DNA from: Calditrichota bacterium
GTDB taxonomy: Bacteria; Zhuqueibacterota; Zhuqueibacteria; Residuimicrobiales; Krinioviventaceae
NCBI GenBank assembly: GCA_013152225.1
Contig: JAADGR010000329.1
Span: 1 to 49,282, forward strand
Length of the DNA: 49,282 nucleotides
Reading direction: 5' to 3'
The stretch's first letter is position 1; each line of letters starts with the position of its first letter. Both the position numbers and the translations under genes were made by a program. A model generated the notes under the pieces. That model did not search any database, was not told the DNA's origin, and saw nothing but the letters and a program-made list of their open reading frames with translations. Below are positions 1 to 49,282 of this stretch, in pieces.

Positions 1-291
1 TCCGGCGGTCAAGTGCTGATCCATGGGAAAAGAGTCCCTATTGTCAGCGGTTTGTGCATGGATGCTTTTTTCGTCAGGCTCACGGATTTCCCCAGCGTCC
101 GAATTGGCGATACGGCCACGTTGATGGGAATCGACGGCGAAGAGGAAATTTCACCCCACGACATCGCCGGCATTATCGGCTCCGTTTCTTATGAGGTTAT
201 CTCCCGTTTTGGGAAAAGGCTGCCCAGGGTGTATCTGCAAAAAGATCAAATCGTAAAAATTCATAATTACCAGCTAAGGAATTTGAAATGA
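1..291 (+). CDS. alr: alanine racemase, C-terminal fragment (5-prime end lies outside the window)
   Basis: Frame 1 is open from nt 1. The tail ...HGKRVPIVSGLCMDAFFV...GDTATLMG...VSYEVISRFGKRLPRVY fits the C-terminal pattern of alanine racemases (V-x-MD ... YE ... R-x-PR-x-Y). The stop overlaps the pfkA ATG (ATGA at 288-291). Confidence 0.7.
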   Translation, partial: SGGQVLIHGKRVPIVSGLCMDAFFVRLTDFPSVRIGDTATLMGIDGEEEISPHDIAGIIGSVSYEVISRFGKRLPRVYLQKDQIVKIHNYQLRNLK

Positions 292-1406
292 AAAACAATG
301 TAAAACGTATAGGTATTCTCACAGGAGGCGGCGATTGCCCGGGATTAAATGCGGTCATTCGCGCAGCGACAAAAGCGCTGATTCTCGAACATCATGCGCA
401 AGTGTTTGGCTTTGAAGACGGGTTTCAGGGATTAATCGAGCACAGACTTCGGGAACTCAAATACGATGATGTTTCCGGGATTCTGCAGATAGGCGGAACC
501 ATTCTCGGAACGTCCAATAAAGCCAATCCGTTTGAAAACCCCGTTGTGGAAAATGGCAAATTAGTAAAAAAAGACGTTTCCGATGATGTCATAAAATACC
601 TGCAAGACCTCGACATCGGAGCACTGCTGTGCATCGGTGGAGACGGCACCATGACGATTGCCAACCAACTGGCGCAAAAAGGTGTGCAGATTATTGGCGT
701 TCCCAAAACCATCGACAACGATCTCTATGGCACGGACGTGACTTTTGGTTATGATTCTGCCTTGTCGATTGCGGCGGAAGCCCTCGACCGCATTCATACA
801 ACAGCCCAGTCGCATCATCGCGTCATGCTGGTGGAGATTATGGGCAGGACGGCCGGCTGGCTTACTCTGGGCGCAGGATTAGCGTCGGGTGCCGATATTA
901 TTCTCATTCCGGAAATCGATTATGAACTGGACGTGATTTGCGACAAAGTTATTGAAAGAAGTAAAAAGGGGCGCCGCTTCAGCATTGTCGCCGTTGCCGA
1001 AGGAGCAAAGCCAAAGGGCGGCAAACAGGTCATCAACCGGATTGTTAAAGACAGTCCCGAACAAATTCGCCTGGGCGGCATTTCCATTCAACTGGGACAT
1101 CAGATTGAGGATGAGACCGGCCTGGAAACAAGATCTACAGTTCTCGGGCACATTCAACGCGGCGGCTCGCCCACGCCTTTCGACCGTATCTTGGCGACGC
1201 GCTACGGTGTTGCAGCGGCACGACTGGTTGTTGACGGGAATATGAACAGGATGGTCGCTCTTCGTGGAAACGATATTGTTTCCGTACCTTTGGCGGAAAT
1301 CGGTGGCCGGACACGAAGAGTCACTCCTGATGATCCCTTGCTTAAAGTGGCGGAAGCCGTTGGAACGAACATGGGTGTGAAGGGACGGATATCAGAAAAC
1401 GGATGA
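288..1406 (+). CDS. pfkA: 6-phosphofructokinase (PFK-A family; phosphoryl donor not predictable)
   Basis: 372 aa with RIGILTGGGDCPGLNAVIRA, CIGGDGTMT, GVPKTIDNDL, MGRTAGW and LGHIQRGG, which are the canonical PFK-A motifs. Confidence 0.9.
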   Translation: MKNNVKRIGILTGGGDCPGLNAVIRAATKALILEHHAQVFGFEDGFQGLIEHRLRELKYDDVSGILQIGGTILGTSNKANPFENPVVENGKLVKKDVSDDVIKYLQDLDIGALLCIGGDGTMTIANQLAQKGVQIIGVPKTIDNDLYGTDVTFGYDSALSIAAEALDRIHTTAQSHHRVMLVEIMGRTAGWLTLGAGLASGADIILIPEIDYELDVICDKVIERSKKGRRFSIVAVAEGAKPKGGKQVINRIVKDSPEQIRLGGISIQLGHQIEDETGLETRSTVLGHIQRGGSPTPFDRILATRYGVAAARLVVDGNMNRMVALRGNDIVSVPLAEIGGRTRRVTPDDPLLKVAEAVGTNMGVKGRISENG

Positions 1407-1413
1407 CGGATTG

Positions 1414-1439
1414 CTGATTTCGGAAAGTCAGTGGTTTTT
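1414..1439 (+). terminator. weak hairpin plus T-tract downstream of pfkA
   Basis: ctgattt-cgga-aagtcag forms a 7-bp stem with one G-U pair, followed by tggttttt. Confidence 0.35.
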
Positions 1440-1489
1440 GTCGGGATTAAAAATCTGTTATTTTTCATATAAAGAAATAACGCAATTTT

Positions 1490-2965
1490 TCAGTCTTTAT
1501 ACGCTTCCAGTATTTTATCAATGATATTTGTGGTGGACATACCTTCTACGCCGGGCAGAAGCGCAATCTCGCCGCCGTAAGCTTCCACAACATGGCGTTC
1601 CTCCTGGTTTATCGTGTCGATGGTGTAATCGCCTCCTTTGGCGTAAATATCGGGATGAAGTTTTTCGATCAACCGGATGGGCGATTCATCATCAAAAATC
1701 ACGACATAATCAATACAGGTCAATGACGTCAGCAATTTTGCACGCTGGGTTTCTTCAACAATGGGACGCAACGGACCCTTGTATTTGCGCACCGAAGCAT
1801 CGCTGTTTAACCCCACGACCAGAATGTCTCCCAATGCTTTCGCTTTTTCCAGATAAAGGATGTGTCCGACGTGCATAATATCATAGCAGCCGTTCGTCCA
1901 AACCACCCGCTTTTTATCGGCCCTGGCTTTATCGACAACGAGTTTCAGACGATCGAGGGTGAGCAGCTTCTCCGCTGTGATCTCGGCATTCAATCGTTGT
2001 TCAAAGCGCACCAACTCTTGCCGGGAAATTTCTGCCAGCCCCGGTTTTGATACGGCCAGACCGGCGCAAATATTTGCAAACCGGCCGGTGTCTATTGAAG
2101 TCAGACCACCGAGTTTCCCGGCCACAACTGCAGCGAGCACGGCCTCCCCGGCGCCGTTGACATCAAAGACCTCCCGTGCCTTTGTTGGAAGATGGCGTGC
2201 CTGTTTGCCGCGTTCAGCAACAGTGATCCCTTCTGCGCCCCGCGTAAGAAAAACCGTTCCGCATTTTAATTCCGATTGAAGCCTTTCGCCAAGTCCGTCG
2301 ATATCCGCATTCCCGTCTCCGATAGCCTGTGCCGCTTCATTTTCATTTGCCGTGATAGCATCAAATCCTTCAAAGAGCAATGTGTTTCGTTCCGAATCAC
2401 CGATGAGCACAAGCTGATTCTTTTCCGCAATTGATTTTAACCGACCAACGAATTTTTCCGTAATGACATTTTCATTCTTGTCAACCAGAATCATCGCGTC
2501 TGCAAGGTGAGCGACGCTTTTTATTTGGGTTAGAATTGCAGCGATGCTATTCTGATCAAGAGGCAGCGGTTGGGGTGTATTCACTCGAAGCACATCCTGC
2601 TTCGGATAGTGCGCACCGACCACAGTGATTCGCGTTTGGCAATTGGTCGTCAGTTCCTTAACCTGAAGAACGGCATCCGTATCGATATTTTTTTCAGCTA
2701 AAATTCGCAACAGTTCCTGGCCGTTCGAATCACCGCCAACGACACCCGCCAAATGGACTTTAAAGCCCAGGTCACTCAACAACATGGCTGCATAGCCGGC
2801 GGCATTGGGGATAAATGTTCGTTCATAACTGTTCACAATCGGGATCGGCCCCTCCGCAGAAACGGCTTCCATTTTCCCGTGAATATATTCGTCAAGATAA
2901 ATATCGCCAACAACAATGACATGCTTGCCGGTGATATTTTTGAACAAGTTTTGCAGACTGGACAT
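1490..2965 (-). CDS. hldE: bifunctional D-beta-D-heptose 7-phosphate kinase / D-beta-D-heptose 1-phosphate adenylyltransferase
   Basis: 491 aa. The N-terminal part is a ribokinase-like sugar kinase (VIVVGDIYLDEY, DVNGAGEA). The C-terminal part is a cytidylyltransferase-like domain (VWTNGCYDIMHVGHILYLEKAK). This two-domain layout is typical of HldE/RfaE. Confidence 0.9.
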   Translation of the reverse strand: MSSLQNLFKNITGKHVIVVGDIYLDEYIHGKMEAVSAEGPIPIVNSYERTFIPNAAGYAAMLLSDLGFKVHLAGVVGGDSNGQELLRILAEKNIDTDAVLQVKELTTNCQTRITVVGAHYPKQDVLRVNTPQPLPLDQNSIAAILTQIKSVAHLADAMILVDKNENVITEKFVGRLKSIAEKNQLVLIGDSERNTLLFEGFDAITANENEAAQAIGDGNADIDGLGERLQSELKCGTVFLTRGAEGITVAERGKQARHLPTKAREVFDVNGAGEAVLAAVVAGKLGGLTSIDTGRFANICAGLAVSKPGLAEISRQELVRFEQRLNAEITAEKLLTLDRLKLVVDKARADKKRVVWTNGCYDIMHVGHILYLEKAKALGDILVVGLNSDASVRKYKGPLRPIVEETQRAKLLTSLTCIDYVVIFDDESPIRLIEKLHPDIYAKGGDYTIDTINQEERHVVEAYGGEIALLPGVEGMSTTNIIDKILEAYKD

Positions 2966-3376
2966 ACTTTTATTAGCGCCTTAATATTTTATTGTAATTT
3001 ATCAATTTATGATGTCTATTTTGAAAACACAATTTTTTCCCCCGGCTTGCACAGGTCTAATGATAATAAATGATATCCAGAATATGATTATGCAAATAAC
3101 TCAGCTAAACATCTTTTCGGCAAGGAATGCGGCCCTTTATGCACCGCATTGTGCAATCCATAAAGGGATTGCACTCCGATGATTATCGTAATCTTACAAT
3201 AGTTGAAACATCTGCATAATCAAATTCCCATCTTCTGCTTGTCATGCAATAAATTTTAAAATTCCCGGAAAAATATAGCAAAACACATCATAGAATGCAA
3301 CAATTTTTCAGGAGGCATCGTAAAAGCTCACTTACGGGTGGTTGTGAAAATTGTGCGGATATAGGGGCTAACCTTT

Positions 3377-3449
3377 GTCATTGCGAGCGAAGCGAAGCAA
3401 TCTGAATGTTTGCTAAGGGGTTGTTCGTCGCTCCGCTCCTCGCGATGAC
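3377..3449. repeat. REP/MITE-like palindromic intergenic element (copy 1)
   Basis: GTCATTGCGAGCGAAGCGAAGCAATC (3377-3402) faces an inverted arm cgctccgctcctcgcgatgac (ending at 3449). The blocks GTCATTGCGAGCGAA and GCGAAGCAATC recur in reverse orientation at 32272-32308. Confidence 0.6.
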
Positions 3450-3625
3450 ATGCTTTTCGACTTGTCGAATTTGTCTTTTATCCATTGGATAATAAATTAC
3501 TGTTTGTGTAAAATCAACAAATTTCTTACATTAACAACCACGATCTACGGGTGCAAAATTCTTCCTGAAATTTTCAGATAATTAGATCACAAATTCCGGC
3601 AATATTCAAGTTAATGGAGAATAAT

Positions 3626-4582
3626 ATGAAATACCTGGTAACAGGCGGAGCTGGTTTTATTGGTTCAAATTTGGCTGAAAAGCTTTTAATGCAAGATGAC
3701 CAGGTTGTCATCCTGGACAATTTCGCAACGGGATTACGGCAGAATGTCCAAGAACTCGTGTCGCTGAAAAAAGACCTTCAGGTTATTGAAGGCGATCTCC
3801 GCGACCTCGAAACATGCAAAAGAGCATGCAAAGGCGTTGATTATGTTCTCCATCAGGGTGCGCTGGGATCGGTGCCGCGCTCGATCGAACACCCGGATGC
3901 AACAAATGAAAATAATGTCAACGGCACTTTGAACATTTTTCTGGCAGCACGAGATGCCGGCGTAAAACGCCTTGTTTTTGCCTCTTCATCGTCGGTTTAT
4001 GGGAATTCAGCCACGCTGCCAAAAGTCGAAACCATGATCCCGAATCCAATTTCGCCTTATGCAGCTTCAAAATATTTTACTGAAATTTACGCACGAATCT
4101 TCAGCGACCTGTATAAAATAGAAATCATTGGCCTGCGATATTTTAATGTTTTCGGAAGACGCCAGGATCCGAATTCCACTTATGCAGCGGTTATACCCAT
4201 TTTTGTAAAAAAACTCATGTCCGACCAGATCCCTGAAATCCACGGTGACGGCATGCAAAGCCGCGACTTTAGCTATGTTGATAATGTCATTGAAGCGAAT
4301 CTTTTGGCTTGTATTGCGCCACAAGCTGCTTGCGGTCAGGTTTTCAACATTGCCTGTGGGGCCAGAATAACCCTCAACGACCTGTACAAAAAGCTTGCTC
4401 AGCTTTTGGGGAAAAATATTGAACCGCGATACGTGGCTCCCCGACCCGGGGACGTCAAGCATTCGCTGGCGGATATTTCAAAAGCCAAATCCCTGCTTGG
4501 CTATTCTCCGAAATATGATGTCTTTGCCGGCCTTGAACGAGCAATCGGCTGGTACAAAAAAAATGCTCCAACCTGGCTATAA
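3626..4582 (+). CDS. NAD-dependent nucleotide-sugar 4-epimerase/dehydratase (extended SDR; WbpP/UDP-GlcA or UDP-GlcNAc 4-epimerase-like)
   Basis: MKYLVTGGAGFIGSNL Rossmann motif, SSSSVYG, and the YAASK catalytic YxxxK. The ORF opens at 3614, but GGAGA at 3617-3621 favours the ATG at 3626. Confidence 0.85.
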   Translation: MKYLVTGGAGFIGSNLAEKLLMQDDQVVILDNFATGLRQNVQELVSLKKDLQVIEGDLRDLETCKRACKGVDYVLHQGALGSVPRSIEHPDATNENNVNGTLNIFLAARDAGVKRLVFASSSSVYGNSATLPKVETMIPNPISPYAASKYFTEIYARIFSDLYKIEIIGLRYFNVFGRRQDPNSTYAAVIPIFVKKLMSDQIPEIHGDGMQSRDFSYVDNVIEANLLACIAPQAACGQVFNIACGARITLNDLYKKLAQLLGKNIEPRYVAPRPGDVKHSLADISKAKSLLGYSPKYDVFAGLERAIGWYKKNAPTWL

Positions 4583-4596
4583 TGAGAGATTGAACG

Positions 4597-6510
4597 ATGT
4601 GTGAACAAAGTATTATTTCCATCATTCTCGCAGCGGGAAAAGGCACAAGAATGAATATGCCGGATATGCACAAAGTTTGCACTGTTCTTGACGGAAAAAC
4701 GGTTCTTGAAAGAGCGGTCGAAACCTATGCGGCATGCGGCGTTAATCGTCATTTGCTGGTCGTGGGGCAAATGGCAGAGCAGGTTATGCAAACTGCGTCC
4801 TCCTTGCGAAGCAATATTTTGTACTGTTACCAGGCGTCCCAGCGGGGAACGGGACATGCAACAAAAATCGCTGCAAACCTGCTGGCCTCACTCAACTATA
4901 CCGGTGACGTACTTGTCGTGGCCGGGGATAAAATAATTGATAAAACCTTTTTGCAGGAATTTATTGGACAGTTTTATGCCCGGGATTGTGATCTGCTGCT
5001 GGCAACCGGAAAGGCAAATCATTATCCTGCTTCAGGCAGGATTGTCCGTTCCCCATCCGGCTCTCCACTCGGCATCGTTGAGGTTTTCGATATTGCCAAA
5101 GTAAAAATATTGAATATTTTAAAAACCCGCACAAGACTGAATGAAATATCCGCAGAAGAAATAAAACAAATCGTACTTGAGGAACTTCAGGACGATAAAA
5201 AGGCCGCCCTCGCATTAGGTGATCTTTGGAAAATTATCCAGGCCGGTAAACCGATAAATGATTATTTGCTTAAAAAATATTTTACAGCCCGCGACTTTAC
5301 ATACCAGATAAATAGCATCGAAATTCCGCTGGCTCAACTGGAAAATGCCAGTAGCGCCAACCTTTCCGTATATCTGTTCAAAGCCGGTGCTCTTTTTTAC
5401 GCCGTCAACCAAATTGGGTCGGATAATGCACAGAATGAGGAATATTTGACAGATGTTGTAAAAACCCTGGCGCGCGGTGATGCAAAAACGGAGACAATGG
5501 AAGTAAAGTCGCCTGAGCAGATCATGGCCTTTAATACACCCGAGGAACTGAAAAATATAAAGCATGCATTAAAAGAAAAGCGAATAAAAGTTGAGGAACA
5601 TCAACCCGGCGGCCGTCGACCCAGTGAGTGGTTAGCTGCCTTAAAATCGGCAAATGCTCAAGTGCAGCACGGCTTTGCATCGCTTTACGGACAAGAGTCG
5701 GAACTGATAGAAGAAAAGAAAAAGCGTCTCATCGAAATGCTGGATAAATATCTGGCAGACTTTGGTGATGATCCGGTCATTATTTCACGAGCCCCGGGAC
5801 GGTTAAACATTATGGGGCGACATATCGATCACCAGGGTGGCTATGGGAATATGATCGCACTGGAAAAAGACGTTTACGCCGCGATTGGCCGGCGTAAGGA
5901 TGACCGCAACGTCATTATGAGAAATATACAATCGGATCGTTTTCCTGATCGTGAATTTTCGATTGACAGTATCCTTAATCCCCTTGCGACAAAGGATTGG
6001 TTCCAATTTGTCAATTCTGATTTTGTAATGGATACGATCCGTAAAATGAAAGGAGACTGGAGTAACTACGCCAAAGCGGCAATTGCGAGGTTTCAGGCTT
6101 TGTTTCCCAACCGACCATTTCAGGGAATGAATATTGTGCTTTCAGGAGATATTCCCATTGCAGCAGGTCTGAGTTCATCTTCTGCGCTTTTTGTCTCCAT
6201 TGCCGAGGGTGTTGTCGAATTAAATCAACTCAATATTGCTTCCCAACAATTTGTTGAATTATGCGGTGAAGGCGAATGGTACGTGGGAACACGCGGCGGC
6301 GCCGGTGATCATGCCGCAATGAAACTTGCCCAAAAAGGCCAACTCGTGCAACTTGGTTTTTTTCCTCTTCTTTTGGCAAAAAAGTGGGGTTTCCCAAAGA
6401 TCATCTGCTTGTTGTTTGCAATTCTCACCTCAAAGCGAAAAAAACGGATGGCGCAGGAGATGTTTTTAATCAACGCGTTGCATGCTATCATATTGGCAAA
6501 GAGCTTTTAA
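4597..6510 (+). CDS. GlmU-like sugar-1-phosphate nucleotidylyltransferase fused to the N-terminal half of a GHMP sugar kinase; the frame breaks near 6357-6384 and the last ~45 codons are probably out-of-frame read-through
   Basis: The N-terminus has IILAAGKGTRM, QRGTGHA and VVAGDK (nucleotidyltransferase motifs). The middle has APGRLNIMGRHIDHQGGY (galactokinase-type signature) and PIAAGLSSSSALFVS (GHMP motif 2). After GGAGDHAAMKLAQKGQLVQLGFF the translation becomes low-complexity. Confidence 0.75.
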   Translation: MCEQSIISIILAAGKGTRMNMPDMHKVCTVLDGKTVLERAVETYAACGVNRHLLVVGQMAEQVMQTASSLRSNILYCYQASQRGTGHATKIAANLLASLNYTGDVLVVAGDKIIDKTFLQEFIGQFYARDCDLLLATGKANHYPASGRIVRSPSGSPLGIVEVFDIAKVKILNILKTRTRLNEISAEEIKQIVLEELQDDKKAALALGDLWKIIQAGKPINDYLLKKYFTARDFTYQINSIEIPLAQLENASSANLSVYLFKAGALFYAVNQIGSDNAQNEEYLTDVVKTLARGDAKTETMEVKSPEQIMAFNTPEELKNIKHALKEKRIKVEEHQPGGRRPSEWLAALKSANAQVQHGFASLYGQESELIEEKKKRLIEMLDKYLADFGDDPVIISRAPGRLNIMGRHIDHQGGYGNMIALEKDVYAAIGRRKDDRNVIMRNIQSDRFPDREFSIDSILNPLATKDWFQFVNSDFVMDTIRKMKGDWSNYAKAAIARFQALFPNRPFQGMNIVLSGDIPIAAGLSSSSALFVSIAEGVVELNQLNIASQQFVELCGEGEWYVGTRGGAGDHAAMKLAQKGQLVQLGFFPLLLAKKWGFPKIICLLFAILTSKRKKRMAQEMFLINALHAIILAKSF

Positions 6511-7202
6511 AACAATCTTTTCCCGACTTGGCAGCGGATATCGAACATCTGCGTGATCTTAGTCCGGCGCATCTGGGTTTGCAATATCCTGAATTGTTTG
6601 AGATGTTGAAAATACTGCCCGAGACTATGTCACGCCAGGAAGTGATCCACAGACTCGGCAAGGAGAAAGCAAATGCTTTGCTGCAATCATTTCCCACGAC
6701 TTTGAATCAATATCCCATCCGGAAGGTGGTTATTTACGGATTGGCAGAATACGAAAGAAGCCGCTATTGCACCTCTCTTTTGGAGCGTGGCAGCATAGAT
6801 GACTTTGGCCGCTGGATGAACATATCTCACGACGGCGACCGCGTCATCAGTGCGGATGGCCAGCCATTTTATCTCGACTACTCGGATAAAGCCATGGACA
6901 AATTAATCAAACTCGCACAGCAAAACCCCCATTTTAGCAACATGGCCAAACTTCCGGGAGGGTACGGTTGCAGCATTCCTGAAATCGACAAGATGGTAGA
7001 CATTGCGCTTTCCGTGGAAGGAATAAAAGGAGCACAGCTTTCAGGCGCAGGACTCGGCGGCTGCATGATGGCACTGGTTCACAAAAATTCGTATGAAAAT
7101 CTCAAGGCAAAAATGATTCGGGATTACTATGAACCATCTTCTCTCGAACCCGATATGTTTATCTGCAGGCCCGTTGCCGGAAGCGGGCTGATTTCTTTTT
7201 GA
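6384..7202 (+). CDS. C-terminal half of the same GHMP sugar kinase, in the -1 frame relative to 4597..6510
   Basis: FPKDHLLVVCNSHLKAKKT matches the conserved h-h-h-x-N-S strand that follows the GG-x-D-x block in GHMP sugar kinases, and GAQLSGAGLGGCMMALV is GHMP motif 3. This frame is open from 6309. A bare GTG start at 6384 has no independent support. Confidence 0.7.
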   Translation: MGFPKDHLLVVCNSHLKAKKTDGAGDVFNQRVACYHIGKELLKQSFPDLAADIEHLRDLSPAHLGLQYPELFEMLKILPETMSRQEVIHRLGKEKANALLQSFPTTLNQYPIRKVVIYGLAEYERSRYCTSLLERGSIDDFGRWMNISHDGDRVISADGQPFYLDYSDKAMDKLIKLAQQNPHFSNMAKLPGGYGCSIPEIDKMVDIALSVEGIKGAQLSGAGLGGCMMALVHKNSYENLKAKMIRDYYEPSSLEPDMFICRPVAGSGLISF

Positions 7203-7211
7203 TTTACTGCG

Positions 7212-7302
7212 ATAATGATTGCTCCTTTAGTTCAGAAAAAAACTTTTATATCTGAGAGTAATTCGTAAGATGCGTTTGCTGAACTAACAGAGTAATCATT
7301 GT
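7212..7302. repeat. long imperfect inverted repeat between the kinase gene and tilS
   Basis: ATAATGATTGCTCCTTTAGTTCAG (7212-7235) pairs with the reverse complement of CTGAACTAACAGAGTAATCATTGT (7279-7302). 20 of 24 positions pair, with a 43-nt loop. Confidence 0.5.
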
Positions 7303-7357
7303 TTCAATTTGACAGACGCGAAACACCAGAAGCATTTTCATTGAATAATGCAGGGCA

Positions 7358-8749
7358 ATGAGCTTGAACTTACAGGAAGCTTTCCTAAAATATAATCAGA
7401 AACACAAACTATTTTCCGCCGGGGAAAAGATACTCATTGCCGTCTCAGGGGGAATCGATTCCGTTGTTTTGCTGCATTTGTTTCTGCAAATCCGGCAAGA
7501 ATGGACTCTGCAACCGGCTGTCGCACATTTTAACCACCGCCTTCGCGGAGAGGAATCGAATGAAGACGAGATTTTTGTCGGAAACCTTTGTGAAAAAAAT
7601 AATATTTTATTTTTTACCGGCAGCGAGGATGTTGGTGCTTATTCAAAAAGAAAAAAAGTAAGTATCGAGATGGGAGCACGGGAATGCCGCTATGATTTTT
7701 TCGCCCATGTTGCACAGGAACATAAATTCGATCACATTGCGCTGGGGCACAACGCCAATGACCAGGGGGAAACGATCCTCAGCCACATCATTCGTGGCAG
7801 CGGCGTACGAGGTTTGAGCGGCATATCTCCGTCCCGGGACGTTTATATCCGCCCCCTCCTTTTCGCCACGAGGAAAGAAATTAACAACTATGCTCAGCAA
7901 CAAAATCTTTCCTTCCGCGAAGACTCTACCAATGCGGACATTTCGTACCAGCGCAATCGTATCCGTCACATCTTAATCCCTGCCCTGGCAAGAAATTTCA
8001 ATCCCAATATTGTAAAAACGCTCGTTCGATTGGGAGAAAACATGACGGAAATCGACGAATATTTTCAGCGACAGGGAGAGGATGCTTATCTTCGATGTTT
8101 AAAGTATCGTGATAATCACAAAATTGTGCTTGATATTATCAAGTTTTTGGCGTACTTTAGGGTTTTGCAAAAATACATTTTAGAGTTCGTGCTCATCGAC
8201 TTGAAAAAAGACTTTAGGATACTCGATTACAAAACCTTTGAACGAATCAAAACATTAATCAATAAAAAACAGAACAAATCCTTAGAAATATCATCTGATC
8301 TATGGATGGTAATTTCCGGCGACGAACTTTTCATCGGCCAACTGGAAAAACAGCAGGAAGAAATTTTCATTCAGGATATTCCCGGCCAATATCAACTTTG
8401 GAACAACCTTGTTTTTGAAATAAAAAGAGTTGCCAAACCGTTAAAGCAAGTGCTCAAGATGTCCGACAGCAACATCGAATGGATCGATGAAAAATGTATC
8501 GAGTTGCCACTAAAGATCAGAACATATCATCACGGCGACCGATTTCAGCCGCTTAATCTGGGCGGAAGCAAAAAGTTGTCGGACTTTTTTATCGACGAAA
8601 AAATTGCTGTCTATATGCGAAACAGCATCCCTATTCTTGAAAGCAAAGACCGGATCGTTTGGGTATGCGGGCATCGCCTTGATGAACGGTTTAAAATTAC
8701 GGAAAAGACATCAAGCGTGCTAAAACTTGAGTTGAGAAAAAAATATTGA
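7358..8749 (+). CDS. tilS: tRNA(Ile)-lysidine synthetase
   Basis: 463 aa with the PP-loop ILIAVSGGIDSVVL. It sits at the head of the conserved tilS-hpt-ftsH order. Confidence 0.9.
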   Translation: MSLNLQEAFLKYNQKHKLFSAGEKILIAVSGGIDSVVLLHLFLQIRQEWTLQPAVAHFNHRLRGEESNEDEIFVGNLCEKNNILFFTGSEDVGAYSKRKKVSIEMGARECRYDFFAHVAQEHKFDHIALGHNANDQGETILSHIIRGSGVRGLSGISPSRDVYIRPLLFATRKEINNYAQQQNLSFREDSTNADISYQRNRIRHILIPALARNFNPNIVKTLVRLGENMTEIDEYFQRQGEDAYLRCLKYRDNHKIVLDIIKFLAYFRVLQKYILEFVLIDLKKDFRILDYKTFERIKTLINKKQNKSLEISSDLWMVISGDELFIGQLEKQQEEIFIQDIPGQYQLWNNLVFEIKRVAKPLKQVLKMSDSNIEWIDEKCIELPLKIRTYHHGDRFQPLNLGGSKKLSDFFIDEKIAVYMRNSIPILESKDRIVWVCGHRLDERFKITEKTSSVLKLELRKKY

Positions 8750-9297
8750 AACACAGATCAGAATTCGAAAAAGTTGTTTATGACGGAAAATTTCGAATTC
8801 TTATTTCGGAAGAAAAAATCGAAAAAAGACTGCGCGAGCTTGGCAAGCAGATCACTGAAGATTATCGTGATAAAAACCCAATCATGATCGGCGTGCTTAA
8901 CGGCGGTTTCATCTTTATGGCGGACATTGTCCGGCATGTTGAAATTGATCTGGAAGTTGATTTTATCAAGATTTCGAGCTATGGGAACGCCACAACTTCA
9001 TCCGGCGAAGTGAAAATGCTCAAAGACATCAACGCAGAAGTTAGCGGCAGACACATTCTCGTTGTTGAAGATATCGTGGATACGGGTTTGTCCATTCGAT
9101 TTTTGGAAAAAAAGTTTTTGGAACTTGAACCGGCATCATTAAAATTTGTATCTTTTCTCCTGAAAAAAGATAACGCACGAGTTGAATATAATATTGATTA
9201 TGTCGGATTTGAAATTCCAAATGAGTTTGTAGTTGGCTACGGTTTAGATCATAAGCAAATTTTGCGAAATCTACCGGCAATTTATGTAATGGATTAA
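8746..9297 (+). CDS. hpt: hypoxanthine(-guanine) phosphoribosyltransferase
   Basis: 183 aa with the PRPP-binding loop ILVVEDIVDTGLS and NEFVVGYGLD. The TTG start overlaps the tilS stop (TTGA). Confidence 0.9.
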   Translation: MKHRSEFEKVVYDGKFRILISEEKIEKRLRELGKQITEDYRDKNPIMIGVLNGGFIFMADIVRHVEIDLEVDFIKISSYGNATTSSGEVKMLKDINAEVSGRHILVVEDIVDTGLSIRFLEKKFLELEPASLKFVSFLLKKDNARVEYNIDYVGFEIPNEFVVGYGLDHKQILRNLPAIYVMD

Positions 9298-9303
9298 TTT
9301 TAT

Positions 9304-11346
9304 ATGAAAATGACAAAAGACAATAAAAAAAGCCAAAGTTCATACCGCGACAACCGGCCGAAAAGATCTTCGGGAGGCAAAAAGCCACCAAGTTCCGGTT
9401 CCTCAAAACAAAAGCAAGACGGACCCCAATGGCGTAAAGCTTCACGCACATTGCTGTTTTGGATAGGCATCTTTGTTATCGCTCTCTTTGTTTCCCAGCA
9501 ATTAACAAACCAAAGAGGAAGCGAAGAAACGATTTCCTATGACACATTTGTCCAGGATTTGAAAGACGGGAAAATCAAAGAAGCGCTTATCGAGGATACG
9601 GTACTGCGGGGAAAGATAATAGACAACGGATCAGGCAGTACAAATGCCCTTTCGACCAAGTCCTTCAAAGTTGTATTGCCGACGCAACCGGATTTTACTA
9701 CAATTGATAAATGGCAATCGGAATACGGCCTGAAAGTTAATTTCAAGCACAATACACCCAGCCTTTGGGGCTACCTGATTACCGCACTGCCATGGATACT
9801 GTTGATCGGATTTTGGATTTATCTTATCCGCAAAATGCAAGGCGGCGGTGGAACTAAAGGTATTTTCAGTTTTGGAAAGTCACGAGCGCGTTTATGGACA
9901 GAAAATTATCCCAAGATAACTTTTGAAGACGTCGCGGGTGCTGATGAAGCAAAGCAGGAATTGGGTGAAATCATTGAATTCCTTCAGGAGCCGGAGAAAT
10001 TTCAGCGACTGGGCGGAAAAATTCCAAAGGGTGCACTTCTCCTGGGACCTCCGGGAACCGGCAAAACCTTGCTTGCCAAAGCCGTTGCCGGTGAAGCAGG
10101 TGTTCCGTTTTTCAGCATGTCTGGCGCCGATTTTGTTGAAATGTTTGTTGGCGTGGGTGCTTCCCGCGTTCGCGATTTGTTCGAACAGGGCAAAAAAAAT
10201 GCACCGTGCATCATTTTTATCGACGAACTGGATGCTGTTGGCCGACACCGGGGCGCAGGCTTGGGCGGCGGGCACGATGAACGGGAACAAACTCTTAACC
10301 AGTTGCTGGTAGAAATGGATGGCTTTGAATTTAATGAAGGCGTCATTCTGCTGGCAGCCACAAACCGCCCGGATGTGCTTGATTCTGCGCTACTGCGGCC
10401 TGGTCGTTTTGACCGCCAAATTATTGTTGACCGCCCAGACGTACGCGGGCGGGAGGGTGTTCTTGTGGTTCATACGAAAAAAATCGTTATGGACAAAGAC
10501 GTTAATCTCAAAAATCTGGCAAAAGGCACTCCCGGATTTTCCGGCGCCGATCTGGCAAACATGGTGAATGAAGCCGCCTTGTTAGCTGCACGGAAAAACA
10601 AAAGAAAAGTTGATGAAGAGGATTTTGAGGAAGCCAAAGACAAAGTTATGATGGGTGCGGAACGAAAGAGTATGCTCATCAGCGAGGATGAAAAAAAGAG
10701 CACGGCATATCACGAAGCCGGCCACGTGCTTGTAGCCAAACTAACGCCCGGGACAGATCCTGTTCATAAAGTAACCATCATCCCCCGTGGCCACGCGCTT
10801 GGCGCGACCACGACTTTGCCAATGGATGAAAAACATAATTATTCCAAAACTTTCTGTCTTGCCACGCTGCGCCAGCTATTGGGCGGTCGCGCGGCAGAAA
10901 AGCTTGTCATCGAGGATTTTACAACCGGAGCAGGCGACGACATTAAAAAAGCAACCGATTTGGCACGCAAAATGGTGTGCGAATGGGGTATGAGCGAAAA
11001 ACTGGGTCCCGTTACCTTTGGTGAAAAACAGGAAGAAATTTTTCTCGGTCGGGAAATCTCCCAGCATCGCGACTATAGCGAAGAGACCGCGAGACTCATT
11101 GACAGTGAAATTAACCGCTTTATTGGTGACGCCGCTAAAGATGTCGACAAGCTCGTTCGCGAAAATGTCGACCATCTACATGCGATTTCCAAAGCGCTTT
11201 TGGAGCGGGAGATGCTGGATGGTGAAGAAATCGACATGATCATGAATGGCAAAAAATTGCCTGCCAACAAAAACAAAAATAAAAAACCGGCCGGGAAAAA
11301 ACGTGTAACCCGGAGACGAAAAAAAGCAGAATCACCTGAAGAGTAA
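9304..11346 (+). CDS. ftsH: ATP-dependent zinc metalloprotease FtsH
   Basis: 680 aa with Walker A GPPGTGKT, Walker B IIFIDELD, the SRH region [20 protein letters not shown], and the zinc motif HEAGH. It has two N-terminal TM segments and Lys/Ser-rich tails at both ends. Confidence 0.95.
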
Positions 11347-11360
11347 GGAGTGCATTTGAT

Positions 11361-12950
11361 GTGGCGACTCTGACCATTCCACCCGCAATCACCGTTTTGG
11401 GAGCAATTGCTCTCGTTTCTATTTTCGTCATTGCCTACCTCCGCTTAACTTCTGAATTCATGAACAAGGGCAGGTTTACCAGAGCAATCGTGATTATTCT
11501 TGCCCTGTTTGCTTTTCTTTCATTTTTGCAAACCATCTTCCATGCGCCAAAGCCTGAGAAAATTCGCATAACCGTTTTCCCGCTAATCGATATCGCGTAT
11601 AAACAGGAAACATCCTGGCTTTGCTGGGCCATTTCAGACCAGGCAAACTCTGTTCTCACGAAATCATTTTCCGGCGATACGCTGGTTTACCCTATTCATT
11701 GGCTGTATGAGGCCATCGATCCGGATTCATTTTCCGACGAAAAATATCTGTTGCAGTATGCTCATCGCATTAAACTGGATTACGCTGCCTTTGGCAGTTT
11801 GCAATCCGATTGTGATGCCTGCTCCCTGCGCTGGGCGTTCGTGGACATTAAGCAGGATAGTGTTATTTATCAAAAAAATATGGCTGTTGCCGGGGAAAAT
11901 AAAGTATCTTCGGGCGTTCGTCTCGCAGCAGATATTTTAAAATATTTCGGCAAAACATTGCCTGAAAATCCGGATCATTCCTTCACTTCTGTCGAGGCCG
12001 TAAAGTTCAGAACCAAAGCACTTCAAGCTCTTTCAAATAAAGAATATAAAAAAGCCGTCGATTACGCTGAACAAGCCTATAAAGTGGATTCCACGGATGT
12101 TTACACCCGCAATTTACTCTCCCGCGTTGAACTTAACTACGCCTTGTATCTCGATAGTGAAGGAAAACCTTCCGGCATGTATCGCCTCATCGCTTTGAGA
12201 ATGAGCGAGGGAACGATTCTGAATTACGACAGTACAAATTCAGAAGCCTACCGAATCCTCGGCAAATATTACATTCTTGAAAAAATGTGGGGCAAGGCGG
12301 AAGCTAAACTCAAAAAAGCGCTCGAACTCGATCCCGACAACCCTCGCATCTATGCCGATTATTCCCGGCTGCATCGTTCAAGGATGAAATCCATTGGTTT
12401 TAAAAATGAGGAACAACTGCTAAAGTACGCATTTCATCTTGATCCTGCTTTCGAAGATGCTCGCCTCCAATTAGCCGATTACCTTTTTTTTAACAAATGG
12501 CCGCGCCAGGCGGAAAATGTAGTGCGCAAACTTTTGGTCATTCACCCGACTTCAATAGAAGGATGGCTCTTTCTTGGAAGAATGGCCATTGGCGAGCACG
12601 ATATACAAAAGATTATTAAAATTTATAACAAAATCCTCAAAATCGACCCGAGAAATGCGGAAGCATATTACAATCTCGGTGTCTTTTACTATAATTCCAA
12701 TGATATCGATAATGCTGAGAATTTTTTTAACCGCGCCGTTCAGGTAGGAAATTCCCTCGATGCGCATTTATACCTGGGTCATATTTATGAAAGCCAGGGA
12801 TTACTTGACAAGGCCATTGAAGAATATCGGCTGCGAATCCGTTTTAAAAAAGGTTTTAAGGATCCATACGCTGAAGAGGCGCGCGAAAGACTCTACATTC
12901 TTACGCATGCAGATTCGGTTCTCAAAACTTCCAATGCAAAAGTTAAATAA
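11361..12950 (+). CDS. membrane-anchored TPR-repeat protein
   Basis: 529 aa with a GTG start 10 nt after TAAGGAG. There are two N-terminal hydrophobic helices and multiple TPR-like units (AEAYYNLGVFYYNSNDIDNAENFFNRAVQ and others). Confidence 0.7.
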   Translation: MATLTIPPAITVLGAIALVSIFVIAYLRLTSEFMNKGRFTRAIVIILALFAFLSFLQTIFHAPKPEKIRITVFPLIDIAYKQETSWLCWAISDQANSVLTKSFSGDTLVYPIHWLYEAIDPDSFSDEKYLLQYAHRIKLDYAAFGSLQSDCDACSLRWAFVDIKQDSVIYQKNMAVAGENKVSSGVRLAADILKYFGKTLPENPDHSFTSVEAVKFRTKALQALSNKEYKKAVDYAEQAYKVDSTDVYTRNLLSRVELNYALYLDSEGKPSGMYRLIALRMSEGTILNYDSTNSEAYRILGKYYILEKMWGKAEAKLKKALELDPDNPRIYADYSRLHRSRMKSIGFKNEEQLLKYAFHLDPAFEDARLQLADYLFFNKWPRQAENVVRKLLVIHPTSIEGWLFLGRMAIGEHDIQKIIKIYNKILKIDPRNAEAYYNLGVFYYNSNDIDNAENFFNRAVQVGNSLDAHLYLGHIYESQGLLDKAIEEYRLRIRFKKGFKDPYAEEARERLYILTHADSVLKTSNAKVK

Positions 12951-13803
12951 AAAATTCGACTGGCAGTGCTGCGATATTTCTCTCCCACTAGGAAAGAGAA
13001 CTTTTATCATGGGCATTCTTAATGTAACACCCGATTCTTTTTCCGATGGTGGTCAATACGCAAATATCCACCGGGCAGTGGACAGAGCTTTGGAAATGGC
13101 CGAACAGGGAGCGGACATTATCGATGTTGGCGGCGAATCCACGCGTCCCGGCGCTGAAAAAGTGAGCGAAGCGGATGAACTCAACCGCGTCGTGCCCGTC
13201 ATCGAAGCGCTGAGCGAACAGCTAAATATTCCAATATCCGTCGATACTTATAAATCACACGTTGCGGAACGGGCACTGGAGGCGGGGGCAAAAATTGTGA
13301 ACGACATCAGCGGACTGCGGTTTGATAAAAGAATGGCTAAAGTCGTTGCAGCAAAGGGCGCCGGAGTTGTTCTCATGCACATCAAAGGTGAACCGCGAAA
13401 TATGCAGCAAAATCCGCATTACGACGACGTGATGAATGAAATTGTGCAATACCTTGATGAAAGCAAAAAAATCGCTTTTAAAGAAGGAATATCCAACAGG
13501 CAAATCGTTATCGATCCGGGAATTGGTTTTGGAAAACGGTTGCAGGATAATTTCACAATCATTCGCGAACTAGACAAACTTTTTGTTTTATCGAATCCGA
13601 TACTTGTCGGTCCTTCACGCAAATCTTTTATCGGTAATGTTCTTGAACTGCCGGCAAACGAACGCCTGGAAGGAACGGCAGCGGCTGTGGCATTGAGCAT
13701 ACAAAATGGTGCACAGATTGTGAGAGTGCACGATGTGAAGGAAATAAAACGCGTCGTTAAAATAACGGATGCTATTTTAAAGAATGATAAAAGATGGGAT
13801 TAA
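12934..13803 (+). CDS. folP: dihydropteroate synthase
   Basis: IMGILNVTPDSFSDGG, DIIDVGGESTRPG, LMH and SRKSFIG are canonical pterin-binding motifs. The ORF opens at 12760, but that extension overlaps the TPR gene. ATG 12934 gives a normal 289-aa protein. Confidence 0.88.
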   Translation: MQKLNKKFDWQCCDISLPLGKRTFIMGILNVTPDSFSDGGQYANIHRAVDRALEMAEQGADIIDVGGESTRPGAEKVSEADELNRVVPVIEALSEQLNIPISVDTYKSHVAERALEAGAKIVNDISGLRFDKRMAKVVAAKGAGVVLMHIKGEPRNMQQNPHYDDVMNEIVQYLDESKKIAFKEGISNRQIVIDPGIGFGKRLQDNFTIIRELDKLFVLSNPILVGPSRKSFIGNVLELPANERLEGTAAAVALSIQNGAQIVRVHDVKEIKRVVKITDAILKNDKRWD

Positions 13804-14621
13804 CGTTATTTAAAATAGGTTTTCTTCCGGTTACGGTGATGGATGTTCTGGACATTGCTGTGATGTCTTATGTCATTTATCGCGTTTACAATTTTCTCAG
13901 GGGAACACGCGGTGCACAAATGTTCGTCGGCCTGATTTTTATTTTGCTTTTTTCAGTTATCGCACCGCTTTTGCAAATGAAAGGAATGACCTGGATTTTT
14001 GAAAACCTGCGAACGATTTGGCTGCTTGCATTCGTCATTCTTTTTCAGCCGGAATTGAGACGACTCCTGATTAACATTGGCCAAAACAGAGTTATGCGGG
14101 TATTTTTCAAAGCATCCGGCAGCAAAGTTATTGATGAAATTATCAAGGCGACAGCAGAATTGCGGGATCGCGGTTACGGCGCGCTGATCGTACTGGCAAG
14201 AGAAACCGGCCTGAAAAATGTCATCGAAACCGGGATTAAAATTCAGGCGGATGTGTCCGCACCATTGATTATGTCAATTTTTAACCCCCGATCGCCCTTG
14301 CATGACGGCGGACTCATTATCCAAAACGACATCATTGCAGCCGCAAAATGCACTCTGCCCATTGATCAGGACTCGAAAGCAAACATCAATTATGGAACAC
14401 GACACAGAGCAGCACTCACACTCGCTGAAGAAACGGATGCAATGATTATTGTCGTATCAGAAGAAACCGGAAAAATTTCGGTTGCAATGTCCGGCGAACT
14501 AAAATATGATCTCAAAGAAAGCGAGCTTTTACACATCCTGACAGAAGGATACAGATACGGGCAGTCCGAAATCAGCGATTCAGCGAATTTCCACAAACCT
14601 TTTGTTGATCAAAAATCTTGA
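13794..14621 (+). CDS. cdaA: diadenylate cyclase (membrane-bound c-di-AMP synthase)
   Basis: 275 aa with three N-terminal TM helices and a DAC domain carrying LHDGGLII and GTRHRAAL (the DGA/RHR motifs). It overlaps the folP end by 10 nt. Confidence 0.9.
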   Translation: MGLTLFKIGFLPVTVMDVLDIAVMSYVIYRVYNFLRGTRGAQMFVGLIFILLFSVIAPLLQMKGMTWIFENLRTIWLLAFVILFQPELRRLLINIGQNRVMRVFFKASGSKVIDEIIKATAELRDRGYGALIVLARETGLKNVIETGIKIQADVSAPLIMSIFNPRSPLHDGGLIIQNDIIAAAKCTLPIDQDSKANINYGTRHRAALTLAEETDAMIIVVSEETGKISVAMSGELKYDLKESELLHILTEGYRYGQSEISDSANFHKPFVDQKS

Positions 14622-14623
14622 AT

Positions 14624-15817
14624 ATGCCTCGTACATTCTTACAATATTTGCTCATATTTCTTGCAGCCATCCTCCCCTACGCTTACCTGAACGCGATGGA
14701 TGAAGGTGTCATTATGGTCGCCAATAGCAGCACAACCCGCGACGGCCGGCCGTTAATCTGGCAGAACAGAGAAAGCGAAACAGACCACGTAAAAGCGCGA
14801 CTTTTTCGAGGGCCGCAGTATGATTTTATCGGCATCATTAATTCAAATGACACGACTCGTGTATGGATGGGATTGAATACGGTTGGATTTGCCCTTGTTG
14901 GAACGCCATCACCAGATCACTCCGGCTCCACGGCTGCTCAGCCGGGTGCATTTATAAAACAAGCATTGGGCACCTGTGGGCGTCTGGAGCATTTTGAAAA
15001 CCTGCTGGCGCAAGCTGCGAGCGCAGGGATTGGCAGCCAATATAATTTTGGTTGCATCGATGCACTCGATGGCGCGGCTGTTTATGAAGTGTCCGGCAGC
15101 GACTATCAGAAATTTGACACACACAACCCACTGGATGCCCCGCAGGGCTTTTTGGTGCGCTCAAATTTTTCTTTAACAGGAAAGGGCAAAAAAGCATCCG
15201 GAAGCTACCGCTATCATCGCGCAAATGAAATGCTCTTCAATGCGGTTAAAAATCGTATGCTTGATTATCAATTTGTAATACGGAAAATGGCAAGAGATAT
15301 TGCAAGTCCGCAAATCGATCCTTACCCTCTCCCCTGGCAGGAAAGTTATAAAGAAGCACCCAAAGGATTCGTGATAACTGAAAACAGCCTGAACCGCCAT
15401 AACACGGTGTGCAGTGTTGTCGTCCACGGCAGTCGCCTGGACGAAGCTCCCGAGTTTTCGACAATGTGGGTTATGCTCGGCGAACCGATTTGCACGCCGG
15501 CAGTCCCCCTGTGGCCGCGATGCGGACCCGTGCCGGCAGAATTAGGCGGAAATGGAAATGCGCAATTAAACCAGATTTCCATCGAAACAGATCATACGCT
15601 CTATTCAGCCAAAAAATGGCCGACATTTATAAATTCCTCTTCGCTGGTTGAAGGGAGATATCCGGTTCTTCTGCAAAATGAAAAAATTGAAAAAGAAATA
15701 TTTCTACAGGTCGATCGCCAACTCGCTAGCTGGCGTCAATCATCTGTTTCTCTGGAACAGTTTTCTGCTTTCCAGAAAAAAATGATCTCAAATGTCGTAC
15801 GGCAGCTAGGATTCTAA
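14624..15817 (+). CDS. exported hypothetical protein coupled to cdaA (remote Ntn-hydrolase-like N-terminus; not YbbR/CdaR-like)
   Basis: There is an N-terminal signal-like helix FLQYLLIFLAAILPYAYLNA. The ATG at 14624 lies 3 nt after the cdaA stop (the TTG at 14618 overlaps it). MVANSSTTRDGRPLIWQNRE faintly recalls the C45/choloylglycine-hydrolase N-terminus, but no Cys nucleophile is evident. Confidence 0.6.
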   Translation: MPRTFLQYLLIFLAAILPYAYLNAMDEGVIMVANSSTTRDGRPLIWQNRESETDHVKARLFRGPQYDFIGIINSNDTTRVWMGLNTVGFALVGTPSPDHSGSTAAQPGAFIKQALGTCGRLEHFENLLAQAASAGIGSQYNFGCIDALDGAAVYEVSGSDYQKFDTHNPLDAPQGFLVRSNFSLTGKGKKASGSYRYHRANEMLFNAVKNRMLDYQFVIRKMARDIASPQIDPYPLPWQESYKEAPKGFVITENSLNRHNTVCSVVVHGSRLDEAPEFSTMWVMLGEPICTPAVPLWPRCGPVPAELGGNGNAQLNQISIETDHTLYSAKKWPTFINSSSLVEGRYPVLLQNEKIEKEIFLQVDRQLASWRQSSVSLEQFSAFQKKMISNVVRQLGF

Positions 15818-15864
15818 GTTGATATTTTTAAAAAGTCCGAGAGCAAAACAAACAGGCATCAAAA

Positions 15865-17472
15865 ATGAAAACTGATAAATGGCAACAAATAGCCGAGTCA
15901 CCGGAAGCAGCAGCTTTATTAAAACTTGCATTACACATCAACGATATCTGCGATCATGAGGGCGATATTACCGATTTTCTTCCCACCCTTTTGCATCAAC
16001 TGGCTCAATTGCTGGACGTTCAATCAGCCGCCATTACCGTCATCGATTCTGAGAACAAGCAAAAAGTATTAAGCCGTTATGATCGTGGGGAAACTGAAAT
16101 CAGCAACGGAAGCCTTGTCGAGTTAGCAAATGTTGTGGTCGATTCGAGAGAGCTTTTCACTGAAGCGGATTCCCGACCCGGCTTTGACAATGTCCTTGCC
16201 GCGCCGATCATCAGAACAGACCGGGTTCTCGGCTCATTCATTCTCGCGAATAAATCCAACGGCAATTTTGGTGATTACGACCGCATCGTTGTAACGCTTG
16301 TAGAAGCACAAATGGATTATGTCATCGACGACTGGCTCAAGCGCCAAAAACAATTGATGATCGAAACTGAAAACCGGGTTCTGAAAGAACTGGACAAAAT
16401 TCGTGATGAATCGCAGGATCAGGGAGAGGCGCTGGATGAAATGATTTCTACGATCCTGAATTCCGTGGACGCACAGATCGGCTTTATCACACTTTATGAT
16501 TCTGATGGAGATCGGCACTTGCCCGGCGGCAAAGTCATTCGCGGCAATCGGCCCATGAGCCAATCGGACTATAAGCAGGTCGGAGAATTCATACGCGCCG
16601 CGAAGAAGAATCATGAAACCATTCGAATTGAAACGATTCCGAATAGCGAAATCGATTCCATTCTGGTTGTTCCGATGTTCATCTCGGAAATGTTTCTCGG
16701 ATCGGTTGTTTTGATAAACAAAGAACATGCAAATCACTTTACGCCGCAGGATCAAACGCTTGTTGAATCCGTTACCGGAATTATTGATACATTCATTTTC
16801 CAGGAAGAAAAATTTAAACGCCTGATGAAGCTTGTTGGCCGCGAAGCAACGCGCGATGTGGAAGAAGCACTCATGGGACACCGCCCTGACACGGGGCATG
16901 GTCAGAGAATGGAAATTACCATGTTCTTCGCCGACATTCGAAATTACAGCGAAAAAACGCGCGACATGGATCCGACCACAACCGTGAGAATGCTCAACGA
17001 TTTTTTCAACGCCGTAACGCCGATCATTACCGCCCACAACGGTATTGTTGATAAATATGTCGGTGATGAAATTGTGGCGCTCTTTACAAGGTCTACGGCG
17101 AAAGGAAGTCACCAGGCGCTGGCTGTCGAAGCTGCGCTATGCATACAAACGGAATTGGACAGAATGAATCGGGAGTGGGAATTAACCGGCCGGCAGACAA
17201 TTCAAGTTGGTGTGGGCATTCATACGGGCGAAGTTATTCTCGGTCAAATTGGAAGTTACGACCGCAAAGACTATACAGCGATAGGCTCCAATATGAATTT
17301 TGCCGCCCGGCTGCAATCAATTGCCGGCCCCGGCGAAATCATCATCAGTGAAAGTACTTACATTGGCTTGACAGGGAAAATTATGGCGAGGCACGTCGGC
17401 CCGTTTGAAATTAAAGGTTTTGGTGAATCACTGGCCTATCTCGTTGAAGGAAGGTCACCGGATCAGTTTTAA
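15865..17472 (+). CDS. GAF-domain class III adenylate cyclase
   Basis: 535 aa. The N-terminal ~330 aa is GAF-like. The C-terminal cyclase homology domain has MFFADIRNYS, VDKYVGDEIVALF, GIHTGEVILGQIGS and DYTAIGSNMNFAARL. The Lys (DKYVGD) and Asp (DYT) pair points to ATP specificity. Confidence 0.85.
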   Translation: MKTDKWQQIAESPEAAALLKLALHINDICDHEGDITDFLPTLLHQLAQLLDVQSAAITVIDSENKQKVLSRYDRGETEISNGSLVELANVVVDSRELFTEADSRPGFDNVLAAPIIRTDRVLGSFILANKSNGNFGDYDRIVVTLVEAQMDYVIDDWLKRQKQLMIETENRVLKELDKIRDESQDQGEALDEMISTILNSVDAQIGFITLYDSDGDRHLPGGKVIRGNRPMSQSDYKQVGEFIRAAKKNHETIRIETIPNSEIDSILVVPMFISEMFLGSVVLINKEHANHFTPQDQTLVESVTGIIDTFIFQEEKFKRLMKLVGREATRDVEEALMGHRPDTGHGQRMEITMFFADIRNYSEKTRDMDPTTTVRMLNDFFNAVTPIITAHNGIVDKYVGDEIVALFTRSTAKGSHQALAVEAALCIQTELDRMNREWELTGRQTIQVGVGIHTGEVILGQIGSYDRKDYTAIGSNMNFAARLQSIAGPGEIIISESTYIGLTGKIMARHVGPFEIKGFGESLAYLVEGRSPDQF

Positions 17473-17480
17473 GCAAAAGA

Positions 17481-18038
17481 ATGGAGATTACAATGATAAC
17501 AGATCAGGAAATCGAAAAGGCAAAAAATCGGGCAAAATCTTTTTACGACCGCGCTGGAATTGTTATCACCGAGGAAGAATTTCAATCGCTGGAAATCACA
17601 GATCTTGGTTTAAGCCGGTTTGAGGAAATCGGTCTGACTTTGCTCGTTTATGTAAATTCAGCCCGCGTCTGTGCAAAAGAGATGGTTCTTTTTCCGCATC
17701 AAATTTGTCCGGAGCACAAACACCCACCGGTGATGGCCGAGCCGGGCAAGGAAGAAACTTTTCGTTGCCGCTGGGGTGAGGTCTTATTATATGTGCCGGG
17801 CGAACCCGCTTTGCATCCCCGGGGTCACGTACCTGCTGATAAGAAAGACACTTTTACCGTCTGGCATGAAATCGTTCTGCTGCCCGGCGAACAATACACA
17901 ATCAAACCGAACACCTGGCACTGGTTTCAGGCCGGCGCCAAAGGAGCAGTCATTTCAGAATTTTCAACCACAAGCCGGGATGAGAGTGACATTTTCACAG
18001 ATTCAGAGATTAAGCGCGTTGAAGAAAAAGTGTTTTAA
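17481..18038 (+). CDS. D-lyxose/D-mannose ketol-isomerase-like cupin
   Basis: 185 aa with ICPEHKHPP...GKEETFRCRWGEVLLYV...TWHWFQAG, a cupin metal-site pattern resembling the YdaE-type D-lyxose isomerases. It starts 8 nt after the cyclase gene. Confidence 0.65.
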   Translation: MEITMITDQEIEKAKNRAKSFYDRAGIVITEEEFQSLEITDLGLSRFEEIGLTLLVYVNSARVCAKEMVLFPHQICPEHKHPPVMAEPGKEETFRCRWGEVLLYVPGEPALHPRGHVPADKKDTFTVWHEIVLLPGEQYTIKPNTWHWFQAGAKGAVISEFSTTSRDESDIFTDSEIKRVEEKVF

Positions 18039-18257
18039 AAAGGACGCCTGTTATGCCATAATACATAATCTTCACTTTATCATTTTATTCTTTCAGACTA
18101 AATTTACACCAAATCTTGATTTTTCGGACACTTGACAAGGATTCTCAACCTGAAATCGACAAAATCATTAAACAGCACAAAAATATTTTATTTGACGCAA
18201 ATCTCCCCGTTTTGTTGGCATAAGCTTTGCTAAAAGGAAGGAAAGAATAAAAAGGAA

Positions 18258-18527
18258 ATGAACAGAAGGAACATCATGAACTTTAGCATAAAAACAATTC
18301 TTCTAATTGTCCTCGGCTTTGCAATCGTTGCTTTGGCAGATGAGAAAAAAAATGAACCAAAAGAAATCACTCTCCCCAAAATAATAATTCCGGCGCCGAA
18401 AAAAGAAACCGAAAGGAAAAAGGTCAAAGCCATAAAACAGAACAACTCGCCTTTGATCCAGAAACAACAAAAACAAACCGAATTTACAGATGATTTGCGC
18501 ACGATAAAGCAAATAGATTTCACCTGA
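18258..18527 (+). CDS. small secreted Lys-rich hypothetical protein
   Basis: 89 aa. A purine-rich SD (AAAAGGAAATG) precedes it, the signal peptide is ILLIVLGFAIVALA, and a hairpin terminator follows. Confidence 0.4.
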   Translation: MNRRNIMNFSIKTILLIVLGFAIVALADEKKNEPKEITLPKIIIPAPKKETERKKVKAIKQNNSPLIQKQQKQTEFTDDLRTIKQIDFT

Positions 18528-18585
18528 TCTTTAATAAGACATTCACCACCCGTTAATCGATATTCTCCTTTCCACCATCAGAAAA

Positions 18586-18614
18586 GGGGCAGTCTCACCA
18601 ACTGTCCCTTTTTT
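18586..18614. terminator. bidirectional rho-independent terminator between the small ORF (+) and the acyl-CoA ligase (-)
   Basis: ggggcagt-ctcacca-actgtccc forms an 8-bp stem with one G-U pair. It is flanked by aaaa upstream and tttttt downstream. Confidence 0.55.
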
Positions 18615-18652
18615 AATAATCATTGTGAAAAATGAACCAAGCTATCGAATGA

Positions 18653-20593
18653 TTATTCTTCAAGCCTCGAAATAATGGTCAGGTTTTGGTGATTGTAAAT
18701 ATCTTTGCCTTCCGGAGTCAAGAGGTAATCCATACGGCTTTTATAAAAGTCCGCAATGCGACTGCGAACCATTTTTAACGTGCTATTCAAAAAGCGGTTC
18801 TGCTCGGTAAATCCTTCACCCAGCACAGCAATGGCACTCGGTAGCCACTTGGTGGGAAATTGTCCTGCATATTGGCCGCCTTCTTTGAATTGGTCGATTT
18901 GTTCCTGCAATAATTTCATAGCTGCCTTTTGTCCTTCTTCCGAGTGACAGGCAAGCTTGTTTTCATCAAGCCACCTCACCAAAGCTTCGCGATTGGGAAC
19001 AATTAATGCAATCGTGTACGGCGATTGATTGTTGTAGAGCATCACTTGATTAATGTAATTTGAATGAGATACAATTGCTTCCTCAATTCCTTCCGGGCTG
19101 TATTTTTCACCATCACTGCTGATGAGCAAGCTCTTTTCCCGGCCAAGCACATACAGAAACCGGTCTTTATCCAGGTAACCAATGTCTCCGGTGTAAAGCC
19201 AACCATCCCGGATCGTCTCACGGGTAGCCTTGTCATTTTTCCAATATCCGGCCATCACATTCTCGCCTTGAACTACAATTTCACCCTTTTCACCAACAGG
19301 AACTTCGTTGCCGTTCTCATCACAAATTTTTAATTCCAGATTTTCTACCAAAGTACCGGAAGACCCTAATTTATGTCTTTTGGGTACATTAGCCGAAATA
19401 ATCGGAGATGCTTCAGTTAACCCATATCCCTGGAACATTGGAATTCCGATAGCATAAAAAAACCGCTGCAATTCAATATCAAGCAGCGCACCGCCGCCGA
19501 TAAAAAATTCCAGTCGGCCGCCAAAGCCCTCGCGGATTTTGCTGAAAAGAATTTTATCAAAAAGCAATAAAAGCGGTTTTCTTAAAAATCGTAATCCTTT
19601 CCCCCTGCTCCAGCCATCGGCGTTATAGGCATACGCGTTTTTAAGAGCGCGTTGAAAGAGCTTTTCAACCTTGGGGCCTTTTTGCCGAATACCCTTTTCG
19701 ATATTTTTACGAAAATTCTGCGCCAGAGCCGGTACACTCAAAAGAAATGTCGGCTTTGTCTCTTTAATGTTGATGGGAATATTTTTCAAGGTTTCCATGG
19801 GAGTTTTCCCAACCTTCACCGAGGCCATGCTCGCACCATTCATCAAAAGCGTATAGATTCCGGCAGTATGAGCAAACGAGTGATCCCAGGGCAGGATCAA
19901 GAGTGACGAGTACCATTCGGGAATGGGAAGGACAGACGAGGCTTGTTCAACATTAGCCGTATAGTTTCTGTGAGTGAGAATAATCCCTTTGGGATCAGCC
20001 GTCGTACCCGAAGTATAGCAAATATTTGCGGCATCATTTTCTTTTACTGATTTGTAAATTTCTTCAAACTTTTCTTTGTTTGATTCTAAAAATTGATTAC
20101 CTTTTTTGTAGAGTTCATCCACTGTGATGACATCCTCATCCAGACCATCCTGAGGATCGAGGAGAATAATTTTTTCCAGATCAGGTAAATCTCTTTTAAT
20201 CTCTGAAACTTTGTGGAACTGTGTCCCCGAAACAATAACCATTTTGCAGCCGGAATGGGAAAGTCTGAATTTCAGTTCGGATAATTCCTCCAGCTTCACC
20301 GACAGCGGGACATTGATTGCGCCGGTGTAAAGAATTCCAAGTTCTGAAATGAGCCAGGCATTTCTACCTTCAGAAATAAGCGCAATACGATCTCCTTTCT
20401 GAATGCCCATGCTCATCAGCCCGGCGGCGAATCGATGAACATAATTTCGTATTTCTTTATATGTTGTACCCTCGAATTTCTCATTCTGTTTTTCGTACAT
20501 GAGGACATTGTCAGCATATTTTACTGCACTTGTTTCGAGCATCTGGATCATGGTTCTTTCTGCCACAGTTTTCTCCTTGCATTTTACGAACAA
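18653..20593 (-). CDS. fadD: long-chain fatty-acid--CoA ligase (AMP-forming)
   Basis: 646 aa with the AMP-binding motifs ICYTSGTTADPKGIILTHRN, GYGLTE and YTGDIGYLD. Confidence 0.85.
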   Translation of the reverse strand: MFVKCKEKTVAERTMIQMLETSAVKYADNVLMYEKQNEKFEGTTYKEIRNYVHRFAAGLMSMGIQKGDRIALISEGRNAWLISELGILYTGAINVPLSVKLEELSELKFRLSHSGCKMVIVSGTQFHKVSEIKRDLPDLEKIILLDPQDGLDEDVITVDELYKKGNQFLESNKEKFEEIYKSVKENDAANICYTSGTTADPKGIILTHRNYTANVEQASSVLPIPEWYSSLLILPWDHSFAHTAGIYTLLMNGASMASVKVGKTPMETLKNIPINIKETKPTFLLSVPALAQNFRKNIEKGIRQKGPKVEKLFQRALKNAYAYNADGWSRGKGLRFLRKPLLLLFDKILFSKIREGFGGRLEFFIGGGALLDIELQRFFYAIGIPMFQGYGLTEASPIISANVPKRHKLGSSGTLVENLELKICDENGNEVPVGEKGEIVVQGENVMAGYWKNDKATRETIRDGWLYTGDIGYLDKDRFLYVLGREKSLLISSDGEKYSPEGIEEAIVSHSNYINQVMLYNNQSPYTIALIVPNREALVRWLDENKLACHSEEGQKAAMKLLQEQIDQFKEGGQYAGQFPTKWLPSAIAVLGEGFTEQNRFLNSTLKMVRSRIADFYKSRMDYLLTPEGKDIYNHQNLTIISRLEE

Positions 20594-20725
20594 TTTAGGT
20601 TAATTTTTCAAGTCTTTTGAAACGATACCTGGATAGTATATTATGAAATCAATTCAGCAATTCAAAAAGCATATTAAGAATTATGCTAAAAGTCAAGGAC
20701 ATTTTGACAAGAGTGAGATTTAAAA

Positions 20726-22537
20726 TTGACCAGAAATATTCCGGCTGAAAGCATAGAACAAGTCCGACTTGCAAGCGATATCGTTGACGTTGTATCCGGT
20801 TATTTAACCTTGCAGAAAAGAGGGCGTAATTACTTCGGCCTGTGCCCGTTTCACCAGGAAAAGACGCCATCCTTTAGTGTAAATCCTGAGATGCAGATTT
20901 TTCATTGTTTTGGCTGTGGCGCCGGCGGCAATGTATTCACATTTATTATGAAAATGGAAGGCGTTACATTTCCCGAAGCCGTAAAACTTTTGGCCCAAGC
21001 AGCCGGCATAGTTTTACCGGAAGATAGTGAGGATATCGATCAGTATCGGGAAAAGGAAGCGCTTTTTTATGTCAACAAGCTTGCAAATGAATTCTTTCTG
21101 CATAACTTACAAAAAGCAAAAGAGGCTCAGGAAGCCCGCGATTATTTGCAGAACAGAGGGATTCTTTCCCAAATGTATGCACAATTTGATCTGGGCTACG
21201 CCTTGAACAGATGGGATGGGCTGCTTAATCACGCCAAAACAAAATCCATCAAACCGGAGATATTGTTAAAAGCCGGACTTGTCATTCAAAAAGAGGCAAG
21301 TCGATATTATGATCGTTTCCGCGGCAGAATTACTTTTTCAATTCGCAATTTAAGCAACCAAATTATTGGTTTTGGCGCGCGGAGACTCGCTGATGATGAT
21401 TCACCGAAATACATCAATACGCCGGAAACGGAAATTTACCAAAAAAGATTTATTTTATATGGTTTGCATACAGCGCGTGAATCCATCCGCCGGGAAAATA
21501 AAATCATCATTGTCGAAGGTTACACAGACTTTATTAGTCTGAATAATGCAGGAATTAAAAATGTCATCGCCACATCAGGCACTGCCCTGACGGAAGAGCA
21601 TGCGCGACTCATGCGTAGATATACTTCAAACGCTATTGTAATGTATGACAGCGATTCTGCCGGCGCTGCGGCTGCGATGCGTGGAGCGGATATCCTTTTG
21701 GAAAATGGATTCGAAATTAAAATATGCACTTTACCAAATGGACAGGACCCGGATGAATTTGTTCGTACCCATAGCGAGGTGCAAGTGAAGGAAATCCTTG
21801 AGGCGGCAGCACCTCTCATCGATCACAAACTTCAAGTTTTGCAAAAAGATGATTTGTTGCAAACAGTTAATCAACGTACTTCCGCAACACGGGAATTGCT
21901 CGCTTCCATCGCAAAGATCGGTGATCAAATCCAGCGTGCTTATCTGGTTCGGGACCTGGCAAAAAAATTGCATATCGAAGAATCGGCTCTTTGGAATGAG
22001 CTTGAAAAACAAAGCAAGAAAACACGGTTTACGCCAAAAACAGACGCAGCACCTCGGGACAGCACAATTTCAGCAAACAAGTTTTTCCAATCCAAAAAGG
22101 GTGCCGCTGAATTGGCACTTTTGGAAATGGCCGTACTCGATCCCGATTTGATTCCCCGGATTTTGCAAAACGTTCATCACGATGATTTTTCACATCCGGA
22201 AATTCGCAGGTTTTTCCAACTTGTCGATTCTTCCGAATTTGATCCGCTCTCCTTCTCACCGGAAAATTATATTGCCACGATTCAGGACGCCTCCATCGCC
22301 TCTCATCTTTCCGACTCGTTCTCGGAAAAATCTTTTGCCTCATTTTCATGGAAATATGCTTCCGATTGCATTATATCCTTGCAACTCGTCCAAATTGATG
22401 AAGAAATTGAACGGATACGCGAAGAAATTCGACAACAAAATAAACAATCAAAAAACACTTCATCACTCGTTCATCAATTTCAGCAACTGCTCGAACAAAA
22501 AAAGTTAGTTTCCAAAGGTGAGTTTATTATATCATAA
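20726..22537 (+). CDS. dnaG: DNA primase
   Basis: 603 aa with a TTG start. It has the zinc ribbon CPFHQEKTPSFSV...FHCFGCGAGG, a TOPRIM region IIVEGYTDFISL...MYDSDSAG, and a C-terminal helical domain. Confidence 0.9.
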   Translation: MTRNIPAESIEQVRLASDIVDVVSGYLTLQKRGRNYFGLCPFHQEKTPSFSVNPEMQIFHCFGCGAGGNVFTFIMKMEGVTFPEAVKLLAQAAGIVLPEDSEDIDQYREKEALFYVNKLANEFFLHNLQKAKEAQEARDYLQNRGILSQMYAQFDLGYALNRWDGLLNHAKTKSIKPEILLKAGLVIQKEASRYYDRFRGRITFSIRNLSNQIIGFGARRLADDDSPKYINTPETEIYQKRFILYGLHTARESIRRENKIIIVEGYTDFISLNNAGIKNVIATSGTALTEEHARLMRRYTSNAIVMYDSDSAGAAAAMRGADILLENGFEIKICTLPNGQDPDEFVRTHSEVQVKEILEAAAPLIDHKLQVLQKDDLLQTVNQRTSATRELLASIAKIGDQIQRAYLVRDLAKKLHIEESALWNELEKQSKKTRFTPKTDAAPRDSTISANKFFQSKKGAAELALLEMAVLDPDLIPRILQNVHHDDFSHPEIRRFFQLVDSSEFDPLSFSPENYIATIQDASIASHLSDSFSEKSFASFSWKYASDCIISLQLVQIDEEIERIREEIRQQNKQSKNTSSLVHQFQQLLEQKKLVSKGEFIIS

Positions 22538-22583
22538 AGTACTTTTTAAAACGCACTTTTTTACGATTAAAAGGTCATAATTG

Positions 22584-22612
22584 TTGACATTTCAAAATTA
22601 ATTCAATATATT
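22584..22612 (+). promoter_or_regulatory. sigma70-type promoter candidate for the repeat-protein gene
   Basis: TTGACA (22584-22589), a 17-nt spacer, then TATATT (22607-22612). This predicts a leader of roughly 205 nt. Confidence 0.45.
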
Positions 22613-22826
22613 AAGAAAATAATTCACAGCAACTACAACAAGAACAGGATTCAGCACCCAAAAACTAGCACAGGGAGGTTGAAGGGAAAGCTCACAACAC
22701 ACAATTTCAGGCATCAAGATGTATCTGCTAATGTGCTAATAAATTATTTTCTAATTTAAAAGCACGTAAATACCCTACGTCGAACAAAGATCATGTCAGT
22801 TCATATTCTATGAAAGGAGAATTGAC

Positions 22827-23498
22827 ATGAAGAAAGCATTTTCATTTATCGCAGTAGGGATTACTTACATTTGTATCGCATTTGGTTTTTCGTGGGCTGA
22901 TAATGCTGGTTTGTTAGATTCTGCACTTGGTTTTATTGGATTAACCAACAATAACAATGCAGCAAAGTTCTTTGAAAGTAATAATGAAGGGTGGTCGGCA
23001 AGCGGCGTGGCGCTGAGGGCTGAATCAGTTTTTCCATATCAAAAAGTAATTTCTTCCTCTGAAATTATAACTCCAACAACTGTTTTAAATACGGAAAAGG
23101 GTGAGGATCAGTTACTTTGTAACATTCCGGTTCCACCGCCACCGTATCCGGAACCTGACGCTCAACCGGATGTCAGAAATAGCTTGGCCAATATTCCGGT
23201 ACCACCTCCGCCGTACCCGGAACCTGACGCTCAACCGAATGTCAGAAACAGCTTGGCTAATATTCCGGTACCACCTCCGCCGTACCCGGAACCTGGAGCA
23301 CCACCGGATGTCAGAAACAGCTTGGCCAATATTCCGGTACCACCTCCGCCGTACCCGGAACCTGGAGCACCACCGGATGTCAGAAACAGCCTGACCAATA
23401 TTCCGGTACCGCCTCCACCGTACCCGGAACCAGGAGCACCACCGGATGTCAGAAATAGCTTGGCCAATATTCCGGTACCATTGCCTTCATTATCGTAA
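22827..23498 (+). CDS. secreted proline-rich tandem-repeat protein
   Basis: 223 aa. AAAGGAG lies 7 nt before the ATG, and the signal peptide is FIAVGITYICIAFGFSWA. The C-terminal half is 5.3 copies of NIPVPPPPYPEP[DG]A[QP]P[DN]VRNSL[AT]. Confidence 0.7.
   Translation: MKKAFSFIAVGITYICIAFGFSWADNAGLLDSALGFIGLTNNNNAAKFFESNNEGWSASGVALRAESVFPYQKVISSSEIITPTTVLNTEKGEDQLLCNIPVPPPPYPEPDAQPDVRNSLANIPVPPPPYPEPDAQPNVRNSLANIPVPPPPYPEPGAPPDVRNSLANIPVPPPPYPEPGAPPDVRNSLTNIPVPPPPYPEPGAPPDVRNSLANIPVPLPSLS
23121..23489 (+). repeat. 69-nt (23-codon) tandem repeat, 5 full copies plus a partial sixth
   Basis: Copies start at 23121, 23190, 23259, 23328, 23397 and 23466 (partial). Copies 2-5 differ by only a few substitutions. 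Confidence 0.95.
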
Positions 23499-23616
23499 TG
23501 CAGTTTTGCGCTAATATTTGCGTAAAAGATAAAATAATAGTAGCTTTTTTACTTATTTTTCACTATATTTAGTCAAATAGAAATAATTGTTGACGTGATC
23601 TTTGGTTCGAACTGGT

Positions 23617-24465
23617 ATGACAAAAAGCAGATACGAAAAGGCACATTGGGGTACAATATTGAATGCGTGGTTTGCATTTAATGTGTTGATGGTATTTTTG
23701 TCTCGATTTCCCCATATTCCGATGCCCCTGATGAGTTGGATTAATCTATCTCTTTATTTTCTCGCATTTTTGATTACTTTCTTTTTAGTTAAAGAAGATC
23801 AGTTTAATCGGGATATTTATTTGCCTTTTTGTATTCTATTCCTAATTAACAGTTCTATCTTACTTTACATATTTATCGGTGATAATTATCTTATTGGTAA
23901 TAACGAGATTGGATGGTCTATTTATAAACATACTAAGTTAATTTTGGCTTTCTTCTTTGTTTATAGTATCGTTTATTATTCAGCTAAGCATTCTCTTCGT
24001 CCCCAAAATCCATTTCTTCTAATTACGGCAACTATTGCGCTGGTTACTGCAATTTTTATTTTTCACTTTAAAGATTTCCTTTTTGACCCATCATCTTTCT
24101 ATGACAAAAGCTTAGATCGTAAGCTGTTTTTATTTCACTTGTTTCCACCTGTTGCAATCGTTCTCTACGGTTTATTATCTCCACTCTTCAAGCCAAAATA
24201 CGGCATATACTATCATTCTATCATGGTCGTCCTGTTATTCCTCAGTGCACGACAGATATTCATAGATTTGGTAAAATTAAAAAATATTTCCATTTTCGGA
24301 ATTGACCAAATATTTTTGACCATTGCTCTGTTATTTTTGCTCTATTTTTTAGCTCAAAAGCTTAATTTTATTTCTACTCTTACCGGACAAATTTCAAATT
24401 TATTCTCAAATTATGTACGATTCATTGCATATTCCAAATTTAAAATTAGAAACCAGAGATCATAA
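23617..24465 (+). CDS. polytopic (about 8 TM) membrane protein, hypothetical, very AT-rich
   Basis: Hydrophobic segments continue throughout and no recognisable soluble domain is present. The ORF opens at TTG 23602 and the first ATG is at 23617, so the start is uncertain. Confidence 0.6.
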   Translation: MTKSRYEKAHWGTILNAWFAFNVLMVFLSRFPHIPMPLMSWINLSLYFLAFLITFFLVKEDQFNRDIYLPFCILFLINSSILLYIFIGDNYLIGNNEIGWSIYKHTKLILAFFFVYSIVYYSAKHSLRPQNPFLLITATIALVTAIFIFHFKDFLFDPSSFYDKSLDRKLFLFHLFPPVAIVLYGLLSPLFKPKYGIYYHSIMVVLLFLSARQIFIDLVKLKNISIFGIDQIFLTIALLFLLYFLAQKLNFISTLTGQISNLFSNYVRFIAYSKFKIRNQRS

Positions 24466-24712
24466 GGAGTTTGAACATATTGCCACATTGATAAACTACT
24501 TTTATATTAAGAAATTAATGATCATTCCGTTTTTTATTGCCATTGTTTATTTGATAATTTATCTAAGGCCTCCAGCTATTGTGAGTTTGAACTTAATCTC
24601 ATTAGCTGCGGTTATCTTTCTGGTATTGATTTTCTTCACGACAACATATAATCGCAAATTAAGGAGCGGCGGATTTTATATTTCGCCAAAAACCAAACAT
24701 AACAAAACTTAG
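24413..24712 (+). CDS. small membrane protein (2 TM), hypothetical; start uncertain
   Basis: TM helices are MIIPFFIAIVYLIIYL and LISLAAVIFLVLIFF. TAAGGAG at 24463-24469 overlaps the stop of the upstream gene, but the only in-frame starts after it are ATT 24479 and ATG 24518. A frame break from the upstream gene cannot be excluded. Confidence 0.4.
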   Translation: MYDSLHIPNLKLETRDHKEFEHIATLINYFYIKKLMIIPFFIAIVYLIIYLRPPAIVSLNLISLAAVIFLVLIFFTTTYNRKLRSGGFYISPKTKHNKT

Positions 24713-24722
24713 AGAGAGTTAA

Positions 24723-25649
24723 ATGAAACAATCTCAGAGACGTGGACTCGTTTTGGCAGGGAAAAGTCCAGAGATTACACGCGTTCGGAAAGCCGTCAAA
24801 GTGTTCTCGAAGGAACAGGGAAATATTCTTATTTTGGGAGAGATTGGTACAGGACGCAGGTCTCTGGCAGAGAAGTTACATGCCTCAGGCAAATCCAAGG
24901 ACAAGCCTTTTAGTGTGATCGAATGCGGTGCTATCGGAGATACTCTCGATGTTGATTCCGTATTCCCAAACCCAAACAACGGACATGATTCAAAGGAGGT
25001 AATGCTCTTTTCTGCCGGCAAAGGCACTATCTTTTTGAACGGTGTCGACAGATTAAATCCTGACTTGCAAGACAGATTGTACAATTTTCTTGCTACAATT
25101 CCCAAAGACAGTACATTTAATTCCAGAATTGTTGCAGTTGCAGAGCCTTCTCTCGAAAAGAAAGTTCGCGACCACAAATTCCGAGTCGACCTTTTCCATA
25201 AACTGGATGAGTTCCGTATCAATCTTCCGGCAATACGCGAACGCAAGCAGGATATTCCTTTCATTTTTACCTACTTTTTGGAAACATTCTGCGAAGAATT
25301 CGGAAAGCCGATTCCCACGGTTCCTTTTGATGTTTTTGAAGCCATATTAGAGTATGATTGGCCCGGAAACATTGGCGAGCTGCGCAATTGCGTGCGCAAT
25401 CTGGTCATCATGTCCCCGGATGGAGAACTGGTGCCGGACTATCTTCCGTTCAGAGTGCAGCCGAATCCTTTGGAGGCACTGGCCTCTCGCGATCTTCCAT
25501 CAGCCGTTTCGGAAGTCGAACGATTTCTCATTCGTAAAGCTCTGGCCCGATTTGAAGGAAATCAATCCAAAGCCGCGCGTCTTTTACGGGTATCAGAAGC
25601 CGCATTGCGATACAAAATGAAGAAATACGGTCTCCCTTCTTTTAAGTAA
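24723..25649 (+). CDS. receiver-less sigma54-activator-like (bEBP/PspF-type) AAA+ plus Fis-HTH regulator with degenerate ATPase motifs and no GAFTGA-like loop
   Basis: The fold landmarks are conserved: ILILGEIGTGRRSLAEKLH, GTIFLNGVDRL...LQDRLYNFL, FRVDLFHKL, LPAIRERKQDIPF, YDWPGNIGELRN, and the C-terminal HTH SKAARLLRVSEAALRYKMKKYGL. However, the Walker A Lys is Arg (codon 24855-24857), Walker B DE is NG (25038-25043), and no GAFTGA-like sequence is present. Confidence 0.8.
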   Translation: MKQSQRRGLVLAGKSPEITRVRKAVKVFSKEQGNILILGEIGTGRRSLAEKLHASGKSKDKPFSVIECGAIGDTLDVDSVFPNPNNGHDSKEVMLFSAGKGTIFLNGVDRLNPDLQDRLYNFLATIPKDSTFNSRIVAVAEPSLEKKVRDHKFRVDLFHKLDEFRINLPAIRERKQDIPFIFTYFLETFCEEFGKPIPTVPFDVFEAILEYDWPGNIGELRNCVRNLVIMSPDGELVPDYLPFRVQPNPLEALASRDLPSAVSEVERFLIRKALARFEGNQSKAARLLRVSEAALRYKMKKYGLPSFK

Positions 25650-25664
25650 ATCTTCCTCCCTATA

Positions 25665-25697
25665 CATAAAATCCCCGAAATGGGGATTTTATGTTTT
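25665..25697 (+). terminator. strong rho-independent terminator after the regulator gene
   Basis: A perfect 12-bp stem, cataaaatcccc (25665-25676) with ggggattttatg (25682-25693), a gaaat loop, then tttt. Confidence 0.75.
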
Positions 25698-25797
25698 CGG
25701 GAAAAACATCTCATTGTTCCAATTGTGAGCATGAGTTACTTTGTATTTATCCTTCGTGCCTTTCTACCCTACTTTATAATCAATGAATTAAAATTAC

Positions 25798-25831
25798 TTG
25801 ACATTGTGTCATCATATAAATATTATATGAT
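25798..25831 (+). promoter_or_regulatory. sigma70-type promoter candidate with an overlapping 9-3-9 palindrome (operator-like)
   Basis: TTGACA (25798-25803), a 17-nt spacer, then TATTAT (25821-25826). ATCATATAA-ata-TTATATGAT (25811-25831) is a perfect inverted repeat spanning the -10 box. Confidence 0.45.
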
Positions 25832-25912
25832 ATATTTCTGTCTTTTCAAAACCAACTCATTTGATTGGTTGAAATAAATCCATCTATATCTCAATTATTT
25901 TCCGGAGTTGAA

Positions 25913-28345
25913 ATGACTAAATTTAAAAAAGTCCCGGCGGACAAAACAAGATGGCATTGCGATCTTACACAGTTCACATTTAAAACAACTGATGAATTAA
26001 AAAGATTTTCAACTATCCTTGGCCAGGATCGTGCAGTGCGCTCAATCAATGCCGGACTGGATATGAATTATGCGGGATACAATATCTTTGTATCCGGGGC
26101 GTCCGGTACGGGACGAGCGACAACAGTAAAATTGCTTCTTCAACAGCGCAAAAAAGAAAAGGAAACTCCAAAAGATATTTGCTATGTCAACAATTTTAAG
26201 AATCCGGATTTGCCGGTCGTTCTAACTTTTGCTTCGGGACAGGGATGTCAGTTTAAAAACGATATGGAAGCTCTGGTTGATCAGTTACAAAATGTCTTGC
26301 CACAAATCTTTGAAAGCGACAGATACCGTCAAAAACGCGACTCGATAGAAAATAAATTTAATGAGCAGCAAAAGAAAAAGCTGGAAGAATTTGAAAAAAA
26401 AACCGCAAGTAAGCATTTTACTTTGGTACAAATCCAGGTCGGCCCATATACCAAGCCGGATATTTTTCCCGTTATTAAAGATCAACCTATTCCTCTTGAA
26501 CAGTTATCACAACAAGTGCAAGAGGGAACAATCAGCGAAAAAGAAATGGAAAATCTCCTGAAAACCCACGAAGAATTTACGAAAGAGCTGGGCCGAATTT
26601 TCAAAGAAAATCAAAAGATTCAACGCGAAAAAATACAAAAGATCAACAGACTTGATTATGATATGGCAAAACCCGTGATTTCCGATGCGATCAATGAGCT
26701 CAGGGAGAAATATTTGGACGACAAAGTCCATGACTATCTGGATAGTATTGAAGAAAATGTGCTTTTGAACCTCAAATTGTTCCGGGGAACTGTCGATTCA
26801 GGAAAAAGAAAAGACCGAGAGTCCAAGAAATCTTTTTTACCTGATCAGTTTCTGGAATACAGGGTTAATGTCATTGTAGACAACAGGGATGCAAAAGGAG
26901 CGCCGATCATTTTCGAAAACGGGCCGTCTTTTGCGAAACTATTCGGGACAATCGAAAAAGTGGTCGATGCAAAAGGTCAGTGGCGAACGGATTTCACAAA
27001 AATTCGTGCCGGGTCTCTTCTTATGGCGAACGGCGGATTTCTTGTTCTTTACGCCAGGGACGTCCTTGTTGAACAGGGTGTCTGGAACAATTTAAAACGA
27101 AACCTGAAATCCCGTAAAACCGAAATTCAAGGGTACGATCCATTTTTTATGATCTCTGCAACGGCGATAAAACCAGAGCCGATTGATATCGACCTCCAAG
27201 TAATACTCATTGGCGAGCCGGACGTGTATCACTTGCTTTACGAGGCTGACCCGGATTTTAATAAAATCTTTAAAGTGAAAGCCGATTTTGATTATGTAAT
27301 GAAAAATGAAAAGGACAACCTTTTAAAGTATGCCGAGTTCATAAAAAAGATTTGTGATGATGAAAATCTTTTGCCTTTCGACAGGGCCGCTGTCGGAGCT
27401 GTTGCAGAATATGGCGTGCGCCTGGCCGGACGCCAAAACAAAATATCGACTCGATTCAATTATATTGCCGATCTCGTTCGGGAAGCGAGCTATTACGCGC
27501 AAAAAAGCGTGACAAAAATTGTTTTAACCAAACATGTGGATGAGGCGATTTCCGAAAAGATTTTGCGGGTCAATCTTATCGAGGATAAAATCCAGGAAAT
27601 GATAAAAGAAGGAACGATCATGATTGATACCAGGGGAAAGGTGATCGGCCAGGTCAATGGACTGTCCGTGCTGAGTTTGGGGGATTATTCATTCGGAAGG
27701 CCTTCACGGATCACTGCCCAGGTTTCTATCGGGCGAGCAGGAATTATAAACATCGAACGCGAAGTTGCACTCAGCGGGCCCACGCATGATAAAGGCGTTC
27801 TCATCATTGCCGGTTATTTGCGCGGCAAATTTGCTCACGACAAACCTTTGGCAATGAGCGCAAGCATCTGTTTTGAGCAATCATATTCAGGTGTTGACGG
27901 AGACAGCGCTTCTTCCACCGAAGTGTATGCTTTACTGTCCGGCATTGCAGAAATCCCGCTGCGCCAGGACATCGCCGTTACGGGTTCCGTAAATCAAAAG
28001 GGAGAAATCCAGCCTATCGGCGGTGTGAATGAAAAAATTGAAGGCTTTTTCAAAGTTTGTAAAGCTGCCGGTCTAACCGGCTCGCAGGGCGTCATGATCC
28101 CGCGCCAGAATGTAGATGATCTGATGCTCTCAAAAGAGGTTGCTGAATATATAAAAAAGGAAAAGTTTGCAATTTATCCGATCGACACGATTGATCAGGG
28201 AATTGAGTTATTAAGCGGACAGCCTGCCGGAGAGCGTGATGCACAAGGCAAATTTCCACCGGACAGCATTAACGGCAAAGTTGACACAAAACTGGCTGAA
28301 TTTGCCAACAGTTTGAAAAACTTTTCTTCACATGAGATATTTTAA
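25913..28345 (+). CDS. Lon-like protease (LonB/COG1067 lineage, LonC-like): degenerate AAA-like module with a large insertion plus an S16 protease domain
   Basis: GGAG lies 5 nt before ATG 25913 (the ORF opens at 25865). GYNIFVSGASGTGRATT has Arg in place of the Walker A Lys (26114-26116). The Walker B equivalent GGFLVLYARD has Y-A in place of D-E (27050-27055) and lies about 310 aa later, after a charged helical insert. The protease domain has GVDGDSAS (Ser codon 27905-27907) and GGVNEKIEG (Lys codon 28034-28036). Confidence 0.85.
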   Translation: MTKFKKVPADKTRWHCDLTQFTFKTTDELKRFSTILGQDRAVRSINAGLDMNYAGYNIFVSGASGTGRATTVKLLLQQRKKEKETPKDICYVNNFKNPDLPVVLTFASGQGCQFKNDMEALVDQLQNVLPQIFESDRYRQKRDSIENKFNEQQKKKLEEFEKKTASKHFTLVQIQVGPYTKPDIFPVIKDQPIPLEQLSQQVQEGTISEKEMENLLKTHEEFTKELGRIFKENQKIQREKIQKINRLDYDMAKPVISDAINELREKYLDDKVHDYLDSIEENVLLNLKLFRGTVDSGKRKDRESKKSFLPDQFLEYRVNVIVDNRDAKGAPIIFENGPSFAKLFGTIEKVVDAKGQWRTDFTKIRAGSLLMANGGFLVLYARDVLVEQGVWNNLKRNLKSRKTEIQGYDPFFMISATAIKPEPIDIDLQVILIGEPDVYHLLYEADPDFNKIFKVKADFDYVMKNEKDNLLKYAEFIKKICDDENLLPFDRAAVGAVAEYGVRLAGRQNKISTRFNYIADLVREASYYAQKSVTKIVLTKHVDEAISEKILRVNLIEDKIQEMIKEGTIMIDTRGKVIGQVNGLSVLSLGDYSFGRPSRITAQVSIGRAGIINIEREVALSGPTHDKGVLIIAGYLRGKFAHDKPLAMSASICFEQSYSGVDGDSASSTEVYALLSGIAEIPLRQDIAVTGSVNQKGEIQPIGGVNEKIEGFFKVCKAAGLTGSQGVMIPRQNVDDLMLSKEVAEYIKKEKFAIYPIDTIDQGIELLSGQPAGERDAQGKFPPDSINGKVDTKLAEFANSLKNFSSHEIF

Positions 28346-30257
28346 AAAAAGTATTTTTATCGTCGCTGTTTCCATCATCCTCCAATGCGCCGGCTCCAAT
28401 CGCTGGGGCAAAGTGATCGAATGGAAAGACGTCAGTCTTGAAAATCTTCCTTCTGAATCTGATTATCCCGACCAGGGTGCAGTCATTCTTCTTGATGAAG
28501 GAAATCTTGAAATTTTCAAAAGCAGCGGCTTTGCATATTCTTTATTGGAAAGACATCGCATTGTTAAAATATTCAATTCCCGGGGAGTTCACTTTGCAAA
28601 TGTGACGATTCCCTATTCAAGTTCAACAACGGTCTCGAACATCAAAGCAAGAACGATAACCGGCGATGGCCGCATCATTCCTCTGCCGGCAGACCAAATC
28701 TTTGACGTCACACTCTATCCCGGTTTTATTTTTTACAGCGACATAAGGGCGAAACGATTTACCCTGCCCGGTGTTGAAGACGGATGTGTCGTTGAATACG
28801 AGTGGCAAAAGATCGTGAAAAATTTTACCTATTGGGACCAATGGACTTTTCAAAATGAAGCGCCCACCCTCATTTCCCGTTATCATGTTAAAGCCCCCTC
28901 TGAATGGGAAATAAAATGGAAAACAAGGGGTATCGACCTCGAACCCAAAACGGAAAATCTCCCGGATGGCTTTAAACAAGATTATGTTTGGGAGGCAAAA
29001 GATTTGCCGGCGATGAAGCGCGAAGTGGCTATGCCTCCTCCCTCACGCTTGTCTACCGCCATCTTATTTTCCCCGGTTGGAATGACCACCTGGAGCGATG
29101 TTGCAACGTGGTATCATGAACTTTCGGCAGATCGAATAAAGCCGAATGAACAGATAAAAACAGAAGCGGAAAATCTCACCCGGAACTGCCGGACACAGCG
29201 TGAAAAGCTGGAAAAAATTTACCAATTTGTCCGCGACAAAATCCGTTATGTCGCCATTTCAATCGGCATAGGCGGTTATCAGCCTCACTTTGCTACGGAT
29301 GTTCTTCACAACCGCTATGGCGATTGCAAAGACAAGGCAGCTCTCATCGCTGCCATGGCAAAAACACTGGGAATCGACGTTGACCTCGTTCTCATTTCAA
29401 CCTGGCAAAACGGAGAGGTCGACACGACGATCACATCGCACACGCAGTTTAATCATGTCATAGCTTGCGCGCATTTAAATGGCCGCAATGTCTGGATGGA
29501 TGCCACCGAGACGTTTTGCCCCTTCGGCCATCTTCCCTGGTACGATCAGGGAAGGCTGACATTTGTCATTGATCATTCCGGTCAGGGAGAATGGGAAATG
29601 ACGGCAAAAGAAAATACTCCAGCAAATGTCGTCGAAAGGAATTGGAAATTGGAAATTGATTCCACCGGCAGAATTTTGGGCGAATTGAAGACAACAGCCG
29701 GAGGAGCTTACGCGATGCAGTATCGCGAAGAAATTGAAACCATCCCAGAGGAACAAATTGATTCATGGATATTCGCGCCCGTTTTACAAAGATTTCCGAA
29801 ATCCAAATCCCTAAAAGTTTCGCTTCTGAACAGAAAGACGCTGCTAAAACCTTTGACATTCAATGTTGATTTCCGCACTGCACCGGATTCTGAGCAAGTC
29901 TCCTGTTTATTTACAATGGACACTTTTTGCCAATTCGATTGGTACAAAATCTTCGTTTCACCCAGACGAAATTATCCCGTTGCTTTCAAATTTCCCTCAG
30001 CATTTATCGACAGGATTCACATTCATTTTCCCGATTCCTGGAAAATCGAAACAAATATCATCAACGATTCAACATCAAATTCTTTCGGGCATGAAATCAA
30101 TAAAATATCAATAACAGATAATCACGAGATAAACATTTACCGGGAATTTTATCTAAAAAAAACATTCATCGAGCCTTCCGAGTATCAAACTTTTAAAACT
30201 TTTTTAAATGATGTTGCTTTGGCGGACAGGCAATTCCTTCTCTTTAAAAAGTTTTAA
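28332..30257 (+). CDS. exported DUF3857 / transglutaminase-like cysteine protease fold / DUF3858-type protein
   Basis: 641 aa with the signal sequence IFIVAVSIILQCAG. The transglutaminase-core triad context is YGDCKDKAALIAAMAKTLGI (Cys codon 29325-29327), FNHVIA and VWMDATE. The start overlaps the Lon-like gene by 14 nt. Confidence 0.8.
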   Translation: MRYFKKSIFIVAVSIILQCAGSNRWGKVIEWKDVSLENLPSESDYPDQGAVILLDEGNLEIFKSSGFAYSLLERHRIVKIFNSRGVHFANVTIPYSSSTTVSNIKARTITGDGRIIPLPADQIFDVTLYPGFIFYSDIRAKRFTLPGVEDGCVVEYEWQKIVKNFTYWDQWTFQNEAPTLISRYHVKAPSEWEIKWKTRGIDLEPKTENLPDGFKQDYVWEAKDLPAMKREVAMPPPSRLSTAILFSPVGMTTWSDVATWYHELSADRIKPNEQIKTEAENLTRNCRTQREKLEKIYQFVRDKIRYVAISIGIGGYQPHFATDVLHNRYGDCKDKAALIAAMAKTLGIDVDLVLISTWQNGEVDTTITSHTQFNHVIACAHLNGRNVWMDATETFCPFGHLPWYDQGRLTFVIDHSGQGEWEMTAKENTPANVVERNWKLEIDSTGRILGELKTTAGGAYAMQYREEIETIPEEQIDSWIFAPVLQRFPKSKSLKVSLLNRKTLLKPLTFNVDFRTAPDSEQVSCLFTMDTFCQFDWYKIFVSPRRNYPVAFKFPSAFIDRIHIHFPDSWKIETNIINDSTSNSFGHEINKISITDNHEINIYREFYLKKTFIEPSEYQTFKTFLNDVALADRQFLLFKKF

Positions 30258-30302
30258 AAAGCAGCTTTCAATTAAATCATTTCATATTTTTTAAATCACA
30301 GA

Positions 30303-31247
30303 ATGGAGCAAAGAGCAATGTATGGAATTTCAACGTGCTGGAGGTCAACACAAATTACCGATGGAAATCGCTTACTCGATGCGATGCTGGAATCGGGTTT
30401 ATCAACGCTGGAACTCGATTATCGGATTCACGAGACGGAATTTAATAAAATAGCGAAAAGACTGAAAACTGACGAATTTACAATTCTTACAGCACATAAC
30501 ATTTTCCCAATCCCCGACAATGCTTTATCCAAAAATAACAGTTTTGTGCAACCTTCACTTTCCTCGCTTGATATCGATGAGCGGAAACTGGCTGTGAAAT
30601 ATGGAATCAAGACTATTCACCTCGCATCAGACTTGGGGGCGAAATTAGTCATTTTCCATCTCGGAAAAGTTGAAATGAACGGAGAGCGAACAAAATTATT
30701 TTCTTTTTACGAAAACAATAAAATTGACTCCAAAGAATATCGCGAATTTATAGAAGGAAAACTCGATGAAAGGATGGCAAAAGCTCCCCCCTATTTTGAC
30801 GCACTCCTGAAAAGCCTGGATCAATTGAACGAGGAAGCTTTTCATCTTGGCATTTTAATCGGAGCTGAAAATCGTTATTCCTACGAGCAAATCCCGTTCG
30901 CAAATGAATTTGAACACATTTTCCAAGAATTCGCCGGCGGGAATGTTCGCTACTGGCATGATGTGGGACACGCGGAGATTTCTCACAGATTAAAAATTCT
31001 GAATCACGAAAACGATTATTTGAAAAAATACAAAAAGTATCTCGCCGGCATGCATATTCACGATATCAAAGGTCTGCAAGACCACCTTGCACCCGGTTTG
31101 GGGGATTTTCAATTTGAAATTCTAAAACCGTATCTCGATAAGGATTCCATTCGAATTTTGGAAATACATGATCAGGCATCTGCACAAAATATCCAGACCG
31201 CGGTTAAATCGCTAATAAAAATGGAATTATTTAAAGCGGAAAAATAA
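30303..31247 (+). CDS. sugar phosphate isomerase/epimerase (xylose isomerase-like TIM barrel)
   Basis: 314 aa with FHLG, GAENR, YWHDVGHAE and GMHIHD, the metal-ligand pattern typical of the AP-endonuclease-2/xylose-isomerase-like TIM barrel family. Confidence 0.7.
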   Translation: MEQRAMYGISTCWRSTQITDGNRLLDAMLESGLSTLELDYRIHETEFNKIAKRLKTDEFTILTAHNIFPIPDNALSKNNSFVQPSLSSLDIDERKLAVKYGIKTIHLASDLGAKLVIFHLGKVEMNGERTKLFSFYENNKIDSKEYREFIEGKLDERMAKAPPYFDALLKSLDQLNEEAFHLGILIGAENRYSYEQIPFANEFEHIFQEFAGGNVRYWHDVGHAEISHRLKILNHENDYLKKYKKYLAGMHIHDIKGLQDHLAPGLGDFQFEILKPYLDKDSIRILEIHDQASAQNIQTAVKSLIKMELFKAEK

Positions 31248-31253
31248 AAGCAA

Positions 31254-32219
31254 TCAGCACCTTTCACACAATTCCCATACGTACTTTTCAAGCTTTTCTG
31301 TGTCACGGGCAAAGTTCCGTATGCCTTCGGCCAGTTTTTCAGTGGCCATGGCATTCTCGTTCAAGTCCCAGCGAAAATGATTTTCATCAAGTTGAATTTG
31401 GGAGAGGTCGCTTTTTGCGGCCACAAACGGATCCAGCTTGCGAATAACCGGCCCCTCCTCATGCAAAAGCTGCTCCAATAGAGCAGGAGAAATCGTCAAC
31501 AGATCACACCCGGCCAATTCCAGCACTTCATCAATATTCCTGAAACTCGCCCCCATTATTTGCGTTTCATAGCCAAATTTTTTATAATAGTTGTAAATTT
31601 GCTTCACTGATTTTACCCCTGGATCTTCGTTTGCCGGATAACCATCCACTCCTTCATATTCTTTATACCAGTCAAGAATTCTTCCCACAAAAGGTGAGAC
31701 CAAAGTGACTCCGGCATCCGCACAAGAAGTTGCCTGCTCAAAACTAAACAGCAACGTCAAATTACAGTGAATGCCATCTTTTTCCAATTCTTTTGCCGCC
31801 TGGATGCCCTCCCAAGTCGAAGCAATTTTGATAAGAACTCTTTCGGGATCAGCACCAACTTTTTGATAAAGATTTATTAATTCATGCGCCCTTTTAATCG
31901 TACCTTCGATATTAAATGAAAGACGTGCATCGACTTCAGTGGAGACACGGCCGGGAATAATTTTTAATATCTCGCTGCCAAAATTAATAGCAAGTTTGTC
32001 CAGCGAAAGTTTGATCTGTTGGGCGGTGCTATCCGAGTGAAGTTTCCCGAACTCAATGGCATCCTCGACGAGATGCGCATATAATGGCATTTTTGCAGCT
32101 TTGTAAAGCAGAGAAGGATTCGTCGTTGCATCGGTTGGTACATATTTCTTGATTGAATCAATGTCACCCGTATCAGCCACAACCGCTGTAAACTCTCTGA
32201 GCCGCTCAAGCTTGTTCAC
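31254..32219 (-). CDS. tal: transaldolase (TalB type)
   Basis: 321 aa with [43 protein letters not shown] and [17 protein letters not shown]. Confidence 0.92.
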
Positions 32220-32271
32220 TGAAGACTCCCTTCATGATATACTTGTTAAGCGTTACTGTCTGTAAAGTATG

Positions 32272-32308
32272 AGATTGCTTCGCTCCACTCCGTTTCGCTC
32301 GCAATGAC
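32272..32308. repeat. REP/MITE-like element (copy 2, inverted relative to copy 1)
   Basis: The reverse complement reads GTCATTGCGAGCGAAacggagtggaGCGAAGCAATC, which shares the 15-nt and 11-nt blocks of the 3377 copy. It lies upstream of tal. Confidence 0.6.
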
Positions 32309-32470
32309 ATGGTAAAAAAGTATTGTTTCAAACTAATCCTTAACAATATAGCCAAAACATTTGTACACCCGGATTCTGTCCGTATGATTTGTTTCTGTTT
32401 AATTATCCATGACTTTTTTTATTCATCCAGAACGGCGCAGATATAAACCAGAGAATTGTTCCGATGAGCA

Positions 32471-32578
32471 TCAAATGGTAATGATTTGTAACGTTATCTT
32501 TTGAAAAAACACTAAAAATGCGGGGACAATCGTCAAGACCAAACCAATAATTGATATGAATTTTGTCAGCGTTTTCAT
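32471..32578 (-). CDS. 35-aa single-TM small protein translationally coupled to the permease (below the ORF-track length cutoff)
   Basis: On the minus strand GGGAGGTGCAATATGA contains SD GGAGGTG, a 4-nt spacer (CAAT), then an ATG whose TG overlaps the permease TGA stop (ATGA). The translation is MKTLTKFISIIGLVLTIVPAFLVFFQKITLQIITI. Confidence 0.45.
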   Translation of the reverse strand: MKTLTKFISIIGLVLTIVPAFLVFFQKITLQIITI

Positions 32579-33966
32579 ATTGCACCTCCCGCCAATTCTT
32601 TTCTGCTGTTGTGCTGCTGGACGTAGCTCAATCCAACAAAAAGGATAACGGCAATGAACCAGCCCGGCAATCCTTTAAAAAAGAGTTCCAAAGGCAGAAG
32701 AAATGCAATAATCAAAGTAACACCCCAGGCAATTGCCACAGGCCAACTGAACAAAATCTGCTTCAGTTCCGCATAATTATTTTTCAAGCCTATTCTGGGC
32801 AAAATCCAAAAATCAGCAAAAATTACCGCACCCATCGGCATTAAAATTAATCCATAGAGAGCGACAAAATCAAGCAGACGCATCATAAGAGCGGGAAAAA
32901 TAGCAGCAACGGTGGTGATCATTCCGGCGGCAAAAGTCACTTTCCAGCGTTTCCAGTCAGGCGTTGCGGTCTGCAAAGCAAGACCGGCGCGATAAAGTGT
33001 TGGGTTCGCTGTCGTCCAGCCGGCAATAACCACGGTTATTGCACCGGCAACGCCTGCACCCAGATAAGCAATAGGGCCGGGAGCGACGTTTCCAAGAGCA
33101 GCGGCGCATAAAATGCCCGAAGCAATCCAGGCAACGTAATGGCCGAGGTACATGCCGAAAGCGCTGAAAAAGCCGTATTGCCATTTCTTAGCATAGCGCA
33201 AAATGGTCAGATCAGACATGCCGATGTGCATGGCCATATTGCAAAACCAGGCAAAAAACATCACATGCCAAAAAGTAAATTTTGTCTGCCCCGGGAGCGG
33301 AACACCGGTCCAGATTTTATCATTCGCGACGCGCCAGAAATCTCCTGCGGAATGTACGCCGAGTTGGGGAAGGACAGCAACTCCGGCGGCGACAAATACA
33401 AGAAACATCCACGGCGATGAAATCTTGGAAAAATTGGACAGCTTTTCAAATCCAAGAATCGCAATGGTGGTAACGACGAGTCCAACAAAAAGAACGACCA
33501 AAACCCATTGCACACTGTTTGGATACATGTCGGTGAGCGTGGGCATTTTCATGTGCAGCGGCAATCCTACGGCCGTTGCGGAAACAGAAATCATCGCTCC
33601 GGCAAGAAAGCAGAACATAAGTGCGTTGACAATGTTGTATATAAACGTCAGATAAGGACCGGCAACCTTTTTCAACTGCCAATACAAATTCAACCTGGTT
33701 TTCACGGCAATCGGGCCGGTAAGGAAAGCCCAGCTTAAAACAGCGAGAAAATCCCCTACTAAAAGCCCGCCAAAAAGTGCGGAAGCCGTAACCCCGTGCG
33801 CAACAAAAAGAGGACCGATGACGAACTCGGTTCCGGCAATGTGCTCGCCGGCATACAGACCAATAAAATTCCCCGCGCCCTGAAGCTTATCCTTTGTAAC
33901 CGGTTCCCTGTCAAATTCGTACAAACCATCCAGTCGTTCAAAAATTCCTTTCTTACTATTTGCCAT
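32575..33966 (-). CDS. 12-TM secondary transporter (purine-cytosine/NCS1-like permease; family assignment tentative)
   Basis: 463 aa and hydrophobic throughout. The N-terminal REPV...GLYAGEHIAGTEF segment resembles CodB/NCS1-type permeases. Confidence 0.7.
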   Translation of the reverse strand: MANSKKGIFERLDGLYEFDREPVTKDKLQGAGNFIGLYAGEHIAGTEFVIGPLFVAHGVTASALFGGLLVGDFLAVLSWAFLTGPIAVKTRLNLYWQLKKVAGPYLTFIYNIVNALMFCFLAGAMISVSATAVGLPLHMKMPTLTDMYPNSVQWVLVVLFVGLVVTTIAILGFEKLSNFSKISSPWMFLVFVAAGVAVLPQLGVHSAGDFWRVANDKIWTGVPLPGQTKFTFWHVMFFAWFCNMAMHIGMSDLTILRYAKKWQYGFFSAFGMYLGHYVAWIASGILCAAALGNVAPGPIAYLGAGVAGAITVVIAGWTTANPTLYRAGLALQTATPDWKRWKVTFAAGMITTVAAIFPALMMRLLDFVALYGLILMPMGAVIFADFWILPRIGLKNNYAELKQILFSWPVAIAWGVTLIIAFLLPLELFFKGLPGWFIAVILFVGLSYVQQHNSRKELAGGAI

Positions 33967-34156
33967 TTCGTTTTCTCCGATTCTGATTCACTGCCACTTT
34001 CCTGGAAATGATTTTTGGAAAAATTTAAAGAATATAAAAAGTAAGACATATATTTAAACAAGTCAATATAAATTTACTTTGGCATGACAACGAATTTCAA
34101 AAATTCTGCCGATGAGATCGCCCTGTGTCCTTCCGACAACAAACCTTATTTAATAC

Positions 34157-34185
34157 TTGATTTTAACATATTTTTTTCATAAAAT
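34157..34185 (+). promoter_or_regulatory. sigma70-type promoter candidate for rpmB
   Basis: TTGATT (34157-34162), a 17-nt spacer, then TAAAAT (34180-34185). Confidence 0.45.
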
Positions 34186-34240
34186 GGCAAGCTTTTGTTT
34201 TGAGTAAATTGAAATTTAGAATATCCACCGGGAGTTAGAA

Positions 34241-34432
34241 ATGGCAAAAAAATGTGGAATTTGCGGCAAAGGACCGCTGGTTGGCAACAATGTCAGCCAC
34301 GCGCATAATCTCACGAAAAGGCGCTGGATGCCGAATATCAAAAAGATGCGAATCATAGAAAACAGATCAACAAAGCGTGTTTATGTTTGTACACGTTGCC
34401 TTCGTTCCGGCAAAGTTGTCAAGGCAATATAG
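34241..34432 (+). CDS. rpmB: 50S ribosomal protein L28
   Basis: 63 aa: [33 protein letters not shown]... Confidence 0.92.
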
Positions 34433-34452
34433 GTCAAGTATCTGTTAAATGA

Positions 34453-34474
34453 GGCTCCCTGCAGGGAGCCTTTT
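34453..34474 (+). terminator. rho-independent terminator of rpmB
   Basis: ggctccc-tgca-gggagcc followed by tttt. Confidence 0.7.
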
Positions 34475-34492
34475 GAATTTTAAGATTAACGC

Positions 34493-34524
34493 AAAAGAGC
34501 CTTCCCATTAAGGAAGGCTCTTTT
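34493..34524. terminator. bidirectional terminator (second for rpmB; presumed end of the ftsZ transcript)
   Basis: aaaa-gagccttcc-cattaa-ggaaggctc-tttt: a 9-bp perfect stem with A/T tracts on both sides. Confidence 0.6.
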
Positions 34525-34738
34525 ACTTAAAACTGAGGCTCCTCTTGAAGCAGATCGTCATTTGCAAGGACAATCGACCATGCCAGACCATGCTCCGTTT
34601 GGGGGATAGGTAGGCGCCTCAGGAGTGGGCTTGAAGGGAATATGTGCACAAACCGATATCTTTTAAAAAGACGTTGTAAAAAACGAATGTCCTTCGAAAA
34701 CCACTCTAACTCACCGCAATGTATGGGAACAGAAAACT

Positions 34739-36118
34739 CTAAAACATACTCCAGCGCTTGCGTCGACACGCAGGAATATCAAAATCCTCATCGCAAAAAC
34801 CGTTTTCACTCTCCTTCATCGCCGTAAAATCGTCCGTTTTTTTTTCCTCGTCAGTATGCTTGGATTCGTTCAACTTGAAGAACTTGTCGTCCAGCACGCC
34901 ATTACTATCTCCATTGTTATGGCCATTACCATTGCCATTGCTTCTTCCACCATTTCCATCTGCGCTGAAGGAACCGACATAGGACATTTCGGTTCGCATG
35001 GAAGTGAAAGAATGAGCATTTGTTTTTTCACTCATCTGATCATTTATTTCTTCCACACGATCAATGGCCGGGATCTCTTTGCGATTAACGGATGCAAACT
35101 TTGATACTTCATAATGCGTCCTGTTTAAACCGGGAAGCCGACGATGCATTTTCTGGCTGGACAAACCGGTAGCAATAACGGTAATACGAATCTCTTCGCT
35201 CAGCATCTTGTCCACCACAGCGCCAAAAATAAGATTCGCCTTCATTCCTGCTTCCTCTGAAATAATGCCTGCTGCTTCGCTCACTTCATGGAGCGTTAAA
35301 TCCGGTCCGCCGGAAATATTGACAAGCAGTCCCAAGGCGCCGGAAATGGAGACGTCTTCGAGCAGTGGACTATTAATGGCCTGCTCCGCCGCAATCCTGG
35401 CTCTGTTTTCACCTGTTGCCGAGGCACATCCCATAAGGGCATCACCCATTTCGCTCATTACCGAGCGAACGTCGGCAAAATCAAGGTTCACCAACCCGGG
35501 AACGGTAATCAGGTCGGAAATGCCGCGTGTTGCATTGAAAAGAATTTCATCCGCATATCGAAAGCCGGCATCCAATGGCGTAGTCTTTGGGACAATGGTC
35601 AGCAGCCGCTGGTTCGGAATAACGATGAGCGTATCGACGCGCTCCTTAAAAGCGGCAATTCCCTCTTCGGCACGCTGGGTTCGCTTGGGGCCCTCGAAAA
35701 GAAATGGCTTGGTGACAATTCCAACGGTCAGCGCACCAATGTCTTTGGCAATCTCGGCAACAATCGGTGCCGCGCCCGTACCGGTACCACCGCCCATTCC
35801 GGCAGTGATGAACACCATATCCGATTCGCTCAATGCGTCGTACACTGCATTACGATCTTCTTCAATTGCCCGGCGACCCTTTTCCGGATCCGCGCCTGCA
35901 CCCAAACCCTGGGTTGTTTTCAGTCCAATCTTGATCGTCTCAGGCGCTTTGCAATTATTCAGCGCTTGTTCGTCCGTGTTGATCGCGATAAAATCAACAC
36001 CGTTCAATCCTTCGGTTATCATGCGGTTAAGCGCATTACCACCGGCACCCCCAACGCCAACGACTTTAAGCTTTGCTGTGGAGCCGTTTGTATCGTCAAA
36101 ATCAAATGTCAAGTCCAT
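34739..36118 (-). CDS. ftsZ: cell division GTPase FtsZ
   Basis: 459 aa with [15 protein letters not shown] and [13 protein letters not shown] (the tubulin signature). It has a long Asn/Gly-rich linker and a C-terminal [10 protein letters not shown] peptide. Confidence 0.95.
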
Positions 36119-36197
36119 AACCCACTCCTTTTTTTAATGAAAAACTTTTCAAGTAACTATCCCTTACCTGAAAGCATTTTTATCTTTTAGAATTCAA

Positions 36198-37445
36198 TTA
36201 GGCAATAGTCGTTACACTTCCAAACCATCGTCGAAATTTCTTTTTAATGGCATCAAAAAGACCCGCTTCATCCTGCCTGAAATCTCCGTCAACCTCACTT
36301 TTGTGTTTGAGGCCGTACAGCAAAAGGCCAACACCTGTTGCGCATTGCGGTTTTTGTGCTTCTTCCAGCATTCCTGCAAAACCGGTCGGAATGCCCAATT
36401 TCACAGGCATGTTAAAAATATCCTCAGCCAATTCCACAGTACCGCGCAACAACGATGCTCCGCCGGTCATAACCAGTCCGGTGGTCATAAGATTAATGTA
36501 ATCCGACTTTTTCACCTCTTCGTACGCCATAGTAAGGATTTCGGCCATACGCGGCTGGATGATGTCCACAAGCAGCCCTTTGGAAATTCTCCGTGCAGAA
36601 CGTCCGTTTACGCCGGGTACCTGGACCGTATTTTCTTTATCATCTTCCGAATGCAGAGCACTGCCATGCTCGATCTTGAGCGTTTCGGCGGAATCCAACG
36701 GCGTGCGCAACACAATTCCCAAATCATTGGTTACATTTTTTCCGCCAAGAGCCACAACTGAAGTATGGCGAATGCAGCCCTCATAAAACATGGCAATGTC
36801 GCTTGTGCCGCCGCCAATATCCATGAGAATAACGCCCAGTTCTTTCTCGTCGTCGGTAAGCACAGAAAAGCTTGACGCGAGCGGTTCAAGAACAAGGTCC
36901 GCCACGCCATAGCCGGCTTTTTCAATGCATCGATGGATGTTTTGCGCCGAAGCAATAGCGCCGGTTACAATGTGAACTTCAGCCTCAAGTCGAACACCCT
37001 TCATGCCGACAGGGTCGCGAATACCACGCTGATCATCCACGATAAATTCCTGGGGAAGAATGTGAATGATCTCCCGGTCAATGGGCAGGGCCACAGCTTT
37101 TGCTGCATCGATGACCCGGCGCACATCGTCGGAGCTCACTTCTTCATTTTCGCCGGAAATGGCAACTACGCCGCGCCCGTTTATGCTGCGAATATGATCA
37201 CCGGCAATGCCCGCAAAAACAGCATCCACCTCGATATTCGCCATCTCTTCAGCCTTTTCCACCGCAGATTTGATGGAACGCACTGTTTTATCCACATCGA
37301 CGACCACACCGTAGCGAAGGCCGTCAGACGGTGCAGTAGCCACACCGATTATTTTTAATTCACCAGCATCGTTAACTTCAGCAATGAAGCATCCGATTTT
37401 TGTTGTTCCAATGTCGAGACCTGTAATGATTTCGCCTGTTTCCAT
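36198..37445 (-). CDS. ftsA: cell division protein FtsA
   Basis: 415 aa with the actin-fold motifs GLDIGTTKIG and MDIGGGTSDIAMF. It lies directly upstream of ftsZ. Confidence 0.93.
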   Translation of the reverse strand: METGEIITGLDIGTTKIGCFIAEVNDAGELKIIGVATAPSDGLRYGVVVDVDKTVRSIKSAVEKAEEMANIEVDAVFAGIAGDHIRSINGRGVVAISGENEEVSSDDVRRVIDAAKAVALPIDREIIHILPQEFIVDDQRGIRDPVGMKGVRLEAEVHIVTGAIASAQNIHRCIEKAGYGVADLVLEPLASSFSVLTDDEKELGVILMDIGGGTSDIAMFYEGCIRHTSVVALGGKNVTNDLGIVLRTPLDSAETLKIEHGSALHSEDDKENTVQVPGVNGRSARRISKGLLVDIIQPRMAEILTMAYEEVKKSDYINLMTTGLVMTGGASLLRGTVELAEDIFNMPVKLGIPTGFAGMLEEAQKPQCATGVGLLLYGLKHKSEVDGDFRQDEAGLFDAIKKKFRRWFGSVTTIA

Positions 37446-37498
37446 AACACAACCCCATCAAAAAATTATCGAGTAATGTATTTGCCAGTTAATTATCG

Positions 37499-38266
37499 TC
37501 ATACCCTTTTTTTCAAAATAATTTTTCCCTCAACCCGCAGATCGACACATTTTGTCTGATTAACCAGGTTACTCGCCCCCCATTTTTTATAAAAAGCATC
37601 AAGATACGCTAATTTTCTCTTAATTGAACCGTTTCCAAAGATGACCGGGACTCCCCTGGCCCAATCCATATAAAGGAGCGGCCCCAAATCTTTATTGATA
37701 TTTACTTCAGAAAGCTGAGCACGAATAATCGGATTCAACTTTGAAACACTCTTGATAATATCCAGACCTTCGGCGAACGCTTCGCCAGTCACTTTGAAAT
37801 TATCGGGATTAACCAAAAATTCATCGGCCGTGATAAGCGGCATATCCTTGTGAGCCACCGAGTCTGCCAATCCCAATATTTTTCCACTGGAATTGATAAC
37901 ATACAGTTTATGAAATGAAAGATAAGCAAACGGGCGTCCTGAACCACTCAAGTGAGCCAATGCCTGCTGCATGACAGGATTTGAAAGCGGCACAGGTTCG
38001 ACGACCTCTCTTGCAAAAGCCTGGCGAATGCTTTGAACGAGATGATTATTGCCCACTTTATAGTGCAGAGAAAAGGGAACAAGCGACTTCGTTCCCGGAG
38101 AATGCAGTTCAAGTATTTGCAAAGTGATGAGCAATGCTGTAGTCAGGGCAAGTCCAAAAAAGAGAAAATGCCTTCCCAGTTTTAAGAGATCCAAAAAGAT
38201 CACCTGCCTTTCAATTTTGAAATTTTGCAATCTCCAGAACAGATTGTACGATTTCAGTCGTTGCAT
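37499..38266 (-). CDS. ftsQ: cell division protein FtsQ-like (TM + POTRA); start probably downstream of 38266
   Basis: It has a single TM helix (FLFFGLALTTALLITL) and sits between murG and ftsA. The first ~20 codons overlap murG. A TTG at 38194 is preceded by AGGTGA. Confidence 0.6.
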   Translation of the reverse strand: MQRLKSYNLFWRLQNFKIERQVIFLDLLKLGRHFLFFGLALTTALLITLQILELHSPGTKSLVPFSLHYKVGNNHLVQSIRQAFAREVVEPVPLSNPVMQQALAHLSGSGRPFAYLSFHKLYVINSSGKILGLADSVAHKDMPLITADEFLVNPDNFKVTGEAFAEGLDIIKSVSKLNPIIRAQLSEVNINKDLGPLLYMDWARGVPVIFGNGSIKRKLAYLDAFYKKWGASNLVNQTKCVDLRVEGKIILKKRV

Positions 38267-39341
38267 TCGGAAAAGCTGCGTTTTCGGCAGCTTGTTGCAT
38301 TTGTTTCAAAGTATTGCTGTCATCCAATAACCGAGATATTTCTTTTGCCAGAACATATCCCTCCAGATCTTTTTCCACAATCACCACAGCCGCTCCACTC
38401 TTTTCAAGGGATCTGGCGTTGGCTACCTGATGGCCGGCAGCGGCGTAAGGATAAGGAATCAAAATCGAGGGCAATCTGCACATTGTGATCTCGGCCAGAG
38501 TCATTGCTCCGGCACGTGAGATGACGAGATCGCTTGCAGCATAAGCCACTTCCATTTCATCGATATAATTCGAGACCCAAATCCTGTACGAATATTTTTT
38601 TATTCTCTCCTTTACTTCCTGAAAACCGGTTTTCCCGGTGCTCCAAATAATCTGCACATCCGTTTCGTGCATCAGCATTTCCAACGAATCCAGCACCGCG
38701 TGGTTAATGGCCACGGCTCCCTGGCTGCCGCCAAATACCAGGAGAGTCGGTTTTTCCGTTTCCAGATTGAAATGTTGTCGGGCTTCTTTTTTCGACAACC
38801 TGATACTCAAGTCCCTTACCGGATTTCCACTGATAATTAAATTCGACTGCTTTTTAAAGTATTTCAGGGACTCTTTAAAACTCAGATGCACCTTTTTTAC
38901 TCTCTTTGCCAGCAGTCTTGTCGTGACGCCGGGGTAACTGTTCTGCTCCTGTACAAGTGTCGGATAACCAAGCAGCGACGCCATGAAAAGTACCGGACCG
39001 CTGACATAGCCGCCGGTTCCAACCACAGCCGCAGGTCTGATTTTAAACAAAATCCTGCCACATTGTAAAAGACTCCAAAGAACACAAAAAGGTACGACAA
39101 TATTTGCCGGCGTCAGTTTTCTCGTCACTCCGCGAACGGAAATCAAATGCAGGGGATATCCATATTCAGGAACGACTCTATTTTCAATTCCTTTTTTCGT
39201 GCCGACAAAATGAATTTCACATTCCTTAACCGTTTTCTCCAACTTTTGTGCAATCGCGAGCGCCGGATACAAATGTCCTCCTGTGCCTCCGCCGGCAAAC
39301 AAAAAAACAACGGGATTTCCGCTTTTAGCACGTTCGCTCAC
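38211..39341 (-). CDS. murG: undecaprenyldiphospho-muramoylpentapeptide beta-N-acetylglucosaminyltransferase
   Basis: 376 aa with AGGGTGGHLYPALAIA, FGGSQGA and SRAGAMTLAE. Confidence 0.92.
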   Translation of the reverse strand: MSERAKSGNPVVFLFAGGGTGGHLYPALAIAQKLEKTVKECEIHFVGTKKGIENRVVPEYGYPLHLISVRGVTRKLTPANIVVPFCVLWSLLQCGRILFKIRPAAVVGTGGYVSGPVLFMASLLGYPTLVQEQNSYPGVTTRLLAKRVKKVHLSFKESLKYFKKQSNLIISGNPVRDLSIRLSKKEARQHFNLETEKPTLLVFGGSQGAVAINHAVLDSLEMLMHETDVQIIWSTGKTGFQEVKERIKKYSYRIWVSNYIDEMEVAYAASDLVISRAGAMTLAEITMCRLPSILIPYPYAAAGHQVANARSLEKSGAAVVIVEKDLEGYVLAKEISRLLDDSNTLKQMQQAAENAAFPNATTEIVQSVLEIAKFQN

Positions 39342-39346
39342 GTCGT

Positions 39347-40591
39347 TCAGCTCCTGCTTGCCGTTGCATACTTGCCCTTATATTTCTTTGCGATCCTTCT
39401 GCTGCTTTTTCGTTTTTTGAAGGTTGATCGATTCAGATGCTCCTCATACGTATTCCGATTCAGATAATTTGCATACGAAGGATCGCATTGCGAAGATATG
39501 TTAATGAGCAAGCCGACTGCTGCAAGATGAGAAACGAGCGCCGAGCCGCCGTAACTGATGAACGGCATTGGAATACCGGTAGTCGGGACAATGCCAAGAG
39601 CAACCGAGGCATTGAGCATGGCATAGGTTGCAATGCACGCTGTAATCCCTCCAGCCAGCAGACGACCGTAACCATCAGGAGCATATTGAGCTATTTTCAG
39701 CCCGCGATAAATAATCAATCCAAAAAGTACAAGAACAATAAGAGTACCGATAAAGCCGGCTTCCTCTCCAATAACCGAATAAATAAAATCTTTATGCGCT
39801 TCAGGCAAAAATGCATACTTTTGACGGCTGTTGCCAATTCCCTGCCCCCAAAGTCCCCCCAGTGCCATCCCGATTAGCGATTGCTGTAATTGCCAGGCAA
39901 GCGGTGCCCGATGCAGCAATTGATCAATAAATCTGTGCACACGCTCCAATTGATAGGGAGTTCGCATCATGTAAAGCATTGCAAGAGTTGTGAACGAAAG
40001 CATGGCGGACAACAGGTACGAGAATTTTACATCAGCAAAATAAAACATGAGAAATGCAATGAGCCCGACAATAACAGCGGTACTCAGATCCTTTTCCATG
40101 GCAATAAAAAAAACAACAAGACCAACCAAAGACATATAAGCAACAAACCCGCTCCAAAATTCTTTCAGTTTTTCGCGCTTTTCATGGAGAACACGGGCCA
40201 TCAACAGGATCAATGCATATCGCGCAAAATCCGAAGGTTGAAATTGCAGAGGCCCAAATTGCAGCCACCTCCTGGCTTCATTCGCTTTAATGACAAAAGG
40301 CATTCCCGAAAAAAGCAGCAAAAGCATAAAAACCCCAAAAACATAGATAAGCGGAGAAATGCCAAGCCACTTGCGATAATCAACGCTGGCAATGATAACC
40401 ATCAAGACAACACCAATAAATACCCGCACAAGCTGATTCTTGAAAAAGTATGCAGCATCACCCGTCGTCTGTTCCGCTTTGAAAGAACTGGCAGAATAAA
40501 CCGTCGCGGCTCCCAAAATAACCAGAAACAAAACACCAACGAGCAGCAAATAGTCGATTCGGCCTAAATCTATTTTCTTTTTATTTTTCAT
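39347..40591 (-). CDS. ftsW: SEDS-family peptidoglycan polymerase FtsW
   Basis: 414 aa and polytopic, with FQPSDFAR, PEAHKDFIYSVIGEE and PFISYGGSA. It lies in dcw context. Confidence 0.9.
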   Translation of the reverse strand: MKNKKKIDLGRIDYLLLVGVLFLVILGAATVYSASSFKAEQTTGDAAYFFKNQLVRVFIGVVLMVIIASVDYRKWLGISPLIYVFGVFMLLLLFSGMPFVIKANEARRWLQFGPLQFQPSDFARYALILLMARVLHEKREKLKEFWSGFVAYMSLVGLVVFFIAMEKDLSTAVIVGLIAFLMFYFADVKFSYLLSAMLSFTTLAMLYMMRTPYQLERVHRFIDQLLHRAPLAWQLQQSLIGMALGGLWGQGIGNSRQKYAFLPEAHKDFIYSVIGEEAGFIGTLIVLVLFGLIIYRGLKIAQYAPDGYGRLLAGGITACIATYAMLNASVALGIVPTTGIPMPFISYGGSALVSHLAAVGLLINISSQCDPSYANYLNRNTYEEHLNRSTFKKRKSSRRIAKKYKGKYATASRS

Positions 40592-40600
40592 AGTCGTAAA

Positions 40601-41686
40601 TTACCGAACTTTAAAAGTCGCGAGGGTTAAGAGTGCCAAAAGTATCCCGATGATCCAGAATCTTATGACAACTTTGCTTTCGTCCCAGCCAAGCAATTCG
40701 AAATGATGGTGTATCGGCGCCATTTTAAAGACTCTTTTTCCCGTGCGTTTGAAATAAAAAACCTGAATAATGACGGAAAGGCTTTCCGCGACGAATATTC
40801 CGCAAATAATTAAAAGCAAAAGTTCTTTTTTTATCAAAATTGCAACAGTTGCAATAGCGCCACCCAAAGCCAACGATCCCGTGTCGCCCATAAACACTTC
40901 TGCCGGATGCGCATTATACCACAAAAATCCAAGCGCCCCGCCAAACAGGGCTGCGCAGTAAATGCTCAGTTCACCTGCTCCCGGCAAATAGATTATGTTT
41001 AAATAATGAGCAAAATCGACACGTCCGGTTAAATACGCAATAGCTCCAAAAGCAAGGGCGGCAATGGCAACCAAACCGATGAGAAGCCCATCCAGGCCGT
41101 CGGTCAGATTACTGCTGTTAGAAGTCGCCGTTAGAACGAACGCCACAACTGCAATATAGAAAACTCCGAAATGGAGTTCATAATTTTTGAAAAACGGCAG
41201 TGTTGTTGAAGATCGTGCCGATTCGACTGCCGGGAAAAAATAAATAATGCAACCCACTAAAAGTCCGAGTGTAATCTGACCAGCCAGTTTATAACGGCCA
41301 ATCAAGCCTTTTGGCTTTTTTTTGACAATTTTCAAATAATCATCCAGCCATCCCAGGGCTCCCAGGGCAATGGTTACCAACAGAATCAACCAGACAAAAG
41401 TATCGCCGATTTTCGCCAGAAAAAAAGTCGGGACGACCACACTGATAATGATGATGAGACCACCCATGCTGGGGGTGCCGCGCTTGAGCTGATGACTCTG
41501 CGGGCCATCCGTTCGTATCTCCTCACCGAGTTGCAGCTTTTTCAGCCAGCGAATAATCAGCGGACCGATGAACAAGCTGATTAAAAGAGCAAGAACGGCG
41601 CTGCTCGCCGCACGAAAACTAATATACCTGAACAGATTAAAGGCGATATAATTTTCTTTTAGTGGTGTAAAGAGATAATAGAGCAT
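40601..41686 (-). CDS. mraY: phospho-N-acetylmuramoyl-pentapeptide transferase
   Basis: 361 aa with TPSMGGL, NLTDGLDGL, MGDTGSLALGG and APIHHHFE. Confidence 0.95.
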   Translation of the reverse strand: MLYYLFTPLKENYIAFNLFRYISFRAASSAVLALLISLFIGPLIIRWLKKLQLGEEIRTDGPQSHQLKRGTPSMGGLIIIISVVVPTFFLAKIGDTFVWLILLVTIALGALGWLDDYLKIVKKKPKGLIGRYKLAGQITLGLLVGCIIYFFPAVESARSSTTLPFFKNYELHFGVFYIAVVAFVLTATSNSSNLTDGLDGLLIGLVAIAALAFGAIAYLTGRVDFAHYLNIIYLPGAGELSIYCAALFGGALGFLWYNAHPAEVFMGDTGSLALGGAIATVAILIKKELLLLIICGIFVAESLSVIIQVFYFKRTGKRVFKMAPIHHHFELLGWDESKVVIRFWIIGILLALLTLATFKVR

Positions 41687-41694
41687 ATTTTATC

Positions 41695-43092
41695 CTAAAG
41701 AGAATCCTGCAAACCGTCGATCACGCGTTCCATTCTCATCGAACGTGAACCCTTGACAAGGAGAAAATCATGCGGTTTTACATACTTGCTTAAATCATGG
41801 ATCAGCAAATCCATTTCATGGTAATGAGCAACCTTTTGGAATTCCAACTCCTTTGCTCGCTTTGCCGTAAATTTCGTTTCATCGCCGAAAAGGAAAATCG
41901 CCTTGAAATCAGCTTTCTTCATCTCATCCGCTAATCTTACATGTTCTTCCTGAGAATAGGCTCCCAATTCCAGCATGTCGCCAAAAACGGCAATTCTTCT
42001 GCCACCATTTTCAACTTGGATATCTGCTGCTGTTTCCAGAGCAGCGCGGCAACTGCCGGGGTTTCCATTATAACTATCATTCAAAATAAAAACATCACCA
42101 AGGCGCTGCACCTGCATTCTCTTATCAACCGACTGCACGGACTCGATACCGTTTTTGATCTCTTCCGTTGTCAGGGAAAAATGCCGACCAATGGCCGCTG
42201 CTGCCAGCGCATTCGACACATTATGGCGGCCGGGTATTGCCAGCTTTATTTTTATATTATCCAGCACAAATTCATAGCGCCCTAAACCATCGCATTTCAG
42301 CGCAGTTGCACGAATGTCAGCCAGGCTGTTCACTCCAAAGGATACACTTTTTTTTCCTGAAAATGTCTGCCCGGCAAGTATCTTATCATCGCCATTATAA
42401 AAAACCACGCCATCACCGGTAAGATGATTCAAGACCTCCATTTTGGCTCTTGTCACGCCTTCAAGACTTGCAAAAAACTCGAGGTGCGCATAGCCAATAT
42501 TTGTGATGACGCAAACCGACGGTTGCACGAGATAGCTCAGCCTGTCCAACTCGCCAAAATGATTTGTACCGACTTCGGCAACCAGGATTCGATGTTCAGG
42601 CCGTAATTGAAACAAAGTTGCCGGCACGCCGATATGATTATTAAACGATTTTACATTTTTCAAAACATGAACTTTTTGTGAAAGAACAGAGGCAACGAAT
42701 TCCTTGGTTGTTGTTTTGCCGGAGCTTCCGGTAATGGCGATGACCGGAATATTGAATTTTAGCCGATAATACCGTGCCAAAAGTTGGTACGTTTCCAGCG
42801 TGTCATCCACAGAAATGAGCGGCTTTCCATGAAGCGCACTCTTTTTTGCCTCGAACCATTCCCGACTTGTAACAGCCGCAACTGCGCCTCTTTCAATCGC
42901 CTGCAGAACAAAATCGTGACCATCAAACCGATCACCCTTAATAGCCCAAAAAAGTTCACCCGGGCCAATTTTGCGCGAATCCGTTGAAATCCCGGCAAGA
43001 GGCTTCGAAGATACACCGGCCGACCCATTCCATTTCGCGTTCAAGGACTGCAATCCAAGCAATTCGGAAATTGTCAATAGCATTTCAGTCAA
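41695..43092 (-). CDS. murF: UDP-N-acetylmuramoyl-tripeptide--D-alanyl-D-alanine ligase
   Basis: 465 aa with STDSRKIGPGELFWAIKGDRFDGHDF, ITGSSGKTTTKE and NDSYNGNPGS. That last motif is the MurF-type YNANP, not the MurE DNPR. Confidence 0.88.
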   Translation of the reverse strand: MTEMLLTISELLGLQSLNAKWNGSAGVSSKPLAGISTDSRKIGPGELFWAIKGDRFDGHDFVLQAIERGAVAAVTSREWFEAKKSALHGKPLISVDDTLETYQLLARYYRLKFNIPVIAITGSSGKTTTKEFVASVLSQKVHVLKNVKSFNNHIGVPATLFQLRPEHRILVAEVGTNHFGELDRLSYLVQPSVCVITNIGYAHLEFFASLEGVTRAKMEVLNHLTGDGVVFYNGDDKILAGQTFSGKKSVSFGVNSLADIRATALKCDGLGRYEFVLDNIKIKLAIPGRHNVSNALAAAAIGRHFSLTTEEIKNGIESVQSVDKRMQVQRLGDVFILNDSYNGNPGSCRAALETAADIQVENGGRRIAVFGDMLELGAYSQEEHVRLADEMKKADFKAIFLFGDETKFTAKRAKELEFQKVAHYHEMDLLIHDLSKYVKPHDFLLVKGSRSMRMERVIDGLQDSL

Positions 43093-43106
43093 ATCAAAAC
43101 CACATT

Positions 43107-45227
43107 TTACAGAGCGACCAATTTACGCAAATCCACAGAAGTCTCTCCCTGAAGCAGGACTTGCTCTCCCGGCTTTAATATTCCTCCCGGCAAAGGTTTC
43201 TGTTTTCGCACTTTACCGCTTCCATCAGCTACAGCTTTTACGCCACTTGCCGCGAGAACATTTATTGCATTGCGCATCGGCAAACCAAGGACATTGGGAA
43301 TTCTGACTTCCTTTGCAGCCTTCCCGGAGGAACTCGCGGTAACGAGTTGCACTTTTTCATTACGCTTGACAAAACTGCCCCTCATCGGCTTTTGCGAAAC
43401 GACAACAACACCATTCCCTATTGAACCGATGGTGAGTCCCTGGTTTTGCGCAAGCCGCAGCGCATCACGCCGGGAAAGCCCTAAAAAGTCAGGCATCGGC
43501 TTGACAAGCGAATCTCTCGCAGCCCAATTCGGCTTATCGTTTGCATCATCGAACTGATATCCTTCAATGGAAATAATCTGCTCGGCAATACGCTTGAAAC
43601 AAGGAGCGGCGACAGAACCGCCGTAGTAATTCACTTTAGGATTATTGATCATAACATACATGCAAATTTTCGGATCATCTTTCGGAAAAAAACCTGCAAA
43701 ACTTGCAATGTATTCATTTCCATAACCGCGCCGTTTGCGTCGTGCAACTTTAGCCGTACCGGTTTTGCCACAAACTTGTGCTCCCGAAATCTCGGCATTT
43801 TTACCTGTGCCTTCCACGACGACCTTTCGCAAAAAATTTACTAGTGTGTCTGCTGTCGATTCACGGATCACCCGACGAATAATTTGAGTGCCGGGTTTAC
43901 TGACGATCCTATCATCTTTGCGAATTTCTTTAATAATATTCGGCTGGAGCAAAAATCCGCCATTCGCAATCGTACTATAAAGATTGCACATCTGCAATGG
44001 CGATGCAGCTATTTCATGACCATACGCCATGGCCAGCGGTGTAAAACCCGACCATTCCCTCGTCTGCTTTAAAGTCCCTTCCGTTTCACCATCAAGCTGA
44101 ACACCGGTCTTTGTGCCGAATCCATAGGCTCGCGCATATTCATAAAAAAGATTTTTATCCACTTCCATTGAAAGTTTTGCCATACCGATATTTGAAGACT
44201 TTACTATAACGTCGCGCATGGTAAGCCAACCATGGGGCTTCGAATCGTGAATCGTCTCTCCCATTACATCAAACTTGCCATTTTCACAAAAAATGATATC
44301 GTCGGGCCTGTGCAGCTTTTCATTTAAAATAGCAGACATGAGCACTACTTTAAAGGTCGAGCCCGGCTCATATTGATCGGTAATGGCGCGTAACCGCCAG
44401 GATGCAGCAGGAAACTCGCCGGCCCGGTTCGGATCAAAAGAAGGTTCCGATGCCATGGAAAGCACTTCGCCCGTTTTCGGATTCATAATAACAACAACGC
44501 CGCTGTCGGCATTAAATTCTACAATCGTTTTGTGCAATTCCTTTTCCGCAATAGTTTGATAACGATAATCAAGAGTCAGAACAATATCCTCTCCATTTTC
44601 CGGAGGAATAAGCGGATATTCGGCACGTACAAATTTTTCATCTGTTGCCGTTTTCTGAAGAACGGCCTTTCCCGGGATACCACGCAGGATCGAGTTAAAA
44701 GCGGACTCTATGCCGCTCAAGCCTTTATTATCAACATTAGTAAAACCCAAAACCTGACATGCAGCATAGCCTTTCGGATATTTGCGAGCCATCAAGGTCC
44801 GGCATTCAATCCCCTCAATCCCCAGTTTCTCAATCTTGTTCTTTACGTCGATTGGTTGACGTCGGGCAATATAAACAAAATCAGACTTTTTCTTTAAAAG
44901 TGACAAAAAGTAGCGGCTGCTTTTACCAAGAATTTTTGCCAGCTTGCCGGCAACATAAGATGGATTCTGGATTTCTCCCGGATGGGCAATAACAGAAATT
45001 GTCGGAACGTTCATCGCAAGAAGCTTGTCATTGCGATCAAAAACCGAACCCCTTTCGGCCAGCAGCAACCGTTCAAAAATGTATTGTTTGTACGCTTTCA
45101 ATTTTAAGTTCTCCGGATCAATCAACTGCACCGCAACCAACCGCACCACTAAAAGCATTAGAAAAAAATATACCGCTGCCCCAAAAAATAAAAGTCGCTT
45201 TGAAAAATTTGTAGCGTTTTTACTCAT
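43107..45227 (-). CDS. ftsI: class B penicillin-binding protein (FtsI/PBP2x-like) with two C-terminal PASTA domains
   Basis: 706 aa with an N-terminal TM helix and the motifs GSTFK (SxxK), SSN and KTGTA. Two ~65-aa units at the C-terminus are PASTA-like (MPDFLGLSRRDALRLAQNQGL... and IPNVLGLPMRNAINVLAASGV...). Confidence 0.9.
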   Translation of the reverse strand: MSKNATNFSKRLLFFGAAVYFFLMLLVVRLVAVQLIDPENLKLKAYKQYIFERLLLAERGSVFDRNDKLLAMNVPTISVIAHPGEIQNPSYVAGKLAKILGKSSRYFLSLLKKKSDFVYIARRQPIDVKNKIEKLGIEGIECRTLMARKYPKGYAACQVLGFTNVDNKGLSGIESAFNSILRGIPGKAVLQKTATDEKFVRAEYPLIPPENGEDIVLTLDYRYQTIAEKELHKTIVEFNADSGVVVIMNPKTGEVLSMASEPSFDPNRAGEFPAASWRLRAITDQYEPGSTFKVVLMSAILNEKLHRPDDIIFCENGKFDVMGETIHDSKPHGWLTMRDVIVKSSNIGMAKLSMEVDKNLFYEYARAYGFGTKTGVQLDGETEGTLKQTREWSGFTPLAMAYGHEIAASPLQMCNLYSTIANGGFLLQPNIIKEIRKDDRIVSKPGTQIIRRVIRESTADTLVNFLRKVVVEGTGKNAEISGAQVCGKTGTAKVARRKRRGYGNEYIASFAGFFPKDDPKICMYVMINNPKVNYYGGSVAAPCFKRIAEQIISIEGYQFDDANDKPNWAARDSLVKPMPDFLGLSRRDALRLAQNQGLTIGSIGNGVVVVSQKPMRGSFVKRNEKVQLVTASSSGKAAKEVRIPNVLGLPMRNAINVLAASGVKAVADGSGKVRKQKPLPGGILKPGEQVLLQGETSVDLRKLVAL

Positions 45228-45242
45228 AACAATGGCGCCACC

Positions 45243-45566
45243 TTAATCCAAACCCTGTTCAGTTCCTAGTTCCAACTTGAACTTTGGAACCTGACTAAAT
45301 CCCAACTCTCGTTTCGCCCGACTGGTAATCAAATCGATGCGATTCAGCTTTTCAACCTGAAAAATCATTAATGCATTCTGACTATGAATATCTTTCAGAC
45401 GCTTCCGATATTTTTCATTTTGTCGATTCAACTGATCCACACTCACATTTTGCCAGACTTTAACGACGCAAAACAAGCCGAATAACGCCAAAGCCAATGC
45501 GGCGGTTTTGGCTAAACGTGCATTCCTTTTTTTCTTTTTATAGTAATGCCGAGATTTTAATCTCAT
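45243..45566 (-). CDS. ftsL: FtsL-like cell division protein
   Basis: 107 aa with a basic N-terminus, one TM helix (AALALALFGLFCVV) and a coiled-coil-like tail. It sits between rsmH and ftsI. Confidence 0.6.
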   Translation of the reverse strand: MRLKSRHYYKKKKRNARLAKTAALALALFGLFCVVKVWQNVSVDQLNRQNEKYRKRLKDIHSQNALMIFQVEKLNRIDLITSRAKRELGFSQVPKFKLELGTEQGLD

Positions 45567-45601
45567 TTTTCCAACCGCTTTCGGAGTGTGAAGCGCCCGA
45601 T

Positions 45602-46531
45602 TTAAAGTTTTCGGGCAATTCTCATTTTCGCTGAACGTGAATTAGGATTTCGTGCTGCTTCTTCCGAGGATGGCCTGATCATTTTGCCGATAATTTGCAA
45701 ACGCGGCTTTTTGCCGCAAACGCAAACCGGCAAATCCGGTGGGCACGTGCAAGGATGCTGCTCTTTATGCATAAAACTTTTCACTTTGCGATCTTCCAGG
45801 CTGTGATATGATAAAACGATGAGATATCCGTCCTTTCTCAAAAGCTGCAACGCCTGTGGCAGAAAAAGATCTAAACTATCCAATTCCTTATTTACAAAAA
45901 TCCTTATAGCCTGAAAAACCCTGGCTAACGATTTCACGGCAAACCGTGAGCTAACGACCGAGCGAACAATATCTGCCAATTCTTTTGTTGTCTCGATCTT
46001 ATTATTGTTCCGCCGCGCAACAATAGCGCGGGCTATTCTTTTCGCTCCCCGCTCTTCTCCGTACATCTTGATAATACGAGCCAACTCTTTTTCGCTGAAC
46101 GTATTGACCACATCTTCTGCACTAAACTCGGCATCCTGTCCCATCTGCATCGACAAAGGGCCGGATTTTGAAAACATAAATCCTCTGCCCGGATCGCTAA
46201 TCTGCAAATACGAAACGCCCAGATCGGCAACAATTCCATCAGCAGCTTCGACGCCGGCCTTTGACGCGATGTGCTCAAGATCGGCAAAATTTCCTTCAAT
46301 GGCTGAGAACCGATCACTGAAAACGGCCAGCCGCTTGCGCGCGCGCGCCAAAGCCTGTGGATCGCGATCGATGCCATAGAGCTTTCCAGAAGAAGGCATT
46401 GCTCTGAGGATTGCCTCCGCATATCCCCCGTCACCAAGAGTTGCATCAAATACAACTTTTGCGTGCGCTGCTTCCAAAGAACGAACAACGTGATCTACAA
46501 GAACAGGTTTGTGATAAACATTCATTAGCAA
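45602..46531 (-). CDS. rsmH: 16S rRNA (cytosine1402-N4)-methyltransferase
   Basis: 309 aa with YHKPVLVDHVV, DATLGDGGYAE, DLGVSYLQI and LSYHSLEDR. Confidence 0.93.
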   Translation of the reverse strand: MLMNVYHKPVLVDHVVRSLEAAHAKVVFDATLGDGGYAEAILRAMPSSGKLYGIDRDPQALARARKRLAVFSDRFSAIEGNFADLEHIASKAGVEAADGIVADLGVSYLQISDPGRGFMFSKSGPLSMQMGQDAEFSAEDVVNTFSEKELARIIKMYGEERGAKRIARAIVARRNNNKIETTKELADIVRSVVSSRFAVKSLARVFQAIRIFVNKELDSLDLFLPQALQLLRKDGYLIVLSYHSLEDRKVKSFMHKEQHPCTCPPDLPVCVCGKKPRLQIIGKMIRPSSEEAARNPNSRSAKMRIARKL

Positions 46532-46553
46532 AAAGCCTGAAATTCAAGAATCA

Positions 46554-47018
46554 TCAGTTAGAAGCTGATTCCTTTTTACTCCCCCCTAACAGTCTCTTTA
46601 TTGCCTCATCGGCAGCGGGTTGTTTGCTTTTGTAAATTTCGACATTCCAAATTTCAAGATTGTCATAACAGCCAACAACAATGACTTCATTTACATCCAC
46701 CAAACCGGCATATTCTATTAAATCGCTGGGAATCGTTACCCGCCCTTGCTTATCAAAGACAGATTTCGAAGCACGACCGATAAATTCACGAACCAGCACA
46801 TCTTTATCAATCGGGCTGTCATTATCCATATTCACGATCCGATCAACAAATGCCTGCCATTCATTTGCATAATAGGCCTTTAAACATTTATCAGTCCCCC
46901 GCGTGATATAGACAACGTCCCTTTGATCTTCCGGAAAAGCATTCCGGTGCTTCACAGGGATGGCTAACCTTCCCTTGGGATCAAGAGATTTAGTAAAATT
47001 TCCGTATAATTCAGCCAT
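46554..47018 (-). CDS. mraZ: transcriptional regulator MraZ
   Basis: 154 aa with the duplicated SpoVT/AbrB-like motif: LDPKGRLAIPVKHR and FDKQGRVTIPSDL. Confidence 0.92.
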   Translation of the reverse strand: MAELYGNFTKSLDPKGRLAIPVKHRNAFPEDQRDVVYITRGTDKCLKAYYANEWQAFVDRIVNMDNDSPIDKDVLVREFIGRASKSVFDKQGRVTIPSDLIEYAGLVDVNEVIVVGCYDNLEIWNVEIYKSKQPAADEAIKRLLGGSKKESASN

Positions 47019-47280
47019 TTAGGTTCATATCACCTTTTACAACCACTAACATTTGATAAATTGGTTTTATTCCCCGCATATCACCTCGAATGTATTAAAT
47101 CTACTAAGAAAAGTCAAGGAAAATAAAATAAATTTGTCGTTCCGCAAAACAGAGTTTGGAAGGTAATATTATTTAATATTCAGATGGCTTAATAATTGCA
47201 CACATCACAAGTCACTTTAACAAAGAAACACCTTATAATCCAAAAGAACATCTCACACAAAACAAAAGGATTTATTAGTT

Positions 47281-49282
47281 ATGCGCAAAACATCACTTAT
47301 TCCACTCCTTATCCTTTTTCTTTCAGCACCATCTTTTGCCCAATACAGCGGTGAATACAATTTAAACCAGGCCAATGTCTCATTTATAGGAGAAAACGAA
47401 GGGGACATGGCAGGTTATCACATTTCATTCGCCGGGGATGTCAATGACGACGGCTATGATGATATTCTTATCGCAGCACCCGACTTTGATGTCAACCCTG
47501 ATGAGGGCATCGACGATAATGGCAAAGTTTACCTTATCTTTGGCAAACCCAATGGTTGGAGTAACCCAATCGACCTGTCAAATGCAGATGCTTCCTTCCT
47601 GGGTGAAGAAAGACACAACCAGGCAAGCCATGATGTTTTCGGCATCGGTGATGTAAACAATGACGGTATCGATGATTTTGCCATTGGCGTCAAATTCATC
47701 AACCAGGCCGGTACGCGGGCGGGCAAAGTGTACATCTTTTTTGGCAAAAAAACCGGCTGGGCACCTGACACGAACCTTAACCAGGCGGATGCTTCCTACC
47801 TTGGAGAAGGCAACACTGCTGAAGCAGCGCATGTCAACCGACTTGGCGATGTGAATGGCGATGGATATGACGACATTATTATTGGCTCCGGATTTAACGA
47901 TGAGAACGGCGCGGATGCCGGAAAAACATACATTTTGTTTGGAAAACCGACGGATCAATGGGGTAAAAATATCAGCCTGGCAAATGCCGATGCTTCATTC
48001 ATCGGGGAAATGGCAGGCGACTGGGCAGGCCACCGCGTTGCCGGTGTCGGTGACGTTAATGGCGATAGTCTCGATGACTTTCTCATCTGCGCCAATGGAC
48101 GCGATATTGACGGAACTATTAACCGCGGCATCACCTACCTCATTTACGGTAAAACAACAGGCTGGGCACGGGATGTCAATCTCTCGGGAGCAGACGCCTC
48201 CTTTCTAGGCCCGAACATTAAAAATTTAAATTCCGGATGGAATATTTGCGGCCCCGGCGATGTCAATGGTGACGGCTTTGCGGACATGCTGATCGGCGGC
48301 CGAGGCAAATCCAGGGCCTATCTTGTTCTGGGGCAAGAAACAAAATTCACTCAAAATGAACCTCTGGAAACCGCTGCTGCCACAACGTTTGTCGGAGAAG
48401 CAAATAACGACGTTTTCAGCAACGATATGCGTACACTGGGTGACTTGAATTCTGATGGTTACGATGATTTTATTATCGGCGCGGCCGGAAACGATGCGAA
48501 CGGTACCGATGCAGGCAGATCTTATCTTTTTTACGGCAGAACAACGTGGCCGACAGAGATTCAATCCACAAATGCCGATGCAATTTTCACCGGTGAAAAT
48601 GAAGGCGATAATTCCGGCTGGTCGGTTGCCGGCGGTGGCGACATTAACAACGACGGCGCGGACGACGTTCTCATCGCCGCAAACATGAACGATGACGGTG
48701 GAGTAGATGCAGGTAAAGTCTATTTATTTCTGACGCAGCCAACAACATTCAAAGTGCTGTCTCCGAACGGAGGCGAAGTATGGCACAGCGGAACGACGCA
48801 AAAGATAACCTGGGTAAAGATGAGTGACGCTGATCAGGTTAAAATAGAATATTCGATCGACAACGGAAGCACCTGGACCGTGATTGCGGAGAATGCCGAT
48901 GATACGGGTTTCTATGACTGGCTCGTTCCCAACACGCCTTCAACGCAATGCCTGGTTCGTATTCAAAACGCTCTCACCGGCGATCCGGTGGACACGAGCG
49001 ACGATGTGTTCGAGATTTCTAACGAGGCGACACTCACCGTTACTGCTCCAAATGGTGGTGAAAACTGGACCATGGGCACAGAACAAGTGATAACATGGAA
49101 TTCCATTGACGCCGGAGACAGTGTAACTATAGAATTAAGTCGGGATAATGGAACAACATGGGAAACCCTTGCCGACAGCATTCCCAATTCAGAAAACTGG
49201 ACATGGACGGTAACCGGCCCGGCATCTGCAACATCGCTCGTCCGAATTACCGATATTGACGGCAGCCCAACCGACGTGAGCG
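47281..49282 (+). CDS. secreted FG-GAP (integrin-alpha-like, 7-repeat) protein followed by Ig-like modules; 3-prime end lies outside the window
   Basis: It is not on the ORF track because no stop is reached. I translated frame 1 by hand from ATG 47281 to 49282 and found no stop. The signal peptide is LIPLLILFLSAPSFAQ. There are seven G-D-[VIL]-N-x-D-G-x-D-D units, each followed by (K/R)xY(L/I)xFG, then at least two modules of the form SPNGGE-W-x-G-x(5)-ITW. Confidence 0.85.
   Translation, partial: MRKTSLIPLLILFLSAPSFAQYSGEYNLNQANVSFIGENEGDMAGYHISFAGDVNDDGYDDILIAAPDFDVNPDEGIDDNGKVYLIFGKPNGWSNPIDLSNADASFLGEERHNQASHDVFGIGDVNNDGIDDFAIGVKFINQAGTRAGKVYIFFGKKTGWAPDTNLNQADASYLGEGNTAEAAHVNRLGDVNGDGYDDIIIGSGFNDENGADAGKTYILFGKPTDQWGKNISLANADASFIGEMAGDWAGHRVAGVGDVNGDSLDDFLICANGRDIDGTINRGITYLIYGKTTGWARDVNLSGADASFLGPNIKNLNSGWNICGPGDVNGDGFADMLIGGRGKSRAYLVLGQETKFTQNEPLETAAATTFVGEANNDVFSNDMRTLGDLNSDGYDDFIIGAAGNDANGTDAGRSYLFYGRTTWPTEIQSTNADAIFTGENEGDNSGWSVAGGGDINNDGADDVLIAANMNDDGGVDAGKVYLFLTQPTTFKVLSPNGGEVWHSGTTQKITWVKMSDADQVKIEYSIDNGSTWTVIAENADDTGFYDWLVPNTPSTQCLVRIQNALTGDPVDTSDDVFEISNEATLTVTAPNGGENWTMGTEQVITWNSIDAGDSVTIELSRDNGTTWETLADSIPNSENWTWTVTGPASATSLVRITDIDGSPTDVS

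Follow-up and report, generated by a model that had tools for sequence, protein, structure and literature searches.

A candidate signalling-type gene trio linked by a long-range mRNA helix, with LonC protease neighbours, downstream of dnaG in Calditrichota

Results

Transcription units downstream of dnaG

The window, by which we mean the whole stretch of 49,282 nucleotides that was analysed, carries dnaG at positions 20726–22537, followed by six ORFs on the same strand. This arrangement had been described in an earlier note on this DNA, and we found it to be bounded downstream by a gene for an AP_endonuc_2 (xylose-isomerase-like) TIM barrel, identified by its domain match (30303–31247), which lies beyond the region 22538–30257. 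All features described below are on the + strand. Two sigma-70-type promoters are present as previously noted, TTGACA-17-TATATT at 22584–22612 (11/12 match) and, from the promoter scan, TTGACA-17-TATTAT at 25798–25826. These are the two best + strand promoter matches in a region where promoter-like sites overall are at chance level (20 found versus 17.8 expected). A TTGACA-type promoter occupies the position equivalent to the first in six orthologous loci (L171, L173, L004, L174, L175 and L176). Around the second, the promoter block is kept in L091, L001 and L002 amid a diverging spacer. The palindromes over this promoter are not conserved strictly, and this holds even for L091, a close relative.

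A terminator-like hairpin with a perfect 12-bp stem, a 5-nt loop and TTTT lies at 25665–25697, after the regulator gene, as the earlier note had described. Its stem (25665–25693; CATAAAATCCCC/GGGGATTTTATG) was read directly from the sequence, as the terminator scanner missed it because of the short T-run. The hairpin is identical in L091 and L001 and differs by one loop change in L002, and hairpins with T-runs that we read as terminators also occur 3' of the regulator gene in L171 and L176. Three transcription units had been proposed for the region. As the terminator scan found no terminator between the first and second genes, P1 and Mem, and a conserved RNA helix spans both, the first two units most likely form a single transcript, which leaves probably two: operon 1, containing P1, Mem and the regulator gene REG (22584–25697), and operon 2, containing a LonC protease gene, a transglutaminase-like lipoprotein gene and possibly the TIM-barrel gene (25798–30257, perhaps to 31247).

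The genes of operon 1

Operon 1 starts with a 5' leader of ~215 nt (22613–22826). Alignment of relatives revealed two conserved boxes in it, GGGAGG and ATCTGCT, and its 3' end is the near-invariant P1 initiation region AAAGGAGAATTGACATG; the leader matched no Rfam family. P1 (22827–23498) is a small exported protein with a signal peptide, a conserved SWAN motif and a Pro-rich C-terminal unit. The tandem repeat for which this first ORF had been singled out lies at 23124–23480 (69 nt × 5.2), where a 23-aa unit has expanded to 5.2 copies. Homologues with a single unit (77–115 aa) occupy the same position in L004, L171, L173, L174, L175 and L176, and analogous small Pro-rich ORFs are found in L090b, L093, L094, L097 and L098.

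Two separate membrane proteins had been reported after P1, one with eight transmembrane segments (23602–24465) and one with two (24413–24712). Instead, they correspond to the N-terminal and C-terminal portions of a single ~365-aa gene, Mem (23617–24712), which encodes a 10-TM protein of an unnamed family (~360 aa) and is interrupted in this contig. A tandem duplication of 7 bp at 24388–24394 (CAAATTT|CAAATTT) shifts the Mem frame by +1 and so yields the two ORFs. Contig L091, which is 90% identical, does not have the duplication, and its Mem ORF is intact. As Mem is frameshifted, the P1-Mem-REG module may be inactive in this contig. The Mem start is ATG 23617, not TTG 23602. Among 1.84 billion proteins, the family has 147 representatives, all of about 350–400 aa. 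The AlphaFold model of Mem has a pLDDT of 88.6, but no significant relative was found in the PDB or Pfam; structure matches were weak and GPCR-like (E ≥ 0.026, TM 0.35–0.40), and 7TMR-DISM was matched in 1 of 41 family members.

REG (24723–25649) encodes a receiver-less, bEBP-derived regulator composed of Sigma54_activat, AAA_lid_14 and HTH_8; the domain search identified no receiver or sensor domain. The GAFTGA loop is missing, the Walker A (GTGRR), Walker B (FLNGVD), Arg finger and sensor II positions are degenerate, and HTH_8 is intact. These losses are not specific to the window. Among 33 REG orthologues, none has GAFTGA or the Walker B Glu, one retains the Arg finger and two retain the sensor II Arg, while the Walker A residue is R in 20 orthologues and K in the other 13. 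All of these residues are retained by the canonical bEBPs that were aligned with them. Sigma-54 promoter motifs occur at chance level only. The REG family is thus, judging from its sequences, sigma-54-independent, with the residues needed for ATP hydrolysis lost.

The genes of operon 2

The first gene of operon 2, P5 (25913–28345), encodes a LonC-family ATP-independent Lon-like protease with LonC_helical, AAA_32, LonB_AAA-LID and Lon_C domains. Its start is ATG 25913 with GGAG upstream, and the alternative TTG 25865 is less likely. The protein matches Meiothermus taiwanensis LonC (MtaLonC; 4fw9/4fwd) at E = 5e-87, has an intact Ser-Lys dyad, degenerate Walker A (GTGRA) and Walker B (FLVLYA) motifs, and keeps the LonC-specific CX3GLXG insertion; GTGR is conserved in five orthologues. 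The previous observation that both AAA+-derived proteins have degenerate Walker motifs and intact output parts (the HTH_8 of REG and the Ser-Lys dyad of the protease) is therefore correct. For P5 the dead motifs are expected, as LonC is a described ATP-independent family, of which P5 is by sequence an ordinary member.

The LonC gene overlaps the next gene by 14 nt, as had been noted, and across loci the two genes overlap or are ≤39 nt apart. This next gene, P6 (28332–30257), encodes a probable lipoprotein with DUF3857, a transglutaminase-like core and DUF3858. Its Cys-His-Asp triad is intact, and P6 and its orthologues retain the triad as well as a conserved Cys that follows the signal peptide. 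For the transglutaminase family, at least 725 homologues were found.

The region is part of the chromosomal backbone

The region had been regarded as an acquired island, with a role in phage or stress response left open. Neither composition nor synteny is foreign: the upstream order TilS-Hpt-FtsH-FolP-CdaA-...-DnaG is common to the window and its relatives, and the AT-rich dip is the membrane gene itself. It is true that BREX includes Lon-like proteases and that RtcR/PspF-like PADLOC models match REG, and these points could suggest an anti-phage defence or mobile island. However, the PADLOC matches reflect generic AAA+/HTH similarity, PADLOC found no other defence component or defence-system signature, mobility genes are absent, gene order is stable within the clade, and the protease belongs to the MtaLonC family. 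This makes a defence or mobile island extremely unlikely.

A long-range mRNA helix flanks P1

A helix of ~20 bp pairs a site 5' of the P1 ribosome-binding site with the Mem Shine-Dalgarno, with compensatory changes in two clades. Its 5' arm (GTCGAACAAAGATCATGTCA, 22779–22798) lies ~30 nt 5' of the P1 start codon, and its 3' arm (TGACGTGATCTTTGGTTCGAAC, 23591–23612) ends 4 nt before the Mem ATG. The position of the Mem Shine-Dalgarno (CGAGG in relatives) falls within the 3' arm, which adjoins the Mem start codon in every case, and the 3' half of the 5' arm can alternatively pair with the P1 start region in a local hairpin. The duplex dG of the two arms is −37.8, against −18.3 ± 3.5 for shuffles. 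Across seven close-clade lineages it ranges from −28 to −40 kcal/mol, and the observed value is reached by 0–4 of 300 shuffles. In this clade 87% of cells are paired versus ≤45% in slid registers, with 3 compensatory pairs; in a distant clade an equivalent helix with different arms (CCCGAACAGUUUU / AAAACUGUUCGGG) has 93% of cells paired and 6 compensatory pairs, all counted on the same 5–7 sequences per clade from which the structures were derived. For the distant-clade helix, none of 500 shuffles attained the observed value on four of the five measures. The long-range helix matched no Rfam family.

A short segment between inverted repeats is reminiscent of an inverton, the TTGACATGA core occurs a third time overlapping the P1 start, and the same operon encodes a DNA-binding protein, REG. 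The arms might accordingly be thought of as DNA elements, either inverted operators (e.g., for REG) or recombination sites of an invertible segment. Several features make this improbable. In the close clade, nearly every difference between the arms is compatible with G.U pairing on the + strand (G.U 9 versus A.C 1), and in five of six lineages the duplex formed by the + strand is more stable than that of the − strand. The arm sequences are wholly different between the clades, yet their complementarity and their position at the Mem start are kept. Moreover, the cluster encodes no recombinase, and the arms are bulged, which recombination cores do not tolerate. As an mRNA structure, the helix would loop out the whole P1 ORF and may keep translation of Mem, and of REG starting 10 nt after it, low or conditional relative to P1. 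Alternatively, it may be a double-stranded processing site.

Conservation of the cluster across lineages

Comparison loci were found via the regulator in ~21 related lineages, and in this set REG is the sole constant gene. Mem lies directly 5' of REG in ~16 lineages (gap of 3–35 nt, or overlapping): the window, L091, L004, L171, L173, L174, L175, L176 and L007, and further L090 (two paralogous pairs), L093, L094, L095, L096, L097 and L098. The contexts of the pair vary (after dnaG, ThiF or PAP2, or beside a Bat operon), and at least 12 loci with the pair have a P1-like ORF 5' of Mem. REG persists without P1 and Mem in L005, L009, L089, L092 and L172, so Mem is not obligatory for REG.

The earlier note had treated the six genes as one system and asked whether their homologues ever co-localise. 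They do: neighbourhood comparison revealed the order P1-Mem-REG-LonC-TGase-(TIM barrel) in three lineages (the window, L171 and L176, with regulators 65–68% identical to that of the window) and partial versions in nine more. This identical full set, intact in L171 in a non-dnaG context, and the tight packing of REG, LonC and the transglutaminase-like gene in L172 are what could be expected of one obligate envelope-directed system, in which membrane proteins act through the regulator on LonC and the transglutaminase-like enzyme, with the Pro-rich protein or the wall as putative substrate. All components but REG are, however, absent from several lineages: LonC is missing in L004, L175, L174 and L173 (the first three also lack the transglutaminase gene), and P1 and Mem in L005, L009, L089 and L172, while the distant clade has P1-Mem-REG alone. 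An obligate six-gene system is thus unlikely. LonC and the transglutaminase-like lipoprotein are optional neighbours, frequent but dispensable.

It is possible, though we hold it doubtful, that the two operons are functionally unrelated, with LonC and the lipoprotein (and the TIM barrel) being general proteostasis or envelope genes in an inherited order after dnaG. LonC follows REG in 7 of 12 close lineages and the transglutaminase-like gene in 5 of 12, in a fixed order; LonC is absent in 5 of 12 and the transglutaminase-like gene in 6 of 11. The pair dnaG-REG is found side by side no less frequently (9 of the 11 lineages for which the context is known), an AP_endonuc_2 gene neighbours the cluster at a frequency like that of LonC (7 of 11 close lineages), and the upstream housekeeping synteny is equally conserved. 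The conserved order may therefore partly reflect phylogenetic inertia, and synteny alone is no proof of control of the protease operon by REG. Between the operons of the window, L171 and L176 lie a terminator and a separate promoter, and no shared operator motif was found. The transglutaminase family is large, and one homologue (P0304) is on the 24-kb contig that carries the L093 pair, beyond the 10 kb around REG. On the other hand, the REG-LonC gap is only 20–30 nt in L009 and L172, which implies co-transcription there, the LonC-TGase order directly after REG is invariant wherever the genes are present, and the L171 block is still together after relocation away from dnaG. A link between the trio and the protease operon is plausible.

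Discussion

A proposed signalling-type module with optional neighbours

The core of the cluster is an undescribed trio, P1, Mem and REG, linked by a long-range mRNA helix. We read the region as two chromosomal operons conserved within the Calditrichota/KSB1-type group, with operon 1 as a three-gene signalling-type module, and give this reading a probability of about 0.5. If it is correct, the trio is a new signalling-type module. The suggestion that the combination is not a described system applies to the trio and not to LonC, whose family was already known.

In this module, Mem would sit in the membrane as a sensor or anchor and control the cytoplasmic, DNA-binding REG in trans, possibly by binding or releasing its degenerate AAA+ domain, and P1 may be an extracytoplasmic ligand or modulator of Mem. 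Because no solved structure is significantly related to the Mem fold, "sensor" is a guess. Control of a nucleotide-independent, DNA-binding pseudo-ATPase by a membrane protein would agree with how tightly and deeply Mem and REG co-occur and with the catalytic residues being lost throughout the REG family; the interaction itself is what we infer. REG would repress or activate sigma-70-type promoters in the ordinary way, with operon 2 as its most likely regulatory target or functional partner.

Comparison with known systems

P5 shares its domains, Ser-Lys dyad, CX3GLX(G/E) insertion and degenerate Walker motifs with the LonC subfamily (Meiothermus taiwanensis LonC, Thermus TTC1975). It differs from MtaLonC in that the Walker A-like Lys of the latter (GPPSLGKHE) is a conserved Arg here, with GTGR in five orthologues. 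A gene context with REG and a transglutaminase-like lipoprotein is not mentioned in one paper on LonC (PMC3391209). P6 has the three-domain DUF3857-Transglut_core-DUF3858 architecture of PDB 3kd4 ("putative protease"), whose aligned stretch, unlike P6, is without the catalytic Cys.

In the infC-rpmI-rplT L20 pseudoknot and the MS2 long-distance interaction, distant mRNA segments pair and so hide a ribosome-binding site further downstream, and RNase III processing stems flank 16S and 23S rRNA. As in these cases, complementary segments hundreds of nt apart cover a Shine-Dalgarno or bracket a functional unit. Unlike them, the P1-Mem helix brackets a complete protein-coding ORF and masks the Shine-Dalgarno of the next gene.

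VpsR of Vibrio cholerae (7v2b) matches REG at E = 1.6e-28. Like VpsR, Caulobacter/Rhodobacter NtrC, TyrR and HupR, REG combines an AAA+ domain of the sigma-54-interaction type with a C-terminal Fis-type HTH, and as in this group of sigma-54-independent bEBP-like transcription factors (PMC6158489, 10.1101/2023.06.06.543975) the GAFTGA contact loop is missing or altered and action at sigma-70-type promoters is expected. Unlike these proteins, REG lacks any input domain of the receiver, ACT or PAS type, its family has lost the Arg finger and the sensor II Arg together with the Walker B Glu, and its gene is accompanied by those for a dedicated polytopic membrane protein and a small exported protein. 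PspF models also match REG. In the phage-shock system, PspF is likewise a bEBP core without an N-terminal regulatory domain and is controlled in trans by the membrane-reporting partners PspA, PspB and PspC, and REG may work in an analogous way. However, PspF is an active ATPase with GAFTGA that drives sigma-54 promoters. The cluster has no PspA-family protein, and the partner of REG would here be a 10-TM protein of an unnamed family.

Gene order downstream of dnaG

Between dnaG (20726-22537) and a gene for an AP_endonuc_2 TIM-barrel protein (TIM, 30303-31247), the window contains six ORFs on the + strand. The first, P1 (22827-23498), encodes a small exported proline-rich protein of 223 aa. It is followed by two membrane ORFs, an '8-TM' ORF (23602-24465, 287 aa) and a '2-TM' ORF (24413-24712, 99 aa); P1 and both membrane ORFs are without a Pfam match. 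Next come the regulator REG (24723-25649, 308 aa; Sigma54_activat, AAA_lid_14 and HTH_8), the Lon-like protease LonC (25865/25913-28345, 826/810 aa; LonC_helical, AAA_32, LonB_AAA-LID and Lon_C) and the transglutaminase-like protein P6, or TGase (28332-30257, 641 aa; DUF3857, Transglut_core and DUF3858).

We compared the neighbourhoods of REG in a close clade (REG at least 49% identical, 12 lineages read) and a distant clade (REG 37-46% identical). The order dnaG-P1-Mem-REG-LonC-TGase-TIM, in which Mem denotes the membrane gene, is shared by the window and a close relative, L091. L176 has the same order from P1 onwards on a contig that starts ~310 nt upstream of P1. In L171 the genes P1-Mem-REG-LonC-TGase-TIM stand after ThiF instead of dnaG, and a metallophosphatase gene is inserted before TIM. 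In L173 the order is dnaG-P1-Mem-REG-TGase followed by a metallophosphatase gene, and no TIM-barrel homologue was found there. Shorter versions are PAP2 / P1-Mem-REG-x-TIM (L174) and dnaG-P1-Mem-REG (L004, L175). REG directly follows dnaG in dnaG-REG-LonC-TGase-TIM (L172), dnaG-REG-LonC-TIM (L009), dnaG-REG-LonC (L005, L092) and dnaG-REG-TIM (L089, with TIM directly after REG). Adjacency to dnaG holds in 9 of 11 close lineages, and the genes found 3' of REG are LonC (7/12), TGase (5/11) and the TIM barrel (7/11). The TIM-barrel gene may itself be part of the same conserved block. Mem lies immediately 5' of REG in about 16 of about 21 lineages. The distant clade has Mem-REG pairs in other contexts (L007, L090 (twice), L093, L094, L095, L096, L097 and L098) and REG without Mem at three loci.

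The upstream order TilS-Hpt-FtsH-TPR-FolP-CdaA-...-GAF cyclase-...-AMP ligase-DnaG is common to the window, L004, L089, L173 and L175. The locus, which the earlier note had called a non-housekeeping island, is conserved chromosome and not an acquired island. The G+C content does dip to 0.31 at 23501-24500. This dip coincides with the membrane gene in a locus that is syntenic in relatives, and we rejected a compositional island. A defence island was also rejected, as PADLOC found no multi-component system: apart from a weak match of mad8 to LonC (E = 1e-4), it gave only RtcR/PspF-like matches of a generic kind to REG.

Several neighbouring genes are recorded here as separate observations. In the syntenic region of the window (7358-20593), CdaA is followed by an unknown gene of 399 aa and then by the GAF adenylate/guanylate cyclase gene, so that a c-di-AMP synthase gene lies near a GAF-cyclase gene; the AMP-dependent ligase is on the - strand. 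The two paralogous Mem-REG pairs of L090 (309-2340 and 11116-12340) stand on one contig, 9 kb apart, with genes for a Ser/Thr kinase-TPR protein and for a C25 peptidase between them. In L007 (10924-20927), Mem-REG is convergent to a Bat/MoxR-VWA-TPR operon of the aerotolerance type, as called by Pfam, and L094 (10355-18893) has a similar arrangement, judged by ORF layout only.

A new family of membrane proteins

The earlier note counted an 8-TM and a 2-TM protein, which turn out to be the two parts of one split gene. In relatives, one protein of ~357-392 aa takes the place of both: its first ~275 residues align with the '8-TM' ORF and the remainder with the '2-TM' ORF. At 90% DNA identity to the window, L091 carries an intact Mem ORF of 368 codons. 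There is a single indel between the two: the window carries a tandem duplication of 7 bp (CAAATTT/CAAATTT, 24388-24394) that causes a +1 frameshift. As L091 is the sole other contig over the site, the duplication may be either a true mutation or an artefact of assembly. Mem truly starts at the ATG at 23617, and the deposited annotation of the split gene covers the N-terminal 282 aa only.

When 1.84 billion cluster representatives were searched exhaustively with a profile, only 147 Mem family members were recovered; a word-indexed search had found only three proteins. All 147 stand alone, with lengths of about 350-400 aa. The AlphaFold model, based on 41 sequences, has high confidence (pLDDT 88.6): eight TM helices are followed by a short connecting helix and then by two more TM helices. 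A Foldseek search of the PDB with this model found no significant relative, the best matches being GPCR-type bundles (E >= 0.026, TM 0.35-0.40). Pfam gave no consistent match across the 41 members: 7TMR-DISM_7TM was hit in one of them (E = 3e-4), and TgpA_N, hit in two at E ~0.09, was too weak to be retained. Mem represents a new, unnamed 10-TM family that is rare in public data.

A regulator that has lost its ATPase motifs

REG matches PF00158 (E = 6e-22), AAA_lid_14 (E = 2e-19) and HTH_8 (E = 1e-13), and ZraR (1ojl) is its nearest solved structure (E = 2e-36). Its orthologues form a group of ~300-312 aa proteins (E < 1e-57) with source names reading 'candidate division KSB1', beyond which scores fall sharply to canonical response-regulator bEBPs. 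When the full alignment was searched against genome contigs, most hits were canonical bEBPs, owing to one generic search pattern, and the orthologues among the matches listed were L009 and L010. A metagenome scan with the C-terminal part of REG gave 11 orthologues among the 80 loci listed.

The earlier note had described the regulator of the window as having dead ATPase motifs, and the same holds for the family as a whole. All 33 orthologues lack the GAFTGA loop and have a variable, shorter segment in its place. None of the 33 has the Walker B Glu, one has the Arg finger and two have the sensor II Arg; at the Walker A position, 20 have Arg and 13 have Lys. In the window, the motifs read GTGRR, FLNGVD, FHKLD and GNIGEL. 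Canonical bEBPs in the same alignment retain GAFTGA and every catalytic residue. This family-wide loss means that REG, judged by its sequence, is a bEBP-derived DNA-binding protein unable to act as a sigma-54 activator, and that it almost certainly does not hydrolyse ATP. The sigma-54 motif TGGCAC-N5-TTGC (up to two mismatches) occurred at chance level, with 45 matches versus 50.8 expected, and none was found in the intergenic regions of the cluster. The closest solved sigma-54-independent relative of REG is VpsR.

A long-range helix that encloses P1

The sequence at 22779-22798 (GTCGAACAAAGATCATGTCA) lies ~30 nt before the P1 start and is the reverse complement of 23591-23612, which ends 4 nt upstream of the Mem ATG. 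The resulting helix of ~20 bp would span the entire P1 ORF, with the Mem Shine-Dalgarno sequence (CGAGG) covered by the 3' arm and CCTCG located in the 5' arm. Complementary arms also occur in L171, L173, L004, L174, L175 and L176. Duplex energies in the close clade range from -28 to -40 kcal/mol, versus -15 to -22 kcal/mol in shuffled controls. An analogous helix with different arms (CCCGAACAGUUUU / AAAACUGUUCGGG) abuts the Mem start codon in the distant clade (L090b, L093, L094, L097 and L098), which also carries small P1-like ORFs with proline-rich C-termini. Counted over few sequences, and on structures derived from those same sequences, 87% of cells are paired in the six-sequence alignment of the close clade (at most 45% in slid registers) with three compensatory pairs, and 93% in the distant clade with six. 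For the distant-clade helix, none of 500 shuffles matched the observed values on four of five measures.

In the close clade, nine of the arm mismatches are G.U-compatible on the + strand and one is A.C, and the + strand duplex is the stabler one in five of six lineages. Both observations favour RNA pairing over DNA repeats. A search of the leader and spacer (22400-26000) against Rfam 15 gave no match at E <= 1, and RNAalifold on the whole leader returned a local hairpin only.

In the close clade, part of the 5' arm (UCAUGUCAA, 22790-22798) can pair instead with UUGACAUGA (22821-22829) at the P1 start codon, in a local hairpin that leaves the Shine-Dalgarno sequence in its loop. All of its pairs are invariant and therefore uninformative on covariation. 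The long-range helix and this hairpin could together form a two-state switch. Elsewhere in the P1 leader, an alignment of six lineages (A8) revealed two conserved boxes, GGGAGG (~22674-22679) and ATCTGCT(G/A) (~22723-22730).

RNA pairing across P1 implies that P1 and Mem share one transcript. The earlier note had assigned P1 to one transcription unit, the membrane ORFs and REG to a second, and LonC and TGase to a third. As the helix bridges P1 and Mem, and terminator-like hairpins lie 3' of REG in the window, L171 and L176, the first two units most likely form a single operon (22584-25697), with LonC-TGase as operon 2 (25798-30257). The 12-bp hairpin noted earlier is indeed present at 25665-25693. 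Both promoters proposed in the earlier note are the top-scoring + strand matches of the region, in which the overall count of promoter-like matches is at chance level. In L091, the palindromes that overlie the LonC promoter are not strictly kept, and a shared palindromic operator sought in 16 promoter regions showed no excess over shuffles.

The tandem repeat reported in P1 was recovered as a 69-nt unit in 5.2 copies. This proline-rich C-terminal unit was expanded independently in two distant lineages, as 5.2 copies of a 23-aa unit in the window (23124-23480) and three copies of a 17-aa unit (WDPCPNPPPPPPLPVTN) in L097 (261-545); the others have a single unit.

LonC and a transglutaminase-like protein

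The protease aligns with LonC of Meiothermus taiwanensis (MtaLonC) at E = 5e-87. An insertion in the alpha3-beta9 loop with the motif CX3GLX(G/E) is specific to LonC, as defined in PMC3391209, and it is found here as CKAAGLTG in the window and in equivalent form in the orthologues. The long helical insertion of the LonC type is also present, as seen in the LonC_helical and AAA_32 matches. The Ser-Lys dyad motifs GDSAS and NEKIEG occur in all six aligned sequences from five lineages. GGFLVLYA of the window aligns with GYLILDA of MtaLonC, a Walker B-like motif without Glu. The LonC family is described as lacking this Glu (PMC3391209; PMC13069640), and proteolysis independent of ATP, with no ATPase activity, has been reported for MtaLonC and TTC1975 (PMC3391209). 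These features place the protease of the window among the ordinary members of the described LonC family, in which degenerate Walker motifs are expected. The degenerate motifs and the intact-looking dyad that the earlier note described for the Lon-like protease fit LonC. At the Walker A-like position, MtaLonC has Lys and all five orthologues examined have Arg (GTGR). The motif reads GTGR[ASTN]TT throughout this LonC clade (window 25913-28345, L005, L009, L171 and L172); the Arg is conserved and no random loss.

The domains of P6 are DUF3857 (E = 4e-29), Transglut_core (E = 5e-11) and DUF3858 (E = 8e-7), an architecture shared with PDB 3kd4 (E = 6e-7) that is already catalogued but uncharacterised. 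A Cys-His-Asp triad is conserved in four orthologues (YGDCKDK, FNHV and WMD(A/P)T). As a conserved Cys follows the signal sequence, P6 is probably a lipoprotein.

A candidate membrane-to-transcription signalling module

The new elements of this locus are the Mem family, the P1-Mem-REG association, the predicted covarying long-range helix and the recurrent REG-LonC-transglutaminase order. We infer that the P1-Mem-REG trio is a conserved functional unit and that the cluster passes signals from the membrane to transcription through a repurposed AAA+ regulator. Mem would sense a signal or act as an anchor and control REG via its degenerate AAA+ domain, with P1 as a possible extracytoplasmic ligand or modulator, and REG would act at sigma-70 promoters. 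Candidate sites for the Mem-REG and P1-Mem contacts are a cytoplasmic loop, NLKLE(T/S)RDxKEF, and a periplasmic loop, PHWP...SW. Relative to P1, translation of Mem and REG would be kept low or made conditional by the helix, which might instead offer a processing site. The likeliest target or partner of REG would be the LonC-transglutaminase(-TIM) operon, as it lies directly downstream in a fixed order, with a REG-LonC gap of 20-30 nt in L009 and L172. Gene order alone is no proof that REG controls this operon, and we put the odds of such a link at about even.

In its most specific form, to which we give a probability of roughly one in five, P1-Mem-REG would be an unrecognised signalling module. 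A 7TM-like, ten-helix Mem would sense exported P1 and directly hold or release an ATPase-dead, sigma-54-independent REG. The helix over the ligand gene would gate Mem synthesis, and the output would be an envelope/proteostasis operon encoding LonC and a transglutaminase-like lipoprotein.

The locus offers a small module open to experimental test, from phyla with hardly any cultured members. REG would be an AAA+ enhancer-binding protein turned into a hydrolysis-independent transcription factor with a dedicated membrane partner. A helix that encloses a whole ORF and masks the next ribosome-binding site would be an unusual way to set an expression ratio, or to build a switch, within an operon. 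LonC gains a recurrent genomic partner, the transglutaminase-like lipoprotein, and a candidate regulator. Should the link to LonC fail, the trio and its RNA element would remain a new variant of membrane-to-transcription signalling.

Among known systems, REG shares the AAA+ domain and the C-terminal HTH_8 with sigma-54 activators, but has neither their GAFTGA loop nor their catalytic set. Its layout recalls that of PspF, a protein under control in trans, and no PspA/IM30 domain, as expected of a Psp-type negative regulator, was found in any neighbourhood examined. The sigma-54-independent relatives of bEBPs, namely VpsR, the NtrC proteins of Caulobacter and Rhodobacter, and TyrR, are the proteins that REG would resemble in its mode of action.

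Follow-up and report, generated by a model that had tools for sequence, protein, structure and literature searches.

Family-wide loss of hydrolysis and sigma-54-contact motifs in a stand-alone bEBP-like regulator encoded behind a polytopic membrane protein

The 308-aa protein encoded at 24723-25649 (forward strand, as are the other genes of its module) of the window (the whole 49,282-nt stretch of DNA analysed) is a bEBP-like, stand-alone and degenerate regulator, and we consider it probably a sigma-54-independent transcription factor in which the AAA+ fold of bEBPs would serve as a non-hydrolysing scaffold joined to a Fis-type HTH. The scaffold may support oligomerisation and/or the binding of a partner or ligand. 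The regulator would bind a TCG(C/T)AA-N5-T(G/A)CG dyad situated immediately before the -35 box of its own operon, and since this position is class-I-like, activation or autoregulation with sigma-70 RNA polymerase can be proposed, as for TyrR, NtrX and VpsR. Lacking a sensory domain itself, the regulator is presumably controlled in trans by a membrane partner, which may act for example by sequestering it at the membrane, a logic analogous to that of PspF-PspA-PspBC. Additionally, a long-range mRNA helix may gate the membrane-protein gene and the coupled regulator gene by covering the ribosome-binding region of the former. The original prediction of a pseudo-ATPase DNA-binding regulator, probably independent of sigma-54, finds computational support in the family-wide motif losses, a dN/dS (omega) of 0.03 and the constraint on the HTH.

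The regulator consists of an AAA+ core (residues 12-170), a lid (171-249) and an HTH_8 domain (258-304), as assigned from the ORF, Pfam, an alignment to ZraR, an AF2 model and Foldseek. Pfam matches to Sigma54_activat (PF00158; residues 12-166, E 6e-22), AAA_lid_14 (172-249) and HTH_8 (262-302, E 1.3e-13) bear out the earlier statement that the fold landmarks and the Fis-type HTH are retained. The Sigma54_activat score of 78.5 bits is above the gathering cut-off (20.2 bits) but far from the 190-257 bits of the canonical activators of the host genome. The AF2 model reached a pLDDT of 86, and its top Foldseek matches were NtrX (best), FlrC, ZraR, FleQ, PspF and VpsR. Binding of c-di-GMP in the manner of FleQ was considered, but the position presumed to match FleQ Arg185 is Glu in the regulator. 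No N-terminal sensory domain (REC or ACT/PAS) was found in the protein, consistent with the PspF-like architecture first proposed: the AAA+ core begins at residue 12, and the preceding ORF, whose stop at 24712 is 10 nt ahead of the regulator's ATG, leaves no space for such a domain.

Motifs were placed via a residue-by-residue HMMER alignment to ZraR (1ojl; E 2e-36). Walker A (24837-24860) reads GEIGTGRR where ZraR has GDSGTGKE, the Lys being replaced by Arg (codon 24855-24857). In the L1 region (24948-25010; DVDSVFPNPNNGHDSKEVMLF) the ZraR segment LFGHEKGAFTGADKRREGRF lies opposite VFPNPN---NGHDSK-EVML: GAFTGA is missing, the loop is 3-4 residues shorter, and the region has the lowest pLDDT of the AF2 model. 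Walker B is GTIFLNGVD versus GTLFLDEIG in ZraR, i.e., Asn106-Gly107 (25038-25043) replace the canonical Asp-Glu, and the sensor II residue is Gly218 (25374-25376; WPGNIGEL versus WPGNIREL). These four substitutions had already been read from the sequence, and all of them stand in the alignment, which adds two further losses: Lys160 (25200-25202) takes the place of the second Arg finger (KFRVDLFHKLD versus RFRQDLYYRLN in ZraR), and sensor I reads AVAE opposite AAT(H/N), its Asn being lost. The first Arg of the FRxDL motif (R154) is retained.

In a phylum-wide genome search the regulator family was found in 59 of 121 sampled genomes, the source names of which indicate candidate division KSB1; a contig-level search for related loci was dominated by canonical bEBPs, with L028 and L029 as the only family members. 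The proteins are about 300-325 aa, none has an N-terminal domain, and in a tree with 56 canonical bEBPs they form a single clade (support 1.0, stem 0.59). Among the 87 members sampled, none kept GAFTGA, the Walker B Glu, the second-finger Arg or the sensor I Asn, while the last three were present in 56, 56 and 50 of the 56 canonical bEBPs respectively. The sensor II Arg, found in 56/56 canonical proteins, was kept in 15 members and lost in 72. As judged by this comparison, the motif losses are ancient and family-wide. Walker A position 45 was Lys in 49 members and Arg in 38, never any other residue (canonical: Lys in 56/56); Walker B position 1 was Asp or Glu in 66; the P-loop glycines were nearly invariant (G39 in 85, G42 in 86 and G44 in 76 of 87); and the first Arg of FRxDL was retained in 73. 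Unlike the family-wide losses, the replacements of Lys by Arg in Walker A and of Asp by Asn in Walker B are, by their distribution among the members, lineage-specific. Since about half of the family has the Lys and three quarters are acidic at the Asp position, ancestral nucleotide binding without hydrolysis is conceivable, and nucleotide may still be bound by some members.

Against its counterpart in a 97%-identical relative, the regulator showed 69 synonymous and nine non-synonymous differences, which gives the omega of 0.03. Within the family the ATPase core was the least constrained domain, with an entropy of 1.96 bits (canonical bEBPs, 1.36), whereas the lid (1.25 versus 1.83) and the HTH (0.83 versus 1.94) were more conserved than in canonical bEBPs. 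The HTH (25494-25634) is the most conserved segment of the family by its HTH_8 match, invariant residues and entropy, and it departs from the canonical consensus at family-specific positions. On these measures constraint has moved from the ATPase core to the lid and HTH, and the regulator, with its ORF intact and under strong constraint, belongs to an old family of orthologues and is not a decayed gene.

The host genome encodes rpoN (C267, 210 bits) and about 40 canonical sigma-54 activators. Genome content, which had been suggested as a check, therefore lends no support to sigma-54 independence: the case for it is made only by the regulator's own motifs and the promoters, and there may be an indirect tie to sigma-54 regulation. 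No exact TGGCAC-N5-TTGC, which inspection by eye had earlier failed to find nearby, occurs anywhere in the 49,282-nt window; sites with up to two mismatches were as numerous in the window as expected by chance, and none lay in the intergenic regions of the module. The local promoters are sigma-70-like, as had been supposed. One (TTGACA-17-TATATT, 22584-22612) precedes the module, and relatives keep equivalent boxes (TTGACA/TTGATT and TATATT); the other lies at 25798-25826.

A candidate operator dyad, CGCA-N6-TACG (22552-22565; TCGTAA-N5-TGCG on the opposite strand), is located 18 nt upstream of the module's -35 box, and in 9/9 loci of families f4 and f10 the same dyad precedes the -35 box by 6-9 nt. 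Upstream of module starts its half-site hexamer was 4x enriched (27 observed versus 6.5 expected), in loci that are phylogenetically non-independent and with the operator assigned by position and enrichment only. The enrichment extends to the f2 loci, where the regulator is the sole shared gene, and an obvious dyad was absent in some clades (f14/f23). From these observations we infer that the conserved dyad is a better operator candidate than the palindrome at 25811-25831 to which attention had first been drawn. That palindrome is a real 9-3-9 repeat, but it is not conserved beside the regulator: downstream of the 97%-identical relative's regulator both it and the Lon-like operon are absent. 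As it is also quite unlike the conserved dyad in sequence, it was rejected as the regulator's operator.

The regulator is the last gene of a three-gene module, behind the genes for a small, polyproline-tailed protein anchored in the membrane and for a polytopic membrane protein of ~360 aa. The product of the first gene (22827-23498) has a hydrophobic anchor at its N-terminus and six PPPPYP units in its Pro-rich tail; in 20 of 24 loci a homologous small gene with one Pro-rich tail precedes the membrane gene. The membrane gene (23602-24712; likely start, ATG 23617) is present here as two ORFs (23602-24465 and 24413-24712), which align end to end with the single 357-366-aa proteins encoded upstream of the relatives' regulators. 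In 24 of 34 loci it immediately precedes the regulator gene (gaps of 5-80 nt); family f2 and locus L136 have the regulator without the membrane gene, so this partner is not obligatory. No Pfam match was found for either of the two upstream module proteins. The membrane protein has few word-sharing homologues, all of them named hypothetical, and its AF2 model has ~10-12 helices at a pLDDT of only 57. The idea that control comes from the co-transcribed membrane proteins is favoured by a membrane gene directly upstream that is conserved throughout the phylum, but the "two" membrane proteins are one gene split here by a duplication.

The mRNA of the module could form a long-range helix between a 5' arm in the untranslated leader ahead of the small ORF (22780-22799) and a 3' arm over the SD-like position of the membrane gene (23590-23610), which ends 6 nt before ATG 23617. 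Its dG was -28.9 kcal/mol, a value reached by 0/1000 shuffles; the helix is conserved in relatives, with covariation, and in most clades the 5' arm forms the extreme 5' terminus of the transcript. No Rfam match was found at E<=1 in 22400-26000. Sense-strand mismatches in the arms are G-U in 11 cases versus A-C in four, a pattern that favours RNA pairing, although not decisively, and disfavours reading the arms as a DNA inverted repeat (an invertible segment). The conserved box TGTTCGGG was rejected as an operator or coding start, being out of frame in several loci and having a partner sequence that covaries with it. In the Min Jou interaction of MS2, a long-distance RNA pairing masks a downstream start, and the stems flanking rRNA operons are RNase III substrates; here, likewise, two distant mRNA segments would pair and enclose an ORF. 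As in MS2, the 3' arm covers the ribosome-binding region of the next gene; unlike in MS2, the 5' arm is in the 5' UTR and not within the upstream coding region, and the helix, with any processing or coupling that it may bring about, is a prediction.

Several characterised proteins offer a comparison. PspF is an active ATPase with GAFTGA that acts at a sigma-54 promoter and is directly regulated by PspA. The regulator resembles it in being a stand-alone AAA+ plus HTH protein with no cis regulatory domain, and for the trans regulation of PspF, with its signal input from membrane proteins, a counterpart is only proposed here. It differs from PspF in lacking GAFTGA and the hydrolysis motifs and in having an unrelated ~360-aa polytopic protein as membrane partner; the scan of the module proteins, two of which are without a Pfam match, found no PspA homologue within the three-gene module. 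Canonical bEBPs of the ZraR/NtrC class, the best sequence matches, have the fold, lid and HTH_8 in common with the regulator, which has no receiver domain and is missing the catalytic and sigma-54-contact residues that define them. Closest in kind are the atypical EBPs without GAFTGA, which work with sigma-70 (PMC6158489; bioRxiv 10.1101/2023.06.06.543975): in VpsR, Walker B is degenerate (ND) and ATP is dispensable (PMC6158489), and R. capsulatus NtrC is reported to require ATP binding but not hydrolysis (cited in bioRxiv 10.1101/2023.06.06.543975). Such proteins include TyrR (E. coli), PhhR (P. putida), HupR and NtrC (R. capsulatus), NtrX (Brucella/Caulobacter), Caulobacter NtrC, HsfA (M. 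xanthus) and VpsR (V. cholerae), and share with the regulator a bEBP-type AAA+ domain without GAFTGA and a C-terminal Fis-type HTH. The regulator family differs from them in several respects: i) all of them have an N-terminal sensory domain (REC or ACT/PAS), which the family lacks throughout; ii) in most of them the Walker A Lys is still present, together with some of the machinery for hydrolysis, while the Walker B Glu, second Arg finger and sensor I Asn are lost throughout the family; iii) the family is encoded behind a polytopic membrane protein; iv) the regulator is only ~25-30% identical to any of them and belongs to a clade of its own. PexR, a canonical bEBP (PMC12754779), was set aside as not relevant.

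These data can also be read in other ways. The near-invariant P-loop glycines, a position 45 that is always Lys or Arg, the acidic Walker B position 1 in 66/87 members and the reported behaviour of R. capsulatus NtrC and TyrR would all suit a nucleotide-binding switch, in which ATP, ADP or a nucleotide-like ligand drives oligomerisation without hydrolysis and the membrane partner is secondary. We regard this as rather unlikely, given that the window's own regulator has Arg for the Walker A Lys and Asn for the Walker B Asp, that 72/87 members are without the sensor II Arg and that constraint is weakest in the ATPase core. It is improbable that the regulator is instead a poison or modulator subunit, an anti-activator whose dead AAA+ domain would dampen sigma-54 transcription by assembling with some of the ~40 canonical bEBPs or by occupying their enhancers. 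Mixed bEBP rings are known (FleQ/FleT in Rhodobacter, HrpR/HrpS), the host has rpoN and many canonical bEBPs, the modelled AAA+ fold and lid are intact, and the FRxDL first Arg is retained in 73/87 members; yet the conservation of the HTH above all other segments, with its family-specific positions, argues for a DNA target of its own, the trans-acting second Arg finger of the ring interface is lost in every member, and the conserved partner is a membrane protein, not another bEBP.

That the protein is still a sigma-54 activator, making contact via an unconventional surface, would fit the presence of rpoN and the passing of the Sigma54_activat gathering threshold, but GAFTGA, the catalytic Glu, the second Arg finger and the sensor II Arg are all missing, no -24/-12 promoter was found near the module, and to our knowledge every characterised GAFTGA-less relative fails at sigma-54 activation; we consider this very improbable. 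A functionless, decaying bEBP relic, as the many missing catalytic residues and the frameshifted neighbouring membrane gene of the assembly might suggest, is effectively refuted by the intact ORF in 59/121 genomes, the selection seen in omega, the highly conserved lid and HTH and the confident AF2 model. The reading as a sigma-54-independent factor on a non-hydrolysing AAA+ scaffold is the one we prefer, and the name that these genes now carry, "sigma-54-dependent Fis family transcriptional regulator", is almost certainly functionally wrong.

The GAFTGA-less atypical EBPs known to us are a handful of proteobacterial examples, all with a sensory domain. What is new here is a whole orthologous family, in an uncultured phylum, of a domain-minimal EBP that is hydrolysis-dead by its motifs and has long been under strong purifying selection; nature would thereby provide a clean case of an AAA+ motor reused as a passive regulatory scaffold. 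Its obligate-looking membrane partner offers a testable signal route into a sensor-less factor, while the long-range helix and the candidate operator, both of which can be mutated, give reconstitution in E. coli something concrete to work on. Tentatively, and with considerable doubt, the three genes and their mRNA might be seen as a module, not described before, by which candidate division KSB1 signals from the envelope to transcription: the polytopic sensor and the polyproline anchor protein would control a sigma-70-acting pseudo-ATPase EBP in trans, and the helix, looping out the small ORF, would tie production of the sensor and the regulator to small-ORF translation and might also report polyproline/EF-P-dependent translation.

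The frame of the membrane gene is shifted by a 7-nt tandem duplication of CAAATTT (24388-24401), identified by comparison with the 97%-identical relatives L164 and L165, in which it is absent and the ORF is continuous. If real, the duplication may leave the regulator deregulated in the host genome. The module ends at a terminator-like hairpin, AAAATCCCC-GAAAT-GGGGATTTT followed by a T-rich run (25668-25690, read from the sequence); synteny with L164 and L165 is lost ~150 nt beyond it, and the hairpin itself is kept in both.

The regulator ORF at 24723-25649 (+) encodes a 308-aa protein, in which Pfam places Sigma54_activat at residues 12-166 (E 6e-22, 78.5 bits), AAA_lid_14 at residues 172-249 and HTH_8 at residues 262-302; many NCBIfam sigma-54 activator models matched its C-terminal two thirds only, all far under their cut-offs. 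The closest solved relative is ZraR (1ojl, E 2e-36), and alignment to it placed all motifs (ZraR vs regulator): Walker A, GDSGTGKE vs GEIGTGRR; GAFTGA region, LFGHEKGAFTGADKRREGRF vs VFPNPN---NGHDSK-EVML; Walker B, GTLFLDEIG vs GTIFLNGVD; sensor I, AAT(H/N) vs AVAE; sensor II, WPGNIREL vs WPGNIGEL; and Arg-finger segment, RFRQDLYYRLN vs KFRVDLFHKLD, in which the second Arg finger is replaced by Lys. The alignment thus confirmed the original prediction of disabled motifs on a sigma-54-activator scaffold, with all of its coordinates correct, and added the losses of the second Arg finger and of sensor I. Moreover, the upstream ORF ends 10 nt before the regulator ATG, leaving no space for an N-terminal domain, so the protein indeed has no N-terminal regulatory domain. 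AlphaFold2, given 27 sequences of the family, produced a confident model (pLDDT 86) whose only low-confidence parts are the loop at the former L1 and the one preceding sensor I; its Foldseek matches were AAA+ domains of bacterial enhancer-binding proteins (bEBPs), with the atypical EBP NtrX on top.

A search of 5.8 billion proteins with the regulator returned, as a block with E from 1e-198 to 1e-46, ~64 proteins 290-325 aa long (four bear the source name “candidate division KSB1”), below which the matches jump to ordinary response-regulator bEBPs of 450-500 aa and <=35% identity. Of 121 genomes drawn from across the window's phylum, 59 had a copy in whole-genome searches (E<=1e-50), and the 87 distinct family sequences formed a single clade against 56 canonical bEBPs (support 1.0, stem length 0.59). 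GAFTGA is found in 0/87 family members and is present in the eight canonical proteins displayed. The Walker B Glu (Asn in 48, Gly in 12 and Arg in 12 family members, among other residues) and the second Arg finger are likewise found in 0/87 vs 56/56 canonical proteins, and the sensor I Asn in 0/87 vs 50/56. The sensor II Arg is kept in 15/87, the Walker A Lys in 49/87 (Arg in 38) and the Walker B Asp in 19/87 (Glu in 47, Asn in 12), each being 56/56 in the canonical set. Thus the sigma-54 loop and the hydrolysis residues were lost at the family root, while the Walker A K-to-R and Walker B D-to-N substitutions, judging from these columns, arose later within the lineage of the window. Related genomes contain a second lineage of stand-alone EBP-like proteins (~320 aa), paralogous to the first (loci L138-L141 in genomes G097, G052, G004 and G093). 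It is likewise degenerate, with GEAGTEK at Walker A, IIEN at Walker B and WQGNVKEL, and it lacks GAFTGA. At E<=1e-50 the window's own assembly yielded no such paralogue.

With 4.9 Mb in 533 contigs and a completeness of 93%, that assembly does contain rpoN (474-aa ORF, Sigma54_DBD 210 bits), which answers a question raised with the original prediction; its presence alone gives no support for sigma-54 independence. An activator still dependent on sigma-54, for which the sigma factor would be at hand, is nonetheless very improbable, and sigma-54 independence is favored because the contact loop is missing, the intergenic regions of the module hold no -24/-12 consensus and sigma-70-like boxes are found at 22584-22612, with counterparts kept in relatives. 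Both earlier statements on the local promoters, that no TGGCAC-N5-TTGC promoter lies nearby and that they look sigma-70-type, held. The assembly also encodes 38 full-length and a few truncated canonical Sigma54_activat domains; that the regulator acts as a poison subunit for such canonical bEBPs is unlikely. The P-loop glycine pattern is near-invariant across the family, so that a structural role of the loop or non-hydrolytic nucleotide binding is conceivable; a non-hydrolytic nucleotide switch, which would be compatible with the main model, is accordingly a minor but real prospect.

That the gene is a pseudogene is scarcely credible: against L164, a 97%-identical relative from another metagenome, it differs by 69 synonymous and 9 non-synonymous changes (dS 0.43, omega 0.03). 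Column entropy in the family was 1.96 bits for the ATPase core, 1.25 for the lid and 0.83 for the HTH, vs 1.36, 1.83 and 1.94 bits in canonical bEBPs. Constraint has thus shifted from the core to the lid and the HTH, though part of the HTH contrast is expected, since the canonical bEBPs compared are paralogues that recognise different DNA targets. Read from these substitution patterns, the HTH says that all family members would share one DNA-recognition surface, and the gene is functional, with a function apparently centred on DNA binding and the lid/HTH half. On balance, the regulator is probably a sigma-54-independent, non-hydrolysing DNA-binding protein; the original pseudo-ATPase reading is thereby supported, with corrections concerning rpoN, the module context and the operator.

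Atypical EBPs that lack GAFTGA and act at sigma-70 promoters include TyrR, PhhR, HupR, HsfA, NtrX, VpsR and NtrC of Rhodobacter/Caulobacter, and VpsR has a degenerate Walker B and does not need ATP (PMC6158489; bioRxiv 10.1101/2023.06.06.543975). The present family resembles them in having lost GAFTGA while retaining the HTH, but differs in its lack of a sensory domain, its full loss of hydrolysis residues and its conserved membrane-protein operon. Its architecture is similar to that of PspF, which is regulated in trans, yet without the catalytic features of PspF. No publication describing an EBP family of this kind, stand-alone and with a membrane partner, turned up in a full-text literature search. 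On its sequence features we file the regulator with the atypical EBPs as a distinct form, and the family would represent a clean, phylum-wide case of a pseudo-ATPase EBP.

In homologous loci the upstream neighbor of the regulator, on the same strand and separated by 5-80 nt, encodes a polytopic membrane protein of 357-379 aa (no match in Pfam), and this arrangement persists as regulator identity falls from 66% to 41%. It is preceded in 20/24 loci by a small gene whose product starts with a hydrophobic anchor (MKK..F...VG..Y) and ends in a Pro-rich tail (..IPPPPYP.., ..DPMPPP..); the tail resembles a PPxY motif and also a stalling sequence of the polyproline type. The window carries all three genes. 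Where relatives have one proline-rich tail, its small gene (22827-23498) contains six units of 23 codons with PPPPYP in each. Its membrane gene is represented by two ORFs that overlap (23602-24465, 287 aa; 24413-24712, 99 aa); taken jointly, they match the undivided protein of relatives along its full length. The gene is split because a 7-nt tandem duplication (CAAATTT CAAATTT, 24388-24401) shifts the frame; alignment with L164 and another relative, L165, showed that both lack the duplication and have a continuous ORF. The duplication could be either a genuine lesion of this strain or a fault of the assembly. Thus of the co-transcribed membrane proteins originally proposed, a conserved upstream membrane gene stands, while the two ORFs are one gene. 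This membrane partner would control the regulator in trans. In the seven loci of one related family (f2) the regulator directly follows dnaG with no membrane gene, therefore the partner can be lost. Throughout the order to which the window belongs, dnaG immediately precedes the regulator or, where membrane partners accompany it, the module (window 20726-22537; L025, L114-L119, L028); in many bacteria this place is taken by rpoD.

The genes downstream of the regulator are not conserved, and the Lon-like protease/transglutaminase operon, together with its promoter palindrome at 25811-25831, is missing there in the 97%-identical relative. In the window, 25865-30257 encodes a LonC-like protease (AAA_32, LonB lid, Lon_C; Walker A GASGTGR) followed by a DUF3857/transglutaminase-core protein; in a 71% relative (L166, 2369-4306) the DUF3857 protein comes directly after the regulator with no protease between, and in L164 neither adjoins the regulator. 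A terminator-like hairpin, AAAATCCCC-GAAAT-GGGGATTTT with a T-rich tail (25668-25690), lies directly 3' of the regulator and is kept in L164 and L165; the consensus scan did not pick it up.

A different candidate operator was found upstream of the module. The dyad TCG(C/T)AA-N5-T(G/A)CG (for example GTCGCAAGATTATGCGAC) is present in 9/9 loci of families f4 and f10, ending 6-9 nt upstream of the -35 hexamer. The window has the same dyad as CGCA-N6-TACG (CGCACTTTTTTACG, 22552-22565; read on the opposite strand, TCGTAA-N5-TGCG), upstream of its -35 box at a distance of 18 nt, a helical turn more than in those loci. Across the 49-kb window there are just three occurrences of the pattern. Within 300 nt ahead of module starts, the half-site hexamer is found about four times as often as expected (27 vs 6.5, the P-value being inflated as the loci are related), including in the f2 loci, where the regulator is the sole gene common with other families; no clear dyad was seen in the f14 and f23 clades. 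The regulator would autoregulate through this putative operator, from a class-I-like position, which we regard as a good lead and not a result.

Most loci have a box, (C)TGTTCG(G/A)G, 4-11 nt upstream of the membrane-gene start. It is exactly complementary to GACCCGAACAG, a sequence that immediately follows the -10 box, roughly where the mRNA begins, with 24-61 nt between it and the small ORF. The flanks of both arms are wholly different between loci, yet complementary within each locus. In a gap-free alignment of 12 loci, 86.8% of the cells of a 19-pair helix were paired (33-49% in slid registers), with two-sided changes at 10 pairs, and the covariation score was 0.347 vs 0.142 in shuffles (reached by 0/500). 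Mismatches on the sense strand were G-U 11 times and A-C four times. The helix is thus conserved across the phylum with compensatory changes (window; relatives L147-L163), and no Rfam family matched it. In the window's own family the helix is longer. Its paired arms in the window are 22780-22799 and 23590-23610 (dG -28.9 kcal/mol, reached by 0/1000 shuffles), ending 6 nt before the membrane-gene ATG at 23617, and in 7/7 own-family loci dG was -33 to -36 kcal/mol.

The 3' arm overlies the SD-like GAGG/GGG of the membrane gene, and the small polyproline ORF lies within the loop. The simplest reading is that the helix would mask translation of the membrane gene and, via the short gap, of the regulator gene; the alternatives are an RNase III processing stem and protection of the 5' end. 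If a coupled control device proves true, the covarying helix and the polyproline ORF add potential. The own-family 5' UTRs (window ~22650-22700; L023, L025, L145, L146, L163) also carry a conserved SD-like GGAGG/GGGAGG ~130-150 nt upstream of the small ORF, and an outer complementary pair joins TATCTGC (window ~22722) to GCAGATA (~23627, within the first codons of the membrane gene), which together suggest a more elaborate 5'-UTR structure in this family.
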